From Candidatus Anderseniibacteriota bacterium (GTDB lineage: Bacteria; Patescibacteriota; Andersenbacteria; UBA10190): a stretch of DNA of 64,000 nucleotides. Every line of letters starts with the position of its first letter. Within the stretch, counting starts at the first letter, position 1. This document shows, piece after piece, positions 1-64,000 of this stretch. A program made the position numbers and the translations under genes. The stretch covers positions 5,106 through 69,105 of the forward strand of contig JACPWO010000001.1 in NCBI GenBank assembly GCA_016197005.1, read 5' to 3'. The notes under the pieces are model-generated. The model ran no database searches. It saw nothing but the letters and a program-made list of their open reading frames with translations, and was not told the DNA's origin.

Positions 1-681
1 GCTTGGATAAATGAGCAGCCATTTGATGAGCGTCTCCATATTGCCTCCTGGTATCCTTCCGTAATTTCACCTTTCTTTGAGGGACGCACAATGAGTTTGT
101 CATCACGAGATGACCATAGGGTGGGGTATGTGGTGACGTACCGAAATATGCTGGGGCGAGCCGGTGATACGATTGCGAGTGACGTCCTCGATGAGTTTAG
201 GAATCAGGTGCCCGCTCATACCGTTTATATTCAGGGTATGCCGTACGTTTGGGTGTATACCGTTCTCGGCCCCTATTATTTCCGGCAAAATGTAGGCGAG
301 TTGGTAACTGGTGTTGAAGTAGCTCAAACGGTTCCCATTTCCTTTACTAATTGGAAACAGATTGATTTCGGTCTGGCAACATTTGGTCGGCAGAATACCG
401 CTCCTCTTACGCTCCATATTAGGGAAGAGAAAAATGGACCAGACATCCGTACAGTTACAATTTCAACGGAGAATATTCCAGATCAAGGCTGGCAACCTTT
501 TGAATTTGCCGAAATTCCTAACTCCGCTGGTAAAACATATTATGTCGCGTTGACGAGCGAAATCGGACGACCAGGGAATGCGGTAACAGTTCGCTATTCG
601 AGTGAAGACTTTATGGCTGGTGTGGCTGTGTTTGGCGGCCGCGAGCGCGAAGGAGACTTAGCGTACCGACTCCAACCGTAA
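1..681 (+). CDS. C-terminal part of a GT-C-family membrane glycosyltransferase paralog (5' end lies outside the window)
   Basis: Frame 1 is open from nt 1 with no stop before the listed Met at 91. The translation (…NEQPFDERLHIASWY…VVTYRNMLGRAGD…HTVYIQGMPYVWVYTV) matches the conserved C-terminal domain of the paralogs at 6678..8624, 17968..19461 and 40049..41581. Confidence 0.6.
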   Translation, partial: AWINEQPFDERLHIASWYPSVISPFFEGRTMSLSSRDDHRVGYVVTYRNMLGRAGDTIASDVLDEFRNQVPAHTVYIQGMPYVWVYTVLGPYYFRQNVGELVTGVEVAQTVPISFTNWKQIDFGLATFGRQNTAPLTLHIREEKNGPDIRTVTISTENIPDQGWQPFEFAEIPNSAGKTYYVALTSEIGRPGNAVTVRYSSEDFMAGVAVFGGREREGDLAYRLQP

Positions 682-2488
682 GAAGAGAAATACTTACCCC
701 AAGAAGAAAGCCGGGCGAACGATACTGAAAGATGAGACGATGAGTGCCACCTACTTCTACTATCCAACCAACGCGGTTACTAATATTTTGCGCGGGTTGT
801 CCATTTACTTGCCACCCACTGGCGTAATTCGTATTGAGAATTACTGGTGTATCGGGTGGAGTTTCAACTTTCAATACAACTCGGTTTGGTGACCATTCTT
901 CAATAGTGTATGTTCCGCGTTCGTGCGTTTGTTCATTCTCTATATAGGCTGTGCCGTTGCCAATTTCGTCAGTTACCACTCGGACCGCTGGGGAAGGAGT
1001 AAGTACCGAGCAGTAATTCATACTGCCATATCCTTGGAGAATATCGGTGTACGCTCGAGAGTAGTCAACCTCATTATGACGTGTTTTGTAGGCAAAAGGT
1101 GAGTGTTGTAGTGGTTCCTTGGCGGGTGGTAAGGATTCCAGTGACCGCGGAAGAACAAATGCCTGCTCAGATAAGGGGTAGGACATAGTAAAGAGATCGA
1201 GAGCGATAAGAGCGAGGATTACGTAACTTATACCGCGCGTAGCAGCTTTCTTTTTGTTTTTTATTAAACTCTCCATACCAAATCCGGACAACAAAGAGAT
1301 TGGAATAACAGCGAATAGAACAACACGAGAAATATTCGATCGGGGGAACCACGAAGCTTGATCGAAGAAAGGTTTCAGGGTAGGCCCCGTCGAAGATAGG
1401 AGAATAGCCAGTATGGTACTCATACCAAGTCCAACGACAACGCGCCGCCGCCAATTAAAAATCACTCCGATACACGCCAAAACGGCGGCTACGGGCCCTA
1501 TATATGCCCCATATTCATGCCAACCACTCCCTTGATTTGGAATAACGTTCTCGACTCCATGTAGGTATCGTCCCAAGAAAATTTTGTGGAGTGATCCCAA
1601 CGTAGACGTAGAGCCGGCATACATTTGATCCTGAAACTGAGATAGCCATAGCAACACAGGGATAAGTTTTACCGCTGCCAGTCCTAACGCCCACAAACCA
1701 CTGTGAATATTAACCACCCAAGCATCTTTCTTTCGAGAAGTGAAAAATGGAAGGATAAGAAAAGCGAGAGCAGTGTACATCAGTAGGTAGATGCCGCCTT
1801 GGAAGAAAGTAAAGGCTAAGAAAATACCAGTAATAATATTCCACTTCGTAGATTTTTCGCGGTACGCAGCTAGCCAAGCCCAAAAGATCCACGGAATAAA
1901 CATGGCTGCAAATACATTGGGATGTCCTTCAACAATTTCCAGTAAGGTTACAGAACCAAATGTTGCTACCATACTTGCAACAAGTGAAGAGTACACAGAC
2001 AGGCCCAGACGCTTTCCTAAAAGGAGCATACCAACTCCGCCGACAGCGGTTGCTAGCCAAATAGCGAGTGGAAAGCCGTTTTCAATACCAAAGGCGAGCT
2101 CCACTAAGAAGGTAGGAGTGAAGAAACGAAATTCTGGATCGGCTAGGGCAGCAGTTCCTCCACAGATATATGGATTCCAGTGAGGAAGTTGGTGGTAGGT
2201 AAGAATTGTCTCGCGGTAAGAATGATGGAGAGAAAAATAATAATCCCAATCAGAGATTCCAAGCTGCCCGGTTGAAAACCAAAACCCGAGGGTGGCGAGC
2301 GGGGTAATAGCAACAATAATAAGAGCAGCTAACTGCCAACGCAGACGAGGAAAGAAACGGATAAGCAATATGCCGAGTAGAAATATGCCAGCAACAACCA
2401 CTCCTTGGTGCACGCCAAAGAGGGTATCCGGTGTTATCCTGAGCCACTCAAGGACGAACGTAGATACGGGATTCATAGAGGACGTCAT
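611..2488 (-). CDS. large polytopic membrane protein, family unassigned; N-terminal region is a paralog of 42271..44283
   Basis: 625 aa ORF with more than 10 hydrophobic helices and a roughly 150 aa hydrophilic C-terminal domain. It shares a Trp/Pro-rich N-terminal region with the 42271 protein. No catalytic motif recognised. Confidence 0.55.
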   Translation of the reverse strand: MTSSMNPVSTFVLEWLRITPDTLFGVHQGVVVAGIFLLGILLIRFFPRLRWQLAALIIVAITPLATLGFWFSTGQLGISDWDYYFSLHHSYRETILTYHQLPHWNPYICGGTAALADPEFRFFTPTFLVELAFGIENGFPLAIWLATAVGGVGMLLLGKRLGLSVYSSLVASMVATFGSVTLLEIVEGHPNVFAAMFIPWIFWAWLAAYREKSTKWNIITGIFLAFTFFQGGIYLLMYTALAFLILPFFTSRKKDAWVVNIHSGLWALGLAAVKLIPVLLWLSQFQDQMYAGSTSTLGSLHKIFLGRYLHGVENVIPNQGSGWHEYGAYIGPVAAVLACIGVIFNWRRRVVVGLGMSTILAILLSSTGPTLKPFFDQASWFPRSNISRVVLFAVIPISLLSGFGMESLIKNKKKAATRGISYVILALIALDLFTMSYPLSEQAFVLPRSLESLPPAKEPLQHSPFAYKTRHNEVDYSRAYTDILQGYGSMNYCSVLTPSPAVRVVTDEIGNGTAYIENEQTHERGTYTIEEWSPNRVVLKVETPPDTPVILNTNYASGWQVNGQPAQNISNRVGWIVEVGGTHRLIFQYRSPGFLLGVSISLLTVGVGTLSLLRARGRQTQPHQP

Positions 2489-4712
2489 CTTTTCCTTGAG
2501 AACGATATTTCGCTACTTCCTTCCATGGCTGAGGCATAGAAGTAATATACTCGCTTGAGCTCACATCAATAATAGTATGTATGTCATTGGTCAAGGGCTG
2601 TCCCTCTGCCAAGATCGTCACCTGCGATATAGGAAGATAAAAGGCAGCCGGTAAATTAAGTTCTTCAATAGCATAGCGCGGTTCAAAAGACCGAGCTGTC
2701 CGGGCCGCCCGGTATAAAACAGAATCTAGAGCTGCCGTGAGATTATGGGCATCAATATATTGATCGACTTTATTGAAAATAAGCAGACTACCAATGACAA
2801 AGGGTATGAGAGCGACGACCGGGAAAAAACGAGCGGCCGTAAAACGAACACTGCGAGGCATAAGCGCTGCTGCGATCATCAAGCATATTAAGGGATATGA
2901 CTGTTGGTAGTGCTTCGCAAACGGATGGAACCATATGGCGATAAGTATCTGTGAGGCAAGAACGATCGTCACTAAAATGCCACGCCAGCCGGCGCTTGCG
3001 AGAAAAGGCAGTGGTGCTGCAATTGTGATGCCAGTAATAAGAATGGGAATAAGTTTATTCATTTTTAGCGGATCACTGATTGTCAGCCAGATTGCCCATC
3101 CAATTACAGCAACCGCAATTACGCCAGCAACTATTTGTACTGATTGAGGAAATGACTCTTTTCGCTTCATCCAATAAATCCACCAGGCTAGCACTCCAAA
3201 AAGAGCTAGAGAAACGTACCCGCTGTCATACGGCAAAATGAGTTCTTCTTGTGTCCACGATCGCTTCCACATCGAAGAAATAATTGACCATGTTGAAATG
3301 GAAGCGTCAGAAAAGGCTTGGAATGAGTCAACGATTTGTAGTCGCTCTCCCTCAAAATAGGGTGTGTATACAGGGTTACCATAACGAACTGCATTGTTCA
3401 CAAAAAATGGAAGCACCAGGAAAAAAGCTGGTAAAAACATCCGCAGCAACACAAAAGAAGTTTTTTTAAGTGTGGAATGCTTGGCGCGTATCCCAATAAT
3501 TTCTTGACTGATCGTAGCGGCTAACAAAATAGCAGCTAGCAAAAAGCCTTCCTGTCTTGTCATAGCGGCATATCCGATCGTTATTCCAAAAACAATTTGC
3601 TGCCAGTGATGCCGACGATTGAAAAATAGAACCAGACTTAAAAGAAGGAGACAAGCATATACGGTATACGGCTCAGAACGTAGCGATGTTTCGAAGAAAT
3701 CTCGCTGGAATGCAAGTAAAGCCGCTGCGGTAAAAGCGGCCGGCCATGGGAGTAAAAGACTTCGGGCGAGAAGGTAGACGAGGATAATTGAGAAGGCAGC
3801 AGCGACACTGGAAATACTACGCATGTACGTGTGAGCATCGATCGTGGGATTTATTACTGCTGGAATGAGAAGAATTGGATATCCCGGTAGTCGTTTATCG
3901 AATTCAAACGGATTTTTGAATTTAGTTAGACGAGCAGCAATAGAAAGATAGTTGTAGGGATCTCCTCCGGACACGCCTCCCAAATTCTCCTCGATATCAA
4001 GCCGAAGATTTAACGTAAGTGCCGCTAAACAAATAACTATTCCCAATCCCACTGCTTTCTGCTTTTGTGCTGACAGATGCCGCCAACCAAATCTTCCAAC
4101 GAGGAGAGTAAAAATAATAAGGAGAGCTAACAGCGACCCACTTACTATAAGTTCTTCTTGGTACTTTTCTGCCAAAGTAGCAATTGATTGCCAGAGTGGT
4201 ACTTCCTCTTTAAGACTAACTGCGAACGTTCCTGCCTGTGGTCGCCCCTTCTCGTAGCGAATTAATGATGAAGGGGTGTAATTAGGATCATACCGCCAGC
4301 CAATGGCAGATGCTTGGGTAGCGTCAGGAACGGATACGTCAATACGAAGCTTTCCTGCTTCTGCTGCAATAGGTGGATCTAGGAGAATGGTAGCAAAGCG
4401 ATCGTCGCGAATTTCTGAAGAGGGAATAATGCCAGTAAAAATAGATTGGTCATCTGACAGACGAACTATTTCAATATGAATTGGAGATGGAGACCCCGTA
4501 TTACGAATGTCACTCATGATGAGCCCTAATCCCAATAGTGGTTTTTCAAAAGAAATTTCCTGCGACAAGGTACGATCGCCGAACAGAAGCCGGTGAGTGT
4601 TATATGAGTCGACGCCCTCGCTTATAATTGTTTGCCGTGAGGCTGGTAAGAAAGCTCCGATAATAGCAACGACAACGAGTAGAGTTATACTTAACACGAC
4701 ACGGGTGTTCAT
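2448..4712 (-). CDS. GT-C-fold membrane glycosyltransferase with N-terminal anchored extracytoplasmic domain
   Basis: 754 aa. It has an N-terminal signal-anchor helix, a roughly 200 aa soluble domain, then a multi-TM PMT_2/ArnT-like region (…AAMTRQEGFLLAAILLAA…). The architecture is shared with 12806, 15557 and 37755. Confidence 0.6.
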   Translation of the reverse strand: MNTRVVLSITLLVVVAIIGAFLPASRQTIISEGVDSYNTHRLLFGDRTLSQEISFEKPLLGLGLIMSDIRNTGSPSPIHIEIVRLSDDQSIFTGIIPSSEIRDDRFATILLDPPIAAEAGKLRIDVSVPDATQASAIGWRYDPNYTPSSLIRYEKGRPQAGTFAVSLKEEVPLWQSIATLAEKYQEELIVSGSLLALLIIFTLLVGRFGWRHLSAQKQKAVGLGIVICLAALTLNLRLDIEENLGGVSGGDPYNYLSIAARLTKFKNPFEFDKRLPGYPILLIPAVINPTIDAHTYMRSISSVAAAFSIILVYLLARSLLLPWPAAFTAAALLAFQRDFFETSLRSEPYTVYACLLLLSLVLFFNRRHHWQQIVFGITIGYAAMTRQEGFLLAAILLAATISQEIIGIRAKHSTLKKTSFVLLRMFLPAFFLVLPFFVNNAVRYGNPVYTPYFEGERLQIVDSFQAFSDASISTWSIISSMWKRSWTQEELILPYDSGYVSLALFGVLAWWIYWMKRKESFPQSVQIVAGVIAVAVIGWAIWLTISDPLKMNKLIPILITGITIAAPLPFLASAGWRGILVTIVLASQILIAIWFHPFAKHYQQSYPLICLMIAAALMPRSVRFTAARFFPVVALIPFVIGSLLIFNKVDQYIDAHNLTAALDSVLYRAARTARSFEPRYAIEELNLPAAFYLPISQVTILAEGQPLTNDIHTIIDVSSSEYITSMPQPWKEVAKYRSQGKDDVLYESRIYVRP

Positions 4713-4733
4713 AATTTGATAGTATAGCGGTAT

Positions 4734-6164
4734 ATGAGGACTGATAAAGCAACGATTTTTATACTTTTTACCCTCTTTTGCTTAGCTAATGTAGCATTTC
4801 TTAACCGTGTCCCAGGGTTACTTGGAGATGAAGCTTCGGAAGGTGAAAATGTGTATGAACTTCTTACGAATGATTCGATTACGGTAGTAGGCGAACGATC
4901 ATATATCGGCCCAGCGATTGATTACGTACGTGTGCCTTTTGCCGCTGTTTTTGGATATACAACTCTGGCACTGCGAATACCAATGTTCATATTCTCGGTC
5001 GCCACTTTTTGGTTAGCCTGGAGTGTCCTTAAAAAACAATTTGGGGAAACAACTGCACTGTATGCACTCACATTACTTACGTTTTCTCCTGTCTATGTAC
5101 TCTATCAACGTCTGGGTTGGGCAATTACACTTTTCCCGTTCTTTACATTTCTTATCATTTGGTTGGCACAGCAATCATGGCGAACAAAGTGGTTATGGGT
5201 TGGGGTAGCAGCCGGGTTAGGATTGGCTAATCATATTTTATTTTTACCGATACTGGTTGGATTTATTAGCGGATATATTACTTTTGCTGTGGTGCGGCGC
5301 CTGTTGTTATCCACTAACCGCTCAACTAGTTCCCAGTCATTGTGGCATACGGTTTTACTGGGCGTTATTACCGCATGCGTTGGCTTTTGGGCTGGATTTG
5401 GCATGCAATTTGCTGTGTTGCAATTGCATACGGACGATCAAGGTAGCATCAAGGCTACCACCCAGCTTTTCTCGGAACGGGTGAGCGATTTTATTAGTGC
5501 CGCTCCGCTGTACATCTCCGGCTCATCGTATGTTGCTCAATATATGGGACAGGAATTCACACCAAGTATCACATTACTAGTTGTAATCGTCTTATTAGTT
5601 CTTGTCGGTGTAGCAATTATTTTGAATTGGAGAAATCCGTACTTGTGGGCGTATGTTTTGGGGCTGGTGCTGCATCTCTCTGCCATGCTGTACATGATCG
5701 ATCGATTTAATTTAAGGTACTTCACAACATTTGCCCTAGGCATTTGGCTTCTGGCCGGTATGGGTTTGGGGAGCATATTACGCCGGGTACCGAAAATGCA
5801 GATCGGCGTACCACCTTTAGCGGTCCTGTTGCTTCTTTGGCTCGCAGGAGGTGTTCTTATCCCATTTCTTCACACCGGAGGAGCAGTCGCTGAGTTTTCG
5901 CTTGGTAATCGCACGAATGATGCTGCGGCGTTTGTAGACACCCGACCGCTCATTAGTTGTTTACGAGGGAAAGGTCCACTTTACTCGGAAAATATTCACA
6001 TCTGGAACCGATTACAATATCTAAGTCACTACTATGATGATTTAGTAGTAGTGCCTGAAGATCGAAAGAGAGAGGCAACAGTACAGGTGGCGTATATGGA
6101 TCCGAAAATATCGTATCGAGGAGGAATTTGTCCTGATCTGCAGCATTTCCAGGTGGGAAATTGA
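4734..6164 (+). CDS. GT-C-fold (PMT_2/ArnT-like) membrane glycosyltransferase
   Basis: 476 aa, multi-pass membrane protein with an acidic first loop (LLGDEASEGEN) and a PMT_2-like TM arrangement. The start is only 21 bp from the divergent upstream gene. Confidence 0.55.
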   Translation: MRTDKATIFILFTLFCLANVAFLNRVPGLLGDEASEGENVYELLTNDSITVVGERSYIGPAIDYVRVPFAAVFGYTTLALRIPMFIFSVATFWLAWSVLKKQFGETTALYALTLLTFSPVYVLYQRLGWAITLFPFFTFLIIWLAQQSWRTKWLWVGVAAGLGLANHILFLPILVGFISGYITFAVVRRLLLSTNRSTSSQSLWHTVLLGVITACVGFWAGFGMQFAVLQLHTDDQGSIKATTQLFSERVSDFISAAPLYISGSSYVAQYMGQEFTPSITLLVVIVLLVLVGVAIILNWRNPYLWAYVLGLVLHLSAMLYMIDRFNLRYFTTFALGIWLLAGMGLGSILRRVPKMQIGVPPLAVLLLLWLAGGVLIPFLHTGGAVAEFSLGNRTNDAAAFVDTRPLISCLRGKGPLYSENIHIWNRLQYLSHYYDDLVVVPEDRKREATVQVAYMDPKISYRGGICPDLQHFQVGN

Positions 6165-6618
6165 CAAAAAAGAATAAAGGATTATTGTGTTTGTAGCCGC
6201 GGCGAGTTCAGGCCCGCATTTGCCGCAGGTAAAGGAGTGGTTCTAGCTCGTGCTGGAATCACTCCCGAATCCAAGCCGTTCTTTTCAGGGCTAGAACGGA
6301 TAAGATAATATGGTGTATCGCTGTGGAGGGTACTAGGAATTTGATGTAATTGTTGCATCAAACCATCTACAGCAACCTCGATGGAGAAAAGGCTATGAAG
6401 AGCCTCAGCTGTTTTAAGAAAAATTGAAAACACCTCGGCGCCGGCCATCTTCCTCCACCTCGCCAAGGAGACACCATGAACCGTATTCGCGGTCCCCCGT
6501 GAGTACCCGCTGTCGCGTTGATCCGTTACCACAAGGTGTCGAGTGGACTTTGTCCCTCAGGTGATTCAGCACGCTAGGTCGTTGCTGTCACAATGAAAAT
6601 ACTCGTCACTTGTGCGCC

Positions 6619-6653
6619 GCCCCGCTGCTACATGCACGGGGCTTTCTTTTTTT
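6619..6653 (+). terminator. rho-independent terminator (GCCCCG, 12 nt loop, CGGGGC, then TTTCTTTTTTT)
   Basis: Read directly: a 6 bp GC stem at 6619-6624 / 6637-6642 followed by a U-tract. It lies at the 3' end of the roughly 450 nt non-coding stretch 6165..6677. Confidence 0.5.
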
Positions 6654-6677
6654 ATACAAAGCAGTAGTGTAGTGGGC

Positions 6678-8624
6678 ATGTTCAAGGACTGGAGGACCTA
6701 TAAGATAGATATCCTTTTTGTTTTACTTATTTTTTTCGTTGCCCTTATTCCACGAATCGTCGATCTAGGTATATTTTTAACTGCTGACGAAAAAAACTGG
6801 ATTGGCCGATCCTATGAGTTTATTAAAGCGTTTAAAGATGTTCGGCTGAACGATATGTTGCAGACTACCCATCCTGGGGTACCGGCGTTGTGGCTTATGG
6901 GAATAGCCGTTACGGCAAAAATGTTTTTATCCCATATTCCGTTTTCGTCTGACACACTTCCTCAATTTATCTGGGCCACTCAGTTTCCCATCGCTTTCGT
7001 CAATGCACTCGCGGTGCCTACTATATACATTTTCCTTCGCAAACTAACTTCTGGTTACAAGATCCCTATTATTGCATCTCTCTTTATTGCTTTGGACCCA
7101 TTTATTATCGGCTATTCGCGGGTCGCTCACGTCGATGCACTTGTCATGAGCTTCCTATCTTTAGCAGCCCTCGCGACCATTATCTATGTTAGTAAGAACT
7201 TTGATCGACGCTGGCTGCTTGTTTCTGCCGTATTGTCCGGTTTGGCAATACTGACCAAGGCCCCAGCGATATATATAATTCCATTTTTCTGGTTAGCGGT
7301 GCTTTGGAAAAATGGCCTAAAACACTTTTCTTGGGATGGTCTCTCCGGGCGAGTACGGGATTTTGTCCTCTGGTCTCTTTTGATTGCAGTCATGATCGCA
7401 GTTATCTGGCCGGTATTTATTACGGTCGTAAACCCAAAGGGAAATGCAAATATATTACGACGTGACCTAAGTGTGGCTATAGCGACACCACATCACATGT
7501 CTGAAAACTATTCAGTGAAGGCTTGGCATTACCCAGCCGCTTTGCTAGTACGAACGAACCCCGTAACACTTGTGTTTGCTCTAGTGGCGGTCCTTTGGGT
7601 TGTGGTTGCAAGCATTCGCCGGCAGTCATCTCCGACCACCTATTGGTTACTCATAGCGTATGTTTTCTTCTTCGTTCTAATGATGACGCTTGGGGCCAAG
7701 AAGGGGGATCGGTATATACTGCCGGTCTTCCCGGCTATTGATGTATTAGCAGCAATTGGTCTCGTGTCCTTGGTAAAATTTACTAAATCCAGCTCTTTTA
7801 CAAAGTTGCTTCCAGCAGCTGCTGTTTTATATCTCGCCTTTACGGTATATACATATCACCCATACGCATTGGCGTATGCGAACCCCTTCTTTCCAGATAA
7901 TTTGAGCCAGGAGTTGGGGTGGGGTGAGGGACTGGAACAAGTAGCAAACTGGTTCAACGAGAACGATCCCAAAGCTCACGTCGCCTCTTGGTATGACCAA
8001 GAGCTTGGTGCATATACGACTGCGCGCGTTGTTTCGATTGGAGCGCACGAGCAACCACATATTAAATACGTCGTGCTATACAAAAACATGTTTGGTAGAG
8101 CGGCTGATCATCCAGCAAATGATTATATTGACGAATATTACAAAAAACGAGAGCCAGTATTTGTCGCGCACGTTCTTGGGAAGGAGTTTGCCTGGGTTTA
8201 TAAGAAGCAGGTGTATGAAACAATAACCGGCGAACTTTTACCGGGACAAAAAGTTAAACAAGTACTTGCTGCTGATACCGAGCCAATCGTTGGTCTTGAT
8301 ATCCAGATGGCTACATACAACGGGCGGGCAACAAGCGGGCAGGTAATAATAACATTAGAAGATTCCACCGAGAATCTGATCCATACCTGGACTATTCCCG
8401 TCTCCGACATTGCAGATGACAGCTGGCGCCGTCTCTTACTGCCTACACGTGCAGAAAAAGGAGAAATGCACGTTAGTATAACTGCCGAAGGGACTACTCG
8501 AGGGAATGCTCCGACTATTCGACGTACAACCGAGGGAATAGTAGCGGTTCGACTTTTATACGGTATACCCAGCAACCCCTACCACTCCGAGCAAACCAAG
8601 TTACTCCCTTCAAAGCTTAAATAG
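6678..8624 (+). CDS. GT-C-fold glycosyltransferase (GT39/83-like DE motif) with conserved C-terminal domain family
   Basis: The ORF-track start at 6612 would read through the terminator hairpin, so the start is moved to ATG 6678 (MFKDWRTY…). It has the loop-1 motif TADEKNW, many TM helices, and a C-terminal GWGEGLEQ / YVVLYKNMFGRAADHP block shared with four paralogs. Confidence 0.6.
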   Translation: MFKDWRTYKIDILFVLLIFFVALIPRIVDLGIFLTADEKNWIGRSYEFIKAFKDVRLNDMLQTTHPGVPALWLMGIAVTAKMFLSHIPFSSDTLPQFIWATQFPIAFVNALAVPTIYIFLRKLTSGYKIPIIASLFIALDPFIIGYSRVAHVDALVMSFLSLAALATIIYVSKNFDRRWLLVSAVLSGLAILTKAPAIYIIPFFWLAVLWKNGLKHFSWDGLSGRVRDFVLWSLLIAVMIAVIWPVFITVVNPKGNANILRRDLSVAIATPHHMSENYSVKAWHYPAALLVRTNPVTLVFALVAVLWVVVASIRRQSSPTTYWLLIAYVFFFVLMMTLGAKKGDRYILPVFPAIDVLAAIGLVSLVKFTKSSSFTKLLPAAAVLYLAFTVYTYHPYALAYANPFFPDNLSQELGWGEGLEQVANWFNENDPKAHVASWYDQELGAYTTARVVSIGAHEQPHIKYVVLYKNMFGRAADHPANDYIDEYYKKREPVFVAHVLGKEFAWVYKKQVYETITGELLPGQKVKQVLAADTEPIVGLDIQMATYNGRATSGQVIITLEDSTENLIHTWTIPVSDIADDSWRRLLLPTRAEKGEMHVSITAEGTTRGNAPTIRRTTEGIVAVRLLYGIPSNPYHSEQTKLLPSKLK

Positions 8625-8674
8625 AGCTTAATAGAGCCGCTAATAGTCGCTGCTACTAAGGCAGTAAAATAGAT

Positions 8675-8703
8675 TTGACATATTTTCTAATATCATGTAA
8701 GAT
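8675..8703 (+). promoter_or_regulatory. sigma70-type promoter, TTGACA-17-TAAGAT
   Basis: The -35 box TTGACA is at 8675-8680, followed by a 17 nt spacer and the -10 box TAAGAT at 8698-8703. An AAGGT Shine-Dalgarno sequence sits at 8724-8728, ahead of the ATGs at 8732 and 8741. Confidence 0.5.
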
Positions 8704-8731
8704 GTCGAGTTAAATTCTAATTTTAAGGTTT

Positions 8732-9973
8732 ATGTTAACTATGACAAATATCTTACAGCTACGCCTGCGCGGTATCCGGTACATCTTACCGGTTGCTTTG
8801 ATCGTCGTGGGTACAGCATTATTCACCTCAAACCTTGAATCAGCTACCGGCGCTGGTAGTAACGGTATTACCGTCATCAACCCTCGCCTTTCCGCTGGTT
8901 ACAGTAACCTGCCTCGCACTCTGCGAGATCAGCCAGTTATTGAGGTATTCGTTAATTCACCAATTCATAACGCTCCAGCTGGAACATACGACAAGAACGC
9001 CGTTCCTTTCAGTTATAGCGTGAACTTCTTAGTCTGTAACAACATCCTCTTCAATGCTCGAGTTTTGTCTCGCTTTGATGCAATGGGTGGACACCACAGC
9101 AACTATGAAGGTACTGCACAGAGTAACTGGATTAAGCTTACTGATGATTCTCATGGCGAGAACCACTGTGGCGGATCTCTGTACTGTGTTGCTAGTCGAA
9201 CTGGTAGCCATACCCTTAACTTCTCAAGCCTGAAAGCTGGAGAAACAAAAGCTACCTTGCAGGTAGTTGGTAAGTGGCTCCGAAAACAACAGCCAAGCGA
9301 TTCCTTTGATCGGAATGATGCTTCCTTCACGGACAACAAAGCTACTGCTGTGAACATTTGGCTTAACTTTGGTGGATCAACTCCAACTCCTACCCCAACA
9401 CCTACGTCTACGCCAACAACTACTCCAACTCCTACCCCAACACCTACACCGACTCCAGCGCCAGGTGAACCGGGAATCCGAGTAACTAAGACTGATAACC
9501 GAGATATCACTCGTCCAGGACATACCTTGACGTATGAAATCAAAGTAGAAAATGTCGGTGAAGTTGATATGGGAGACGTTGAAATCAAAGATACCGTTCC
9601 TTCTTACCTTAAGATCACATCTGTCAGTGACAGTGGTCACATCTCTGGTCAGGTTGTTACCTGGAATGGAATTGATCTTGACACTGATGAATCTAAAACC
9701 TTCTACGTTAATGTAACGGTAAAGGATTCTGCCCCAAACGGCACCAACCTTCTTAACACCGTAGAAGCTTGTTCAGATGATCAGGACGTCTGCGATGAAG
9801 ATGACGATACAACTATTGTGGAAAAACCTCCGGTTGTAAAAGGAGTAACCAAAACAGTTGTTATCAAAGAAGTCCCAGTAACCGCTAAAACCGGTGGTGC
9901 AGCCTCTCTTGCTTTAACCAGCCTTGCTGGTGGAGCCAGTGGCCTCATTTACCTCAAGCGTCGTTACTTCTAA
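8732..9973 (+). CDS. secreted/cell-surface protein: signal peptide, unknown N-domain, Thr/Pro-rich linker, DUF11 repeat domain, sortase-like C-terminal signal
   Basis: The signal-like N-terminus is LRGIRYILPVALIVVGTALF. A 28 aa TP-rich linker is followed by a DUF11-type block (TLTYEIKVENVGEVDMGDVEIKDTVPSY…VTWNGIDL…). The C-terminus has a motif (VPVTAKTG), a hydrophobic helix and a KRRYF tail. The gene has its own promoter and terminator. The alternative start is ATG 8741. Confidence 0.7.
   Translation: MLTMTNILQLRLRGIRYILPVALIVVGTALFTSNLESATGAGSNGITVINPRLSAGYSNLPRTLRDQPVIEVFVNSPIHNAPAGTYDKNAVPFSYSVNFLVCNNILFNARVLSRFDAMGGHHSNYEGTAQSNWIKLTDDSHGENHCGGSLYCVASRTGSHTLNFSSLKAGETKATLQVVGKWLRKQQPSDSFDRNDASFTDNKATAVNIWLNFGGSTPTPTPTPTSTPTTTPTPTPTPTPTPAPGEPGIRVTKTDNRDITRPGHTLTYEIKVENVGEVDMGDVEIKDTVPSYLKITSVSDSGHISGQVVTWNGIDLDTDESKTFYVNVTVKDSAPNGTNLLNTVEACSDDQDVCDEDDDTTIVEKPPVVKGVTKTVVIKEVPVTAKTGGAASLALTSLAGGASGLIYLKRRYF
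9380..9464 (+). repeat. low-complexity ACN-CCN tandem repeat encoding (TP)n, with an internal 42 bp direct repeat
   Basis: The sequence ccaactcctaccccaacacctac occurs at 9384 and again at 9426. It encodes STPTPTPTPTSTPTTTPTPTPTPTPTPAP. Confidence 0.6.
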
Positions 9974-10000
9974 CAAATACTCTTAAATCAAACAAAACAG

Positions 10001-10034
10001 CCAACCCCGCTCTAACGCGGGGTTGGTTTTATTA
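10001..10034. terminator. bidirectional rho-independent terminator between convergent genes
   Basis: CCAACCCCGC, TCTAAC loop, GCGGGGTTGG, then TTTTATTAT on the + strand. On the - strand the same hairpin is followed by CTGTTTTGTTTG. The hairpin overlaps the last four codons and the stop of the - strand gene 10012..12816. Confidence 0.6.
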
Positions 10035-12816
10035 TAGGGAGGAAAAAAAGTAAACTTCCTATCAGTACTCCCGATAGGGTTAATATGCGCGCCCACATTA
10101 CTGCGGGTGATTTATATTTAAAGGAAATGATATGAGTACCAGTGGGTATCTCCGCAGTTTTAAAGATGGAATTACCAACAAGTTGCACTGATTCTTTTCC
10201 ATCAATATAGGTATGCCACTGAGGGGTAGTAGAATCCGTAAGTACCACATAGGCAGGTTGATCTGACGTCACCTCAATGTCCACCTGCGTGGGTTCGTAC
10301 CGTTTAATAACCGCGTTAGCGTTAACAGGTTGGGAAGAAGTTAAGATCTTTTCAGGTGGCTTCGGACCAGATAAATACACAACATTCCTTGGATCGAAGT
10401 CGGTGGCACTCATGGCGTGTCGTGTTTCATCAGCGGCAGATTTCCAGATACCAGAGGGAACGACAAACGCATGAGGATAGGCATTAGGATTGCTATATAA
10501 ACGAGCTGTTTTTGTACCAATGGGCACTTCTGCGACCACTTTATATCCGGCTTCTACCATCGTGTCGCTGTTAACTGATGATAAAAGTTGGCCCAAGTGA
10601 GTAATCCCAGCCATGTCCAAGAGTTTACGGCTACGTTCAATGGCGTGGATATTATCACCGTCAAGCGGCTCCTGATCATTCGCAAAAAAGAATTCAATAA
10701 ATTGTCGATACGGACGTATGGAAAGAGCACCAATCCAGCGGGCGCTGGAAGCGCCGGCAATGACATTAGTATGCCGCTCCAGAAGAGCAGCTTCAACGTC
10801 ATATGATGTTATAAGGTCTGGCTCAATGAGAGTTTGGACGGTTTTTTGGGAACGTTCCCACTCAGCTTCGGTTGGGTCAGAAGTGCGAACAAAATAGGCT
10901 TGATGTTCAACGTCAGGTTGTTCAATAAAAGGAACGGTAACATTGGAGTTAAAATCAGCGGATAGTGAAATCCAGGTCGTTGCTTCCGGTGAAATAATAC
11001 CTTCGTCAAAACAAATATGCTGTCGTGCACCCTGACCAACTCGGTGCAAGGATAAAGAAATTACTTGTTGGGGTGGCTGTCTTGGATCCCTGTACGCCCC
11101 TACATTTATCTCCCCTTCCTGACCGGCGAGGGCAGCTTCGAGTGGAAGATAGATGCAGTGAAAATCTTCAGTTGTTGGCGGGATCGGTTGGTAAACAGAG
11201 AATGTCGGCGAAATATGATCAGTATAACGAACAGCGGCAACATCTTCCGGTTTTTTTTGTAGGAGCAGCGGTCGGACATATAACCGGGGTGGCACCAGGT
11301 TTTGATCAGCAGCACGTACTGCTTCTTCAAGCGGAGAGACCGCAAAGGCGGTAGTGGCAGGTGTGGTTGGATTATAATTCCAGGCATAACTGAGCAATGT
11401 AACAACTGTCAGAATTGATAGTCCGTACATTTGCACTCGCCTTCCTCCTTTTCCGTGGACGACAAGTGCAATGACTAGGAAAATAATACTGAACGCAACC
11501 AAAAGAATATGTGGATCATTATGCTCCCATAGATATCGCAACTCGTGTTGTTCCACTCCTTCTTCCCATACCCTCATTAAGAAGGGACTTAAAAGAATAA
11601 GAGGAAAAGCAAGGGCGCTAATACCAAACCAGATTTTTTTTCTCCTACTTCCATGGAGAAATGCCTCGATGCCCGCGGTTGCTAACAGCGCGATGCCAAT
11701 GTCAAAGAAAAATACAAAGCGAGAGGCAATTGCAAACGAAGAGAAAATGAGCTTCTCAACTAAGTAGTGATAAAGTGGTGAGTACTTTCCTAAAGCTAAT
11801 AGAATTGAGAGTGCGACGAGAAGTCCACCCGCTGCATGTTCTGCTCTCCAGCGACGACGTTGGGTGAGCGCAGCGCCAGCTAATGCGAGTGGAATAATTC
11901 CGACGAATGCAGCTAGTTCCTGAAAGCCCTTTGCTCCCCAGTGGGTACTGTGATTTCCAAAGAAGTACGGGAGTATAAGTGTGACGGCGTGAACTGGTGG
12001 GTAGCTAAACTCCACTAACTCTTGTCGGGAGAGCGCCTCAGCTCGTTCGGTCTCGGGAATGAATTCCCAGAGAGGGAGTATGGCGAACGAAGATATACAA
12101 AGAGCTAGTAGTCCGGCTATAACGGTGTGTCCCATAACCTTACCAAAGTGCCGCCAGCTTGTTGCGTACTCAGCAAGGAAGCAGGCTCCAATAATGGCCG
12201 CGGCAATAAATGTGAGAAGAACAACTTGCGGCTGCGCTGACAATACAATTGCGGTTGCAATTGCTGCCAATGTCAGGTTGGAACGGAGAACGGGATGCTC
12301 AACGACACGGAGAGCGGCTAAGACTAGCCATGGCAACAGCATTGTCCCTGTATAAAAGTTAACGTGATTCAAATGCCCAATAGAAAATCCACTGAAGACA
12401 AAGACAATAGCTCCGACTGCGCTTGGGATTTCAGAAAAATGACGACGGCGCAGAAGAGCATAGAATCCGAGTAAACCGATCAAAAAGTAACTGGCAATCG
12501 AGATTTGGAGGAGCGTAAGTGGATGAAAACCGATCAGTCGTAGCAGAACATGAAGCGGGGTAAAGAAACCGAGCTGTCCCCACGCTAGGAGGGGATGTCC
12601 AAACCCAAATTCGTTGCTCCAAAGTGGGAGCTGCCAATTGTGTTGAAATTCCGCGTAGGCTTTTTCCAGTGGATAATAAATAATTTTAAGGTCGTCGAGA
12701 AAGAAGATATTACCAGCAAGAAATATGCGACCAAAAAAAATCGCCCACGTTAAAATAATAAAACTCAGCCCCACCCGATTTTGGTGAATGTACGTGAGTA
12801 ATCGGCTATTGTTCAT
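10012..12816 (-). CDS. YfhO-like GT-C-fold polytopic membrane protein with large C-terminal extracytoplasmic domain
   Basis: 934 aa. It has about 13 N-terminal TM helices with conserved His/Trp-rich loops, followed by a roughly 400 aa soluble C-terminal region and a final TM helix. The YfhO assignment is by architecture only. Confidence 0.5.
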   Translation of the reverse strand: MNNSRLLTYIHQNRVGLSFIILTWAIFFGRIFLAGNIFFLDDLKIIYYPLEKAYAEFQHNWQLPLWSNEFGFGHPLLAWGQLGFFTPLHVLLRLIGFHPLTLLQISIASYFLIGLLGFYALLRRRHFSEIPSAVGAIVFVFSGFSIGHLNHVNFYTGTMLLPWLVLAALRVVEHPVLRSNLTLAAIATAIVLSAQPQVVLLTFIAAAIIGACFLAEYATSWRHFGKVMGHTVIAGLLALCISSFAILPLWEFIPETERAEALSRQELVEFSYPPVHAVTLILPYFFGNHSTHWGAKGFQELAAFVGIIPLALAGAALTQRRRWRAEHAAGGLLVALSILLALGKYSPLYHYLVEKLIFSSFAIASRFVFFFDIGIALLATAGIEAFLHGSRRKKIWFGISALAFPLILLSPFLMRVWEEGVEQHELRYLWEHNDPHILLVAFSIIFLVIALVVHGKGGRRVQMYGLSILTVVTLLSYAWNYNPTTPATTAFAVSPLEEAVRAADQNLVPPRLYVRPLLLQKKPEDVAAVRYTDHISPTFSVYQPIPPTTEDFHCIYLPLEAALAGQEGEINVGAYRDPRQPPQQVISLSLHRVGQGARQHICFDEGIISPEATTWISLSADFNSNVTVPFIEQPDVEHQAYFVRTSDPTEAEWERSQKTVQTLIEPDLITSYDVEAALLERHTNVIAGASSARWIGALSIRPYRQFIEFFFANDQEPLDGDNIHAIERSRKLLDMAGITHLGQLLSSVNSDTMVEAGYKVVAEVPIGTKTARLYSNPNAYPHAFVVPSGIWKSAADETRHAMSATDFDPRNVVYLSGPKPPEKILTSSQPVNANAVIKRYEPTQVDIEVTSDQPAYVVLTDSTTPQWHTYIDGKESVQLVGNSIFKTAEIPTGTHIISFKYKSPAVMWARILTLSGVLIGSLLFFLPIIKPTPR

Positions 12817-15004
12817 ATCCGGGGTAGAATGCGGTCTTACCAGTCATGTCGATAATAATATCATTGGCAGCTACGGAATCAGGTATAGAATCATACCGCT
12901 CTATTGATACTGGGGAAGTGCTTCCTAAGAGACGGAATAAATAAGCTGAGAGTGAAGTAGTTTGATCGGGATGAACACCAATGAGCAAAATACGAGCGTG
13001 CGGATCTACCGGTTGTTGTTGTTGCTTGTATTGGCGAGCTGCTTCTTGGATGTATTCGGCTTGCTCTCGGTAAAAGCGAGTCCGTTCAGGCACCCGTGCT
13101 TGCCATGTACCGTAGATAACTAAGACAAGTAACAGTGTCCCGCCAACCCGTGTCCGATATAGAGCCGGTACCCGCAGTACGAGAAAGCCGACAAGTAACG
13201 CTAATCCGAATACGGATAAGTATATCCAGCGAAAACGCCAATCGTTAGCTAGGAAAAGAACAGGACCGAGAAATGCGAGCCACCATACTCCAGCGAGCAA
13301 GATTCCATGAAAGACTTTTTCATCTTTTCGTAGCCACATAAGCAAGCCGGCGTATAGTAGTAATAAAACGATGCCTGGATAGTAGGGAGATTGAAGCCGA
13401 GATTGATTAAATAGAGTACTAAGAGGTTTTTCCACTACCGAAATTCCTGGAACGTTAATTGGCCACAACCAGTTTTCAGCCGTCCAGTCAGCATACGTAA
13501 GCAGATTTTGTCCGAGCATTGAGGGTGTAAGTCTAGTTGTGTATGTATCATTTGTTGCGGTAACTGGAGGAAGGGTGGGATCACTAAACACAGCTGCGCG
13601 CAAGAACAAAAGCAGACACGCTACTACAACATATGGAGCAGCTGCTACCGCCGCTGACTTTTTAAGTGTCTTCAGTGTTAGAACATCAATTGCAAACGCA
13701 ATGACAGGTAAGATAAGAACATGTTCCTTAGAGAGAAACGCAAGTGCGTACAATACAAGCGAGGCACATAAGTAACGTCCTTGTGCTTTAGAGCGCCACC
13801 AAATGAAACAAAGAAGAGATGCTATGGCAAATAAGCCAGCCAAGATGTCATGGTTTGAGCTCCACCAATACGCAGTACCAATTTTTGAACTATGTGCAAT
13901 CCAAGTAGCCGCCGTCGCTGCAGCAGCAATAGGTGAGCGAAGAATAATAAGAGCCAGTACGAATAGTCCGACGGCAGTGATAGCAATAAGGAGAATATTC
14001 AAAAAGTAAGCAGCTTCTGCTTTCGGCCCGACGCTATGCCAGATAATTGATGAAAACAAGCCGGCACTTACTGGTCGCCAAAAATGAAGATCAAATTGAG
14101 AATATTCGTCAGCTTCCAGATAATCATGCGCCAAAAAAAGTTTCCAGCTATCCGCGCCTTTATACTGTTCGGCCCGCGCAAGCAAAGCGAGATCATCATG
14201 GAAATAGAATAAATGCGTTGCTGGCCAGTAAATACATAGTGTTGCCACGATGAGGCCACCCGCCCACAACGCGAATGCTCGGTGGGAGAGTGTGGTGAGT
14301 CCCTCCAGAGCATCAGGTATCGGCTCGGGAAAACCGTATAATTTGAGAGCAAGGCCCCCTATAACAATAAGCGCCAATGCAGCAAGTAAGTGATGGTGTT
14401 GGGTATCTGTTAACCAACGAACAAGGAGAATAGCAATAGGTGGTCTCTCGTACAAAACAAATCCGATATTACCTTGCTTTTCCTCTCGTTGAGAAAATGT
14501 TTTTCCTTCTAAGTATTTAGATGCATCACTTTCATACCGTATATGAATCGCGTCGGCTTTTGAGACGCTAAGCGTCTCAAGTGTAAAGTCATACGTTTTA
14601 CCACTGGTGCCAGTGATCGGTTCAAAAAGGAAAAAAAGAGTTGGAACATAAGAATCCAGTTGCTGCTGAGCATCGACGTATTGAATATGTGTCTGATCAT
14701 AAAACTGGGCAGCAGGCCCAGATAAACTACGAATAGTCTCATTACTTTCTACTTCCTTTACGGTGAAAATGACTTCAGTTTCTGAAGCAGGAATTTCCGT
14801 ACTTGCTAACCAAAATCTAAAACCATGCAAAGAGTTGGTGGGAGCAACAATACGTTGGGTAAGTGGATTCCCGGCGAATACTTGATGGATGTGTTTGTCA
14901 TCGGGGGTTTGCACTAGGCTAACAGTTCGAAATGGTCGTTTGCCTCCACTAAAGATGAGCCCGACCAATAGGATCGCAAGGAGTATTACTATTTTTTTAT
15001 TCAT
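12806..15004 (-). CDS. GT-C-fold membrane glycosyltransferase with N-terminal anchored extracytoplasmic domain
   Basis: The start is taken at the internal ATG (MNKKIVILLAILLVG…), which is preceded by AAGGA and removes the overlap with the upstream gene. The rest is a roughly 200 aa soluble domain followed by a multi-TM region. Confidence 0.55.
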   Translation of the reverse strand: MNKKIVILLAILLVGLIFSGGKRPFRTVSLVQTPDDKHIHQVFAGNPLTQRIVAPTNSLHGFRFWLASTEIPASETEVIFTVKEVESNETIRSLSGPAAQFYDQTHIQYVDAQQQLDSYVPTLFFLFEPITGTSGKTYDFTLETLSVSKADAIHIRYESDASKYLEGKTFSQREEKQGNIGFVLYERPPIAILLVRWLTDTQHHHLLAALALIVIGGLALKLYGFPEPIPDALEGLTTLSHRAFALWAGGLIVATLCIYWPATHLFYFHDDLALLARAEQYKGADSWKLFLAHDYLEADEYSQFDLHFWRPVSAGLFSSIIWHSVGPKAEAAYFLNILLIAITAVGLFVLALIILRSPIAAAATAATWIAHSSKIGTAYWWSSNHDILAGLFAIASLLCFIWWRSKAQGRYLCASLVLYALAFLSKEHVLILPVIAFAIDVLTLKTLKKSAAVAAAPYVVVACLLLFLRAAVFSDPTLPPVTATNDTYTTRLTPSMLGQNLLTYADWTAENWLWPINVPGISVVEKPLSTLFNQSRLQSPYYPGIVLLLLYAGLLMWLRKDEKVFHGILLAGVWWLAFLGPVLFLANDWRFRWIYLSVFGLALLVGFLVLRVPALYRTRVGGTLLLVLVIYGTWQARVPERTRFYREQAEYIQEAARQYKQQQQPVDPHARILLIGVHPDQTTSLSAYLFRLLGSTSPVSIERYDSIPDSVAANDIIIDMTGKTAFYPGYEQ

Positions 15005-15015
15005 ATCCTTGATAG

Positions 15016-15534
15016 TCAGTTGCGACATTGCGTCTCCGTACCACCACACACGCGATAGAGTGCTTTATCATCCTCATGAAGAATTCGATAATCAAATTTT
15101 CGTGTTTCGTCTTCATCAAAAGCAATCACATCATTTTGAGGAAGTTCCAAGCTTGCTTCGAAGAAATATCCCTTAGCTTCTCCTTTTCGTATGTCTGTAA
15201 CACAGTAACGATAGTACTGTGTATCTGACTCGCGAATATCGTGTGGGGAAACATCAATATATTGGCCCTTTACGATTGGTGATTGTGGTCCAAAAAACCA
15301 GCTGTCAACCGTGCGAGAATCGGTGCAATGAGGCTTTGATTTCGGGGGGGTGGGGTAATACTCGCGGTCGTTGTGATATACCTCTACTGCTTGTTTCAAA
15401 TTGGTTATGTCTTCTACCCGTAAGTGATCGCGTGCCTGGGTACGGGCGTAGAGAAAAGCTGGTATAAGAATAATTAAGGCAATCCCGGCGGCAATCCCGA
15501 TTGCCAATAGTTCCCATTTCAGGTCATGATTCAT
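15016..15534 (-). CDS. pseudopilin-like (GspG/type IV pilin-like N-terminal helix) small secreted protein, paralog of 36125..36631
   Basis: Start placed at Met80 of the long ORF (MNHDLKWELLAIGIAAGIALIIL), by analogy with the paralog. The ARTQARDHLRVEDITNLKQAVEVYHNDREYYPTP block resembles the GspG 'AR-D-L-AL-Y-DNG-YPT' region. SWFFGxQSP, IPHDVRES, YCxTDIR and YRVCGGT blocks are shared with 36125. The exact start is uncertain. Confidence 0.45.
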   Translation of the reverse strand: MNHDLKWELLAIGIAAGIALIILIPAFLYARTQARDHLRVEDITNLKQAVEVYHNDREYYPTPPKSKPHCTDSRTVDSWFFGPQSPIVKGQYIDVSPHDIRESDTQYYRYCVTDIRKGEAKGYFFEASLELPQNDVIAFDEDETRKFDYRILHEDDKALYRVCGGTETQCRN

Positions 15535-15556
15535 ACTATGTATATCCGTGTGAATT

Positions 15557-17971
15557 TTGGTACCAGCTCCAATGGTGCGATGGTATAACATCCAGTATAC
15601 CGGAGGCAAGCTGCTTACTTCTCGGTGGCTATGGGTGTCTGAGTTAGTTCTCGTATTAGGTGTTCTTTGGTTAAGTAGTCCCGTTGATATAATAGAAGAA
15701 GTTCGCTCACCCGGAGACATAAATTCTCGATTTTTGCTGGGAGATACCCGGACAGTTGGGCAAACATTCACAGCTATTCCTAATTTAAGGGTTCTTGAAT
15801 TACCAGTAGAGGTCGAGCCGGGCGCCCAGGGACCAATAATTCTCCATATTCGTCGTGATTATTTTGGCAGGGATCTTCGCAGTAGTGTTATCTTTCGTCC
15901 TGGGTCAGGAACTCAAACATTTGTTTTTGAACCTATCAACGTAGCGCGAGGGGAGACATTAATGTGGGTTTTAGAAAATCCCCATGATCCCGATCGCTCC
16001 ATTTCAGTGTTTCGAGAAATTGACGGCAGTCTTTATTTAGGCGGGGAGGCATATACCAAGGGAAAGGAATTGGCCGGAGATTTTCAATTTAAGATATTCG
16101 GAAGTCGTCCTTTAGTTACTGCGATTCCCTCTATGTTGGCCGGAGCTACAAATGAGTTCATCTTCCTTGATGATGGAGAGCGTCAAGCACTTATTGTTGG
16201 TTTAATCGTAGCGTTAATTGCTTGGCTTTTCGCCCCCAGGATTGTTCAACTTCTGCGGTGGTTTCTATACCGTCCGCGCCTAACACTTGTTTTATTAATG
16301 GTAGTTACGTTTGCGCTCCATATAACGACAGCGAAAACAATACCACTTAATAACGATGAAGGAGCCTATCTACAGGATGCTTTGCAAGCGCAAGAAGGGT
16401 TTGTCCCCGTTAAAGATTTCTTAACAAAGGGTCCGGTGTATGTGTATGTACTCTCAATCTGGACTAATCTTGTTCCATTTGCTGTGCCTTTTTTGCGCCT
16501 CTTAAGCACAGGGGCGTGGATTGCGGGAGTATTGCTTGTTTACCGTCTTTCTCGCGAGCTTGGATTATCGGTGGGGATTGCACTTACGGCGGCGGCCCTC
16601 CTTGCTCTTTCTCCAGCGGCAGTCTTGCTCAGTACGCCACTATTATTGCAATCAATCAGTGCAGTATTGGTTTTAGGCGGCCTTCTTCTTACCATTATGG
16701 GAGCAAAACGAGAAAATGTATGGTTCGTTGTTGTCTCGGCAATTTGTATGGTGGCTGCATATTTAACCCGCGCTAGTAGTATCCCTGCAGCAGTAGTTGG
16801 GCTCGGAATAATCCTATGGTTTTCCGAGCGCAATCGTTTCCGCTTAGCTGCCACGTACACGATAGTCGGATTACTTGTTACCGGATCCTTATTTACTGCT
16901 GCCACCTTGTACATGGGTCTTGAGAAAGCGACGGTCGCGTTCAATATTGAAGCACTCGCTGTATCGCAAGCGCGCGAAATAATAGAGACAACACCGGAAG
17001 AACCAATTGTTCGTTGGTCAATCGAAAGTGCGATGGTGTTGTGGAGTATGTCTCCCTGGTTTATCGCTGGTGTTCTCGCCCTTCCTTGGTTTTTGTTTAA
17101 GTACGTCTCGCGTTGGCAGACAATTCTTCTTCTTGCCCTTTGGCTGCTCCTAGCGTCTCATGTTTGGTTTCACCTTAATGACATGTCGTATTTCGTGGGT
17201 GCCCTTCATAAAGTTGCCCGAGTATTAGTCATTTTCTCGGTTATATTGCCGCTGTTTATAGCAGCGGTGCGTTGGTTACTTGATAAACCAGCACCCGCGT
17301 TGTCGCAGACACAAGCTCGGGTCCTTATTCTTATGCTGGCATGGATATTAATGCTGGGAATGATTTATCGCGTATGGAGCGACTTTCGACCAAATTACCT
17401 ATTAGAATTTTTGCCACCACTAGCACTGATAACTGCTCAATGGGGAAGGAATATCTGGGCAGCTATTACTACTCGTCCTCACCGGAATGCCACGCGCTTT
17501 GCGCTGGGGGCAGTAGTGCTTATTGCGGTTACTGGTGGGTTGGCTGGTTGGCGATTGGGACTACGGTTTCCGCCGAGTGGAACAATGGATCTTGGAGCAC
17601 TTAGCGACATTGTAAATGAAGTAAAAACGTATGTGCCGCCACGCGAGCCTCTCTTTACCGCACAATCAGCCGTCACCGCTTTAGCCCGACGGCCAATGAT
17701 ATTTCAGTATAGTCATTCTGGTTGGTATTTATATGAACGACAGGGACTGGTACCAACGGAACTTTTACAGTTATTTTTCCAAAGTCCTGAATCTATTACT
17801 TCGTATTTAGACAAAACCGTTCAATTCATCTTAGTTGATCGACGAACTCAGCAGGTGTACTTCGATACGTATGAAGAGCGGCAGCGAATTCTAGCTGAAG
17901 ATTTTGAGAGTATCGTTACGGTAAAAAACGGTGATGACACATTTGAACTTTATCGACGAAAGATCAACTAG
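15557..17971 (+). CDS. GT-C-fold membrane glycosyltransferase with N-terminal anchored extracytoplasmic domain
   Basis: 804 aa starting at TTG (or at ATG 15572). It has an N-terminal TM helix, a roughly 180 aa soluble domain (…TRTVGQTFTAIPNLRVLELP…) and more than 12 TM helices. The exact start is uncertain. Confidence 0.55.
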   Translation: MVPAPMVRWYNIQYTGGKLLTSRWLWVSELVLVLGVLWLSSPVDIIEEVRSPGDINSRFLLGDTRTVGQTFTAIPNLRVLELPVEVEPGAQGPIILHIRRDYFGRDLRSSVIFRPGSGTQTFVFEPINVARGETLMWVLENPHDPDRSISVFREIDGSLYLGGEAYTKGKELAGDFQFKIFGSRPLVTAIPSMLAGATNEFIFLDDGERQALIVGLIVALIAWLFAPRIVQLLRWFLYRPRLTLVLLMVVTFALHITTAKTIPLNNDEGAYLQDALQAQEGFVPVKDFLTKGPVYVYVLSIWTNLVPFAVPFLRLLSTGAWIAGVLLVYRLSRELGLSVGIALTAAALLALSPAAVLLSTPLLLQSISAVLVLGGLLLTIMGAKRENVWFVVVSAICMVAAYLTRASSIPAAVVGLGIILWFSERNRFRLAATYTIVGLLVTGSLFTAATLYMGLEKATVAFNIEALAVSQAREIIETTPEEPIVRWSIESAMVLWSMSPWFIAGVLALPWFLFKYVSRWQTILLLALWLLLASHVWFHLNDMSYFVGALHKVARVLVIFSVILPLFIAAVRWLLDKPAPALSQTQARVLILMLAWILMLGMIYRVWSDFRPNYLLEFLPPLALITAQWGRNIWAAITTRPHRNATRFALGAVVLIAVTGGLAGWRLGLRFPPSGTMDLGALSDIVNEVKTYVPPREPLFTAQSAVTALARRPMIFQYSHSGWYLYERQGLVPTELLQLFFQSPESITSYLDKTVQFILVDRRTQQVYFDTYEERQRILAEDFESIVTVKNGDDTFELYRRKIN

Positions 17972-19461
17972 GGCTTGTTCTCAAAAATCCAAACCATCGG
18001 CAATCCGTTAATAGTCACAGTGTGCACGGGTGTTTGTTGATCCAGATATATATGGATCAAATCTGATTCAGGGCTATCAGCACTGCGTTCAAACATGGAG
18101 CGGTACAATACTACAAAACTAGGAGTGTTTTCTGGAATATGTGCTAGCGACTCAACGCTACCGTGGCCATTATAAAAGTATTTAAAAACGCGAGGGTAAT
18201 ATGTGGCTACTGAGCGATTTGGATCGTGCTCCTCAACCCAACGAGCCGCTTGTTCAAGGCCCTGGCCCCAGCCGAGTTTATGGTCCGCTTCCAAGGGATA
18301 GAATGGGTTAACATAGGACAAGTAGTAGGGGTGAAGTCTAGCGTCAATTATAAATAATGACAGCAAGATGAAGATGATCGCTCCTAAACGTGCCTTCTCA
18401 ACATTTAAATGCCAACGCTTTTGCGACCAATCAAGAAGTAGCTGTAAGCCAACTAATCCAGAAACTGTGATTGTAAGTAAAGAAAATAAAATATAGCGAA
18501 CACTTCGTTCACCACGCAAACTCAAAATTACTGCATATAGAACACCAGTTAGTAGCAACACTCCTGCTGTTCGGCCCATTCGTGTATGTCTATTACGCCA
18601 AATAGCGAGAAGCGAAAAAGGAAGAAAAATAAGAGCAAAAGGTGAAAGTCGAACAGCGCTTTCTCGTATGTAGTACCACCACTGATCAGTTACTTCACCC
18701 GTTCGTGTTCCGTCTTCATATTGTGAAATACCATCGTACATAGCATGAACAGTGTCAGCTACGTTCACCCAAAGCGCTGGCCAAACAAAAAACAGAGTAG
18801 CTACCGCTGTTAGCAGCCAAAGAGTAAAACTCAGTATTATTCGAGAGAGCGGGAGACGCTGTGTCCTTACGTAAAAAAGAATAATGATTGCGTGGGCGGG
18901 TATGATGGCTAGGGCAAAAACTTTTGTTAAAACTGCCAACCCTAGTAATATTCCGCTGAAAGCGGCGTAGCGCTTATCGGTAATTTTTTTCTCTTGCCCT
19001 GTCCTCTCCAGATACACTAGAAGCGAAAGCGTGCTAGTCAGAAGAAAAAGACCAAGCAAAGCGTCAGTATGTACGACGCGACTATGCCCGATCAGAAATG
19101 GATCGAGAGCAAGCAGAAAAGTAGCTGACCATGCCCAGAAAGGTGGCCACAGACGACTCAAGAAATACCCACTCAGGAGAATAAGAAGAGCAGTTACCAC
19201 TGCGATGGAAGATTGGGAAACCGCCAACGATCCAAAACGAGCAACTGATCCAGAAATCCAGGCAGTTGTTACTCCTGGCTGCAGGGCAGGGACAGATTCG
19301 GCAAATTGAAGTGTAGCCACGCGCTGCACAAATACTGCACCGCGATCTATCCATAGTGGTTCATCGATAGTGAGTACTTGCCCAAGGCTGAAGAGACGAG
19401 GAGTGAAAAGGGCAAATCCAAGAGCTATTCCAATGCTAATACCTAAAACAATATTTTTCAT
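17968..19461 (-). CDS. GT-C-fold glycosyltransferase (DE-motif, GT39/83-like) with conserved C-terminal domain family
   Basis: Loop-1 motif TIDEPLW. Close paralog of 40049..41581 (shared blocks QPGVTTAW, HSRVxHTDALL, GWGQGLEQ, …TVTINGLPMVWIF). Confidence 0.65.
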   Translation of the reverse strand: MKNIVLGISIGIALGFALFTPRLFSLGQVLTIDEPLWIDRGAVFVQRVATLQFAESVPALQPGVTTAWISGSVARFGSLAVSQSSIAVVTALLILLSGYFLSRLWPPFWAWSATFLLALDPFLIGHSRVVHTDALLGLFLLTSTLSLLVYLERTGQEKKITDKRYAAFSGILLGLAVLTKVFALAIIPAHAIIILFYVRTQRLPLSRIILSFTLWLLTAVATLFFVWPALWVNVADTVHAMYDGISQYEDGTRTGEVTDQWWYYIRESAVRLSPFALIFLPFSLLAIWRNRHTRMGRTAGVLLLTGVLYAVILSLRGERSVRYILFSLLTITVSGLVGLQLLLDWSQKRWHLNVEKARLGAIIFILLSLFIIDARLHPYYLSYVNPFYPLEADHKLGWGQGLEQAARWVEEHDPNRSVATYYPRVFKYFYNGHGSVESLAHIPENTPSFVVLYRSMFERSADSPESDLIHIYLDQQTPVHTVTINGLPMVWIFENKP

Positions 19462-19549
19462 ACCTGGTCAATTCGGACAAATAATAGCATTGTAGTGGTC
19501 TTTCAACAGCACGGTAGCATAGCTTTACTTCCTTTGCTACGATGCGGAT

Positions 19550-20266
19550 ATGTATGAGCGTATTAAGGCAGGCTGGGCAGCCTCCTCGCAAGAATTTGCG
19601 GGGAGAAATAGTTTTTGGGATAGGAGTGCATTGGTTATGTTACTTCGTCGCGTAGTTGATTCTAAGCTCAAGAAGTACGCCTCAGGTGACCTTCTGGACG
19701 CTGGTGCTGGCACGCTAGCCTATCGTGGTATGGTCAAAAAATATACTTCGTCATATACCAGTGTTGATTTTAAGGCAACTCACCCTGAACTGGATCGAGT
19801 AGCAGATATACAAGCGTTGCCGTTTGAGAGTGCATCATTTGATACCGTCCTGTGTGTGGAAGTACTCGAGCATGTGCCATATCCAGCCAAAGCTCTGGCT
19901 GAGTTGTATCGTGTGCTGCGGCCAGGTGGTTATATAGTTATTACAGTTCCGCATCTTGGGTATTTACATAACGAACCTCATGACTACTATCGATTCACCA
20001 ACTATGGCTTAAACGTTCTACTTAAAGACGCCGGATTTGAAATAATTTCAATAGAGCCTAACGGTGGGTTTATCTCTTTCATTCAACATATTCCGGCAAC
20101 TTTTTTAGTCGGCATGACCCATGGTATTCCTATTATTCAAGGACTAGTCCAAGAGATTAATCGACTGTGCAGCTACCTTACAATTTGGTTAGATGATCGA
20201 ATTGATAAACGTAAATTATTTGCCGTGCACTTTGTAGCCGTAGCGAAAAAATCTGGCCATGCTTAG
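19550..20266 (+). CDS. class I SAM-dependent methyltransferase
   Basis: Motif I is LDAGAGTL, and the post-I region reads VLCVEVLEHVPYP…LRPGGYIVITVP. Confidence 0.7.
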   Translation: MYERIKAGWAASSQEFAGRNSFWDRSALVMLLRRVVDSKLKKYASGDLLDAGAGTLAYRGMVKKYTSSYTSVDFKATHPELDRVADIQALPFESASFDTVLCVEVLEHVPYPAKALAELYRVLRPGGYIVITVPHLGYLHNEPHDYYRFTNYGLNVLLKDAGFEIISIEPNGGFISFIQHIPATFLVGMTHGIPIIQGLVQEINRLCSYLTIWLDDRIDKRKLFAVHFVAVAKKSGHA

Positions 20267-21131
20267 TATTCTTGTTCCTCTCTATAATGAAGAAGGTGCG
20301 ATCAAAAAGACACTCAGTGATCTCACGTCGACTGGCGATGAGTCAAGGATTGAGTATGAAATTATCGTTATTAATGATGGTTCGCGAGATAAAAGTGAAT
20401 CAGCCGTTCGATCCTTTCAGCGCGTTCGTCTTTTAACTCACCGACGGAATCAGGGGTATGGAGCAGCGCTTAAAACTGGACTGCGACACGCGAAGGGGGA
20501 ATGGATTGCAATTATTGATTCTGATGGTACATACCGCCCTGTCGATCTCTTTCGGTTATATCGCCTGGCTGAAGAGCGCGAGCTCGACATGATGGTTGGA
20601 GATAGGACTGGGTATCGTAATTCTATTCCTTGGTACCGACGTCCAGGGAAAGTAGTTATTTATTGGTTAGCCGCCTTTCTAGTTTGGCAAAAGGTGCCTG
20701 ATATTAATTCAGGATTGCGAGTATTTAAGAAATCTATGGCTGAGAAGTTTATGCATCTCTACCCACAAGGTTTTTCTTTCACGGTAACTATTACGTTAGC
20801 CGCGCTTACCAGTAATTACTTAGTAGAATGGGATCCTATTAGGTATGACAAACGGATTGGAAAATCGACGATGAATTTTTGGCGCGGACTCTTTCACACC
20901 TTCCCTAATTTTATAGCTTTAGTAATCCGGATCGTTACGTATTTTAAACCCCTTCGTTTTTTTATGATTCCCGCCCTTCTTTTCTTCTTGGTAGGTGTCG
21001 GTAACCTTGTGCGTACCCTTGTTTATGAAAGTAATATTAGTGATGCTTCACTTTTGCTACTTATGGTCGCAACGCAAGTGGGACTAATGGGTCTTATTGC
21101 TGACGTCGTCGTAAAAAGCCGAAGTCGTTGA
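20259..21131 (+). CDS. GT2 polyprenyl-phosphate sugar transferase (Dpm1/GtrB-like) with C-terminal TM helices
   Basis: LSILVPLYNEEGAI…IIVINDGSRD…DSDG, plus two C-terminal hydrophobic helices. It overlaps the previous gene by 8 nt (ATGCTTAG). Confidence 0.7.
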   Translation: MLSILVPLYNEEGAIKKTLSDLTSTGDESRIEYEIIVINDGSRDKSESAVRSFQRVRLLTHRRNQGYGAALKTGLRHAKGEWIAIIDSDGTYRPVDLFRLYRLAEERELDMMVGDRTGYRNSIPWYRRPGKVVIYWLAAFLVWQKVPDINSGLRVFKKSMAEKFMHLYPQGFSFTVTITLAALTSNYLVEWDPIRYDKRIGKSTMNFWRGLFHTFPNFIALVIRIVTYFKPLRFFMIPALLFFLVGVGNLVRTLVYESNISDASLLLLMVATQVGLMGLIADVVVKSRSR

Positions 21132-21133
21132 AT

Positions 21134-21994
21134 TTACTCCCACCCGAGCGGGTGTGCATGAATAAGTTCCTCACTATAAACAGGAACGTCCTGACAAGCG
21201 CGAATCTCGCGGAAGATACCAGTCGGTTCGTCGCTTAAAATATTCCCCCGAATTTGTACTGGTAGCGGATCGGTATTTCGTGCCTTAATAGTGATTCCGG
21301 TATCAATCCAGCGAGTAGGTGGGCGATCAAATGGAGTATGATCACACGTTGGTTGCCAGGTCTTGCCGCCATCGATTGATAGTTCAAGCCATCCTCGGGT
21401 TAGGAAGGCTTTACAGTCAGCGAGGATATGAAGAGGTGTGTTTAAATACGACTTACTTATAGAAAACTGCCAAGACGCCGTACATGCTCCATTACACTGC
21501 AAGTCTGGTGGGTAATCGTCATTTGGTATAAAACCGGTGAACTGATCTAATCCTGTCGTACGATCCCCAGAAATAGTCTCCGGACAGGTCAGATCAGTTA
21601 ATTCTCGGTCATGTACGCGATAGATGTACCAAAGCAGGTAACCTTTAACAGAAATTGTTTCTATTAGAGAAAGATGAGGTCCATGTCGTTCCACAAATGC
21701 AGAAACTAAAAATATATTGTCACAAGCTGGGTGCTGCTCTCGATAATCTTCAAGCGTATAAACACGATGTTGTCCGGCCATAGTCCATAGGCGCACATAG
21801 TCTCGGTAAGCGCTATTAAGAACAAGGCACGAATCCGGGGCAATTTGTCTAAAGCTGGCTCTAAGTATTCGAGCCGCTCCTTCGAAACAGTGGAAACGGA
21901 TCGCAACGTATAGGGTACAAGCGGCGCGATAACAAGTGTGGACAGGAGAAGATAAGTAGTAACGCTTTTTCGCGTCAGGCGTGTTAAAAACCAC
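21134..21994 (-). CDS. Cys-rich soluble domain ORF, probably the displaced C-terminal extracytoplasmic domain of the 21706..23061 GT-C gene (frameshift)
   Basis: 286 aa with no signal peptide or TM helix. The domain is globular and Cys-rich (…ETISVKGYLLWYIYRV…QCNGACTASW…). Its 288 nt overlap with the upstream gene suggests a +/-1 shift. Confidence 0.4.
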   Translation of the reverse strand: MVFNTPDAKKRYYLSSPVHTCYRAACTLYVAIRFHCFEGAARILRASFRQIAPDSCLVLNSAYRDYVRLWTMAGQHRVYTLEDYREQHPACDNIFLVSAFVERHGPHLSLIETISVKGYLLWYIYRVHDRELTDLTCPETISGDRTTGLDQFTGFIPNDDYPPDLQCNGACTASWQFSISKSYLNTPLHILADCKAFLTRGWLELSIDGGKTWQPTCDHTPFDRPPTRWIDTGITIKARNTDPLPVQIRGNILSDEPTGIFREIRACQDVPVYSEELIHAHPLGWE

Positions 21995-23061
21995 GCAGAC
22001 AGAAGAATTGGCAGAGGATAGATCAGGTCAAAATACCGTTCATTAGTGGCGACGCAGCGGTCGCTACCTAGCCATTTACTAACTGTTCCGCACCAGCCCG
22101 CATCCAAGGCAACCGATTGAGTTGCTGCCACAATGAATGGCATCGTTAAGGCAGCGGCGACTACAGACATTACTAAAAAACGCGCCAACTCGTTGTGACG
22201 ACGCAAACCCTGCCACATGGCCCAGAGAAGAGCAACAAGAAAAAGTATTGCAAGGGGGCCATGTAATGTGTGAAAGAGTGTCGCTACAATACCAACCATC
22301 CGAACAATAGCATCTTGAAATGATTCAGGGTTATCATTTCCTCCCGATCCGGCGTAGTTGCTAAAAAGATCCCAACCTTTTAGCCAGCTCGCATATAAAA
22401 ATGGGGCTAGGGCCATAAGTCCACCGGCGAGTGCACTTAATGTAGCGAGCAACTTCTCTTTCCAGGTCGTTTTTGTCAGTAAAATAGCGAGGCCATACGG
22501 GATTGTTTGAACAATAATGTACAGATGTCCATTTGCGGCTAGTCCTAAAAACAACCCGGATAATCCAGCCAGCCACCACCGATGGGATCGCATGTACTGA
22601 TAAAGAGCAAAGGCAGCCAAAACTATAAAGAGAACATTAGGACCCATTTCCCACGTGACGCGGGACCAATTCACCATCCATGACGAAAATAGCGCTATAA
22701 GAAGTCCGGTGATTGCTCCTCGAATACCGGCCAATTTTTTCAGCCATATAAAAAGAACAAGTGAAGCGGCAACACTTGCCAGTGCGGGAGTTAAGCGAGC
22801 AACGAACACACTGGGACCAAAGAGAGCAAAAAAGCCAGCAGTTATGTAATGAGCGACCGCGCCAAAGTGAGCGGTGACACCTCGAAAAATAAACACATGA
22901 TCACGCAGTATTCGTAGTGCCAAGTATCCGTTGTTACCCTCATCCGTCGCAAAATTATTGGAGTAGCTAAGATTGTAGAGCCGAAACGCGGTGGTAAGTG
23001 CTAAAAGCACAAATGCAACAATAAGAATGCGTAAGCGGTAAGAGAAGGTGCTTATAGGCAT
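21706..23061 (-). CDS. GT-C-fold (ArnT/PMT_2-like) membrane glycosyltransferase; 3' end possibly disrupted
   Basis: Loop-1 motif NNFATDEGNNGY and about 11 TM helices. The last roughly 60 codons overlap the next ORF in another frame. Confidence 0.6.
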   Translation of the reverse strand: MPISTFSYRLRILIVAFVLLALTTAFRLYNLSYSNNFATDEGNNGYLALRILRDHVFIFRGVTAHFGAVAHYITAGFFALFGPSVFVARLTPALASVAASLVLFIWLKKLAGIRGAITGLLIALFSSWMVNWSRVTWEMGPNVLFIVLAAFALYQYMRSHRWWLAGLSGLFLGLAANGHLYIIVQTIPYGLAILLTKTTWKEKLLATLSALAGGLMALAPFLYASWLKGWDLFSNYAGSGGNDNPESFQDAIVRMVGIVATLFHTLHGPLAILFLVALLWAMWQGLRRHNELARFLVMSVVAAALTMPFIVAATQSVALDAGWCGTVSKWLGSDRCVATNERYFDLIYPLPILLSAWFLTRLTRKSVTTYLLLSTLVIAPLVPYTLRSVSTVSKERLEYLEPALDKLPRIRALFLIALTETMCAYGLWPDNIVFIRLKIIESSTQLVTIYF

Positions 23062-23146
23062 GTAAGAAATATAGATAATAGAGATACTAGAGTCTAATAA
23101 CTGCTCGTGTCTTGATCGCTTGGTTGAGGTAATTTACTGTTGATGC

Positions 23147-24598
23147 ATGTTACGTTCGACGGAAGCGAAGACAGTTATTCTCGGAGCCGGCCCGGCCGGA
23201 ATGGCGGCGGCAATGGAACTTTGGAAGAAAAAACATCCCACGGTGATTATAGAGAAAAATACTCAAGTAGGTGGATTAGCTCGAACACTTGAATTTAAGG
23301 AAGGTAACGATGTATTTCGGACGGATATTGGCCCACATAGATTTTTCAGTAAAAATCAATATCTGTACGATTTTATTGGTGACTTGCTCGGTGAGGAGTG
23401 GATAACGGTTAACCGATTAACTCGGTTTTTTATTCGCGGCAGGCTCTACTCTTATCCAATTGAATGGAAGAATGCACTCAAAAACTTGGGCATAAGCAAG
23501 TCAATCCATCTTTTACTAGATTACATGTGGGAACGATTGAAAGATGTCGTCTACGGTAAGCGCGTGCCGCGTAATTTTGAAGAATATACGGTTCGTACAT
23601 TTGGACGGACTTTAGCGGAACTAAATATGCTTAACTACACAGAAAAGATTTGGGGGCTTCCTTGCTCTGAGCTCTCGGTAGATTGGGCAGATCGCATTAA
23701 GGGACTCTCATTTTGGGCAGCAATCAAAAACACTGTATTAAAACGTTCCCATGACTCGCCGAAAACACTCGTAGACCAATTCTACTACCCAGAATTTGGT
23801 GCTGGTATGGTCTATGAAAAGATCAGAGAACGGATTAGTTTGGATATTCCATTTCTCTTTTCATCTCAGCCCACGCACATCCGACATGACGCTAAGCGAG
23901 TTACCAGTGTGACTATTACTACTCCGTCCGGGGAAGTTGAGATTGCACCCGAGACCGTTGTTACTTCAATTCCTATTGTAGACTTACTACCGCTTTTACA
24001 ACCACTTCCGCCTCCGGAAATTCTCGCTCATGCCAAAGCCCTACGACATCGATCGCAAGTATATCTTTTTATTACAGTTAATAAGAAGCAAATTTTTCCT
24101 GACCAGTGGATTTATCTGCCAGATTCCCACGTTCCGTTTGGACGAGTCTCAGAAATGAAGAACTTCAGCTCAAAGATGGCGCCTAAAAATGCGACTTCAT
24201 TGTTTATCGAATTTTTTTGCTGGGAGGGTGACAGGGTATGGGAAGCGGACGCGGAGACCCTCCTTACTATGTGCTTACCATTTTTTGAAAAATGGAAATG
24301 GCTTACACGAGAAGATATACGAAAAAGTTATATTCATCGGCAATCCAAGGTGTACCCAGTGTATGACCTTGAATATAGAGGCCACATTGATGCTATTAAA
24401 AAATATGTAGATAGTTTTTCTAATCTTTATTCCATTGGCCGGCCCGGAAGATTTAAATACAACAACCAAGATCATTCGCTTGAGATGGGAATTATGGCTG
24501 CGACAGGAATAATCAATCACACAGCTGTGGATTTTGACGCAGTTATGTCAGGTAAAGAATATATGGAGTCAGGAGCAGCACCTCTTAAGAAAAAGTAA
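23147..24598 (+). CDS. FAD/NAD(P)-binding oxidoreductase, amine-oxidase/UDP-galactopyranose-mutase-like superfamily
   Basis: N-terminal Rossmann GAGPAGMAAA, the GGLART block, and IGPHRFF (compare the UGM 'YGPHIFH' motif). At 483 aa it is longer than a canonical Glf. Confidence 0.55.
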   Translation: MLRSTEAKTVILGAGPAGMAAAMELWKKKHPTVIIEKNTQVGGLARTLEFKEGNDVFRTDIGPHRFFSKNQYLYDFIGDLLGEEWITVNRLTRFFIRGRLYSYPIEWKNALKNLGISKSIHLLLDYMWERLKDVVYGKRVPRNFEEYTVRTFGRTLAELNMLNYTEKIWGLPCSELSVDWADRIKGLSFWAAIKNTVLKRSHDSPKTLVDQFYYPEFGAGMVYEKIRERISLDIPFLFSSQPTHIRHDAKRVTSVTITTPSGEVEIAPETVVTSIPIVDLLPLLQPLPPPEILAHAKALRHRSQVYLFITVNKKQIFPDQWIYLPDSHVPFGRVSEMKNFSSKMAPKNATSLFIEFFCWEGDRVWEADAETLLTMCLPFFEKWKWLTREDIRKSYIHRQSKVYPVYDLEYRGHIDAIKKYVDSFSNLYSIGRPGRFKYNNQDHSLEMGIMAATGIINHTAVDFDAVMSGKEYMESGAAPLKKK

Positions 24599-25542
24599 TG
24601 TCGATTCTTATTACTGGCGGTGCTGGATTCATCGGATCGCACATCGCTCACCGGCTCGTCTCAGAGGGTGAAGAAGTGGTACTGGCTGATATATTTACCT
24701 CACAGGTATATCCAGCTGAGCTGAAACGACGGCGAGTTCAGGCGCTGGTGCCGGAGATGACAATCCATAATATTGATATTTGCAATGCGGAAGAAGTTGC
24801 TGAATTTATTAGTAAAATTCAGCCCTCGGTCATTATTCACCTTGCCGCCCATGCGAGTGTTACGGATAGCGTTTTGTTTCCTCGTGAATACATGGAGACG
24901 AACAGTATTGGCACTCTTAACATCGTGCGGGCGGCTACGAGGACTGGGAGTAAAGTCGTACTAGCAAGTAGTAGCACAATTTATGAGGATGTACATCATG
25001 CAGTTTCTGAGCATGAGCCGGCGCATCCGCTCTCTCCCTACGGACTAAGTAAACAATCGGCAGAACAAGTAGCACGTCTGTGGCACGATCTCTATGGTGT
25101 CTCCACAGCAATTCTTCGTCTCTTTAGTGTGTATGGCCCGTGGGGGAGGCCAGATATGGCTCCACAACTTTTTACTGAAGCTATACTGCATTCTCGGCGT
25201 TGTGCAGTCACTGTCGGTGCCGGTCGTGATTATGTGTATATTGATGATGTCGTTGAGGCGTTTCTGGCAGTAGCCATGAAGACAAGTAACTGGGAGGTAC
25301 TAAATATTGGATCAGGAGTTGTGACACCACTCACTAGTCTAGTAGAAACGATTGGTCGATCTTTGCATAAGATTCCTGAGATAACTATGTCAGTAGGACG
25401 ACCGGGTGAAATGAAAACTACGGCCGCTAATATTACTGCTGCGAATGAACACCTTGGCTGGGAGCCAACGTGGCCATTAAAAGCTGGTATAGATCAGTTA
25501 GTAAGCTGGTATGTGACGGCTATGCAGAAGCAACGATTCTAA
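24598..25542 (+). CDS. NAD-dependent sugar epimerase/dehydratase (extended SDR)
   Basis: TGGAGFIGSH, catalytic YGLSK, 314 aa. Confidence 0.75.
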   Translation: MSILITGGAGFIGSHIAHRLVSEGEEVVLADIFTSQVYPAELKRRRVQALVPEMTIHNIDICNAEEVAEFISKIQPSVIIHLAAHASVTDSVLFPREYMETNSIGTLNIVRAATRTGSKVVLASSSTIYEDVHHAVSEHEPAHPLSPYGLSKQSAEQVARLWHDLYGVSTAILRLFSVYGPWGRPDMAPQLFTEAILHSRRCAVTVGAGRDYVYIDDVVEAFLAVAMKTSNWEVLNIGSGVVTPLTSLVETIGRSLHKIPEITMSVGRPGEMKTTAANITAANEHLGWEPTWPLKAGIDQLVSWYVTAMQKQRF

Positions 25543-26885
25543 GTGAGTCTGAATGTTGTCGTTTTAAGTCCGGCTCGTTTTTGACCGCTTGAAAATCGTT
25601 TCCAGGTAATTCGTAACCCATTGAAAATAGGACCGATAATTGTGAGGGGAATATGTTCAATAAGGATATGAGCAATCCGGGTGCTGCCGACAACAAATAG
25701 CCCAGAAATAATAAATTCAACGATATAACGAGATAGAGGTATATGATTCGGCTCGTACCCAAATGTAGGATTTTGTTTTCCAAGGAATCGACGCCATTGC
25801 ATTCGTATAAATGATCCACGCTTCTTAAAGTCAATCATGTGGCTATGCATTGAAACCACTTTCTCATAAGTAACTGGAGTTAATTTAACAAGATTATGCT
25901 GTTCCATTTCTTCGAGAAGACTTTTTCCTATAGTGGAACGGGCAAGAATAACGGAATATCCACCACGCTTCTTTTCATACTCCGGCGCCCAGGCGTCACC
26001 TACTGAAATGTCAGTTAATTCATTTGTAAAATCTACTGCTAAACGAGAGCTACGCTTCGTGATAAAGAATGGAATAAGATAGTTATAATAAAATTTCTCC
26101 GCGCGCAAAATCTTACCGCCACGAAGCCTTATCTCTAAGTACCCCGGCCACTCACCAGCGCGGTAAGAAAGCGAAGTTACTTGCCCAAGCGTAGCGTTAT
26201 TGGCTCGTAGGTAGCTGTTCAGCGCACCAAATCGCATTACTGTGCCAGTGTATGGCCCTAAAATATATTTAATGCTACGCACAGAGGAATGGTTCAGCTT
26301 TTGTAGCATTCGAATAGCTGCGACTTGATCCGGTAAGCCGACAAATGCAAGTGGACCCTCTTCTTTTCTTAATTTTTCCAAAATAGTTAGAGGTGCCGAT
26401 TCGGTATAAATGCTCCCGGCCGATGATAGTATTTCTTCGCGGGAACGAGCAATAATGGGCTCAACGAGATAAGGAATATCTTTTCGCAATCGTAGAACAA
26501 CAGCCCCGGTAATGCGTTTTGTTTGTAAAAGATATAGTAATGTCTGCGTCAGCACACCGCCGGATGCGGCTTCGATTCGCACGCTATCATCCAGAGCATA
26601 ACCAACGTACGCCTGCTTGAATTCACCAGTAAGCCAAGAAGAAGGATGTTTGCCGAAAATAAATGTATTCAAATTTGGATACGGCAGTCCCCGGTCCGGT
26701 AAAGCTTCCCAAATTGCCGGATCAAGATTGAGTTGTTCTTCCGGAACGGTCGGTTGTGGGGTTAGGTCGTGAGGCGGGTTTTTGAGTCGCAGTTGACCAC
26801 GTGACAACCCTACTTCTAAACCCGTGTGGCTTGAAAGTCCTTCCTTAATGATATTGTCTTGGATTTTTTGCCAGGTTTTGTCCAT
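25539..26885 (-). CDS. FrhB/FdhB-like (coenzyme F420 hydrogenase beta-subunit family) protein
   Basis: AASGGVLTQTLLYLLQTKRITGAVV matches the FrhB N-domain signature. No Fe-S Cys clusters were seen. The start is placed at the internal ATG (MDKTWQ…) to limit overlap; a GTG at 26933 is also possible. Confidence 0.4.
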   Translation of the reverse strand: MDKTWQKIQDNIIKEGLSSHTGLEVGLSRGQLRLKNPPHDLTPQPTVPEEQLNLDPAIWEALPDRGLPYPNLNTFIFGKHPSSWLTGEFKQAYVGYALDDSVRIEAASGGVLTQTLLYLLQTKRITGAVVLRLRKDIPYLVEPIIARSREEILSSAGSIYTESAPLTILEKLRKEEGPLAFVGLPDQVAAIRMLQKLNHSSVRSIKYILGPYTGTVMRFGALNSYLRANNATLGQVTSLSYRAGEWPGYLEIRLRGGKILRAEKFYYNYLIPFFITKRSSRLAVDFTNELTDISVGDAWAPEYEKKRGGYSVILARSTIGKSLLEEMEQHNLVKLTPVTYEKVVSMHSHMIDFKKRGSFIRMQWRRFLGKQNPTFGYEPNHIPLSRYIVEFIISGLFVVGSTRIAHILIEHIPLTIIGPIFNGLRITWKRFSSGQKRAGLKTTTFRLT

Positions 26886-27603
26886 CTTTTCGATAAATAA
26901 ATATTCTACGTAATGCGGTATGCCGACGAACACCTTCCCCGACTATTGCTTCTAATTTTTCACCCAATGCTAGTAACCACGGTGGACCTGCCGGTATAAA
27001 AACAGTAGTTTTCTCCTTAAGTTTAGTGCAGGCAGCTCCGGCAAAGGTCGATGTGATAAGACGCCTTTGTACCATTCGATGCGGGCCTTCAGAATGATGT
27101 AATCCTAGGACGGGCGCAAGTAAATGGATCGGTTCCCAGGCAACGGTTGGCGTTGTCAAGACGATAGCTCCTCCAGGTTTTGTAACACGTACTAGTTCTT
27201 GTATATATTTTCGCGGCCAAGGTACGTGTTCTAACGTTTCGTAACTTAACGTTACATCAAAGGTATTGTCAGCAACAGGAAGTGGAAGATTAGTAAATTG
27301 TTGGACAACCGCTGGAACATTCGCTGCCTGTAACCGTTTAGTCGCAACATCCTTAAAAAATTGAGAAACAACCAAACAGGTAAAAGAAAGGTTTTTATCT
27401 TTGTTGCGTTCATAGAAAAATTGCGAACCGATTCCTGTGCGAGCATCAATGTCTAACACATGAGCGCCAGACGGAATAACAAAAAGTGGAGCGCTATCTG
27501 TAAACCGCCGCTCGTAGGACGCCGTTTTGGCATTTATTTCGTCATAACCAACCGTTTTATCCCAATGTTGGGCCACATCTGCCAAACTCCAATTACGCTT
27601 CAT
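26845..27603 (-). CDS. class I SAM-dependent methyltransferase
   Basis: VLDIDARTGIGS…TLEHVPWP…VTKPGGAIVLTTP. Confidence 0.65.
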   Translation of the reverse strand: MKRNWSLADVAQHWDKTVGYDEINAKTASYERRFTDSAPLFVIPSGAHVLDIDARTGIGSQFFYERNKDKNLSFTCLVVSQFFKDVATKRLQAANVPAVVQQFTNLPLPVADNTFDVTLSYETLEHVPWPRKYIQELVRVTKPGGAIVLTTPTVAWEPIHLLAPVLGLHHSEGPHRMVQRRLITSTFAGAACTKLKEKTTVFIPAGPPWLLALGEKLEAIVGEGVRRHTALRRIFIYRKDGQNLAKNPRQYH

Positions 27604-27621
27604 GTGTGTTACTATACGCGC

Positions 27622-29196
27622 ATGTTAGGGTTGCGCGCCAGACTCAGAGATCCTGGTTTTTGGATAGATTTTTTAGTCGTTGCTTTACTGGGGAACTTCG
27701 GAATTATTTTTCGGACAATGCTTGTGCAGAACCGAATGCGAATGCCGGCAGGAGACGCCTTTAATTTTATCAATGGTGCGACTGAGTTGCTGTATGGCAA
27801 GTATCCACCTCAAGAGAAACGGCCCCCATTTTTTTCCTTCCTGATAGCCATTCTGGACTCGTTTATTCAAGATCCTATCGATACTTCGCACATCATTATA
27901 GTAATTAGCGGAGTTTTGGGGATTATATTTATGTACTTTATTGGACGTTATTTTGGTGTTTACCGACCAGTCATGGCTGGATTTTCTTTTCTTGCTCTTT
28001 TTGACCCGCTTCTTGCCCTTTATGGAGTTCGTCCACTTTCGCAAGGGCTATTTTTTGCGTTACTGACGCTAACAGTACTCCTGGCCCTTCATATAAAAAC
28101 ATCCCGCTGGTACTTGGCTGCTATGGCTTTATCCTTTACGGCATTGGCGCTTACTCGGCAGGAAGGTGTTCTCATATCTGCGGTTGTTTGGGCTCTCCTG
28201 TTTTTAAAGTTACCGTGGAAGAAAGTACTTCTCGTCGCGCTAATGAGTTGCGTATTTGTAGCTCCTTGGTTTGTGGTGATTGCGCGCTCAACCGGCTCAC
28301 CTTTTAAATTTCCCGGCAGTGAAGCGTACGTAGAAGAATTCGCGAGCGGGGAGAGGGGAACAAAGGATCCTCGGGTAGTGTTGGCAGGGATTGCGGAAAT
28401 AAGTATGGAAACGTGGGCGATTGCCTGGAATTCTTCTGTTCTTGTTACTCCGGAAGGAGAGGAAAGTGCTGACAATACACCTGACGCGATTGCTGCGTTT
28501 TTGGTAGCGTTGTTGGCAATTATTGGGCTCGGCTGGATGACTGTTCGCCGCCCAAAAGATATGGCAATATTTTTTGCTGCTTTTGCTCTCATTGTAGTAA
28601 TTGCTGCCTGGTACCGGGCGTCGGGAAAATATGCGTCGCCATTTATCAGTACCTGGTACATTTGTGCCGCGGCCGGGCTTACCGCCGTCAGCGAAATAGT
28701 ACGGCGGCTTTACTCAGGGGCAGCCTTTAGCGGTCGCCTTGGAGCATATATTGCCACGATAGCTATCGTTTGGCCCCTGGCCCCCGCTCTCGCTATAAGT
28801 GGCACCAGCTATATCGTGTCAGAGAGAGGAATGAACTGGGCTCGGGTGCAAGCAGTCCGTTATGTGAGAACATTTGAAGCTCCCGTACTAATACCCGACT
28901 TTACCCTATTGAGCCGGTCATACTTTGGGAAAGTTGGCGAAAAAACCGAACCACCTCACCTGGGGATATATCTAATAAATGTTTCTGAGCAATCCGTGGA
29001 GGAACAGAGGACTTATATTATTTCGAAAGGAGCACAATACATTATTGACGATGGAACGGAAGGTATTTTGAAGCTCACGCAATACTTGCAAGAACGCAAA
29101 GAAATTACTTTAGAAAAACTATTTGTTTCGTATCTTGAGGGTGACCAGACGGGTCAACTTATATACGTCTATCGGTTTTCTCCGCGGTGGCGCTAG
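27622..29196 (+). CDS. GT-C-fold (PMT_2-like) membrane glycosyltransferase
   Basis: The start is moved to ATG 27622 (MLGLRARL…), which avoids overlap with the divergent gene. It is multi-TM and carries the FTALALTRQEGVL block shared with the 2448 protein. Confidence 0.55.
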   Translation: MLGLRARLRDPGFWIDFLVVALLGNFGIIFRTMLVQNRMRMPAGDAFNFINGATELLYGKYPPQEKRPPFFSFLIAILDSFIQDPIDTSHIIIVISGVLGIIFMYFIGRYFGVYRPVMAGFSFLALFDPLLALYGVRPLSQGLFFALLTLTVLLALHIKTSRWYLAAMALSFTALALTRQEGVLISAVVWALLFLKLPWKKVLLVALMSCVFVAPWFVVIARSTGSPFKFPGSEAYVEEFASGERGTKDPRVVLAGIAEISMETWAIAWNSSVLVTPEGEESADNTPDAIAAFLVALLAIIGLGWMTVRRPKDMAIFFAAFALIVVIAAWYRASGKYASPFISTWYICAAAGLTAVSEIVRRLYSGAAFSGRLGAYIATIAIVWPLAPALAISGTSYIVSERGMNWARVQAVRYVRTFEAPVLIPDFTLLSRSYFGKVGEKTEPPHLGIYLINVSEQSVEEQRTYIISKGAQYIIDDGTEGILKLTQYLQERKEITLEKLFVSYLEGDQTGQLIYVYRFSPRWR

Positions 29197-30391
29197 TGGC
29201 GTGCGCTTTAGGAACTCGTTTTCGTTTCTGAGTCTTTGTAGATACGAATTTTGGTAAAAACTTTTTATCAAAATCTGCAAAGGCTTGGATGATCCGGGTA
29301 AAATCCTCTTTTGTCAGATCTGGGTAAATAGGTAAGCTTAAAATCTCTTCGGCAACGCGATCAGTCACTGGTAGACTAACAGTGTAGGGTTCAAAGAGAG
29401 GATGTTTAGTTAAGGGCATGTAATGTACACCGGTACTAATGAGTCGATGAGCCAAAAACTGGCGGAGCGGCTCGCGCTCAGGAACACGGATGACGAAATT
29501 GTGCTGTGATGTAACGGAATCAGGTCGCAGCTGTAAAAGTTTTACCCAAGGGTATTTTTTTAATTCATTACGGTACGCACTCGCAATTTCACGACGTTTG
29601 GCATTGCCGGCTTCGAGCTTAGCCAATTGGATCAACCCCAATGCGGACGAAATGTCATTTGGGTGATATTTATATCCCACTTCTTTAATTTCGTAGTACC
29701 AATCGTATCGGGCATCATTTCGGTTTTCGCGAGCCCAGGTATCCTTATCGATACCTACCCAACGTAGTCGTTTCAACATAAGAGCCTCTTCCTCGCTACG
29801 TGGAATAATCATGCCGCCATCACCCATGGCTAGATTTTTTACGGCATGAAAGGAGTAACAAGTAAGATTGCCGTGAGTACCAATCCGTTTTCCTTGGTAA
29901 CTACTGCCACAAGCATGGGCGGCATCTTCAATAACTGGAATATTAGCCTCGGTAGCAATTGTCATAAGCCTTTCCATGTCAGCCGGGGTTCCACCGTAAT
30001 GGACTGGGATAATGGCCCGCGTTCTCATTGTTATTTTTTGCCGTACGTCTTCCGGATCTAGTGTTAAAGTATCCTCTTCAACATCGGCAAAAACAGGAGT
30101 CGCACCCACATATAACGGAGCGACCGCGGTTGCTGCGAACGTCATAGCGGGGACAATAACCTCATCGCCAGGTTTTAACCCCAAAGCAATACAAGCCAGG
30201 TGAAGCGCAGCGGTTCCGGAATTAAGTGAGACAACGTGGGGCACACCAATATAGTCGGCAAAAGCGCGTTCAAAAGCGGCAGTTTGTGGACCTAACCCGA
30301 TCCAGCCAGATTTTAGGACATCGGTAACAGCAGCAATTTCTTTGTCGTCAAATGATGGGCGAAAGACAGGGATAAGTGAGTGGTCAGACAT
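29159..30391 (-). CDS. DegT/DnrJ/EryC1/StrS-family PLP-dependent sugar aminotransferase
   Basis: FDDKEIAAV…SGW; PVHYGG; CYSFHAVKNLAMGDGGMI (the lysine site). A basic C-terminal tail (…KRKRVPKAH…) of about 35 aa. Confidence 0.75.
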   Translation of the reverse strand: MSDHSLIPVFRPSFDDKEIAAVTDVLKSGWIGLGPQTAAFERAFADYIGVPHVVSLNSGTAALHLACIALGLKPGDEVIVPAMTFAATAVAPLYVGATPVFADVEEDTLTLDPEDVRQKITMRTRAIIPVHYGGTPADMERLMTIATEANIPVIEDAAHACGSSYQGKRIGTHGNLTCYSFHAVKNLAMGDGGMIIPRSEEEALMLKRLRWVGIDKDTWARENRNDARYDWYYEIKEVGYKYHPNDISSALGLIQLAKLEAGNAKRREIASAYRNELKKYPWVKLLQLRPDSVTSQHNFVIRVPEREPLRQFLAHRLISTGVHYMPLTKHPLFEPYTVSLPVTDRVAEEILSLPIYPDLTKEDFTRIIQAFADFDKKFLPKFVSTKTQKRKRVPKAHATSATAEKTDRRI

Positions 30392-30400
30392 ACAGAAATA

Positions 30401-31612
30401 CTAAGCGAAATAATGGCGTTGAGCGAGTCGGTACGCCTTAGTCATACGAGTAGCCACTGCATCCCAAGAATAGTCAGCTACAGCTTTGCTACGCACCTGT
30501 TGGGAAAGTCGCTCTATCTCATCCGGACTCTTTAGGAGCCGAGCCATAGTATTTGCAAGTCCAGTAACATCACCAATTTCTTTTACGTATACGCCAAGAT
30601 CACCTAAGATATCGTGATTTACGACCGTATCAAAAGCAACCGTCGGCAGTCCGCAGGCCATGTAGTTATATATTTTGCCATTAGCTTCGGTTGCCGACCG
30701 CTTAGGAGAAACCGCGATATTGCCCAGGGCAAGGTAGCGCGGTGCTTCGTCGTAAGGGATTTTACCGGTGACTAATACACTTTTTTCAACGCCAAGTTCT
30801 TTCACTCGAGCTCGGTACTTATCTTCATTCGGATAACCCATAAGCAAAAGGAATGCATCGGGGACTTCTTTGATTACGGCGGGCCAGGCTGCTACCAAAT
30901 CATCAGTACCTTGATGCTCAGCAAGGCCACCTAAATACACAATGACTTTGGCATTTTCTGGGATACCTAATTGACGTTGAAGTGCTTTATCTGGCTCTTG
31001 CGGGATAAATGTATTGGTATTTACGCCATCATATGTGAGTACGACACGATCAGCTCCTACTTTAAAAAGATTTATGAGTTCATTTCGCATATCGGTGGAT
31101 TGAGTTACTACCATATCGGCCCGCTGATCAATCCATCGTTCAAAGCCATACCACAAATCCTGTAACCACTTGGCCTTGGCCAAACTAAATTTGTAAGATA
31201 AAAGTTCTCCGGTAAGACTACCTTGTAAATCAAACAATAATGGCGCTCGATAAAATTGCTGGACAAGCCAACCAATAACGCATCCTTCATGAAGATGACC
31301 GTGTATGACGTCAGGTTTAAACTCACGAGCTACCGCGTAGGCCTTGAAAGCCAAAAGCGGGTCCAAATAAAATTTATGCAGCGTTGGACCAGCTTCTAAT
31401 TTTGTGTACCAAGGGAAGAAACCAATACGATCAGTCTTTATGTAGGGAACATCTCGCCCCAAACCATACGTGACCAGGCGAACTTCATATCCTTGACGCT
31501 GGAGTGCCCAAATCTCCTCAGCAATCTGTACATGACAACCCCGGTCGGCAAAGAATGGTGTGGGAGCAATCATCAGAATACGACGTGGTTCGGCAAGAGC
31601 GGGTTTCGTCAT
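30401..31612 (-). CDS. GT4-family glycosyltransferase (GT-B fold)
   Basis: RILMIAPTPFFADRGCHVQ N-domain; C-domain E-x7-E region (…YNYMACGLPTVAFD). Confidence 0.7.
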   Translation of the reverse strand: MTKPALAEPRRILMIAPTPFFADRGCHVQIAEEIWALQRQGYEVRLVTYGLGRDVPYIKTDRIGFFPWYTKLEAGPTLHKFYLDPLLAFKAYAVAREFKPDVIHGHLHEGCVIGWLVQQFYRAPLLFDLQGSLTGELLSYKFSLAKAKWLQDLWYGFERWIDQRADMVVTQSTDMRNELINLFKVGADRVVLTYDGVNTNTFIPQEPDKALQRQLGIPENAKVIVYLGGLAEHQGTDDLVAAWPAVIKEVPDAFLLLMGYPNEDKYRARVKELGVEKSVLVTGKIPYDEAPRYLALGNIAVSPKRSATEANGKIYNYMACGLPTVAFDTVVNHDILGDLGVYVKEIGDVTGLANTMARLLKSPDEIERLSQQVRSKAVADYSWDAVATRMTKAYRLAQRHYFA

Positions 31613-31653
31613 ATTTCACATCGTATGGTACCTACGTGCTTCTCGTAAAGCAG

Positions 31654-32853
31654 CTATGAACTAGTAACAATATCTAAAATTGTTTTAATAATATGGCCTA
31701 CCTGTTTATCGGTAAGAGCAGGATAATTCGGCAAATTTACAAGCTCCCGCACAATTGTTGATCCGTTGGGAAATTTTTCTGGTGTGTCTTTGCGGTAGAG
31801 GGGTAGTTCGGGCACCAGATAATCAAATGTCACTCCTGATTCTATCCCAGCGGCACGCAGTTTTTCCCGCACTTGCAGTTTATCTCGGTTAGGAACACGA
31901 AGAGCATAGTGCGAGAGGTGGCTATTGTCGAAAATAGTCATGGGTATAAGCTCCTTGTGTCCTGAGAAGGCACGTGTGTACTGCTGCGAGATATGTTGTC
32001 GTCGGTGAAGAAATAGTTCGGTTCGCGGTAGTTGTCGCAGTCCAAGAGCAGCCTGAGAAGGAGAGAACTCTACCATAGCGTCGGAGGGAAACGTTCCTTC
32101 GTCAAGACTTCTGGTATCAAGTTGATGTCGCAGTAAGCGACTATACCGTAAACGATCTATAACTGAATACAGGTAGGGGCCAAAGGCACCAATAAGAGCG
32201 GCGAGTTGAAGCAAAAACACTATCCTCTCTCGGATGTTTGATGCACGGAGATTTTTGCTTTGCCATTCACGCAGTTTATTTACTAATTCGAAATCATCAG
32301 TTGCCACTACACCACCTCGAATTGTAGACAAGATTTTATTTGAACCAAGACTGTATACTGTCGCAACGGTCAGTTTAGGGTTTGGGCTTTTCCAGGCTGG
32401 GTGCATGCTGAGCGACGCATCCTCAATTACAACCATTGGTCGTGACAATTCGTTAAGTTCGTCCAAGACTAATCGGTTGCCATACATATGAGTAGGAACA
32501 ATAGCCGCAGTTCGGTCATCAACTTTTTCAAGAAGAGTGGATACTGGTGCATTAAAATCCTTAGCTCGTACATCAATAAAGTGTGACTTAAGGTGAGCAC
32601 GAGTAATAGCGTGAGCAACGACCGAACACGTATATGCTGGTAGTACGACAAACTGGCCTGGTGTCGTGGTTACTTCAAGGAGAGCCTGAATAGCTACTCG
32701 GCAGTATGGAAACGTAACGGCGAATGTGGTGCCAACTTTTCTTGCAAATGCCCGTTCAAACTTCCCTACAGCCGTCGGTGACGCAAATGCAGCCGATATA
32801 AAATCCAGCCCAGTATGTGAGGGACGATTTTTTGATATAAGGGTTTTCATCAC
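31654..32853 (-). CDS. DegT/DnrJ-like PLP-dependent aminotransferase (second copy, divergent)
   Basis: VVLPAYTCSVVAHAI…IVPTHMYG…VIEDASLSMH…YSLGSNKIL…GGVV follows the DegT block order, including the Lys. Confidence 0.55.
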   Translation of the reverse strand: MMKTLISKNRPSHTGLDFISAAFASPTAVGKFERAFARKVGTTFAVTFPYCRVAIQALLEVTTTPGQFVVLPAYTCSVVAHAITRAHLKSHFIDVRAKDFNAPVSTLLEKVDDRTAAIVPTHMYGNRLVLDELNELSRPMVVIEDASLSMHPAWKSPNPKLTVATVYSLGSNKILSTIRGGVVATDDFELVNKLREWQSKNLRASNIRERIVFLLQLAALIGAFGPYLYSVIDRLRYSRLLRHQLDTRSLDEGTFPSDAMVEFSPSQAALGLRQLPRTELFLHRRQHISQQYTRAFSGHKELIPMTIFDNSHLSHYALRVPNRDKLQVREKLRAAGIESGVTFDYLVPELPLYRKDTPEKFPNGSTIVRELVNLPNYPALTDKQVGHIIKTILDIVTSS

Positions 32854-33824
32854 TTATTCCGCTGCAGAATATATTCCGTTCGACCGCTTTTCTTAAAGAA
32901 TTTAGCCAGGGCCGCAATTGGCGTTAGTACTGCCAGTAGAAATGGATTCTTGATATCACAAAAGGGAACTAGGAATCGAGCATGATCAAGTGCCCAGTAA
33001 CGCAGACCCCAAATCCAGTTATTGGGATTAAGTTCATGCTCAACTTCTTTAACAGTAAACCCATATTTTTTCGCATACGCAGCCGTGGTTTGGGGTGTGA
33101 GGTAAATCATGTGTCTTGGAATTTCCCAACCATGCCAGTACCGCTTCAAAATAGCCGCTTCCCAGGAGTCATTGTTAGGAATTTGCAGTACAAAGTAACC
33201 ACCAGGACGAATAATACGAGCGAGTTTTTCAAAAGCTTTCGCGGGAGAAGGTAGATGATCGAGCGTATACTTCATAATGACGCAATCGTATAGAGTATCT
33301 TCAGGAAACGCCTCAAAGGATTCCACGCGAACATTAAGTTTTAAGACATTACGGGCGTATTCAATGCTGCCGGGATCAGTATCAATACCAGATAGTTCCC
33401 AGTCTCCAAGCGTTTTAAGCATCGCTAGGAACCCACCCCAGGAGCAGCCAACATCTACTATTTTTTCTTTCGGGCCGACGTACCTGAGAACTTTTAATGC
33501 TTTTCGGCGATCAAAAAATGCTTTTACTCGTGCCAGGCCACCCGTTACTTGGCGAGGGTTGAAAGGGTTGTAGTTCGGTGGATAATACACAAAAATATCC
33601 TGATCGGTTGGCCGGGGGTCAGGAAACATGACTCCGCAATTGTCACATATCGCTACGTTGAATGTATCAGGCCAATCCAGGTCATAGTCACGTATCTTTT
33701 CGATATAATAGTGCCGCTTGGTAGATCCGCAAAAGTCACAAGGAACATGGATAACCTGCACCGGTGAGTGAGCTGGGCTAGTTAAAGTGGATGAAGAGGA
33801 AGCGTTAATCAACATGTTCGGCAA
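32850..33824 (-). CDS. class I SAM-dependent methyltransferase with N-terminal Cys4 zinc-ribbon
   Basis: CDFCGS…CDNCGV, then VDVGCSWGGF, then FVLQIPN. Confidence 0.65.
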   Translation of the reverse strand: MPNMLINASSSSTLTSPAHSPVQVIHVPCDFCGSTKRHYYIEKIRDYDLDWPDTFNVAICDNCGVMFPDPRPTDQDIFVYYPPNYNPFNPRQVTGGLARVKAFFDRRKALKVLRYVGPKEKIVDVGCSWGGFLAMLKTLGDWELSGIDTDPGSIEYARNVLKLNVRVESFEAFPEDTLYDCVIMKYTLDHLPSPAKAFEKLARIIRPGGYFVLQIPNNDSWEAAILKRYWHGWEIPRHMIYLTPQTTAAYAKKYGFTVKEVEHELNPNNWIWGLRYWALDHARFLVPFCDIKNPFLLAVLTPIAALAKFFKKSGRTEYILQRNK

Positions 33825-34539
33825 TTACAAATAATATGCTGCCCTGATTTGTCCACGAAAACAAATCATCAATGAACAATCCAATATAGGCCAAACGAGA
33901 AGCGAGGCTGGCCGACGTTTTTTTGGTTTGGTTGTTCCAGAGTGTATCCTGATTTACCCAGGTCATCAGACGATACCAAATCCGATACAGGGGCCATCCC
34001 CAAGTTTTCATTACAACCGGTCGTAAATGAGCACTCTGGAGTAAAGCAGCCATATCTGTTCGCTCATACCGACGTTTGTTGCCAGCTTCTTTATCTTTTC
34101 GTGTCCAGTATTTCTTTCGATGAGGAGTAATAATAAAAAGTCGACCATCCTTCTCAAGCATTGCGGCCATATTCTTTATGGCCATAACATCGTCAGACAT
34201 TTCTTCAAGAGCGTTCGTACAAAAAATCATTGAGAATTTTTCCGGTAGGGAATCATTCTCAATATTCAGAAGTTGCCAACGGATTTCTGGAGAAAATCCA
34301 GACGCTTTATCTAGCGCAAGTTGGGATATGTCCGTTCCGGTCATCTCGTATGTAGTTGGAAGGGCTCGAAGTAGTTCCCCAGTCCCACACGCAATATCGA
34401 GTACTTTATTACCTGGTCCGTACGTCCGAACGAGTTTAAGGAAAATACGAAGTTTGTGGCGAAAGCTAGGACCACTCGCAAAAAGGGTGTTTTCTGGTCG
34501 CTTCCACAGAGTGTCCCAAGCTGATTTCACATTTGTCAT
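33805..34539 (-). CDS. class I SAM-dependent methyltransferase
   Basis: VLDIACGTGELL…IFCTNALEEM…DGRLFIITP. The start is taken at the internal Met (MTNVKSAWDTLW…) to remove the 76 nt overlap with the divergent 34614 gene. The 34689 start is possible instead. Confidence 0.6.
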   Translation of the reverse strand: MTNVKSAWDTLWKRPENTLFASGPSFRHKLRIFLKLVRTYGPGNKVLDIACGTGELLRALPTTYEMTGTDISQLALDKASGFSPEIRWQLLNIENDSLPEKFSMIFCTNALEEMSDDVMAIKNMAAMLEKDGRLFIITPHRKKYWTRKDKEAGNKRRYERTDMAALLQSAHLRPVVMKTWGWPLYRIWYRLMTWVNQDTLWNNQTKKTSASLASRLAYIGLFIDDLFSWTNQGSILFVIAEHVD

Positions 34540-34613
34540 GGGCTGCACTGTACCACAATATAGCCGTAGCTGCTGCATTGACGGACCGACGAACGTAATG
34601 AGAGAATTCTCGC

Positions 34614-36128
34614 ATGAGTCACGAAAAACTCGTCCTGCGAGTTGTTGTCCTAGCCGTATTCCTACCTCGTCTTCTTTTTCCTGACGCATTTACTCAATTA
34701 GATGAGCAGCGGTGGGTTTTTAGAGCTAATGACGCTATGGATGCATTTGTGACTGGAGATTTCTCTAACACTGGTTCACTTGGATATCCAGCTGTAACTC
34801 ACATGGCCACAATTGCCCCGGTTATCGTTATGTACCGCACCATCGCTGGACTTGAAGGTCACACAGATTCTTGGCCACTGGAACACCAACATTACGTAAT
34901 TGTGTGGGCTCGCCTAGTAATCGGTTTGGTGACGGGATTTATAAGTCTCCTGTTATATTATCTTCTCCGTAAATCACCCCTGTTTGATGGAAATAGTTGG
35001 ATGATTGGTGCCTTAACAATTGCGATTGCGAATGAACCCTGGTTACTCGGCATGAGTCGCATAATGATGATGGACGCCTATATTAGTTTTTTTATTATTC
35101 TGTCTCTTGTCGCTGGTCTTGTGTCTCGCTGGAGAAGCAATCACCAATTCCTTATTCTTTCCGGTGTGGCGTTTGGGCTCGCATTTATAACCAAGAGTAC
35201 CGCTTCATTTTTTGGACCCTTCCTGCTTATCCCGTTTATCGCTGGTTCACTTAGGGAGTCTAGTAAACGCATCGCGTGGTGGTGTGGAATAGGAGCTTTA
35301 ACGATTTTTGTTTTTTGGCCGGCTATGTGGGTGCATCCAATCGAGCGCATTGGTGAGTTGTTATTCTGGGACAGTACTCATGCGTTAGAATTGCGTGAAC
35401 CACTTTACTGGCCTGGATGGCACCCGCCTTTCGCTTTCCTAGTGTTAGCGGTACCGAGTTTCATCGGTCTTATTGCATATATTGGTCTACGCATGCATGA
35501 CTTCTATCGTCGACACCATGTTTCGGGAATGCTTTTAGGTGATCTCGCTTTCGGTATGGCACTCGCTTTTCAACTTATTATGGCCTACGTGGTAGCTGAT
35601 CGTTCTCGCTGGATTCTTCCAGCGATCGCGCTTTTTGCCATCCCGGGAGCAATCGGGCTGCTTCGGCTATTACGACTGTGGCTGGCTCCAAAAACAGCCG
35701 CACTCGTACTTATCGTCGCGTCTGTTATCACTGTCGTGTACTGGCATCCTTATCCAACATTAGCAGTGAATCCACTTTTTTATACTGAATCGGCTACATG
35801 GCAATTGGGAATGGGCGAGGGATCAAGACAAGTGGCTGAGTATCTAGCACAGTTACCACCCAATTCGTCGGTAGCAACTAAGATCCCGAGCCTCATTGAT
35901 CGTTACTTAACCTACTCACATGTCGAAGTTACTCGATTCCCTCAATCTAATGATTTTTCTGAATTGCCTGATAATACAACACATCTCGTTTTGCCCATGA
36001 GTAGGAATCGTATTTTGTTTGAGGAAAATATTGGCGACGTATACGAATGGATGGACGAGCACACCCCGGAATTCGTCGTTAATCTTCGTGGAATACCGTT
36101 ATACGGTATTTATGGCTACGAGCGTTAA
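34614..36128 (+). CDS. GT-C-fold glycosyltransferase (DE-motif) with conserved C-terminal domain family
   Basis: Loop-1 motif QLDEQRW; many TM helices; C-terminal GMGEGSRQ…HTPEFVVNLRGIPLYGIY, a divergent member of the shared domain. Confidence 0.6.
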   Translation: MSHEKLVLRVVVLAVFLPRLLFPDAFTQLDEQRWVFRANDAMDAFVTGDFSNTGSLGYPAVTHMATIAPVIVMYRTIAGLEGHTDSWPLEHQHYVIVWARLVIGLVTGFISLLLYYLLRKSPLFDGNSWMIGALTIAIANEPWLLGMSRIMMMDAYISFFIILSLVAGLVSRWRSNHQFLILSGVAFGLAFITKSTASFFGPFLLIPFIAGSLRESSKRIAWWCGIGALTIFVFWPAMWVHPIERIGELLFWDSTHALELREPLYWPGWHPPFAFLVLAVPSFIGLIAYIGLRMHDFYRRHHVSGMLLGDLAFGMALAFQLIMAYVVADRSRWILPAIALFAIPGAIGLLRLLRLWLAPKTAALVLIVASVITVVYWHPYPTLAVNPLFYTESATWQLGMGEGSRQVAEYLAQLPPNSSVATKIPSLIDRYLTYSHVEVTRFPQSNDFSELPDNTTHLVLPMSRNRILFEENIGDVYEWMDEHTPEFVVNLRGIPLYGIYGYER

Positions 36129-36631
36129 TCGCACTCAGTAGCTGTACCACCACAGACCCGGTATATCACGCGCTTATCGTCTGGAACCAGCTTAAAATCA
36201 AAGCCGGGCTCTTCCTTAATAACGTCGCCTTCAAGAATACTCTCTAGATAGTAACCGTGGGCCCCATCATCACGAATATCCGTAGCACAATATGTATATG
36301 TTCGACGTGATGATTCCCGAACATCGTGGGGAATAGCTTCTAGATAGCGAGCAGACAAGAGAGGGGATTGTTTGCCAAAAAACCAACTCTTTTTATCATG
36401 TGTAGTTGTGCAGAGTAGAAAGTTAGGCGCTGGAGTAGGATAAAAAACATTATCGTTTCCAAATTTCTCAATTGCTGCTCGCAGAGTAGTCAAATGTTCT
36501 TGTCGTAACGTGTCTCGAGTCTCCAGGCGCGCTTGTCGAACAGCGGGAACAAGAAAAATCCAAAAAAGAAAGGCCACCGTCACCAAAAATATAATCTCTT
36601 GTCTATTATCTTTATCCATAACAGTTGCCAT
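36125..36631 (-). CDS. pseudopilin-like small secreted protein, paralog of 15016..15534
   Basis: N-terminal hydrophobic helix, then AVRQARLETRDTLRQEHLTTLRAAIEKFGNDNVFYPTP (a GspG-like block), then SWFFGKQSP, IPHDVRES, YCATDIR and YRVCGGT. Its stop overlaps the stop of the convergent gene (TTAA). Confidence 0.5.
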   Translation of the reverse strand: MATVMDKDNRQEIIFLVTVAFLFWIFLVPAVRQARLETRDTLRQEHLTTLRAAIEKFGNDNVFYPTPAPNFLLCTTTHDKKSWFFGKQSPLLSARYLEAIPHDVRESSRRTYTYCATDIRDDGAHGYYLESILEGDVIKEEPGFDFKLVPDDKRVIYRVCGGTATECD

Positions 36632-37758
36632 TAGATGTTAGACGAGCTCCCATCGGTTACCCCGGGAGTTACTCGGTATGCCGCTTCATATCTTGCCGTA
36701 ATTGTTGGCCAATTAAATAACTTTGCTCGTTCCCGCCCTTTGTTGCCCAGCTCTTCTCGTAAAGTTTTGTTATTTATGAGCTTTAATACGGCCTCTCGAA
36801 TTTGTTGTGGATTATTTGGCTCAACTAGGAGGGCAGTATTCTCTACAACCTCAGGTAACGCACTAACATTCGTTGTAATAATAGCGAGGCCAGCACTCAT
36901 TGCTTCAAGTAGAACCACCCCAAACGACTCATTCTGAGACGTAAAGATAAAAATAGAAGAGGTTTCGTACAGATAATGGAGCTGATCATTTTGAACGAAG
37001 CCGGTAAAGTTCACACGAGGCTTTATATTCTCGGCCTGTTTCTTTAGTTGTGGTAAATATGGACCATCTCCAGCGACAATGATTTCCCAGTCCAGATCCA
37101 TATCTTTTATTGCCTCTAGAAAATATTGCACTCCCTTGCGCCGAAAGATACGACTAACAATAAGAATCTTGCGTTCTCGGATGGAAGGAGCAATCAGTTC
37201 CATCCGAAAGCCATTTGGGATAACGGTTACAGGAATATTCGCAAATGTTTGAATGTGATGCTTTAGATACTCTGAAGGCGCAATCAATGTATCAATGCTA
37301 CGGACAACTTTTCGCCACATAGGATGGAGTAATCGATGAAGAAAACGAAATCGGTCGGGATTGTATAACGGTATGTCGGAACCGTGAGCGGTTACTACTA
37401 ATGGCACTTTTGTTCGCCATTTCAGAACAGCACCGACAACGCCAGTCGGGAAAATGAAATGAGCGTGAATAAGGTCATACTTATGTTTCCTCATTCGTTG
37501 CAAACAGAACGGTATAGCTGAGGCAACGTATGTTGCCATTTCGTAGGGGTAACAAATTTCGTTTTTGCGACGCAAGGAAAGTACACGAAATATGTTAATT
37601 CCATCTACCACTTCAAATCGCTTAGTGCCCCGCGCATGCATCGTAACCACATCCACTACATGACCACGACGTACTAATTCGCGACACAGTTCAAAACTTA
37701 CAGGAGCACCGCCACCCCCAATAGGCGGAAACTCGTAATTCAGCATAAGTATTCTCAT
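36631..37758 (-). CDS. GT4-family glycosyltransferase
   Basis: MRILMLNYEFPPIGGGG…; C-domain …ESFGVVLLEAMSAGLAIITT. Confidence 0.7.
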   Translation of the reverse strand: MRILMLNYEFPPIGGGGAPVSFELCRELVRRGHVVDVVTMHARGTKRFEVVDGINIFRVLSLRRKNEICYPYEMATYVASAIPFCLQRMRKHKYDLIHAHFIFPTGVVGAVLKWRTKVPLVVTAHGSDIPLYNPDRFRFLHRLLHPMWRKVVRSIDTLIAPSEYLKHHIQTFANIPVTVIPNGFRMELIAPSIRERKILIVSRIFRRKGVQYFLEAIKDMDLDWEIIVAGDGPYLPQLKKQAENIKPRVNFTGFVQNDQLHYLYETSSIFIFTSQNESFGVVLLEAMSAGLAIITTNVSALPEVVENTALLVEPNNPQQIREAVLKLINNKTLREELGNKGRERAKLFNWPTITARYEAAYRVTPGVTDGSSSNI

Positions 37759-40043
37759 CGCTTCAGGCGCAGCAAAGTAAATGGGCGAGTGCCTTCATTC
37801 TCTATTTCCACTTCAACTTCATATAAATTTTTAATGGCCTCATCAATACGTGGGTGACGACGATAGGTATCAGCCAACAATTTTCCATCAAGCACCCATT
37901 CAACGTTGCCGGCTTCAATATCGTCGGCAATAGGGTCAAACAGCGCATAGTAACGAGGATCTGGTTCGCCTCGAAATGTTGGTTCAAGCCAGGAAGGATG
38001 AGACACAGGATAGGCAAGCTGTTTGTGTGCCATTAGGGGAACCAGAACGGAAGCAGCCAGGATACGTTCGTCATCAGCAACATGATTCTTTAAATATTCG
38101 ATGCTATCTCTCACGGCGCCTTGAGCGATTGTTCCGGCGTACGGGTAGTCAAAAGGGTAATAAGTCCACGGTGGAAGTAGGTAAGCTAATAAAAGTAATG
38201 CCACCGCTGCCGCTATGCTTCGGCGATACCACAAAGATTCAAGAACAGATGCTAGTCCTAGGCCAGCAAATAAAACTAAGGCGGGGATAAATTCGGCTAA
38301 ATACTTGTCGTTAACCTTGTGAAAAATTGCGTATGTCAAAAGAGGAGGTACTAAAAATGCCATTGCATCCATTATGGTTCTACGTTTGTATTTTCCGCCG
38401 ACGCCGACGCCGACAAGCAGAAAACCTAAAGCCAGTCCAAAAAATACCATGGACGAAATAGGGTAATGAGGAAAGATTTCATCACCCTGCCAAGCCGGAA
38501 AGAATAGTAAGGCAAATAGGGCAGCGAAAATGGAATATAATATCCGTCGCTTTATCGGGAAGCCATTCAACACCAGCAAAGCTGGCAACATCAACAAACT
38601 CAACCGAAGTGCGGGCTGACGCCAAAGTAAAAATTTAGCAATCCAGCCTTCTTCAGCCGACGCCTCAAAAAATTCGATAAATAAACCACCAATTTGATAT
38701 TTCACCAGGATTTCGGGAAAGAGAGCTAGAAATGCAGTCCCACCCGCGACAAAGGGAGCGGCTAGCCAGACTAGTCTCCGACTAAATTCTTTTAACGAAC
38801 TATCTCGAAGTAAAATTGCAATCCCAACTAGCCAAAATATTGCGCTCCAGCGGACCGCTGTGGCGAGACCAGTAAGCCCAGCAATGAGAACAAGTTGCCA
38901 CCATGTGATGCGACCTTTATTTCGATAAAATAAGGTAAGCGCAATGGCAGCCATAAGCGGGAGCATCATAAACTGCTCCGTCATGATAATGGAGGTGTAT
39001 GACATAACGGTAGGTACAAAAAAACCAACCAGTAACGTTATCCACCCAGCTGTTTTACCGCCGATCTGGCGAGCATTATATGACAACAGTGAGAGTGCAC
39101 CAACGCAGCTAATAATTATAAGGAGGCGGATTGTAACAAGTGAGTCAATTCCAATAATAGCAGTCCACACACGAAGTGTGCTTATAAGGAGCGGAGTCTT
39201 CCAAAAATGTGGATCGTGAATGTTATACAAAATTGAGTCATACACATAAAATTGTTCGTCGTTTACGAGCGGAAGATTTGATGCCATCCACACCCGCCCA
39301 GTGACCGCCCCAATAACTAATAGAACAAAGAGGAAAATAAGGGAGCGCTTTGGAATTACTTTAGGTATCTGCAAAAATGTACCCAAAAAGGCGAGAAGAA
39401 GTATGACAATTGTGCTAACAACGACTATACTAGCTGCTCGTACATAGTCCTGCCGCTCGCTGACTGTCTGATCTACCCAACGAGGGTGCCGTGAAGCAAG
39501 AATGAGAGATAAGGTAAAGCCTTGGGGTGTAGGTGCATTACTGTCGTCTCGAATTGTTGTTGCTTCAAAACTACCTGGCGGGTATTCGTCGGCAACTATT
39601 GCTACTACTGTATCCGAAGTAGGTAGTAATGAAAGGTGAACGGTGTATGAAGAACCCGTTTCCAATCCAGGTGGCAGTGGCCACGTTGCTCCAGATATTC
39701 CTTGGGTACCAACAGTCAGAAGCTCAGGGCGGCCGTTTCCCAGTGAGAAAGTTTTGCCGGAATGAGACTCGGTAAGATTTGCAGTAATTCGATGTCCCTC
39801 ATCTGGTGTATCAAGTGCAATAAATAACGCGTCGATATCTTCACTGGGAATGGTAATTTTTTGCTCAAAGGATGTTTGTGGCGTGAGGTGAGCTAGCACG
39901 CCTCGTCCAGTTGACCCGCTTACGAGCTTAAGTTGAGGGTAAACAGCATATAAAAAAATGCCTAGGAGGGTGAGGCCGGAGACAAGCAAAACCATGATTA
40001 CAATTTCTCGAATGTATCCCAAATTCCACGTAGTATTGGACAT
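37755..40043 (-). CDS. GT-C-fold membrane glycosyltransferase with N-terminal anchored extracytoplasmic domain
   Basis: 762 aa with an N-terminal TM helix, a roughly 200 aa soluble domain, and then more than 12 TM helices. Confidence 0.6.
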   Translation of the reverse strand: MSNTTWNLGYIREIVIMVLLVSGLTLLGIFLYAVYPQLKLVSGSTGRGVLAHLTPQTSFEQKITIPSEDIDALFIALDTPDEGHRITANLTESHSGKTFSLGNGRPELLTVGTQGISGATWPLPPGLETGSSYTVHLSLLPTSDTVVAIVADEYPPGSFEATTIRDDSNAPTPQGFTLSLILASRHPRWVDQTVSERQDYVRAASIVVVSTIVILLLAFLGTFLQIPKVIPKRSLIFLFVLLVIGAVTGRVWMASNLPLVNDEQFYVYDSILYNIHDPHFWKTPLLISTLRVWTAIIGIDSLVTIRLLIIISCVGALSLLSYNARQIGGKTAGWITLLVGFFVPTVMSYTSIIMTEQFMMLPLMAAIALTLFYRNKGRITWWQLVLIAGLTGLATAVRWSAIFWLVGIAILLRDSSLKEFSRRLVWLAAPFVAGGTAFLALFPEILVKYQIGGLFIEFFEASAEEGWIAKFLLWRQPALRLSLLMLPALLVLNGFPIKRRILYSIFAALFALLFFPAWQGDEIFPHYPISSMVFFGLALGFLLVGVGVGGKYKRRTIMDAMAFLVPPLLTYAIFHKVNDKYLAEFIPALVLFAGLGLASVLESLWYRRSIAAAVALLLLAYLLPPWTYYPFDYPYAGTIAQGAVRDSIEYLKNHVADDERILAASVLVPLMAHKQLAYPVSHPSWLEPTFRGEPDPRYYALFDPIADDIEAGNVEWVLDGKLLADTYRRHPRIDEAIKNLYEVEVEIENEGTRPFTLLRLKR

Positions 40044-40048
40044 ACGGT

Positions 40049-41581
40049 ATGCTCACATTACACCATCCTATGCCTCTCGATTTCAAACATGTTTCGTGGT
40101 TTCAACTTTTGCTTACTACTGGGCTTGTATTTGCAATTATACTTCCTCGGTTTATTTCTTTGGGATTTGTCTATACCACGGATGAGCGATTGTGGATTGC
40201 TCGTGGGGCAGATTTTATTCAGGCCTTCAGTAATTTTCACTTTGCAGATACTGCCATTGCCTTTCAACCAGGCGTTACTACAGCTTGGTTGGCAGCAGTT
40301 ACCACGCACTTTCATTCTTTAGCGGCAACCCAAGCGTCAGTAGCGGCTGCTACGAGTATCCTGCTTCTTATCATTTCTTACTTCTTTGTTAGATTATTCG
40401 GTTGGCAATGGGGGATGATCACGGCGTATGCAGTGGCAATGAACCCTGTTCTCATTGCGCATAGCCGAGTTATTCATACTGATGCCCTACTTGCTCTCTT
40501 TTTGCTCGCTTGTGCGCTTTCGCTTTTTTATTCGCTAGATTCACAGCTCACATCTAGCCAAGCGAGGCGCTATCTCATTGCTAGCGGGATATTAGCGGGC
40601 CTTGCTCTCCTGACTAAAATATTTGCCTTATTCGCGATCCTACCACTTCTTCTCATTCTCATTGGCAAAACCTGGCAAGCAAAGAGAAGCCTAAAATCGG
40701 TTGCACAAGAGTTGGGTATTTGGATCGGAGTTGCGGCCCTTACTGTGTTTATAGTGTGGCCGGCACTTTGGACTCATGCCTGGGGAACAGGAATGTATAT
40801 TTGGGAAAATGTTACGCAATATTCTTCCGGACGACGAGTAGGTGAGGTCTCTACTTCTTGGTGGTTCTATTTGCGAGAAATATATGTTCGTACCAGCATA
40901 GTCACGACCATACTACTACCGTTTGGTATTTTAGCTGTTGTCTCAAAATGGCGACGACAACCAGTATTTGTCCTTCTGTCGCTACTTTTAACCAGTGCGT
41001 TTTATGTGCTACTACTACACACCGGTGAGGATCGAGATGTAAGATATCTCATTATTTTTCTGTTGACACTGGATATCTGGGCGGTCTTCGGCCTTCGTTT
41101 CATAATTGAATTTTTTAGAGGCGAGAGAACTCATAAAATTGTCTCTTATACACTTATTAGTGCCTTTCTTTTGTACCTGGGTTTCCAAACAATCCACTTG
41201 CACCCGTACTACCTTGCCCATTACAACTATGCCTACCAGATGCCGGCGAGATACAAGATTGGGTGGGGTGAGGGATTAGAGCAAGCAGCTATGTACTTAG
41301 CCGCAAGAGATCCGAAGGCAGAGATTGCGGTGTTCTATGCTTCCGTATTCGAATATGCATGGGAGAAATATGGCGGGGTAGGAACCGTTGGTGGTTCCGA
41401 TCATTTATCCGAGTCAACTGATTATCTAGTTATATCGCGGGCTATGTTTGAGCGAGCACCTGACTCTATCCAAACGGAACTTGTAAATCGCTACTTAAGC
41501 GAAGATAGTCCGAAGCCAATCCATACGATTACTATTAATGGGTTACCGTATATTTGGATTTTTGATGTTCGACAACAATAA
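40049..41581 (+). CDS. GT-C-fold glycosyltransferase (DE-motif) with conserved C-terminal domain family
   Basis: Loop-1 motif TTDERLW; HSRVIHTDALL; GWGEGLEQ; …ISRAMFERAPDS…HTITINGLPYIWIF. Confidence 0.65.
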   Translation: MLTLHHPMPLDFKHVSWFQLLLTTGLVFAIILPRFISLGFVYTTDERLWIARGADFIQAFSNFHFADTAIAFQPGVTTAWLAAVTTHFHSLAATQASVAAATSILLLIISYFFVRLFGWQWGMITAYAVAMNPVLIAHSRVIHTDALLALFLLACALSLFYSLDSQLTSSQARRYLIASGILAGLALLTKIFALFAILPLLLILIGKTWQAKRSLKSVAQELGIWIGVAALTVFIVWPALWTHAWGTGMYIWENVTQYSSGRRVGEVSTSWWFYLREIYVRTSIVTTILLPFGILAVVSKWRRQPVFVLLSLLLTSAFYVLLLHTGEDRDVRYLIIFLLTLDIWAVFGLRFIIEFFRGERTHKIVSYTLISAFLLYLGFQTIHLHPYYLAHYNYAYQMPARYKIGWGEGLEQAAMYLAARDPKAEIAVFYASVFEYAWEKYGGVGTVGGSDHLSESTDYLVISRAMFERAPDSIQTELVNRYLSEDSPKPIHTITINGLPYIWIFDVRQQ

Positions 41582-42203
41582 AAGTCGGAGACAAAAAATC
41601 AATACCGCGAGTAATAATAATTTTCACCAGAGTATAAGGGAAGAATCCGTATATATGAGCCCGAGGAAATAACCGCCGCATGTCGGCGAGCGAAAAGAAT
41701 TGTTTATGATCCGGGTTTTGAATGGTTGCTGGTTTTATGCCAAAAGGCAGAAGTAGGCGGTACAACCAAAAGTGAGAATTGGGAGTGGTAACAATAATTC
41801 TTCCATCTGGTTTTATGATCCGACGCATTTCCGAGACAAATTGATCAACGTTGCGAATATGCTCAATAACTTCTGAGGACCATATCAAATCAAACTCTTG
41901 GTTAGAAAAGGGGAATGGTTTTTCGGCGTCCACTTCGATGGTATCGGGACTTCGAAAATCATACCCATCAGCTGATGTTACTTGCCAGTTATGCCCCTTC
42001 AATTTTCGCGACCAAAAACCATCACCACATCCTAAATCTAAAGCTCGCCTGCCGTGTCCATCACCAGTCATGCGAAAAGCCGTAACTTTCGCCTTTGTCG
42101 TGTGGCGATAGTGCCCTTGTCCCAAATCAATAGGGAGGCGTTTTATGAGATCAAGAAAATTCACGATTTCTAAAAGGTAACACGGGCTGATCACATCAAC
42201 CAA
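41535..42203 (-). CDS. class I SAM-dependent methyltransferase
   Basis: ALDLGCGDGFW…WSSEVIEHI…IKPDGRIIVTTPN. The start is TTG. It overlaps the convergent upstream gene by 47 nt. Confidence 0.6.
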   Translation of the reverse strand: MVDVISPCYLLEIVNFLDLIKRLPIDLGQGHYRHTTKAKVTAFRMTGDGHGRRALDLGCGDGFWSRKLKGHNWQVTSADGYDFRSPDTIEVDAEKPFPFSNQEFDLIWSSEVIEHIRNVDQFVSEMRRIIKPDGRIIVTTPNSHFWLYRLLLPFGIKPATIQNPDHKQFFSLADMRRLFPRAHIYGFFPYTLVKIIITRGIDFLSPTFIVVEHQKSKYTVTH

Positions 42204-42270
42204 AATTTTTCCTATTTATTCAAACAGAAAAACTTGATGGGTGCCACCGAAGCCGAGTATCCTCTAGCGT

Positions 42271-44283
42271 ATGACGCGCTGGCAGACCCACGGCATTGTT
42301 TTGTGCTTGTATGCCGTACTTGCAATTGGAATGACGTGGCCGGTTGTACCAAACATAACAACCCGGGTAGCCGGATCAGGTGGAGACCCGTGGCAAACTA
42401 TGTGGCGATTTGAAACTAAGGACCGAGCTGGCTGGAACGAGTTTATTAAGGACGTAACTGGTCAAGGAGAGGCAAGGCTTATTAACCTGTCTGTATGGCC
42501 TTGGATGCCCCTACACTTCGCTTTCGGGCAGCCTACAGCGTATAACATTGTCTGGCTTCTCTCGTTCATTTTGTCTGGATATGCAGTGTATCTACTTGTG
42601 TACACTCTTGCTGATCCATCATCTAATCAAACCAAAGTAGCGGCATGGCTAGCTGGACTTGCCTACATGTTTTTGCCATATCATGTAGCTCATTCTTTTG
42701 GCCACTTCGGTGCCATGCAAATACAATGGCTTCCTTTTATTATTGTTGCGGCTATTTCGTGGTGGCGTCGACCAAGGATCATAATGGCAATTGTGCTTGT
42801 GTGTTTATTTACTATCCAAGTGTGGAGTGAGCACCACTACGCACTGTGGCTTTCCCTTTTCGCGCTTGTGGCGGCTATCTACTGGCGAGCGCAGATTCGG
42901 GTAATGAGTGGACAACGATTGCGTTGGATCTTCGCAATGATACTAATCGGCTTGCTTGGTGGTGGTGCTGCATATATTCCAACTGCTCGACTAGCTTTTC
43001 AAAACAGCTCTCCGTTGGAACTTGGTCGCGAACAGTTACTTCGTTTTTCGGCCGATCCCTTTGCCTTCATTATTCCCGCCTCATTTCATAGCGTGTGGGG
43101 AAATCTGGTGGATGCGTTATTTAATCAGCATTTTACCGGCAATGTCGCCGAGTCAACGCAGTACTTGGGAATCATTGTTTTACTCGTTTCACTCTTTTTC
43201 CATCAGCTCGTTCCAGTCGGCATTAAGAGATTTTGGCTAATAGTCGGAATACTTTTTTTCGTAATTTCACTCGGGCCCCAGCTTCATATTTTGGGAAACA
43301 TTATGCCGGTGCCTCTGCCGTATGGGGTAATAGATAGCTTGCCTGTATTTTCGGCAATTCGCGCTGTGAGTCGAGCCGGTGTGATGGTAGGTTTGGCAGT
43401 CAGCGTTTTCTTTGGCCTAGTACTTGCAACCCAACTGCGCCGCAAATGGAGTGCTGCAGTAATCACTGCATTACTCCTCCTAGATTTTTTGTTTATACCA
43501 GTTCCTACCCAATCGGCCGCTATCCCCGAGGTATATGAAAAAATTTCTTCTCTTTCCGGCAGAACGGTTCTTGAGATTCCGGCTGCTACTAATTACACTA
43601 TTGCTTCGCGAGCTCTGTACGGATCCACGGTGCACGGCAAGGAAGTGTTGGGAAATATTGCATTAGAGCGAGCGCATACCGAGGATGAATTGGCAGAAAT
43701 CAAGCAATTACCTGGCGTTCGACAGTTGCTCTATCTACGAACAACAGAATTACGCCAAGATCGAGCTGAATTTTTTGACCAGAATTTAGCTGAAACCCTA
43801 CCCGATGCCATGGCGTCAAAGGATGCTACGGCCATTATTGTGCATCCAGACTCATTGTCCATTTTGCAATGGATGTCTATAAAAAACTTCTTGGAAGAAA
43901 ACTTGCAGCTTACTCCGCAGCCAATTGCCGATACCGTTTTGTATGAGTTAAACGGAAAAGTAGCAACTGATGGTGTATTGCTGACCAGAAAAGCTGGTTG
44001 GGAACACATTGGTTTTGATGCCGAACGTAATAGTATATTTGCTGAGATCCCTACTACAGCTACAGCGACGCTACTAAATGTTACCGATCAGGATAAAGTA
44101 GTAGACCTGTTGTTTACCATAGCTCCCGAGTCTCTTAGCAGCGTAGCGGTAGTAATAGACGGCAAACTATCTGAGGGCCCGATTATTCTTCCTCCCGGAC
44201 AACTGGATATTCAATTTGTTGCATCTGGCGAAGGAAAGGCTATTATCATGAATCCTCGACTTAACGTTAAAAATATCAAATGA
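42271..44283 (+). CDS. large polytopic membrane protein, family unassigned (paralog of 611..2488), with C-terminal soluble domain
   Basis: 670 aa. N-terminal Trp/Pro-rich region (…AGSGGDPWQTMWRF…), about 12 TM helices, and a roughly 250 aa C-terminal hydrophilic domain. Confidence 0.55.
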   Translation: MTRWQTHGIVLCLYAVLAIGMTWPVVPNITTRVAGSGGDPWQTMWRFETKDRAGWNEFIKDVTGQGEARLINLSVWPWMPLHFAFGQPTAYNIVWLLSFILSGYAVYLLVYTLADPSSNQTKVAAWLAGLAYMFLPYHVAHSFGHFGAMQIQWLPFIIVAAISWWRRPRIIMAIVLVCLFTIQVWSEHHYALWLSLFALVAAIYWRAQIRVMSGQRLRWIFAMILIGLLGGGAAYIPTARLAFQNSSPLELGREQLLRFSADPFAFIIPASFHSVWGNLVDALFNQHFTGNVAESTQYLGIIVLLVSLFFHQLVPVGIKRFWLIVGILFFVISLGPQLHILGNIMPVPLPYGVIDSLPVFSAIRAVSRAGVMVGLAVSVFFGLVLATQLRRKWSAAVITALLLLDFLFIPVPTQSAAIPEVYEKISSLSGRTVLEIPAATNYTIASRALYGSTVHGKEVLGNIALERAHTEDELAEIKQLPGVRQLLYLRTTELRQDRAEFFDQNLAETLPDAMASKDATAIIVHPDSLSILQWMSIKNFLEENLQLTPQPIADTVLYELNGKVATDGVLLTRKAGWEHIGFDAERNSIFAEIPTTATATLLNVTDQDKVVDLLFTIAPESLSSVAVVIDGKLSEGPIILPPGQLDIQFVASGEGKAIIMNPRLNVKNIK

Positions 44284-45425
44284 ATATATTACTCATCAAT
44301 TATGAGTACCCGCCCCTCGGGGGTGGAGGCGGAGTTGCTACGAAAGAGCTGGCAGAAGAGCTGGCAAAAAAACACACCGTGCATGTACTGACTACGGCGT
44401 TTTCTGGCTTACCATATGACGAAGTAACTGCAGGTGTTGTTATTCATCGCGTTTCAGTCCTCGGGCGTAAGCAAGAGGCTACGGCTACGGTCCTATCAAT
44501 GCTCACGTTTGCACCAATGGCCTTACTACGAGGATGGACAATTTGTCGACGATATAAATTTGATGTTATTAACGCTCACTTTGTACTTCCCAGCGGAGTG
44601 CCGGGAGCAATCTTAGCTAAGCTGTTTAGCATCCCGTTCGTCCTTAGTTTTATTGGGGGAGACTTATATGATCCGAGTAAGGGAATTTCTCCTCATCGAC
44701 ATCCCTTACTGCGAGCGGTTATTCGACAAATTGCTAATGTGTCCTGTGCCCGAACAGCAATCTCGGAGGATACAAAACAACGCGCAACTTCTCTCCATGA
44801 TGTGAGTAGTGATATTACCGTAATACCAATTGGGCTCGTGCCTCGTTCCTTTTCGGTTGGAACCCGGGAGGAACTCGGATTACCATCTGGATTAATTGCT
44901 GTAAGTATTGGACGCCTCATTCCGCGGAAAGGGTTCGATCGGCTTATTGAAGCGTGGGCCGATATTCCAGATGTTCATTTGGTTATTATTGGCGAAGGCC
45001 CATGGCGGGAAAAGCTAGAGAAGCAGAGTAGAGCAACCGGAGCTTCTGATCGCATTCATTTGCTTGGACGACTATCTGAGGAGCGTAAGTGGCAAGTACT
45101 TCGAGTGGCTGACATGTATGTATCTGCCGCTCAGCACGAAGGATTTGGGATTGTGTTCCTCGAGGCGATGGATGCCACCTTGCCTATTATTGCCCCACGA
45201 AAAGGAGGACAGAATGACTTTTTAGTTAATGGTGAAAATGCTCTTTTAATTGATTCATCCGATCGCGCGGTGTTGCAAACGGCAATTAAAGAATTAAGCC
45301 ATGATGCTTCTCGACGCAAGATAATGGGAGAGGCAAACAAGAGGAAAGTAGTAACGTACTACATTGATCAGACAGCCGGCCGTTTTGAGGCCTTACTTCT
45401 TACAGCGGCGAAAGAGAGGGCGTGA
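44280..45425 (+). CDS. GT4-family glycosyltransferase
   Basis: MNILLINYEYPPLGGGGG…; EGFGIVFLEAMDATLPIIAP. It has an ATGA overlap with the upstream gene. Confidence 0.7.
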   Translation: MNILLINYEYPPLGGGGGVATKELAEELAKKHTVHVLTTAFSGLPYDEVTAGVVIHRVSVLGRKQEATATVLSMLTFAPMALLRGWTICRRYKFDVINAHFVLPSGVPGAILAKLFSIPFVLSFIGGDLYDPSKGISPHRHPLLRAVIRQIANVSCARTAISEDTKQRATSLHDVSSDITVIPIGLVPRSFSVGTREELGLPSGLIAVSIGRLIPRKGFDRLIEAWADIPDVHLVIIGEGPWREKLEKQSRATGASDRIHLLGRLSEERKWQVLRVADMYVSAAQHEGFGIVFLEAMDATLPIIAPRKGGQNDFLVNGENALLIDSSDRAVLQTAIKELSHDASRRKIMGEANKRKVVTYYIDQTAGRFEALLLTAAKERA

Positions 45426-45426
45426 T

Positions 45427-46542
45427 ATGAAAATAGCTATTGAAGCACGGGGATTGATTGGAGCACGCGGAGTGCGCACGTATATCTATCAATTGGTTCG
45501 GCACCTGATAAAGAATTCTCCATCTGATGAGTTAGAAATTTTGCATGGTAGTAGAGAAACAATGAAGGATTTCCCGACAGCGACTAATTCTTTTATTCCG
45601 CTCCCCCATGATGCCATTGTGCAATGGTGGCTTAGTAGGGCTGTTAGTCAACATTTACGGCGATCCAAACCTACCATTGTTCATTTTACCAAAGCAGATG
45701 TGCCATCCCGAAAACTTTCCATTCCTGCAGTTACCACAATTTTTGATGTTATCCCATTACAACTACCCAGCACACAATCTTTTCTTCGTCGCCTGTATTG
45801 GCGCAAGGCCTTGCAACGAGCAGGTACCTTAAGTGATCACATTATTACCATTTCTGAAGCCAGTAAGAAAAATATTATTGAGTTACTTCAAGTTGATCCG
45901 AATAAGATAACGGTAACGCCGATGGCAGTGGATTTAGATCATTTCAAACACACAGAGGTCACTTCGCAAGGTTCTCCGTACATTCTTTTTGTCGGTCGAT
46001 GGGATGAGCGGAAAAATATTCCAGCTTTAATTAAAGCATTCGCAATTATCAAAGATGTGATTCCACATAACCTTATTATCGCCGGACGGCCAGCTGACAA
46101 GCCGATCAACTTGAAAGCTGTTGCTAAACGTGCAGGGGTAGAAGGCCGAGTTATTTTTCGCGAGAACGTTTCATATACAGATTTACCCGCGCTGTATTCA
46201 GGTGCAGACGTGTTCGTATATCCATCAGTGATAGAGGGCTGGGGATTTCCGCCACATGAGGCGATGGCCTGTGGCACTCCCGTTATTGTAAGTAATGGCG
46301 ACCCTCTACCTGAAGTTGTCGGTGAGTCAGGAGAGGTTGTTGTGTTCTCTACAAATGATCTCCTCGGTCGCTTAAACGACAGCGAGTTTATCTCTCGGCT
46401 GGCTGACAAAATTCAAGGCGTATTAATAAATGCTGATCGTCGACAACAAATGAAGACAATGGGACCTAAGCAAGCCAGAAAATTTTCCTGGGATACAGTC
46501 GCGGAGGAAACACTTCGTGTTTATCATAGGATTACTCAATGA
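45427..46542 (+). CDS. GT4-family glycosyltransferase
   Basis: The start is moved to the internal ATG 45427 (MKIAIEARG…), which lies directly after the upstream stop and an AGAGAGGG SD. EGWGFPPHEAMACGTPVIVSN. Confidence 0.7.
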   Translation: MKIAIEARGLIGARGVRTYIYQLVRHLIKNSPSDELEILHGSRETMKDFPTATNSFIPLPHDAIVQWWLSRAVSQHLRRSKPTIVHFTKADVPSRKLSIPAVTTIFDVIPLQLPSTQSFLRRLYWRKALQRAGTLSDHIITISEASKKNIIELLQVDPNKITVTPMAVDLDHFKHTEVTSQGSPYILFVGRWDERKNIPALIKAFAIIKDVIPHNLIIAGRPADKPINLKAVAKRAGVEGRVIFRENVSYTDLPALYSGADVFVYPSVIEGWGFPPHEAMACGTPVIVSNGDPLPEVVGESGEVVVFSTNDLLGRLNDSEFISRLADKIQGVLINADRRQQMKTMGPKQARKFSWDTVAEETLRVYHRITQ

Positions 46543-47648
46543 TTATTGATTATATAAATAACGCACCAAGGTATTCCGGGGTAGGTGCCCGTGCTTATCG
46601 TATTTTACAGGAATTGCAGAAGATGCAGATAGATCAGCACTTGGAGCTACAGGAGAAGATTATTGACCCGCAGCAAACTAATCTTAAGTCTTGGCCTGGG
46701 GTGTTGGGTAGCAAAAGTGTTGGTTGGGTCAGGCTGGGAAGAAAGTACTCCAAGAGAGCAAAAGCTGATGTCTTTGATATCACAAATCAAACGATGTCAT
46801 TTTTGGCGCGAAGATTGTCTCCATCGGTTGTAACGGTGCACGACATAATTGAGCTTCTTGAACCACAGGATAAACGAGCGGCACTTTTAAATAAGTATCT
46901 ATACAGTGGCATTCCGCGAGCCAGCCACATCATTGCGGTCTCAGAGTACACCAAACAAAGTATTAAGGAGCATTACGAAGTACAAGGAAGTAAAATTACT
47001 GTTATTCCGAACGGGGTAGGTGAAGAGTTTTATCCGATTGAGAATTTTGAGCAGACAATTGGGTACCAAGAGCTCCGACAAACATTGAAGTTGAATGATG
47101 CGCACCCGATCATTTTGTATGTAGGCTCGGATCACCCTCGAAAGAATGTGCCTATCGCTTTGGAAGTATTCGCTCGTCTGGCTACAAAGCGTCCTGACGC
47201 AATCTTTGTGAAAGTGGGAAGACCTGGCATTGCTAGTGGGCGGGAGGAAACGGTAGCCAAAATTGAGGAGTTGGGAATTGAAAATCGAGTTCGCTTTCTA
47301 GGTGATATTTCAGATGAAAAGTTAAATGAACTATATAATTTGGCTGATGTCTTACTATTTCCTTCTCGACTAGAAGGATTTGGACTCCCGCCCCTACAGG
47401 CAATGGCGGCGGGCTTACCAGTAGTTTCTTCCAATGCGACATCCCTTCCAGAAGTTGTAGGGGATGCCGCGATACTATCCGCACCGAATGATGTCGACAA
47501 TTTACTTAAAGGAGTAGAAAGGATTATTGAAGACACTAAGACAGCTGCTGAATACCGAAGGCGTGGTCTTATGCGGGCGAAGAATTTTTCCTGGGAAAAG
47601 GCGGCACGGCAGGTGCTTGGCGTGTACAAAAAGGTTGCCGGGATATGA
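46539..47648 (+). CDS. GT4-family glycosyltransferase
   Basis: EGFGLPPLQAMAAGLPVVSSN; ATGA overlap with the upstream gene. Confidence 0.7.
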   Translation: MIIDYINNAPRYSGVGARAYRILQELQKMQIDQHLELQEKIIDPQQTNLKSWPGVLGSKSVGWVRLGRKYSKRAKADVFDITNQTMSFLARRLSPSVVTVHDIIELLEPQDKRAALLNKYLYSGIPRASHIIAVSEYTKQSIKEHYEVQGSKITVIPNGVGEEFYPIENFEQTIGYQELRQTLKLNDAHPIILYVGSDHPRKNVPIALEVFARLATKRPDAIFVKVGRPGIASGREETVAKIEELGIENRVRFLGDISDEKLNELYNLADVLLFPSRLEGFGLPPLQAMAAGLPVVSSNATSLPEVVGDAAILSAPNDVDNLLKGVERIIEDTKTAAEYRRRGLMRAKNFSWEKAARQVLGVYKKVAGI

Positions 47649-47651
47649 AAA

Positions 47652-47680
47652 CACCCGGGGAATGAAGATTCCCGCGGGTG
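47652..47680. terminator. imperfect GC hairpin between convergent genes; T-rich flank on the - strand side
   Basis: CACCCGGGGAAT, GAAG loop, ATTCCCGCGGGTG; on the reverse strand it is followed by GTTTTCATA. Confidence 0.35.
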
Positions 47681-47692
47681 GTTGTGTACTAA

Positions 47693-48229
47693 TTAGCGAT
47701 GGGCAACTGACCGCGCTGATGCTGGCTTTTGCGGCTCGGAGTTGGGTCGCTTTTCTGGAACAGGAGTTTCGAGAGGCGGCTCAATGGATATGAAGGGTAC
47801 AATCTCACCGTTATCGTCGCGGCGCACTTGAAACTCTCCTGGCGGTACAAAAGTCAATGTATACACCCGAGTATCGTCCCCTTCGTGGTATTGGGATTCG
47901 GTCGAGAGGTAGTAGAGATTCAAGGCTTTCATTTTGCCACTGTCTGCTCCACGACTGATTGTGGTGAGCCGATATACGGTCCCGTCTGCTCGCAGATGAT
48001 GCTCTTCGAACGGTAGACCATTGGGCTCATTGATTGCCTGGAGAATTATCCGACCGTTTGGACCAGCGAAGATTAGCGCAAATAATACACTGCCAAGTCC
48101 AAGGATGATGTGAACTGATCGGGATTTTGCGATTGGAATCGTTGCAATTACTGCCCCGAGGCCTCCTGCACCAAGAGAAGTGAAAAGTACAAAAATCCAA
48201 AACATAGCACTGTTAGCTGGCGTGTCCAT
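47693..48229 (-). CDS. small membrane protein (2 TM) with C-terminal soluble domain, hypothetical
   Basis: The start is placed at the internal ATG (MDTPANSAMFWIFVLF…), which has a GAGGGA SD 4-5 nt upstream. Confidence 0.4.
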   Translation of the reverse strand: MDTPANSAMFWIFVLFTSLGAGGLGAVIATIPIAKSRSVHIILGLGSVLFALIFAGPNGRIILQAINEPNGLPFEEHHLRADGTVYRLTTISRGADSGKMKALNLYYLSTESQYHEGDDTRVYTLTFVPPGEFQVRRDDNGEIVPFISIEPPLETPVPEKRPNSEPQKPASARSVAHR

Positions 48230-48261
48230 GTGTCCCTCGAGGTTGCAATTGACAAGCACCA

Positions 48262-49509
48262 TTGCTGGCCAATAGCATTGGGTTATCACTTATATCTGAC
48301 CACGTCAAGGTGAATATCCTTTTTCTTTCTGGACAGTACCCTCCGCACAGCAAAGGTGGCGGAGAAATTTCAACGTCCCTCATTGCCGATGGTTTGCGCA
48401 ATAGGGGAGTATCGGTCGAGGTAGTAACCGATACTGACTTGCCGGGCCTGATAGCGAAACCACTTTTTGAGCGATCTCATGCGCAAAAACTCGCACGAAT
48501 TTTGGCTGCTCAAAAGAAAGGCGGCGCAGAAACAATAGGGCACGCGCACGATTTTCGTAGTGGATTAGTTTTATATGAGCTCATGCAGATGGGAGTGATA
48601 GAACCTAAGCAAGCCTACATTACTCTACGTGACTATGCAGCTATCTCAGGGGATACAAATAACATTGTGAAACCTGGCAGCATTACGAAGGAGCCGCTTA
48701 GTATGCACGCCAGTTGGAAGTCGTACCGCGTGCAAGAGGCCCCTTTTCCGCGTAATATAGCCCGTTTTTGGCAGTATACATATAACATCCGCTATCGGAA
48801 CAAGGCACTTAGCTCCATTCCCAACCGCATTTATATATCGAATGCGCAGCGACAATATATCGAGCAACACCTTCCTGTACCACAGCAAAAGACTAGGATT
48901 ACGACGATATACAACCCCGTGGCACCGGAATATTTTCAATCTCCCGCTCCTACCAAGAATACATTCGAGGTGCTGTATGTAGGGCGCATTGAGGAATACA
49001 AGGGAGTGCGTCTGCTCCTTACCGCATGGCGAGAGGTTGTGGTGCAGGTTCCGCAAGCTCGCTTAAAACTTGTTGGGCGTGGTGCACAAGAGACGGAGTA
49101 TGTAGATCTCGTGAGGGAATGGGGTTTGGAAAAATCAGTGACTTTTGTGGAGCACGTGCCGTATGAGCAGATGATCAAACTGTATGATGCGGCAGGCATT
49201 ATTGTGTCGCCTCATCTCTGGGCGGAACCATTTGGTCGATCAGTCATTGAGGCAATGGCCCGGGCCCGGGTTGTGATAGCGGCGAATCACGGTGGCCCAG
49301 CCGAACTTATTCAGCCAGAAAAGACTGGGATACTCTTTTCGAAGGGATCAGTAGGGGCGCTTAGCACGTCACTCGTGAGTGCGCTGCACATGCCGATAGA
49401 GCGACGACAGGCCATAGGAGCAGCTGCCAGACAGTGGACGGAGCAGCACCTCTCAGTTGACCATATTGCTCGTCAGTACAAACAATTTTATCGCGAGACG
49501 AGTATCTGA
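48262..49509 (+). CDS. GT4-family glycosyltransferase
   Basis: …VNILFLSGQYPPHSKGGGE…; EPFGRSVIEAMARARVVIAAN. The start is uncertain (TTG 48262 or GTG 48310). The 3' end overlaps the convergent GT9 gene by 22 nt. Confidence 0.6.
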   Translation: MLANSIGLSLISDHVKVNILFLSGQYPPHSKGGGEISTSLIADGLRNRGVSVEVVTDTDLPGLIAKPLFERSHAQKLARILAAQKKGGAETIGHAHDFRSGLVLYELMQMGVIEPKQAYITLRDYAAISGDTNNIVKPGSITKEPLSMHASWKSYRVQEAPFPRNIARFWQYTYNIRYRNKALSSIPNRIYISNAQRQYIEQHLPVPQQKTRITTIYNPVAPEYFQSPAPTKNTFEVLYVGRIEEYKGVRLLLTAWREVVVQVPQARLKLVGRGAQETEYVDLVREWGLEKSVTFVEHVPYEQMIKLYDAAGIIVSPHLWAEPFGRSVIEAMARARVVIAANHGGPAELIQPEKTGILFSKGSVGALSTSLVSALHMPIERRQAIGAAARQWTEQHLSVDHIARQYKQFYRETSI

Positions 49510-50582
49510 TTAACTCGATTGGTGACCATGGCGACAGTAAGGGAGAGAATGGTTTCGTGAGGTTGTTTCTCAAGATTTGCGCTCGCTTCGGTTCTATATA
49601 TCGGCTTTGTTCCTGGTGCTCTGGCAATAGAAGATTTTTTCCCTCGTGGACCGGTTGCTATTTCGCTAGTTGGACCAAATAATCCAAGTGTTTCGACTCC
49701 AGCAGCTGCGGCCAAATGCATAAGACCAGAATCGTTGGCAATCATGAGACGACAGCGCTGCATAACTGCAGCCGTCGTGAAAAGTGAACTAGAGATAGAC
49801 GTAACAGAAGACGATCTTATTAATGATCGTAGCTGCTCCTTCTGCCCCTCTTCTTCTGGGCCACCGAATAGCAAAATGTGTGCCTTGTGATCTTTAATGA
49901 GTGCCTGAGCTACTTCCGCAAACCGTTCAATTGGCCAGCGCTTGAAGGCTAAATCCGGAGCAGAACCGGCATGCAGGCCAATAATCATCTGATGAGGCGA
50001 AAGGTTTATCCCTTTCAGCAGTGCAGTTGCTTCACCGCGATATTGCTCAGAAACGTTTATCTTGTAGCCATTATCATGGACGGAGATACCGAGCGGCCCC
50101 AGTAAGCGCAAATTTTGCTCTATATCATGTATACTTCGTTCTTCTTCTATCGTGTCAGTAAGGAGAAACGTACTGGCAGGTGAGTTAAAAAATGGATAGC
50201 TAGCACCGATTCGACGAGTAATTCCCCCTAGGTACAAATAGGCAGCACTTTTTACGAGCTGGCCAGGGGAGAGAACGATCCCAATATCGAATTTCTTTTT
50301 ATAGAGTGATAGCACTTGTCGTACATGTTGCGCTGCCGTCGTCTGAATTGGCATTTCAATAATACTATCCACGTTTGGATCGTTTTCCGCTAAGAATTTT
50401 GTCCCGCGCGGTGCTACCCACACGGCAATCGAAGAATTTGGAAATTTTTCCTTAGCTGCGGCGATAGCTGGCGATTGCATAATATAATTTCCAATCCCTG
50501 ATAGCGCCAAGAAGAGAATACGAGGATTTTCTTTAGTGCGATTTGCGGAGATCGTCATAGAGAGAAATGATTTTATTAACAC
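49488..50582 (-). CDS. GT9-family glycosyltransferase (ADP-heptose:LPS heptosyltransferase-like fold)
   Basis: ILFLALSGIGNYIMQSPAI…; LHAGSAPDLAFKRWPIERFAEV…ILLFGGPEE. Confidence 0.6.
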   Translation of the reverse strand: MLIKSFLSMTISANRTKENPRILFLALSGIGNYIMQSPAIAAAKEKFPNSSIAVWVAPRGTKFLAENDPNVDSIIEMPIQTTAAQHVRQVLSLYKKKFDIGIVLSPGQLVKSAAYLYLGGITRRIGASYPFFNSPASTFLLTDTIEEERSIHDIEQNLRLLGPLGISVHDNGYKINVSEQYRGEATALLKGINLSPHQMIIGLHAGSAPDLAFKRWPIERFAEVAQALIKDHKAHILLFGGPEEEGQKEQLRSLIRSSSVTSISSSLFTTAAVMQRCRLMIANDSGLMHLAAAAGVETLGLFGPTSEIATGPRGKKSSIARAPGTKPIYRTEASANLEKQPHETILSLTVAMVTNRVNQILVSR

Positions 50583-51687
50583 TTGTGTCCCAGGAAAAGT
50601 TTATAGCCACGAAGTCCTTAGCCTTGCGGGCGTCAAGCTCCCGACCCATTGTATCTTTCGCGAGCGTATCCATAATATTTCGTACTAACTGCTCGGAGGA
50701 AGAGAAGAGCATCTCTTGGTACATTGGTGCAGTTACAAATGGGATTGCCGCAGTATCTCGCGCAATAATTGGGGTTCCTGCAGCTTGTGCCTCAGCAATA
50801 ACGATACCAAACGCCTCATAATATGAGGGATGGATGAAGATAGTTGCTTGCTGGTAGGCGCCAATAAGTTCCTCTCGAGAGAGTTTACCTAAAAAATGAA
50901 TACTTGAGTCGACACCTATACGACGAGCTAGTACGCGAAGCTGCTCAAGCAAACCAAAATCTTCGCCAACAACTACAAGTTGTATATCGGGGATCTGGCG
51001 ACGGACAGTTGGTAAAACCTGGATAAGATCCTCTAATCCTTTTCCTGGCGACAAACGAGAAACCGTGAGTAAAATTGTTCCCCTTATTTTTCTCTTCAAA
51101 AAAGGATTTATACGAGGGCGCTCAAATTCGTCTACATCTACTCCGGGCGGAATTACTTCAAATCGTTTTACTGGAAAACAAGCAGCTTCAATTAATTTTT
51201 GCTCAAACGGAGATATAACTACTACGACATCAGCTGCTTCAAATGTTTTTCTACCAATATATTTTTTATATAACTGCCATGTTTTTTTCTGCCTTGTTTT
51301 ATTCTCGTAATACATGGGATGAAAAATAAATGGAACAGCATGTTCACGTGCATACCGAGCGGTTACATCGGCTGGCTGATACCAAAAACTGTAGCCGTGT
51401 AAGATATCTGGCTTATGGTGGGTGAGATAATATCGCAGAGCTTGGAGTCGGGGGTAAGAGAGTAATGGAGTCTTCAAATGATGGAGACGTTGGACGTATG
51501 GTGGGTCATTTAGTAAAAGCTCTGGGTTGAGTTCCTCAATCGGGCTATGCATTCGCATCTTGCTGGTTAATACGCGAACATCCCGACCTTCATTAATGTT
51601 TCTAGTGCGTTCCACAAGCTCTTGGACATACGTTTCAACCCCACCGGTTGAAGGTGGGTACCGCAAACAGGTATGTACTATTCTCAT
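50533..51687 (-). CDS. GT4-family glycosyltransferase
   Basis: MRIVHTCLRYPPSTGGVETYV…; YYEAFGIVIAEAQAAGTPIIARD. Confidence 0.7.
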   Translation of the reverse strand: MRIVHTCLRYPPSTGGVETYVQELVERTRNINEGRDVRVLTSKMRMHSPIEELNPELLLNDPPYVQRLHHLKTPLLSYPRLQALRYYLTHHKPDILHGYSFWYQPADVTARYAREHAVPFIFHPMYYENKTRQKKTWQLYKKYIGRKTFEAADVVVVISPFEQKLIEAACFPVKRFEVIPPGVDVDEFERPRINPFLKRKIRGTILLTVSRLSPGKGLEDLIQVLPTVRRQIPDIQLVVVGEDFGLLEQLRVLARRIGVDSSIHFLGKLSREELIGAYQQATIFIHPSYYEAFGIVIAEAQAAGTPIIARDTAAIPFVTAPMYQEMLFSSSEQLVRNIMDTLAKDTMGRELDARKAKDFVAINFSWDTSVNKIISLYDDLRKSH

Positions 51688-52481
51688 ATGTGTTTTTTCA
51701 CCATATTTAGATATTTATTGCCCATTTCCCATTCATAGTATCCAGATAAGAGGGCCCACATAAAGCCGGCGTAGCCATCCCGTAGACCTCCACGATAAAA
51801 CGCTAATTTTATAAATTGCCGCACAGCCAACGTACATGGAAGAAGTTTTGAAGGCTTAATTGATCGTCCAGAGCGATGTTTTCCGCTTGCAGCCATTTGG
51901 GCAGCGTCGAGTGAGGTGTACCCGTGCATTTTTTCTAAATAGGAAGAAACTGTTGCGTGACTATGGTGAATCAAAAAAGCTGGAATCATTCCAGAATTGT
52001 CACCACCTAGTTTTACAATTCTATCCCCGGAAGCATTGATAAGCTCCATTTGCTCGTGGACAGCTCGATTAGTCCATTGCGCTTGTCCTTTTCTTACGAG
52101 GCGAGGGTTGTTTCCAGTCAGGTGCTTGAGTGGACGACCAAGAAAAATATCTACTACTCGTACCCAGTAGACCGAATATTGGGTTGTTCCCGAGAGTACT
52201 GTAGTAATTTCCTGCCTCAATGCCGGAGAGATTTCTTCATCGGCATCCAAAAAGAAAACCCATTTAGAAGTTGCTGCAGATAATCCTCGATTCTTTTGCG
52301 ATCCATATCCCTCCCACTCGTTTTGAATGATTCTCGCACCTGCTGCTGTTACTATCTCCGCAGTTCGATCTTGACTTGAGTCATCGACAACAATAATCTC
52401 ATCGGCAAATGTAGCACTCTGGATAGCCCGAGCAATGACTTTTTCTTCATTCTTGGCAGTAATTACAACGGTAAGGCTCAT
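51684..52481 (-). CDS. GT2-family glycosyltransferase
   Basis: LTVVITAKNEEKVI…IIVVDDSSQD…LDADE. Confidence 0.7.
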   Translation of the reverse strand: MSLTVVITAKNEEKVIARAIQSATFADEIIVVDDSSQDRTAEIVTAAGARIIQNEWEGYGSQKNRGLSAATSKWVFFLDADEEISPALRQEITTVLSGTTQYSVYWVRVVDIFLGRPLKHLTGNNPRLVRKGQAQWTNRAVHEQMELINASGDRIVKLGGDNSGMIPAFLIHHSHATVSSYLEKMHGYTSLDAAQMAASGKHRSGRSIKPSKLLPCTLAVRQFIKLAFYRGGLRDGYAGFMWALLSGYYEWEMGNKYLNMVKKHI

Positions 52482-53134
52482 AGCTCAATCACTTGTTGAA
52501 TTGTTTTAACAGCAATGGGGAGCTTTGAAACAAATGCAACGTGTCGGGCAAAATCATCAGTGGAGATAGTGTGCTCCTTCTCATGTTCGCTATTGTCAAC
52601 GATGTGAAATGTTTCAACTAGCCACTTGTTAGAGACAACTGCCCAGATTGCTAAAAGATTTGCCTTCCAGACACGAAAATTTCGACGAGTGAAGTCGAAT
52701 GATCTGATTTTATAGGGATCAGTTGGCGGCGTAGTTTCCAGTCCGCGTACTAAACTCCGAGCCGCCGAATAATGCTGAGCTGTGGCCTTTCGAACATTGT
52801 CATTGTGAGCACCACCGGGATAGACGAGGGTTTTTGCGGCAAGCTTTTGGACTGGTTCAGCGAGTTCTTGGGTAAGTTGCTCAGCCGTAATCTTCGTGAG
52901 ATCAACGTGATTAATAGAATGGGCGGCAATTTCATGTCCGTGCTTAGTCAAGTCAAGCCAGGCTGACCATGGTCGTATTGATCGTCCTTCCTTCGCTTCC
53001 ACCCGAGCCGAATTAAGCGGAAGAGCAAAAACTCCAGGCATCTCATGCTGGTTTAATATTGGGAGAACATTTTCGTACGTCTGACTGTACCCATCGTCAA
53101 ACGAAAAAGTTATTACTCCCCGTGTAGTACTCAT
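52478..53134 (-). CDS. polysaccharide deacetylase (CE4 / NodB homology domain)
   Basis: ITFSFDDGY…; HGHEIAAHSINH. Confidence 0.65.
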   Translation of the reverse strand: MSTTRGVITFSFDDGYSQTYENVLPILNQHEMPGVFALPLNSARVEAKEGRSIRPWSAWLDLTKHGHEIAAHSINHVDLTKITAEQLTQELAEPVQKLAAKTLVYPGGAHNDNVRKATAQHYSAARSLVRGLETTPPTDPYKIRSFDFTRRNFRVWKANLLAIWAVVSNKWLVETFHIVDNSEHEKEHTISTDDFARHVAFVSKLPIAVKTIQQVIEL

Positions 53135-54309
53135 GAAACGTATTTTTTAATTTCCGCTAATACTTTTTTACTAGCCGTGCCATCCGTAGTTGTGACCATG
53201 CGCTGGAGGGTAGATGTTACGGCAGCTTGTTTCTCTTTCGGGTTTTGTAATGCGCGATCAATTGCTTTGATTAGTTCCTTCTTGTTATTAGCGACATAGG
53301 TGCCATTGTCTGCCAGTACGTCTACGTAGTGCTCTTTAAAATCATGAGATACCGGCGACCGTTTCCAGCGAATCCAATCAAACGGAGCACCATATGTAAT
53401 ATTGATGACAGGCTGGCCTGCTAGCATGGACTCAAGAGCGACGCTGGAAGAGTGATTTATAAGAACATTGGTATGTTTAAATAGGGCAACTAACATATAA
53501 ATGTCTTCCTGTGTCGGCCGATAGGCAAAAGCAGGGTGGGGGGCTGGATCTTTACGACCGAAGGAAAAGCGAACGGTAACTCCTAGCTGCTGTAGTTTCT
53601 GGTGCTTTTTCATATTTCCTCCCGGGTGAACTGATGCATACAAGTGAGAGCGGGGAATATTACCCCTCTGCATTGCAGCGATTACTGCTTCAACTACGTA
53701 ATCCAATGGATATAGTTCAGTGGTGGCAAAGTGAAGCAGAGGCAGAGAAGTATCCGTGAAGCCGAGATACTGAAAAAGGGCATCTTTACTGGGAATGTGG
53801 TCGTCGTGGCTAAAGTAATCCAGTCGAGGAGCTCCGATAACAATAACTTGATCCTCTCGCACCGATGGAATGAGTCGTAGTAAATGTGATTTCATCATGG
53901 TGTTCCAAACAATAAGGTGATCAGCGATGTGGATCGGTTTCTTATTCTGCATAAGCCGCCCAATTTTCCAAACATTATCCCAGCTCGCAATGAATGTCAG
54001 AGTAGAAATTTGCAGAGCTCCTGCACTTTTGAGCAATGGATAATCTAGTTCGTCATGGCCGACAGTATCGGTAATGACAATATCGGGAGCAAGATGCTGA
54101 AGGAGTTTCTCGTGGCCTGCCATATCTTTGGGATTTTCGTAATATGAAAACTTTGATGAAAAGTCAGAGAAAATCTCCTGTGCCACGGCAGCTGCCGGCG
54201 TAACAATATACACACCGGTAATATCCGAATCGTTCTCAATATATTGCCGCAGTGGCAACACGAGCTCACGCAGGTGATACCCAGTCGGCACAGAAAAAAG
54301 CAATTTCAT
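53131..54309 (-). CDS. GT-B-like transferase, possibly CDP-glycerol glycerophosphotransferase (TagB/TagF) family
   Basis: The C-terminal block LINHSSSVALESMLAGQPVINI resembles the TagF 'LITDYSSV' region. No other diagnostic motif was seen. Confidence 0.35.
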   Translation of the reverse strand: MKLLFSVPTGYHLRELVLPLRQYIENDSDITGVYIVTPAAAVAQEIFSDFSSKFSYYENPKDMAGHEKLLQHLAPDIVITDTVGHDELDYPLLKSAGALQISTLTFIASWDNVWKIGRLMQNKKPIHIADHLIVWNTMMKSHLLRLIPSVREDQVIVIGAPRLDYFSHDDHIPSKDALFQYLGFTDTSLPLLHFATTELYPLDYVVEAVIAAMQRGNIPRSHLYASVHPGGNMKKHQKLQQLGVTVRFSFGRKDPAPHPAFAYRPTQEDIYMLVALFKHTNVLINHSSSVALESMLAGQPVINITYGAPFDWIRWKRSPVSHDFKEHYVDVLADNGTYVANNKKELIKAIDRALQNPKEKQAAVTSTLQRMVTTTDGTASKKVLAEIKKYVS

Positions 54310-54310
54310 A

Positions 54311-55036
54311 TTATTTACCGGTTAGGCGTAGTCGCCACGCGAGTAGAAGAGCTTCCTGAACAATATTCCCATTCATCTTTGATTGCCCGTCCCGTCGTTC
54401 CGTAAATATAATCGGAATTTCGCGAAGTTTTTGTCCGGTCTTCCACGCTCGAAAATTCATAGCAATCTGAAACCCATATCCATTTGCATCTATTGTTTCG
54501 AAGTTAATTGCCTTAAGCGTATCCGTTTTCCACGCCTTAAAACCGCCAGTGGCATCATGTATAGGAATGCCGGTGACGATACGAGCATACCAATTACCAG
54601 CCAGACTAATAAGAAGTCGTCGTAAAGGCCAGTTAACCACACTAATACCGTGGCTGTACCGGGAACCAATTGCTACATCAGCTGACTCCAGAGCGCCGAG
54701 GAGTCGGGGTAGATCTTCTGGATCGTGCGAAAAGTCAGCATCCATTTGAACAATTGCGTCAGCCCCATGATCTAGCGCGTACCGAAACCCAGCGACGTAC
54801 GCGCGTCCTAGGCCAGCTTTGGCGGGCCGTGTTTTCAAATGGAGGGCCGGAAACGCCTTTTGCATCGAGGCAACAATCTCACCCGTTTTATCCGGGGAAG
54901 AATCATCGACAATAAGCACTGATAATCGAGGAATAGATAGACTAAATAAAGACTCAATTAAGCGTTTTATATTATCGCGCTCGTTATAGGTAGGGATGAC
55001 TACCCAGGGATTCTTAATCGGCATGGAAGTGATCAT
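54311..55036 (-). CDS. GT2 polyprenyl-phosphate mannosyl/glycosyl transferase (Dpm1-like, soluble)
   Basis: VVIPTYNERDNI…LIVDDSSPDKTGEIV…DADFSHDP. Confidence 0.7.
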   Translation of the reverse strand: MITSMPIKNPWVVIPTYNERDNIKRLIESLFSLSIPRLSVLIVDDSSPDKTGEIVASMQKAFPALHLKTRPAKAGLGRAYVAGFRYALDHGADAIVQMDADFSHDPEDLPRLLGALESADVAIGSRYSHGISVVNWPLRRLLISLAGNWYARIVTGIPIHDATGGFKAWKTDTLKAINFETIDANGYGFQIAMNFRAWKTGQKLREIPIIFTERRDGQSKMNGNIVQEALLLAWRLRLTGK

Positions 55037-56093
55037 TAAGGACAGTCATTACTTCGTCAACTGTGATAACAGAAAGGATGCTTTTCGTATGCTGACGCCC
55101 AGGTGTTTGCCAACCTGTATATCCTTGTGTCTTCGCTTCAGCCGGTGTGAGACTAACAAACGGCGCATTATTTTTCAGTAAACGAATATCCGAGTAATTA
55201 GTTACCCCCAGGAGTGTGCGGTGCTTACGCTTCGAGTTTCGAATATATTCGTTTAAAAAGTAAGCGGGAGCAGCCCGATGAAGAGGATGATCACCATATA
55301 AACAAATAGTTGGGCATCCAACCGCCGCAGCAAAATGCATTGGCCCGGATAGAACTCCAATTGCCACATCGGCATGAAGTAATGTTGCAATATTCTCACG
55401 AAGCGATAGTTTGCGACCTTGATATTCTGGAACGTGTTTACCACCAAACCAGATAGGTTTTACGCCAAACTTTTTCTCAATCATAACCTCGAGTACAGAA
55501 ACTTTTTCCGGATCCCAACCTCGGGTCGTTGCGCCTTCAATTCCTTCGAGCAGCACAATTCGTGGTCGTGGACTATCCTTCATCACGGCAGCGGCTACTT
55601 CTGTATCCTGATTAGAAAAATATAGCTGGTAGTTACTATATGTCTCTTCCGGCAAGCGCAGTACGTCCTTAAATGCATGTTCGATCGGATTGCTTCCATG
55701 TCCGATACCAAAATCGAGCTCGTATACTACATCATAATCGCCTGATTTTTTTTGCTGTTCATAATATTTTTTGCTCCACGTAGGAAACGATCGTCCCTCT
55801 TCTCTGCAAATAGTACCGTCGAGTGACAACGCTGCGTCGTGATAATGCACAAGCTGATCAATATGTGGATTTGTCATCATAAGAGCAATGCAAAATCCAC
55901 TTTGATTTCGCTGTCCCCACCGTGCTCGTTTTAAATAGAAAGGGGGACGACGTTTTACTTCTTTGAACCCCCATGCAGTTACAAGTGTTATGTGGGAGGA
56001 AGGGTATCTCTTTTTTAGCACCTCCAACACTGGTGGCACGATAAATATCATATCGCCCATATTGCCGACGTGTTTTACAAGTATTTTTTTCAC
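55014..56093 (-). CDS. GT9-family glycosyltransferase (heptosyltransferase-like)
   Basis: MKKILVKHVGNMGDMIFIVPPVLEVLKKRYP…; C-domain …GVLSGPMHFAAAVGCPTICLYG. Confidence 0.55.
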   Translation of the reverse strand: MKKILVKHVGNMGDMIFIVPPVLEVLKKRYPSSHITLVTAWGFKEVKRRPPFYLKRARWGQRNQSGFCIALMMTNPHIDQLVHYHDAALSLDGTICREEGRSFPTWSKKYYEQQKKSGDYDVVYELDFGIGHGSNPIEHAFKDVLRLPEETYSNYQLYFSNQDTEVAAAVMKDSPRPRIVLLEGIEGATTRGWDPEKVSVLEVMIEKKFGVKPIWFGGKHVPEYQGRKLSLRENIATLLHADVAIGVLSGPMHFAAAVGCPTICLYGDHPLHRAAPAYFLNEYIRNSKRKHRTLLGVTNYSDIRLLKNNAPFVSLTPAEAKTQGYTGWQTPGRQHTKSILSVITVDEVMTVLNDHFHAD

Positions 56094-57181
56094 AGTTCTG
56101 AAACTAGCTGTTGAATACGTTCAGCTGATCGTTGATAGTTATATTGCTGAAGACGTTGCCGAGCCGTATCTACAACGCTAGCATACAACACCTCATCTTG
56201 AAGAAGACGCGAGCCTTGAGCCACCAAGTCTGCAACTGATTGTTCACGCGAAGCGGGTAGTGCTGGAAATAAGTCCATTTGTCCGTCGGAATTAGCCCCA
56301 ATACTAGGCGTTCCAATGGCAGCACAATCAACCTGCACACGTCCGCGAGTTTGCGTATAGTCAGTATTTACTACCAGGGAAGTCTGAGTCAGATACTCTA
56401 GATGCTGTCGCCATGGTTCAAACCGAATAACTTCAAAGACGGAGTGCTGCAATGCGGAGACATCTGGCTCAGAGCCTGGTTCACCCAACGTTGCAATATG
56501 TATGACATACTCAGGAAACTGTTTCTGAATTTGAGCCGCTACTTCGACTCCCTTGGTAATATTATCTCGGTTCGTAAGTCCGGCCACAAAAATGATCTTC
56601 TTTTTCTCACGAAAAGGTTTAAAAAACTGAGCCGCATATTCAACTGGATACGGTTGGGGGATATAGCGCACTTGCTGTGCGTGATCGGGAACCAGTGCCC
56701 GCCAATCCTTCTCAGTAGATTTAACAATCGTCACAAATATGTCGCACGCTTTAATAAATCCCTTAAAATCCTTTAGCCAGTCCAGGTTTTCGGTCCAGTA
56801 ATCTTTTAGTATTCCGTAGGGTTGAGTGGGAACGCCTAAAATTTTAATACTCGGTATTTCCTTCTTTATACGCTTGGTCAAGGCGGTGATCTCGTGTCCA
56901 TTACTAATTTGATGGACAATCATAAGCGTATCGAATTGTTTGAGATACGAGATGTCATATGCTGGCCACGAGCCAGTCAGTTTTTTATAGACTCGTTTTA
57001 AAATTGTCGGCTTGATTAGAAACGTTAAAGGAATATGTTCGCCTTCGAGAGCGGATACATAGCAACCAAAACTCGTTGGATCGAGTTCTTTTTGGGGATC
57101 ACTCAAATAGTTAGGTCTCTCTGGTGTATGTCGCCACACCGCCCCCGTTTTTGATGTGTATTCAAGAACTGCAAATTTCAT
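56090..57181 (-). CDS. GT-B-fold glycosyltransferase, family unassigned
   Basis: Two Rossmann-like halves. C-domain …RGRVQVDCAAIGTPSIGA…. Confidence 0.4.
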   Translation of the reverse strand: MKFAVLEYTSKTGAVWRHTPERPNYLSDPQKELDPTSFGCYVSALEGEHIPLTFLIKPTILKRVYKKLTGSWPAYDISYLKQFDTLMIVHQISNGHEITALTKRIKKEIPSIKILGVPTQPYGILKDYWTENLDWLKDFKGFIKACDIFVTIVKSTEKDWRALVPDHAQQVRYIPQPYPVEYAAQFFKPFREKKKIIFVAGLTNRDNITKGVEVAAQIQKQFPEYVIHIATLGEPGSEPDVSALQHSVFEVIRFEPWRQHLEYLTQTSLVVNTDYTQTRGRVQVDCAAIGTPSIGANSDGQMDLFPALPASREQSVADLVAQGSRLLQDEVLYASVVDTARQRLQQYNYQRSAERIQQLVSEL

Positions 57182-57184
57182 AGG

Positions 57185-58735
57185 CTATACTTTGCGCCAC
57201 TTTACGAGTTTTCCACGAATAATTGCAAGCACTGTTTCCATTTCTTCCACCTTCCACAGCCAAGCGCCACCAAAGAAGACGACGCACCCAATAAGAGTGG
57301 GTAGGAATAATTGTGTTAGTGAAATTCCTGGAAGTTCTACAGTGCGGATAAATAAAATAACAGCTGCCAGTAAAATTGCGAGACAAGCAGTTTTTAAAAA
57401 CGTTATGTGATGAAACGCCCTGGTAAGATTCGGAATATGTCGACGGAGATAAAAACCATACAAAAGTGCCGTACTTATTGGCACGAGCGAAGAAGCCAGC
57501 GCCAGTCCAGCGTGGCCCATGGGTGGAACTAAAAGCAAGAAGAGGGAAATTGCGACAATCTGAGAGGCGATGGAGACAATAACAGCTGCTTTTGTCTTTT
57601 GTAGAGCCAGTACCGCATGTCCGAAAACTGAACTAATGCCATTAGTTGTCAGCCCAAGTACTAAGAAAAGCAGTGCAATACTCGTCATAGCGGCATCCTG
57701 CTTTGAAAAGGATCCATGCTGATACACAAAATCAATGAGGGGTTCACGCAACAATGCAACGCCAATAACCAAAGGAACTGTGACAAAAGTAATGAGGCGA
57801 ATCGCTGAGCTTATAGTCACCAACATCCCAGCGGCATCTTTTTTACTAGCTTTTTGCGATAGAAGCGGAAAAATAACCAATGTTACCGAATTAAGAAACA
57901 TGATAGTCAGAAGTTGAGTAATTTTTTCCGCAAATTTTAGCGAGGCGAGACTTCCCTCAGTTAAATCAGACACGAGCATACGATATACGATTCCTGCTAC
58001 CTGCGTCACTAATACAGAGAAGATGAAAGGGTAGACCATATACGCCAGTTGGCGAACAATTGGATCACGAATATTAAAGATAAAACGGTACTTAAGTCCG
58101 GCTCTGCGTAGTCCAATCATTAATACTAGAAATTGGAAAAGCGAACCTATGGCCACTCCAATTGCGAGTGCGGCAATTCCCATACGTGGTGCCAGTGTGA
58201 CAATCGCGATAATAGATATGGCTGGTGCCAGAAGGCGCATTGAAGCAGGTAACGCAAACCGCTGAAGTGAATGGAGCATGGAGGTCGCAAACTCAACCAA
58301 AAACAGGAATAGGAACGACGGAAGAAGAATGTAGAGCAAATAGACTGTGAGTTCAAAAGTCTCGGGCGCAAAACCGGGCGCTATGAAATGAATGAAGGGG
58401 CGAGCAAACAATGTAAGAATGGCAATCATCATAATATATAGCACCGCAGTTATATGAAATATATTGAGCGCCATATGCCACGCATCTTGTCGTCGCCCAT
58501 TCGACAGCTTCTGTACAAACATAGGGATAAATACCGCGGTAATTGAGCCTCCTAACAAAAGCTTTGATAGCAGCTCTGAGGTTGATTGCGCCATAAAGAA
58601 TGCATCGGTTTCGGCAGCGGCTCCGAAATAGTAGGCAACCAGCAATTGTAGTACGAAGCCAACCAAGGCTCCCCCAAACGCCGTCAGTCCGATTACACCA
58701 GCATTGCCAGTTGTACGTTCAAACTCTGTTTTCAT
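57185..58735 (-). CDS. MurJ/MviN-like MOP-superfamily flippase
   Basis: 14 predicted TM helices. …VAYYFGAAAETDAFFMAQSTSELLSKLLLGGSITAVFIPMF matches the MurJ N-terminal signature. Confidence 0.65.
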   Translation of the reverse strand: MKTEFERTTGNAGVIGLTAFGGALVGFVLQLLVAYYFGAAAETDAFFMAQSTSELLSKLLLGGSITAVFIPMFVQKLSNGRRQDAWHMALNIFHITAVLYIMMIAILTLFARPFIHFIAPGFAPETFELTVYLLYILLPSFLFLFLVEFATSMLHSLQRFALPASMRLLAPAISIIAIVTLAPRMGIAALAIGVAIGSLFQFLVLMIGLRRAGLKYRFIFNIRDPIVRQLAYMVYPFIFSVLVTQVAGIVYRMLVSDLTEGSLASLKFAEKITQLLTIMFLNSVTLVIFPLLSQKASKKDAAGMLVTISSAIRLITFVTVPLVIGVALLREPLIDFVYQHGSFSKQDAAMTSIALLFLVLGLTTNGISSVFGHAVLALQKTKAAVIVSIASQIVAISLFLLLVPPMGHAGLALASSLVPISTALLYGFYLRRHIPNLTRAFHHITFLKTACLAILLAAVILFIRTVELPGISLTQLFLPTLIGCVVFFGGAWLWKVEEMETVLAIIRGKLVKWRKV

Positions 58736-59934
58736 AAAGCTAGTTCAATTACGCGAGCATACACAGCTAGCAAATCAAGAAGTGCTAAGAATGTAAGAGC
58801 ATAAAGGATTAACTCAGCTATTTTTCCATGCGAACGTAGATAGGAAGAGATACCCGCTAAGCCAACAGCACTCGTATACGCAATTGCAAGAACAGTCAGA
58901 ATAGGAGTGATGAAGCATCCAATTGTTATAAAGATGATAGATGACCCAAACACTCTTCTACTTTGTCGCCACAACAAAATGAGGCCGATACCGGTGCAGA
59001 TAAGTGCGGGGATGCCAATATATGCACCGATCGGCATAACCGCAATCTGATTGGGATCAAGAAATACATCTTTAAGATGTCCAAGTGAGGTTAGTCCTGT
59101 CCAAGGTACTCTCCCGGCTATTACTAAAGCCCAAAATGTTGTAAAAGCCGCAATATGGGCTCCAAACAAAGTTGCTGGTGGACGTAGCGAACGACGCTTT
59201 AGCAAAAACAACACACCCCACACAATGCCCGCTTGTAAAACAACGAGAAGAAAAGATTGAATACTTACGTCACGTACTAAGAGTGGGAGAGATGCGGACA
59301 CCGACAGTCCGATTGCGTATAGCGGATACAACAGGTGCTTTGCAGAACGATGCCAGACGATAAGAAAAGTAGCCGCGATGAGTAGTAATCCTCCCATTTG
59401 TAATGTAATTGCTGGTCGAACTGACATAAATACCTCGTATGCAGCGGGACTCGATTGTGGAGCTCCATCGATAAACAAAACGGCATCGCGATTAAAAGTC
59501 TCATCCTGTTGGCGCTGCATAAGTCCCACTTTTCCCGAAAGGGAAGGGGGTACAGAAATTGCCAAAACTAATTTCTCGCGATGAACGGTTTCAAAAGGTG
59601 AAGATAGTCGCAAGAAAACCGGAGCGTTAGCATTTAAAAAGGATGACGGAAATACTTGTTGACCAATATTTTCCCCACTCCGTCGCAGGTTCAGCGTTAT
59701 GGTATCTACGGGTATGTCTTGGACAAGTGGTTTTACATACACCCCTACTCGACTAATATTAGCGGCAGAATTCACAAATTCCTGCTCGTAGATTTTGTCT
59801 GATATAAGTGGCACTACCAGACTTGCATCCTCTGAGGGAGATAAGACAATAATTTGTCGATCAGCTTGAATAAGCAGTAGTCCGACTGCGGTTGCTGCCA
59901 GCAGTAGCGCACCAATTACTGTGCGATATGTCAT
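58732..59934 (-). CDS. membrane protein, hypothetical (N-terminal TM, roughly 170 aa soluble domain, then about 7 TM helices)
   Basis: The start is moved to the internal ATG (MTYRTVIGALLL…), which forms an ATGA overlap with the stop of the upstream small ORF. Confidence 0.45.
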   Translation of the reverse strand: MTYRTVIGALLLAATAVGLLLIQADRQIIVLSPSEDASLVVPLISDKIYEQEFVNSAANISRVGVYVKPLVQDIPVDTITLNLRRSGENIGQQVFPSSFLNANAPVFLRLSSPFETVHREKLVLAISVPPSLSGKVGLMQRQQDETFNRDAVLFIDGAPQSSPAAYEVFMSVRPAITLQMGGLLLIAATFLIVWHRSAKHLLYPLYAIGLSVSASLPLLVRDVSIQSFLLVVLQAGIVWGVLFLLKRRSLRPPATLFGAHIAAFTTFWALVIAGRVPWTGLTSLGHLKDVFLDPNQIAVMPIGAYIGIPALICTGIGLILLWRQSRRVFGSSIIFITIGCFITPILTVLAIAYTSAVGLAGISSYLRSHGKIAELILYALTFLALLDLLAVYARVIELAL

Positions 59935-60107
59935 AGCGGTCGTCGCCATAACACACCAACTGCTGCCACCACACCAATACTCAATAGAATCGTGGTCAGA
60001 GAACTAGAAAAAATGGCGGGGTGAAACCAACGTGCAATACCAACCAATGCCGCTGTTAGGAATGCGGCCCAACTCGTGACGAATAAAATTGAAGAAGAAT
60101 GCATCAT
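59931..60107 (-). CDS. unlisted small ORF: 58 aa two-helix membrane protein
   Basis: MMHSSSILFVTSWAAFLTAALVGIARWFHPAIFSSSLTTILLSIGVVAAVGVLWRRPL. The start ATG overlaps the stop of the upstream gene (ATGA), and the stop TGA overlaps the ATG of the downstream gene (ATGA). Confidence 0.35.
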   Translation of the reverse strand: MMHSSSILFVTSWAAFLTAALVGIARWFHPAIFSSSLTTILLSIGVVAAVGVLWRRPL

Positions 60108-60673
60108 TGCGCTCGCTCACGCCTAAGAACACTGCGAATATAGTCCTTTGTTTCAGCAATCGTTGGCCAGGTATACCTTACCCGAGCAGATAACTCACGT
60201 ACTTCCCAGGAGGCAGTTTGGTTTATTCCAGCATCAATATCCGTCGGAGTGTCAGTTTCTGCAAAAAACATAAGATCAATTGAACGGTCAGTCTCCTGAA
60301 ACTTATTAGTAAGCGGTACAGTAATCGTCCGCTCCTGCCATTCATGCGCATTTCCAGCCGTCCAAAGTACTACCGGTGGATAGCTTAGCCAGAAATCATT
60401 TTCTCGAACTCCGACGGTAAGATTTTTCGTATTACCAGGATGGAATCGTATTGTTAACTCCAGCTCCTTCATAAACACCGGTTCGCGTAAATAGATATCC
60501 GCATGAGCAAGCTTCTCACTTATCTGAACGCTGTCATCTAGGCGAGGATATGGGATGCCAGCAATTGACTCGAGAGCAGAGACTTCTCGAGGACCACGCT
60601 GAGCAACATCAAAACAAAAACCAGCCACGATAAGCAGTACGACAACCCCTCCAATTTTTAGCCCGGTGTTCAT
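60104..60673 (-). CDS. membrane-anchored extracytoplasmic protein, hypothetical
   Basis: N-terminal TM helix (GGVVVLLIVAGFCF), then a roughly 160 aa soluble domain. Confidence 0.45.
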   Translation of the reverse strand: MNTGLKIGGVVVLLIVAGFCFDVAQRGPREVSALESIAGIPYPRLDDSVQISEKLAHADIYLREPVFMKELELTIRFHPGNTKNLTVGVRENDFWLSYPPVVLWTAGNAHEWQERTITVPLTNKFQETDRSIDLMFFAETDTPTDIDAGINQTASWEVRELSARVRYTWPTIAETKDYIRSVLRRERAQ

Positions 60674-62124
60674 TTCTTAAGAAAACTGAGGCGGGGGTGG
60701 ATACTAGCAAGTAGTGCCCGATCACTCGGTTTAACTTCTCCTAAAATCCACAACACTACGATATAGAGGCCAAGTAATACTACATATTGAAGAGGGAGCA
60801 AGAATGGAGAAACTTCCCAAACATATGTAGGCAAAACGGCTGCCGCGGTCGCAATAACAATGTTAATTGTGCTCTTTACCGGATAGGGAATACGGAAAGT
60901 GGAGAAAATATATATCGTTAGCGCAATTAAACCAACAAAAGCAGCAATGGTTGTCTGCCAAGCCGCTCCTACGAGTTGGTACCGAGGAATAAGAATAAAG
61001 CCAGCAATTAAGCTAACAATTATCATGAGAATAGTAATTCCAAGTGCAGTCTTAGCCTTATTTGCTCCGGCGGCAATATTAGCGAGAAGTAAATAGAAAG
61101 AAAGAATACCTACCCCTAACATCAGAACAGTAAGTGCTGGTGCCCCCGGTACAAAAGAAGACGAGAAGAATAAGATAACGAGCTGTTCACTAGTGGCCGC
61201 TGCCAACGTAATTGACGGAATAATGAGAGCAATAAGATATCGCAACATTCGACTGATAAAAGAGACGGCTTGAGTTTGTGATGCACCCGGCTTCGTCAAC
61301 TTTGAGACACTGGGCAAAACGATAAATGATAAGCCTTGAAGTAAGAAGTATGAGATACGCGAGAGCGTAACGGCAGCGTTGTAGTAACCAGCCTGCACAT
61401 CATCACGGAGAAGTGATTTCACCATAAAAAGATCAATGCTCATCAGTAGTTGTAACCCCGCCAGAATAAGGACATACATTCCAGCAAAAGAGAGAAACTC
61501 CTTAAGCGGTAATTTCGCAGTGGTCTTTTTATTACGAGTTGCTCGCGTCCAATACCACCCAAGCATAGCGGCAATAACTCCACCGATAGCAAATCCCGAA
61601 AAGGCACCAAAAACATCAAAGGCGTAGAGCAGCGCAACCGCTCCAGCTAGCTTGGCGATAGCGTAAATAATAGTAAGGAGTGCCTGCCGGTTAAAGCGAT
61701 GCAAGCCGCTAAAGTACTGAACGTATATGGGGTAAAAAGCTTGCAAAAAGAGTACGGCGGCAACGAAAGCAATAAGTGGCGTTAACGTAGGGTCATTTAA
61801 AAGAAAAGCAATACCTGGTGAAAATATGGCCACAATTGCGGACAATCCAAACGCCAGGAGTGTTTGGATTTTAAGCGCCTGTCGTAAAATACTTTCAGCA
61901 TGAACTTCATCTTGAGCGACAAAACGAGAAACGGCACTTGGTACTCCAAGCGTAAGTAAAATACCGAGAATTGTTTGCAAAGATAAAACAACGCCATATA
62001 TTCCATACGGCCCGGGTCCGAGGAAACGACCAATCCACAAGTGCGTAACGTACCCCAGCATGAGCACAACGGCTTGGGCTATAAGGAGGGCCATTGCCCC
62101 CGTTATTCGAGATTGCTTTGGCAT
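60670..62124 (-). CDS. Wzx-like polysaccharide/oligosaccharide flippase (MOP superfamily)
   Basis: 484 aa with 12-14 TM helices. The N-terminal LMLGYVTHLWIGRFLGPGPYGIYG is typical of 'polysaccharide biosynthesis protein' flippases. Confidence 0.6.
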   Translation of the reverse strand: MPKQSRITGAMALLIAQAVVLMLGYVTHLWIGRFLGPGPYGIYGVVLSLQTILGILLTLGVPSAVSRFVAQDEVHAESILRQALKIQTLLAFGLSAIVAIFSPGIAFLLNDPTLTPLIAFVAAVLFLQAFYPIYVQYFSGLHRFNRQALLTIIYAIAKLAGAVALLYAFDVFGAFSGFAIGGVIAAMLGWYWTRATRNKKTTAKLPLKEFLSFAGMYVLILAGLQLLMSIDLFMVKSLLRDDVQAGYYNAAVTLSRISYFLLQGLSFIVLPSVSKLTKPGASQTQAVSFISRMLRYLIALIIPSITLAAATSEQLVILFFSSSFVPGAPALTVLMLGVGILSFYLLLANIAAGANKAKTALGITILMIIVSLIAGFILIPRYQLVGAAWQTTIAAFVGLIALTIYIFSTFRIPYPVKSTINIVIATAAAVLPTYVWEVSPFLLPLQYVVLLGLYIVVLWILGEVKPSDRALLASIHPRLSFLKK

Positions 62125-62142
62125 AGGCTTACTGTATTTCCT

Positions 62143-64000
62143 TCAGGGAATTCGCGCCAATCCAAGCGCGATTAGATCAATTCCAATTGGTTTTTCTTCT
62201 GGATTGAGCATTTTAAGCTCAAGAAGACCTTTGTCGTTATATATAACTGAGTGTGCGGGAATAGTAAGAGGTTGGCCCATTGTAAGTTCAACACGAGAGT
62301 CGTCAGGAAGAACAACCTCTAACTTTTCTGGTCCATATACAGCCTTTACGAGTAATTCAAGATTCACTGTTGGATGTCCGGTATCTTCTTGATCCCATAG
62401 TACTGCAACATAACTGCGAGGATTGAATACAAGAGGAATTACGGAAGCGGACACGGAACGGAATGTTGCTGTACGTTCACGCTGCGGCGAAGAGAGACGG
62501 CTGCTTCGTACACTAGCCGGGAGATGAGCAAACGTATCCTCGCCATCACCGATATCGTTAGCGAGCGTGCTTGTTTTGAGCAACCACGCCGTTTCTTCAT
62601 TGAGGGTACGTTTAGATTCAACAGAAAATAGAATAACGTCAGCACCGCGCGCCTTTTCTTGCAAGATTGGATTGCTCGCAAAGGCGCTATCACTACTCTT
62701 TTCAACTCCCGTTATGTACTTAATATTGTGTTTTTGCAGTAGCTCGCCAATTTCTGACATCGAACCAAGTGAAAAGATTTTCTCGAAGTCCAGCTGTTTC
62801 AAATATAAATCCATCCGCGTCTCTGATTGTCTAGCTTCATTCATCTGCCGCTGAAGATCAGCCGCAATGCGAGTATACATAGGTTTACCCGACAGGATGA
62901 GCCACGAAGAAGAGCGCCGGTTATAGTCGTCGACAAGGACAGCGGCTCGGGAACTGTCTTGTGCGATTATGCCGGCTAAGTACTCGTGTTCAGGTAGTAA
63001 AGTAGAGTTTGTTCGAATCGTATGATTAGTTGTCGCGAATGCGCGCTGGGTTGTTTGAAAAGCAGGCCAGCCCACCAAGATAATTAACGCAATATAACCC
63101 AGACGGCGAGGTAGTTTTGAAAACTCTGAAAAATAATGCCGTAATTGCATAATAAAGTACGCAGCTAGGATGCTTAACGGTACAACGGAGTAAAAAAGCG
63201 CCCGTACCGGAGGAATATCAATAAAAAGACGAGGGCCTTGTGATAGGAGAAGAAAAACTACGACACTAATAGTAAAAGCGATGATCTGTGGATTACGCGA
63301 ACCGAAAGCTTGCTTAGCGAGAAGAATAAATCCAGCCAACCCCAAGAAAAACCAAACTCCACCGGTTATAGCTGGGTAATCTGTTAGATTTGGAACATCA
63401 GCTAAAAGATGGGGGGCAGTAGTAAATAAATGAGGGAGCTTATCATAAAAACCAAATGGAATAGCTGCTACCAAAAGGAGAATAATAAGAGCGCCACCCG
63501 ACACCACACTATAAAAGGCCTGTCGTGAATGGTGGCGCAAACGACTAATTCGGACAAGAAAGAAGGAGGCAGCTACTGGCACAAGAGTGAAGACGGCCAT
63601 AAATACAGAAAACTGATGCGTCAAAATGAGTGCAGCAAGACAGGTAACAGCGAGCGAGAAATCCTGCCAAGAAAATTTCTTAATAAGACGAAGGCCAAGT
63701 AACAAAAGTCCAAATAAAAATATTTCACCAAATATATTTTGATAGTGATAACCCGGTTCCCGCAGGTATCGTAAAAAACGAGTATTTGTCAAAACAAAAA
63801 AGGCAGCTACCAGTGGCAAGATAATGTGCGAATCACCCTTAAATAACTCCCGGCTAATAGTTGCCGCTAACCACGCAACAACAATGCAACCGACAATGGC
63901 GAACACCCCAACGCTCATAAGTGGATACGGCGACAGGGTCATAACGAGGGCAGTTAGCGTGTGCAAGCCTGGGGTAAAAAAATCTCCAGGGTCTCGGTTG
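62143..64000 (-). CDS. polytopic membrane protein with C-terminal soluble domain (5' end lies outside the window)
   Basis: The listed start at 63966 is a TTG. The frame stays open to nt 64000 with no stop (…NRDPGDFFTPG-LHTLTALVM…). About 10 TM helices, then a roughly 300 aa hydrophilic region. Confidence 0.5.
   Translation of the reverse strand, partial: NRDPGDFFTPGLHTLTALVMTLSPYPLMSVGVFAIVGCIVVAWLAATISRELFKGDSHIILPLVAAFFVLTNTRFLRYLREPGYHYQNIFGEIFLFGLLLLGLRLIKKFSWQDFSLAVTCLAALILTHQFSVFMAVFTLVPVAASFFLVRISRLRHHSRQAFYSVVSGGALIILLLVAAIPFGFYDKLPHLFTTAPHLLADVPNLTDYPAITGGVWFFLGLAGFILLAKQAFGSRNPQIIAFTISVVVFLLLSQGPRLFIDIPPVRALFYSVVPLSILAAYFIMQLRHYFSEFSKLPRRLGYIALIILVGWPAFQTTQRAFATTNHTIRTNSTLLPEHEYLAGIIAQDSSRAAVLVDDYNRRSSSWLILSGKPMYTRIAADLQRQMNEARQSETRMDLYLKQLDFEKIFSLGSMSEIGELLQKHNIKYITGVEKSSDSAFASNPILQEKARGADVILFSVESKRTLNEETAWLLKTSTLANDIGDGEDTFAHLPASVRSSRLSSPQRERTATFRSVSASVIPLVFNPRSYVAVLWDQEDTGHPTVNLELLVKAVYGPEKLEVVLPDDSRVELTMGQPLTIPAHSVIYNDKGLLELKMLNPEEKPIGIDLIALGLARIP

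Follow-up and report, generated by a model that had tools for sequence, protein, structure and literature searches.

Possible three-module organisation of a sugar-tailoring gene block within a glycosylation island of Candidatus Andersenbacteria

When flavoenzymes, an epimerase, aminotransferases, methyltransferases and glycosyltransferases are packed into 11.5 kb of DNA, do they build one sugar or several? The block considered here (positions 23147-34689) lies in a 64-kb stretch, termed the window, of a Candidatus Andersenbacteria (Patescibacteria) metagenome-assembled genome, and a first-pass annotation had ascribed it to a single pathway for a deoxy sugar carrying amino and methyl groups. 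The block ORFs are genuine and were found where that annotation had placed them, and the gene calls of a public Candidatus Andersenbacteria record (GCA_016178385.1, contig JACOTL010000006.1) are nearly identical. Profile searches against Pfam and NCBIfam covered the main ORFs of all 64 kb; the 35 listed ORFs of at least 100 aa that were set aside are mostly internal or antisense to the scanned genes. These searches bear out the flavoprotein, the SDR epimerase, the FrhB-like protein, the two DegT aminotransferases and the single GT4 listed beforehand, and the family assignments agree with genes for sugar or glycan tailoring. The window as a whole reads as a glycosylation island, in which profile searches and hydrophobic segments reveal 11-15 GT-C-like proteins, numerous GT4, GT2 and GT9 genes, and MurJ-type flippases.

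Compared across neighbourhoods in other genomes, the genes of the block fall into modules A, B and C with separate conservation patterns, which argue against one deoxy-sugar pathway. The reading we prefer, to which we give about an even chance, is that three independently conserved glycan-building modules are juxtaposed in an envelope-glycosylation island (Table 1). Though conserved separately, the modules could cooperate on one glycan. The parallel once drawn with flagellin, pilin and S-layer glycan pathways found no footing, as nothing links the block to such targets.

Table 1. Genes of the block and of the region preceding it
Feature	Coordinates	Strand	Module	Basis
Class-I SAM methyltransferase	19550..20266	+		Methyltransf_11 67.6 bits; every NCBIfam score far under cut-off
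GT2, polyprenyl-phosphate-sugar synthase type (AglJ / dolichyl-P-hexose transferase / PpgS / ArnC-like)	20259..21131	+		PF00535 110.6 bits
PMT_2 GT-C membrane glycosyltransferase	21706..23061	-		PMT_2 46.9 bits; 6 hydrophobic segments; divergent from module A
Flavoprotein, eukaryote-type UDP-galactopyranose mutase homologue	23147..24598	+	A	NF005548 412 bits, above 389 cut-off
Extended SDR, 4-epimerase type	24598..25542	+	A	PF01370 182 bits
FrhB-like protein (FRH), F420-reductase fold	25539..26885	-	B	PF04422 60 bits, PF04432 76 bits
SAM methyltransferase (MT1)	26845..27603	-	B	Methyltransf_11 50.8 bits
GT-C-like polytopic membrane protein	27622..29196	+		~9 hydrophobic segments; hhalign vs PMT_2 paralogues
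DegT-family sugar aminotransferase (DegT1)	29159..30391	-	C	PF01041 384 bits
GT4 glycosyltransferase	30401..31612	-	C	Glyco_transf_4 + Glycos_transf_1
Divergent DegT-family aminotransferase (DegT2)	31654..32850	-	C	PF01041 152 bits
Class-I SAM methyltransferase with N-terminal four-Cys zinc ribbon (MTzn)	32850..33815	-	C	Methyltransf_23 76.6 bits
Class-I SAM methyltransferase (MT3)	33805..34539	-	C	Methyltransf_25 47 bits

Module A comprises the flavoprotein and the SDR, whose start overlaps the stop of the preceding gene (ATGA). The flavoprotein matches NAD_binding_8, Amino_oxidase and, weakly, GLF in Pfam, and is homologous over its full length to TcUGM (4dsg; E 3e-30, residues 7-456), in alignment with which the UGM His loop, both Arg, the YP motif and GRxGxxxY..NQDHS are kept. 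Among 13 homologues of ~50% identity from CPR, Planctomycetota and archaeal bins, the residues H64, R183, W321, Y323, R333, Y403, Y438, N440, D442 and H443 are invariant (13/13), and the protein is predicted to be a nucleotide-sugar pyranose/furanose mutase. The SDR is closest to UDP-glucuronate/UDP-glucose 4-epimerases (best structures 5u4q, 4zrm and 6zl6) and carries a YxxxK motif as well as VYGPWGRPDMA, which it has in common with epimerase-type structures. The earlier label “epimerase/dehydratase” thus keeps its first half and loses its second, since SSSTIY occupies the site where dehydratases and decarboxylases have an acidic residue. The mutase-SDR pair recurs as neighbouring genes in three further loci (L089, L090 and L091), one of them labelled Methanomicrobiales; the conserved partnership of the SDR is with the UGM-like mutase, not with the aminotransferases. 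The 4-epimerase-type SDR would provide a galacto-configured UDP-sugar, whose ring the UGM-type flavin mutase would contract to give a furanose nucleotide sugar as the module's product. The solved structures nearest to the SDR represent the uronic-acid 4-epimerase type, so the product may be a sugar other than “UDP-Galf”.

Could all these enzymes still serve one cytoplasmic NDP-sugar pathway, in which the same NDP-sugar is worked on successively by FRH, the flavoprotein, the SDR, the two DegT proteins and every methyltransferase to yield an amino- and methyl-modified deoxy sugar? Every gene family in the block is known from NDP-sugar tailoring. FRH and MT1 adjoin the DegT operon in the window and in its closest relative, L086, an FrhB_C fragment adjoins the UGM-like and SDR genes in L089, and a second SDR and an NTP_transferase lie close to the UGM-like/SDR pair in L091. 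However, neither a 4,6-dehydratase nor a nucleotidyltransferase was found among the main ORFs scanned by profile across the 64 kb, the acidic residue that dehydratases use in catalysis is absent from the SDR, and the three gene groups are conserved apart from each other. The FRH loci of 77 other species have no UGM-like gene, neither mutase nor SDR was found near FRH in other species, and a DegT-cluster gene is present in only 5 of these loci, 2.8-8 kb from FRH, while L087 and L088 keep module C and have no FRH. The constant partners of FRH are instead a polyprenyl-P-sugar GT2, a flippase-like protein and a GT-C. On balance, we regard a single pathway as rather unlikely.

The preferred division into three modules places FRH at the heart of module B. 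The AF2 model of the protein (pLDDT 87, pTM 0.90) has the FrhB fold (Foldseek match to 8riu_B, E 5e-26, TM 0.80), and its structural neighbours are all F420 hydrogenase/dehydrogenase beta-type enzymes. The [4Fe-4S] ligands of FrhB are Cys104/134/192/195 (PMC3591093). The window protein had been described as lacking the Cys motifs, and it indeed contains no cysteine whatsoever, with all four ligand positions substituted. Throughout the family these positions are occupied by D/E (78/78), T/M/V (77/78), S/T/C and, at the fourth, never by Cys. An N-terminal CxxCxxC is retained in 61 of the 78 members and lost in 17, which may be a relic of electron transfer in an ancestor and is left unexplained by the model proposed below. 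The SGG..T, S.Y and DISVGD motifs common to FrhB relatives are kept, and from these motifs FRH is predicted to bind a flavin. Its C-terminus forms a conserved hydrophobic/basic extension with one hydrophobic segment near the end, which fits membrane association. More than 1,100 homologues are found at ~50% identity, and relatives occur in 247 GTDB species representatives.

The family-wide loss of all [4Fe-4S] ligands, the additional loss of the N-terminal Cys motif in some members and the complete lack of Cys in the window protein might alternatively mark a catalytically dead, cofactor-free scaffold, which anchors or regulates the methyltransferase or the GT2 at the membrane and has kept its fold alone. 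For a scaffold, however, conservation is very high (CPR and Chloroflexota proteins share ~50% identity, and identity to Cyanobacteria is 43%), the long motifs KFYYNYLIPF, DFTNELTDISVGDAW and MHxHMxDFKKRG are invariant, and those shared with FAD-binding FrhB relatives are preserved, rendering this explanation improbable.

MT1 and FRH overlap by 41 nt, and MT1 is 51-52% identical to methyltransferases that adjoin or are fused with FRH in other genomes. Such fusions (n=19) occur in both orders, FRH-MT in 13 and MT-FRH in 6 cases, and adjacent same-strand pairs number 31; one MT-FRH fusion, modelled with AF2, reaches a pTM of 0.70 and shows no confident geometry between its domains. Of the FRH loci, 48 extend for 4 kb or more to either side of the gene; within 5 kb of FRH, 41 of them encode a GT2, 41 a GT-C-like protein, 33 a flippase-like LPG_synthase_TM protein, 32 a methyltransferase and 12 c6, an uncharacterised 545-aa protein. 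Cluster analysis of these 48 loci, in which many neighbouring ORFs were left unannotated, revealed no other recurring partner family, nor did the annotated contexts. FRH is thus tied specifically to an adjacent methyltransferase and a lipid-carrier cassette (GT2, flippase-like protein and GT-C), and module B would be a local copy of this widespread, undescribed cassette. A methyltransferase is paired with an iron-sulfur-free FRH in many phyla, and no function has been described for the two together.

The GT2s of the cassette in other genomes resemble polyprenyl-phosphate glycosyltransferases by NCBIfam. In the window, the GT2 listed in Table 1 is the orthologue of the gene directly beside FRH elsewhere: full-length alignment with Peribacteria GT2s located 0-300 bp from FRH gives 47-50% identity. 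Its best NCBIfam matches (AglJ, DPhHxTase, PpgS and ArnC) each fall under their cut-offs, and it has two C-terminal hydrophobic segments. This gene lies outside the block, separated from FRH by 4.4 kb of DNA that carries other genes, and the 64-kb window contains no LPG_synthase_TM or GtrA-like flippase.

The company that FRH keeps also bears on the notion that it is a true redox subunit of energy metabolism, linked to F420 or ferredoxin, which came to lie in a glycan island by chance. Its Pfam and NCBIfam names refer to F420 hydrogenase/dehydrogenase beta subunits, as do its structural neighbours, but the NCBIfam scores are far under the cut-offs (72.7 vs 269 and 58.6 vs 331.5), the proximal cluster is missing, and the partner families that recur in the partly annotated two-flank loci all belong to glycan assembly. 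Moreover, FRH is found in CPR and Bacteroidota, lineages that are not known to make F420. We consider this origin extremely unlikely.

The best reading of module B is that it may belong to a Gtr/Arn-like three-component system and tailor a lipid-linked sugar there, by a putative chemistry as follows. The GT2 would put a sugar on polyprenyl phosphate, and the methyltransferase and the iron-sulfur-free FRH, often one fused polypeptide, would then tailor the lipid-linked sugar at the cytoplasmic membrane face. This tailoring would consist of a methylation and a flavin-dependent step, most likely dehydrogenation or another hydride transfer, and the product would be flipped and finally transferred by a GT-C. 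Three-component systems in which auxiliary enzymes act on an undecaprenyl-phosphate-linked sugar have been described before (PMC11127046). The substrate and chemistry proposed here for module B follow the example of ArnD, DprE1/E2 and the SDR epimerase of pentofuranose three-component systems. A methyltransferase or c6 is found near FRH in 43 of the 48 loci, and both together in only 1; because the partner alternates in this way, the chemistry of FRH need not involve methylation.

The MT/FRH pair might instead modify the lipid, e.g., methylate a polyprenyl or acyl double bond prior to reduction by the flavin, much as the methyltransferase and FAD-reductase pair does in tuberculostearic acid synthesis. 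The fusion of a SAM methyltransferase to a flavoprotein-fold domain suits such a role, as do CMAS-family Pfam matches on the methyltransferase domain of some fusions (P0040 and P0051), the activity of the structural neighbour HCAR, an FrhB-family enzyme, on hydrophobic tetrapyrrole substituents, and the membrane-associating C-terminus of FRH. Yet, the CMAS matches reflect overlap among generic class-I methyltransferase models, and the cassette is always built round sugar-transfer genes. FRH accompanied by c6 usually occurs without a methyltransferase and therefore is not simply the reductase for a methyltransferase product. CPR bacteria are also generally thought incapable of making their own lipids. 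Accordingly, lipid modification has a low probability.

Module C recurs in L086, L087 and L088 in the order MT, [MTzn], DegT2, GT4, DegT1, followed by the convergent GT-C-like gene; the GT4 keeps its position between the two DegT genes, and MT3 homologues lie upstream of DegT2. DegT1 scores 330 bits with PseC and 324.5 bits with ArnB, both under the equivalog cut-offs, matches ArnB structures with an E of 1e-80 and has the SFHAVK lysine; it is closest to the 4-aminotransferases ArnB and PseC. DegT2 belongs to a rare lineage with only ~10 homologues at >=42% identity, retains the PLP-binding Lys and Asp (EDAS and SNK motifs) and bears a hydrophobic insert near residues 205-230, with a hydrophobic segment at residue 210. 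The relationship of DegT1 to ArnB/PseC, together with a weak similarity of MT3 to NodS that passes the Pfam threshold (PF05401, 27.5 bits against a cut-off of 24), makes an amino sugar that is subsequently methylated a plausible product. That part of the original proposal stands, whereas “deoxy” is left unsupported, given that the scanned ORFs include no 4,6-dehydratase or nucleotidyltransferase. An enzyme making the keto-sugar substrate of the DegT proteins was not found in the window. The ArnB-like DegT1 would add a 4-amino group and DegT2 would carry out a second amination, while MT3 and MTzn would methylate the amino sugar, possibly on nitrogen; together with the convergent GT-C-like gene, the module would make and install it.

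This GT-C-like protein, proposed as a GT-C from the outset, has no Pfam match and only a 17.5-bit match to Agl23. Its topology and a profile-profile comparison with PMT_2-positive paralogues (hhalign probability 98.7%, E 1.6e-16) nevertheless point to a GT-C.

The first-pass annotation counted four methyltransferases, of which one was credited with an N-terminal zinc ribbon. The ribbon is well founded: C26, C29, C57 and C60 (CxxC...CxxC) of MTzn are invariant in all 12 family members that were aligned, and ~300-aa homologues start at this element, which is cut off in the public gene call of 259 aa. The start of MT3 is probably at 34539, although the longest ORF extends to 34689; the public call has 244 aa and homologues have 215-254 aa. 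Only MT1, MTzn and MT3 lie within the block, and in Pfam they match only generic class-I SAM methyltransferase families, not non-sugar ones. Against the ubiquinone/menaquinone models UbiE, UbiG and MenG of NCBIfam they score 19-36 bits (cut-offs 103-420), and their sole rRNA-methyltransferase-type Pfam match is FtsJ with 22.1 bits, under the 24.1-bit cut-off. The “fourth” enzyme may be the methyltransferase whose gene runs into the beginning of the cassette-type GT2 before the block, and a further one is located at 41535-42203, likewise outside it.

The genes between positions 23147 and 34689 encode a flavoprotein, an extended short-chain dehydrogenase/reductase (SDR), an FrhB-like protein (termed FRH), two DegT-type aminotransferases and one GT4 glycosyltransferase, all of which were recovered by profile search as the first-pass annotation had named them, and the general assignment of the block to sugar tailoring is supported as well. 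Three methyltransferases, rather than the four counted previously, lie inside the block, and the nearest others are found on either side of it. Their proposed role in sugar modification withstood comparison with non-sugar families: matches to UbiE, UbiG and MenG reached 19-36 bits (cut-offs 103-420), and the sole rRNA-type match, FtsJ, scored 22.1 (cut-off 24.1). The gene designated GT-C lacks a Pfam match, but about nine hydrophobic segments and an alignment (hhalign) to PMT_2-positive paralogues (98.7%, E 1.6e-16) favour this designation. The idea of a single pathway did not hold, since the block comprises three separately conserved modules: the flavoprotein and the SDR (module A), FRH and the SAM methyltransferase MT1 (module B, with which a GT2 gene outside the block is counted), and the aminotransferases with the GT4 and the two other methyltransferases (module C). 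Thus, the original observation was largely right and its interpretation partly right. The most interesting element of the block is the cluster-less FrhB-like protein, which shows a “Rosetta-stone” link to a methyltransferase inside cassettes of GT2, flippase-like and GT-C genes.

Positions of the genes and junctions discussed (window coordinates, unless a locus L is named)
Feature	Position	Strand	Remark
GT-C-like	611-2488		topology only
GT-C-like	2448-4712		topology only
GT-C-like	4734-6164		family match
GT-C-like	6612-8624		family match
DUF11/DUF7507 repeat protein	8732-9973		N-terminal hydrophobic segment
GT-C-like	10012-12816		family match; YfhO-type
GT-C-like	12806-15049		family match
GT-C-like	15557-17971		family match
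GT-C-like	17968-19461		family match
Methyltransferase	19550-20266		outside the block
GT2	20259-21131	+	PF00535
GT-C-like	21706-23061		family match; PMT_2, 46.9 bits
UGM-like flavoprotein	23147-24598	+	module A
SDR	24598-25542	+	module A
FRH	25539-26885	-	module B
MT1/FRH overlap	26845-26885		41 nt
MT1	26845-27603	-	module B
Starts of MT1 and GT-C-like gene	27603-27622		18 nt apart
GT-C-like	27622-29196	+	family match, profile-profile
DegT1	29159-30391	-	module C
GT4	30401-31612	-	module C
DegT2	31654-32850	-	module C
MTzn	32850-33815	-	module C; zinc ribbon
MT3	33805-34539	-	module C
GT-C-like	34614-36128		family match
GT-C-like	37755-40043		family match
GT-C-like	40049-41581		family match
Methyltransferase	41535-42203		outside the block
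GT-C-like	42271-44283		topology only
GT9	49488-50582		heptosyltransferase family
CDP-glycerol glycerophosphotransferase-like	53131-54309
GT9	55014-56093		heptosyltransferase family
MOP-type flippase	57185-58735		MurJ/Wzx-like
MOP-type flippase	60670-62124		MurJ/Wzx-like
GT-C-like	62143-63966		topology only
c6, in a related locus	L073:5324-6967		also L058, L061, L068, L070-L072, L075-L078, L080-L085
MTzn, public call	L001:18253-19032		259 aa
FrhB_FdhB_C fragment, in a related locus	L089:6050-6553		167 aa

FRH matches PF04422 (60 bits) and PF04432 (76.2 bits) above their cut-offs. The closest Foldseek match of its AF2 model (pLDDT 87, pTM 0.90) is the zeta subunit of an F420-reducing CODH (8riu_B, E 4.9e-26, TM 0.80), and all 21 matches at E <=0.001 are FrhB-type. 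Both this zeta subunit and FrhB harbour FAD and one [4Fe-4S] cluster in the reductase domain (PMC11493965), and the cluster ligands of FrhB, Cys104, Cys134, Cys192 and Cys195, are described as fully conserved (PMC3591093). At these four positions the window protein carries D186, T213, S280 and A283. The same holds, with variations, for an alignment of 78 family members (77 species plus the window): the first position is occupied by D or E (78/78), the second by T, M or V (77/78), the third by S or T (61) or C (17), and the fourth is never Cys. An N-terminal CxxCxxC...CP motif, the remnant of a ferredoxin domain, is kept in 61 of the 78 proteins; many Peribacteria have lost it, as has the window protein. 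The earlier remark that the protein lacks the Cys motifs of F420 hydrogenase subunits can even be extended, as it is the sole member of the alignment devoid of any cysteine.

The motifs SGG..T, S.Y and DISVGD, which are common to FAD-binding relatives, are retained in FRH, and ASGGVLT and SIY, the equivalents of the FrhB FAD site (the N-terminus of the GG..T helix and a loop ending in Tyr), are nearly invariant throughout the family. FRH shares with FrhB (4omf/3zfs), 8riu_B, FwdI (8rja_E), Fsr-N (7np8) and HCAR (5dqr) the Pfam domains, the fold, the SGG..T, S.Y and DISxGD motifs and the ferredoxin-like remnant. Unlike these modules, it has the four cluster ligands replaced family-wide, a conserved C-terminal extension of about 100 residues, which is helical, basic and partly hydrophobic, and a fused or adjacent methyltransferase. 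Invariant blocks peculiar to the family are GLPDQVA, KFYYNYLIPF, DFTNELTDISVGDAW and MHxHMxDFKKRG, and the window protein scores 58.6 bits against 331.5 with the NCBIfam FrhB model and 72.7 against 269 with PRK09325. Glycan-assembly families were the sole recurring partners of FRH in a cluster analysis of 48 loci and in annotated contexts, where many neighbouring ORFs are unannotated; hydrogenase or dehydrogenase partners did not emerge. FrhB-like genes can accompany pyruvyl transferases, but this does not apply here, because no pyruvyl transferase is encoded in the window or in the cassettes. A search of the PLSDB plasmids with FRH gave no match, and no account of the family or its cassette was found in the literature.

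The FRH family comprises more than 1,100 proteins at approximately 50% identity, and relatives occur in 247 GTDB species representatives, including Peribacteria/Peregrinibacteria, Chloroflexota, Cyanobacteria (among them the cultured Halomicronema sp. CCY15110), Bacteroidota, Acidobacteriota, Gemmatimonadota and Verrucomicrobiota. To define the cassette, all ORFs of 80 FRH loci were clustered, and neighbours within 5 kb of FRH were counted in the 48 loci that extend at least 4 kb on each side. A GT2 and a GT-C-like protein were each present in 41 of these 48 loci, an LPG_synthase_TM (“flippase-like domain”) protein in 33 and an MT1-type methyltransferase in 32. A soluble protein of 545 amino acids without any Pfam, NCBIfam or PDB profile match, termed c6, was found in 12; either the methyltransferase or c6 occurred in 43 loci, and both together in a single one. 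The conserved c6 protein is almost mutually exclusive with the methyltransferase; in Cyanobacteria, Bacteroidota, Acidobacteriota and Verrucomicrobiota, its gene comes directly after FRH. In the locus L013 (JANQND010000002.1), which derives from a bin labelled Candidatus Nanoarchaeia, GT2, flippase-like and GT-C-like neighbours lie within 5 kb of FRH; the presence of FRH there could reflect horizontal transfer, or an error of binning or labelling.

The association with the methyltransferase is physical in a subset of the genomes. FRH and the methyltransferase are fused in 19 loci, either as FRH-MT (13 loci, Chloroflexota) or as MT-FRH (six loci, CPR), and in 31 further loci they are adjacent genes on the same strand. 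In the window, the last 41 nt of MT1 are shared with the start of FRH, which is read in another frame; it is at this very point that the CPR relatives have the two fused in frame as MT-FRH. A-runs (GAAAAG, CAAAAAAT) are present at this junction. For a fused MT-FRH protein, AF2 reached a pTM of 0.70 and a pLDDT of 73, and this model is too uncertain to discern a shared active site. On its other side, MT1 diverges from the GT-C-like gene, and the narrow gap between the two starts implies that both promoters must be situated within coding sequence.

The GT2 enzymes of the cassettes resemble AglJ, dolichyl-phosphate hexose transferase, PpgS and ArnC, which load a sugar onto polyprenyl phosphate. 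The GT2 of the window, located outside the block, has two C-terminal hydrophobic segments and finds its best NCBIfam matches in these same four families, all below cut-offs. Judged by its 47-50% identity to the FRH-adjacent enzymes, a level equal to that of FRH and MT1, it is their orthologue. Candidates for the GT-C component are the PMT_2-positive gene upstream of module A and the gene that diverges from MT1 and converges on module C; HMMs of the GT-C clusters from the cassettes match the latter weakly (E 6e-6, cluster c5). Accordingly, the window possesses the GT2, the methyltransferase, FRH and GT-C candidates of the cassette. No LPG_synthase_TM homologue, GtrA-like gene or small multi-TM ORF was detected in the window, where the two MOP-type proteins are the sole flippases.

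Three-component periplasmic systems consist of a polyprenyl-phosphate sugar synthase, a flippase and a GT-C, and their lipid-linked sugar is edited by auxiliary enzymes of the cytoplasm, for instance an SDR epimerase or DprE1/E2 (PMC11127046). The FRH cassettes resemble the GtrA/GtrB/Gtr*, ArnC/D/E/F/T, CsbB/GtcA/YfhO and Citrobacter youngae pentofuranose systems, the last with an auxiliary SDR epimerase (PMC11127046), insofar as they combine a polyprenyl-phosphate glycosyltransferase (a GT2 carrying membrane segments at its C-terminus) with a flippase candidate and a GT-C. The flippase candidate of the related loci is of the LPG_synthase_TM (MprF-flippase-like) type as opposed to GtrA, SMR or MATE, and none is located near the window copy. 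Moreover, while the auxiliaries ArnD, DprE1/E2 and ORF13 of the known systems can act on the lipid-linked sugar before flipping, those encoded here are a SAM methyltransferase (or c6 in its stead) and a protein of the FrhB fold, which are undescribed for three-component systems. We infer that MT1 and FRH would form an auxiliary unit, which edits the lipid-linked sugar in a GT2/flippase/GT-C system. Our best guess for the FRH step is a flavin-dependent dehydrogenation, or another hydride transfer, that would precede methylation. Since FRH also occurs with c6 in place of the methyltransferase, this step is probably independent of methylation. DprE1/DprE2 (decaprenyl-phospho-ribose 2'-epimerase) embodies the same concept of a flavoprotein acting on a polyprenyl-phosphate-linked sugar that feeds a GT-C; the likeness is a functional analogy only. 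DprE1 belongs to the vanillyl-alcohol-oxidase family, and the fold is unrelated.

Taken together, we tentatively propose, with a confidence that stays clearly short of even, that FRH constitutes a new enzyme class: a membrane-associated flavoenzyme with a cluster-less F420-reductase fold, which together with a fused or adjacent methyltransferase, or with c6, tailors polyprenyl-phosphate-linked sugars in a four- to five-component GT-C system and thus yields a modified surface sugar in at least 247 species of CPR, Chloroflexota, Cyanobacteria, Bacteroidota, Acidobacteriota and other phyla. Glycosylation via lipid carriers and GT-C enzymes drives the diversity of surface antigens, and to our knowledge few auxiliary editors of lipid-linked sugars are known, namely ArnD, DprE1/E2 and one SDR epimerase. 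If the proposal is true, the methyltransferase/FrhB-like pair would add a further editing chemistry and imply that many uncultured lineages carry a novel modified sugar on their surface, and the FrhB fold would gain its first role independent of F420 and of iron-sulfur clusters.

Module A is an independent conserved two-gene unit, as the pair is adjacent elsewhere and absent near FRH: the two genes adjoin in each of three further loci inspected (L089; L090, where a PMT_2 gene follows; and L091, a Methanomicrobiales bin), and none of the 77 other species has either gene close to FRH. The flavoprotein scores above the cut-off of NF005548, a model named just “hypothetical protein”, and its best solved relatives are UDP-galactopyranose mutases (UGM) of the eukaryote type. 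The homology to the enzymes from T. cruzi (4dsg, E 3e-30) and A. fumigatus (3ute, approximately 1e-27) is full-length, at an identity of roughly 25-30% as estimated from the printed alignment. In contrast, the flavoprotein reaches 54 bits with the bacterial-type model TIGR00031 (cut-off 303.75) and is thus not the bacterial Glf equivalog. The UGM motifs are retained, including the His loop GPH, both substrate Arg, the W/Y of “WxYxP”, “YP” and the C-terminal GRxGxxxY..NQDHS. The window protein carries the FAD Rossmann motif GAGPAG together with GPH (H64), R183, W321/Y323, PFGR (R333), YP (Y403) and GRPGRFKY..NQDHS. These can be aligned with their counterparts in TcUGM and AfUGM, and they do not vary among 13 homologues (approximately 50% identity) taken from bins of CPR, Planctomycetota, Nanoarchaeia, Diapherotrites and Methanomicrobiales. 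Structures of Ala variants of AfUGM His63, Phe66, Tyr104, Tyr317 and Arg327 are listed in a review (PMC7662398), and conserved positions of the flavoprotein correspond to each of these residues, of which His63 belongs to the His loop. A DprE1/E2-like reading of the flavoprotein and the SDR was set aside, given that every UGM catalytic or substrate residue checked is conserved.

The start of the SDR gene overlaps the stop codon of the mutase-like gene. The SDR features the motifs GxxGxxG, SSSTIY and YxxxK, and with SSSTIY it lacks the acidic residue that 4,6-dehydratases and decarboxylases carry at this site. The sequence VYGPWGRPDMA is common to the SDR and its top structural matches, 5u4q and 6zl6, which we take to be of the UDP-glucuronate 4-epimerase type. 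The constant presence of such a partner suggests that the substrate of the flavoprotein may not be UDP-Gal. Based on these sequence features, the product of module A is most likely a galacto-configured furanose nucleotide sugar, either Galf or a uronic or N-acetyl analogue. An Arn-like pathway formed by the SDR and DegT1 was dismissed: the decarboxylase Glu is missing from the SDR, which instead has the UGM-like gene as its conserved partner. The “deoxy” nature of the sugar, as assumed previously, was not borne out: no main ORF scanned in the window matches NTP_transferase, and none of the scanned ORFs encodes a 4,6-dehydratase with the T-D/E-E motif, the place of which is taken by SSSTIY in the sole SDR (TIGR01181 162.9 bits, cut-off 365.1). 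The pair suggests that furanose sugars are produced by a eukaryote-type mutase family that goes by other names in prokaryotic genomes; in contrast to the eukaryote-type UGMs used for comparison, the family of the window protein is prokaryotic (CPR, archaea and Planctomycetota) and annotated just as “FAD-dependent oxidoreductase” or “protoporphyrinogen oxidase”. In L089, which harbours the closest relative of the UGM-like gene, the UGM-like gene and the SDR gene are immediately followed, on their own strand, by an FrhB_FdhB_C fragment, which may represent a decayed or rearranged FRH.

Module C consists of five co-directional, tightly packed genes (MT3, MTzn, DegT2, GT4 and DegT1) that run towards the convergent GT-C-like gene. 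For this module, a sugar modified by amino and methyl groups remains plausible. DegT1 has its best matches in ArnB (E 1e-80) and PseC (330 bits), both of which are 4-aminotransferases, and shares with them the DegT fold and the PLP-binding lysine; it stays below the equivalog cut-offs of ArnB (NF008658, 324.5 vs 631) and PseC (330 vs 423.5). Neither an ArnA-like decarboxylase/formyltransferase nor a PseB-like dehydratase is encoded in the window, and no enzyme supplying the keto-sugar substrate was found there. DegT2, which has only about ten close homologues, belongs to a rare lineage; it retains the PLP-binding Lys and Asp. Between its two domains, at residues ~205-230, it contains a hydrophobic insert, RERIVFLLQLAALIGAFGPYLYSVI, which is unusual for a soluble aminotransferase. 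The loci of three DegT2 homologues (L086, L087 and L088) preserve the order MT, [MTzn], DegT2, GT4 and DegT1, followed by the convergent GT-C-like gene. MT1 and FRH are present in L086 and missing from L087 and L088, and thus, module C is conserved independently of module B.

The zinc ribbon noticed on one of the methyltransferases, MTzn, was confirmed by four Cys invariant in 12 aligned members. The public gene call is too short and starts after the ribbon. In a search of 1.84 billion representative proteins, most homologues measure about 300 amino acids, and their alignments set in at the start of the ribbon (query residues 22-26); together with the invariant Cys this indicates that the ribbon belongs to the protein. 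MTzn did not match PF08421/PF08484 (Methyltransf_13/14, TylC3-like NDP-hexose C-methyltransferases) at E <=0.01, and its ribbon belongs to a different, large family of ~300-aa methyltransferases. The MTzn homologues inside FRH loci are without zinc ribbon. MT3 matches PF05401 (NodS) with 27.5 bits (cut-off 24), overlapped by stronger generic methyltransferase matches, and the NCBIfam NodS model with 22.8 (cut-off 300); the threshold match is a weak hint at possible N-methylation. Several of the longest-ORF starts are overlong, and the probable starts of FRH (26885), the GT-C-like gene (27622) and MT3 (34539) are those of the public calls.

The block is embedded in a glycosylation island that spans the entire 64-kb window, as is evident from profile scans of its main ORFs. 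An identical copy of the SDR protein is found on JACOTL010000006.1 (GCA_016178385.1), where the gene order is that of the window; NCBI names the organism Candidatus Andersenbacteria, within the Patescibacteria/Parcubacteria group. Ten membrane proteins of the island match PMT_2, PMT or YfhO (GT-C), one more was recognised by profile-profile comparison, and four large polytopic proteins are without a family match. The resulting 11-15 GT-C-like proteins, distributed between positions 611 and 63966, represent an unusually dense array of lipid-carrier-dependent glycosyltransferases for a small CPR genome and point to a very elaborate extracytoplasmic glycosylation in these bacteria, the envelopes of which are almost unstudied. 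In addition, the island encodes about ten GT4, four GT2 and two GT9 glycosyltransferases, a CDP-glycerol glycerophosphotransferase-like protein and a polysaccharide deacetylase. The GT9 pair, the glycerophosphotransferase-like gene and the YfhO-type gene are a hint that glycosylation may be directed at a secondary wall polymer, teichoic-acid-like or of another kind. The DUF11/DUF7507 repeat protein encoded within the island is a possible surface protein and as such a candidate substrate.

Follow-up and report, generated by a model that had tools for sequence, protein, structure and literature searches.

The window, that is, the whole 64,000-nt stretch of DNA analysed here, comes from an uncultivated Andersenbacteria (CPR) bacterium and carries on its reverse strand a 58-codon open reading frame (59931..60107) that we regard as a genuine and conserved protein-coding gene. 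Taken as a whole, the explanation that we favour is likely. The encoded protein is a short membrane protein with two helices. With moderate to low confidence, and on the basis of sequence and gene context, we propose that it probably assists, as a membrane subunit with an accessory role, the machinery that exports envelope glycans.

The ORF is ATG-initiated, and its coordinates include the stop codon. Translation of the window gives a product of 58 aa, MMHSSSILFVTSWAAFLTAALVGIARWFHPAIFSSSLTTILLSIGVVAAVGVLWRRPL, which begins MMHSSSILFVTSW and ends VLWRRPL. At the upstream junction, which reads gcgcaATGAtgc (gcgcaATGAtg), the small ORF opens with two ATGs in a row, the first of which overlaps the TGA that ends the 189-aa gene by 4 nt. 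At the downstream junction, which reads ccgctATGAcat, the TGA of the small ORF has 4 nt in common with the ATG at 59934, whose frame gives MTYRTV. The original prediction had described a 58-aa ORF with ATGA overlaps at both ends, and this arrangement is present in the sequence as described. The coordinates of the ORF, its parts and its neighbours are collected in Table 1.

Table 1. Features of the small-ORF region, in window coordinates
Feature	Position	Strand	Basis or remarks
CDS, 58-aa small membrane protein	59931..60107	-	ORF; 16 homologs; family HMM E = 7e-20; dN/dS
ATGA start/stop overlap with the 189-aa gene, putative translational-coupling junction	60104..60107	-	ATGA or GTGA in 11 of 12 related loci
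Helix 1, residues 4-28, predicted first transmembrane segment	60024..60098	-	AlphaFold2 model (15-sequence alignment) and hydropathy
Signature codons A-R-W-F-H-P-A-I-F-S, residues 25-34, end of helix 1 and inter-helix turn	60006..60035	-	Amino-acid conservation; wobble variation
Helix 2, residues 35-55, predicted second transmembrane segment, followed by basic tail WRRPL	59943..60005	-	AlphaFold2 model; charge distribution
ATGA shared by the small-ORF stop and a candidate downstream-gene start (MTYRTV)	59931..59934	-	NCBI 400-aa product; also in L010
Upstream partner gene, 189 aa	60104..60673	-	N-terminal membrane anchor and conserved ectodomain; always precedes the small ORF
Downstream gene, 400 aa (start 59934) or 405 aa (start 59949)	58732..59949	-	N-terminal TM helix, beta-sandwich ectodomain, multi-helix membrane domain
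Polysacc_synt (Wzx-like MOP flippase) gene	60670..62124	-	Always upstream in the conserved block
MurJ-family flippase gene	57185..58735	-	Always downstream in the conserved block

Already within the window, a chance origin of this ORF is unlikely. When the inner 171 bases were subjected to mononucleotide shuffling, 8% of the shuffles left the frame open, and 0.2% were both open and equally hydrophobic (GRAVY of at least 1.2). The six frames of the 64-kb window contain 63 ATG-initiated ORFs with lengths of 50-70 aa, and the ORF at 59931..60107 is the only one of them that reaches a GRAVY of at least 1.2.

A small-protein family of Andersenbacteria and Patescibacteria

A single-sequence, word-indexed search with the 58-aa query returned the query itself only, and relatives were then reached through synteny. 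The 189-aa and 400-aa proteins each had a relative on a Logan contig (43% and 31% identity, respectively), and the resulting pair alignments led to 11 further loci in genome and metagenome collections. Five of these loci (L004, L006, L007, L009 and L010) carry an ORF of 56-61 aa immediately downstream of the 189-aa homolog; in four of the five (L004, L006, L007 and L010), a tblastn search with the 58-aa sequence gave weak matches at the same position. The six initial small proteins align nearly gap-free. A profile built from them retrieved, from 5.8 billion proteins, 15 proteins of 54-63 aa, all unnamed and all from assemblies labelled Andersenbacteria or 'Patescibacteria group'; one further relative (P0021) came from an exhaustive phmmer run against 1.84 billion representatives. 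Three other phmmer matches (P0018-P0020) were repetitive, eukaryote-like artefacts and were dropped on inspection.

The family as it stands comprises 16 distinct sequences of 54-63 aa, each with two hydrophobic helices. Between the hydrophobic stretches, all members but one carry the motif A-R-W-F-H-P-A-T-F-S or a close variant of it; the one departure is L009, where the motif is degenerate and both the position of the gene and the two helices are retained. The window member reads ARWFHPAIFS, a single conservative T-to-I change, and is 17-39% identical to the other members outside the motif. It has the length and helices of the family, its signature, and its position between the Wzx-like and MurJ genes with the start overlap, and it is recognized by the family HMM with E = 7e-20. 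Judged by their sequences, these proteins form a small, lineage-restricted family of Andersenbacteria/Patescibacteria, previously undescribed and defined here from the 16 members.

The frame is free of frame-breaking indels in 12 related loci, so that the conservation check proposed with the original prediction came out in its favour. For the two moderately close pairs on which dN/dS was computed, the annotated frame gave 0.18 (L006 vs L020) and 0.36 (L015 vs L021), the other two frames gave 0.66-2.8, and third-position differences predominate. The codons of the motif vary at their wobble positions across loci (GCA/G/T/C, CGT/C/A, CAC/T and CCC/G/A/T), and the conserved serine of the motif is encoded by both TCN and AGY codons; this synonymous variation indicates selection on the protein and not on an RNA or DNA element. 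A scan of 58500..61000 against Rfam gave no match with E at or below 1. The intact frame in 12 loci, the retention of ARWFHPATFS and a dN/dS below 1 in the annotated frame only all uphold the earlier claim that the ORF encodes a real small membrane protein with two helices.

AlphaFold2, run on the 15-sequence alignment, models the protein as a helical hairpin with a mean pLDDT of 91.5. The fold is generic, and a Foldseek search of the model against the PDB gave no hit with E below 1. Across the 16 members, the two termini together contain 31 lysines and arginines, compared with 16 for the turn. This weak charge bias suggests, with moderate to low confidence, an N-in/C-in topology, in which the hairpin would insert with both ends in the cytoplasm and the RWFHP turn, with its aromatic and basic residues, would face the outer interface of the membrane.

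The gene itself is not new to databases, where it had previously been annotated as a hypothetical protein. NCBI nr contains an identical (100%) 58-aa protein, 'hypothetical protein HYZ61_00255' (Candidatus Andersenbacteria bacterium), and the adjacent locus tag, HYZ61_00250, is the 400-aa product starting MTYRTV; the NCBI annotation thus agrees with the model of the original prediction at both junctions of the small ORF. The exact 189-aa gene is also found on JACOTL010000006.1 of GCA_016178385.1, a Candidatus Andersenbacteria MAG (CPR/Patescibacteria), and on a Logan contig (L002). The gene table of GCA_016178385.1 (L001) is without the 58-aa ORF and that of the Logan contig includes it, so the earlier description of the ORF as unlisted applies to the former and fails for the Logan contig and for NCBI nr. 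Prodigal-type calls make the downstream product 405 aa. Small membrane proteins are systematically under-called, and one of the gene-call sets for this contig omits the 58-aa gene.

Searches of Pfam, NCBIfam and the PDB with the 58-aa protein sequence gave no match. When 15 members were compared with Pfam-A and NCBIfam, 17 different families were matched, each by a single member, and none consistently. No record of the homologs gives a name, domain or function, and no curated family covers them; the GenBank homologs VLG69_00325, WEA04_00280, AAB538_00205 and WEC84_05035 are unnamed members of this small-protein family. A literature search found nothing on a small-protein family with the RWFHPATFS motif. 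The gains are modest, namely a validated gene call, the ARWFHPATFS signature and a 16-member family that can be captured by an HMM as a seed for curation; the small gene is not surprising in kind and introduces no new class of biology.

Operon context and gene junctions

In this long and closely packed operon, glycosyltransferases (GT2, GT4 and GT9) are encoded together with a TagF-like enzyme, a polysaccharide deacetylase, a large DUF6541-like membrane protein and two MOP-family flippases, a gene content that points to a surface glycopolymer pathway. We read the genomic context of 12 distinct loci, among them the contigs of six further family members. The order of the block is the same in 12 of 12 loci: a Wzx-like flippase, a protein of ~180-200 aa, the small ORF, an optional membrane protein of ~400-480 aa, and MurJ. 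Past MurJ, where the contig is long enough, follow a 363-aa GT1-like protein, a GT9 and a GT2.

In 11 of the 12 loci, the start codon of the small ORF and the stop of the gene before it overlap by 4 nt (ATGA in ten, GTGA in one); the corresponding overlap in L010 is 25 nt. The downstream junction is always tight yet variable: in relatives the two genes are at most 10 nt apart and overlap by up to 20 nt. Four loci with the small ORF (L006, L007, L009 and L020) are without the 400-aa homolog, and there the small ORF abuts or overlaps the start of MurJ. Of the two ATGA junctions in the original prediction, the upstream one is conserved and the downstream one is not: among loci with the small ORF, the downstream ATGA occurs only in L010 and, if 59934 is used, in the window.

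Seven relatives (L003, L005, L008 and L011-L014) are without the small ORF. The flanking genes overlap in these loci, and the family HMM found no match anywhere in them. Both flippases are present, at about 57-62% identity. When the 189-aa proteins are placed in a neighbour-joining tree, the seven loci form one clade, with L009 as its sister, which suggests a single loss or gain. The small gene is thus dispensable in the background of this seven-member clade, which has the same operon.

The 189-aa and 400-aa proteins yielded no usable sequence match in Pfam, NCBIfam or the PDB. An AlphaFold2 model of the 400-aa protein, built from a 2-sequence alignment, was poor (pLDDT 52); only its beta-sandwich ectodomain was usable, and the structural matches of that domain were generic jelly-roll/CBM ones. 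The ectodomains of the two proteins were also compared as possible paralogs, an idea we rejected at an hhalign probability of 1%.

For the gene downstream of the small ORF, the original prediction had preferred a start at 59934 over the one at 59949. The latter is the longest-ORF start, an ATG that lies 15 nt upstream of 59934 and opens a 405-aa product (MATTAMTYRTV...). We judge 59934 to be the likelier of the two, with reasonable though not strong confidence; the choice is favoured and unproven, the junctions being variable. In its favour, the NCBI 400-aa product (HYZ61_00250) starts there, and L010 has an ATGA at this junction. Homologs start 22-28 residues before a conserved D-R-E motif, and by manual count this distance in the window is 24 residues from 59934 and 29 from 59949. 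The homologs also begin M-x-x-(K/R), with nothing that resembles MATTA. ATGA starts are used for the homolog of the 400-aa gene in L011 and L013, and 4-nt overlaps are found at 7 of the 12 other junctions in the operon. On the other hand, relatives with a unique ATG start overlap the small ORF by 8, 11 and 17 nt, so the 19-nt overlap that would result from 59949 is not unusual. Shine-Dalgarno motifs were found at none of the starts in the operon and are uninformative for this choice.

A possible accessory role and its alternatives

We propose that ribosomes finishing the 189-aa protein would re-initiate at the ATG of the small gene, and that this coupled translation would make the two proteins together and in fixed proportion, as the conserved 4-nt start/stop overlap suggests. 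The small protein may then act as a non-catalytic accessory subunit of the machinery for envelope-glycan export and assembly. Its likeliest partner would be the single TM anchor, or the juxtamembrane region, of the 189-aa protein, to whose gene the small gene is joined by the coupled junction, its sole invariant association. Other possible partners would be the neighbouring MOP flippases and the polytopic 400-aa protein, although the four relatives that have the small gene without the 400-aa protein argue against the latter as an obligatory partner. Since CPR genomes are minimal, a 58-codon gene under purifying selection in a surface-glycan operon probably matters for envelope assembly, and the protein becomes a candidate subunit beside the two uncharacterised proteins of 189 and 400 aa and the Wzx-like/MurJ flippase pair.

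Small non-catalytic membrane subunits are found in the eukaryotic oligosaccharyltransferase (OST), a glycan-handling machine that includes Ost4 and Ost5. The likeness is an analogy of kind only: a very small membrane protein with one or two helices and no catalytic motif, encoded or assembled with enzymes and transporters of lipid-linked glycans. The two have no sequence relationship, and for the small protein such a complex is hypothetical. The best Foldseek hits of the hairpin were TM helices of Ost3/Ost6 of yeast OST, at E = 1.7-2.4, which is not significant. Pathways for polysaccharides and lipid carriers also contain small membrane proteins, GtrA, ArnE/ArnF and DUF2304, which are about 110-130 aa long with 3-4 helices. 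Their genomic setting beside glycosyltransferases and flippases is similar, but they are longer and have more helices, and the small family matches none of them consistently in Pfam or NCBIfam.

Several readings would deny the ORF a cellular role of this kind. A short and very hydrophobic ORF could be an intergenic stretch left open by chance, or else could encode a peptide that acts on membranes autonomously, for example a holin or a type I toxin, and single members of the family do give weak Pfam hits to holin families (best E = 0.0036). Chance is contradicted by the conservation and selection data, and each holin hit comes from 1 of 15 members, with no family recurring. We found no phage, lysis or antisense context, and no lysis cassette or prophage with an endolysin: the gene lies on the same strand within a biosynthetic operon, and glycosyltransferases and flippases are the neighbours in all loci. 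This reading has next to no likelihood. Nor do we give more than the slightest credence to a fragment of a neighbouring gene, produced by a frameshift, an assembly error or gene fission, in which the ORF would encode either a TM hairpin from the C-terminus of the 189-aa protein or part of the N-terminus of the 400-aa protein. What speaks for it is that the 400-aa homologs of the clade without the ORF carry an extra two-helix insertion of ~45-60 aa, at first sight complementary to the small gene. However, the small gene is a separate ORF with its own start in 12 independent assemblies, and no fused form was found among the 5.8 billion or the 1.84 billion proteins. The family HMM has no match in the neighbours at the loci without the ORF, the small family and the insertion align in hhalign with a probability of 0.5%, and in L004 and L019 the insertion and the small gene occur together. 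A programmed frameshift that would fuse the ORF to the 189-aa gene is also contradicted by the sequence, which has no slippery heptamer and in which the frame extends just 3 open codons upstream of the ATG. It is also very improbable, if somewhat less so, that the ORF is a translated spacer, a coupling uORF that passes ribosomes on and whose peptide has no function. The junctions are tight at both ends in all loci, and the operon, without obvious Shine-Dalgarno motifs, relies on overlaps, as such a spacer would lead one to expect. Against this spacer, or a leader peptide, stand the invariant motif with its synonymous variation and the dN/dS of 0.18-0.36; against the spacer also stand the conserved length of 54-63 aa and the conserved two-helix architecture. 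In the seven loci without the ORF the flanking genes overlap each other, which makes a spacer unnecessary.

Two further readings accept a functional membrane protein and differ in what it would do. The protein could be dedicated to a MOP flippase (MurJ or Wzx-like) as its partner or regulator, binding the transmembrane groove and tuning the flipping of lipid-linked substrates. Genes for both flippases flank the small ORF in every locus, and in L006, L007, L009 and L020 the ORF directly abuts or overlaps the MurJ start. Small membrane proteins that bind MurJ have a precedent in LysM/SglM, which is reported to be a 37-residue phage membrane protein that targets MurJ (PMC12506998). It resembles the small protein as a tiny membrane protein functionally linked to a MurJ flippase, and indicates that MurJ can be modulated by small TM partners; it differs in being phage-encoded, single-helix and lytic, whereas the small ORF is chromosomal, encodes two helices, is co-transcribed with biosynthetic genes and shows vertical descent. 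The conserved 4-nt coupling is however with the 189-aa gene and not with a flippase, and seven relatives have both flippases without the small gene. A dedicated flippase partner is the main alternative but unlikely, and we hold to an accessory subunit coupled to the 189-aa protein.

The other reading, also a distinctly doubtful one, takes the hairpin for a lineage-specific, detachable TM module of the Andersenbacteria envelope-glycan exporter, which would functionally replace the two-helix insertion that the ~400-aa protein has in the clade without the small gene, and whose RWFHP turn would contact the lipid-linked substrate or the ectodomain of the 189-aa protein at the outer leaflet. If true, CPR bacteria would have a machine centred on MOP flippases to which the hairpin belongs as a new, small and obligate subunit. 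The split and fused architectures that this reading compares would be related by analogy, not by homology.

The correlation between the two-helix insertion and the presence or absence of the small gene comes down to one clade, that is, to one evolutionary event.

Two forms of the membrane protein encoded downstream

The membrane protein of about 400 aa encoded downstream of the small ORF was found to exist in a short and a long form, distinguished at columns ~292-340 of the alignment of its homologs (A5). The short form occurs in the window and in the related loci L015, L017, L018 and L021, and probably also in L010; the long form, found in L003, L004, L005, L008, L011-L014 and L019, carries an additional two-helix insertion of ~45-60 aa with a basic loop (…SPRRRQLLP…). 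The long form is encoded in each of the seven loci that lack the small ORF. These seven loci form a single clade, and the long form and the absence of the small ORF therefore count as one evolutionary event. We found no homology between the two-helix insertion and the small protein.

On the branch adjacent to the clade that lost the small gene, L009 encodes a 61-aa positional ortholog that retains both helices and the ATGA junction; its family motif is degenerate, with LNLMQPGLIT in place of ARWFHPATFS. This degeneration may reflect relaxed selection en route to gene loss.

No homolog of the ~400-aa protein is present within the fetched loci L006, L007, L009 and L020, where the small ORF directly abuts or overlaps the MurJ gene; in L006, L009 and L020 this overlap is 8 nt (ATGACTGA).

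Features of the window and of related loci
Feature	Location	Strand	Remarks
Very long same-strand glycan operon	window 49488-63966	-	
Large membrane protein gene	window 62143-63966, towards window end	-	upstream of Wzx-like gene
Conserved C-terminus of 189-aa family	window 60104-60130 and equivalent positions in all relatives		last 8 columns of family alignment A4
61-aa positional ortholog of small protein	L009:4525-4710		CAZSUC010000001.1
MurJ homolog split into 351-aa and 163-aa ORFs	L015:6387-7958		GCA_964359735.1, CAYHTZ010000014.1

Junctions and translation signals

We could not recognise Shine-Dalgarno motifs at the gene starts of the window operon. Leaving aside the disputed junction between the small ORF and the ~400-aa gene, 7 of the 12 operon junctions are 4-nt ATGA/GTGA overlaps, which suggests that termination-reinitiation coupling is widespread in the source genome.

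Strong conservation marks the C-terminus of the 189-aa family encoded upstream (…S-I/V-L-x-R-E-R/K-x-L) and extends to loci that lack the small ORF. Its purine-rich codons (GAGCGAG, GAACG) lie 5-15 nt upstream of the next start, and might have a second role as a weak ribosome-binding signal.

Neighbouring gene and gene calls in relatives

The 607-aa ORF (TTG start) of the large membrane protein gene gave no Pfam match at E <= 0.001; in the full contig the protein is 765 aa long, and the precomputed table lists a weak match to DUF6541 for it. The MurJ homolog of L015 could be a pseudogene, or its split could come from a frameshift or from an error in the assembly. At L019:5149-5179, the TTG start called for the 481-aa homolog, which creates a 20-nt overlap with the small ORF, is probably a miscall; in tblastn, the match to the window protein starts at the ATG at 5179, 10 nt beyond the small-ORF stop.
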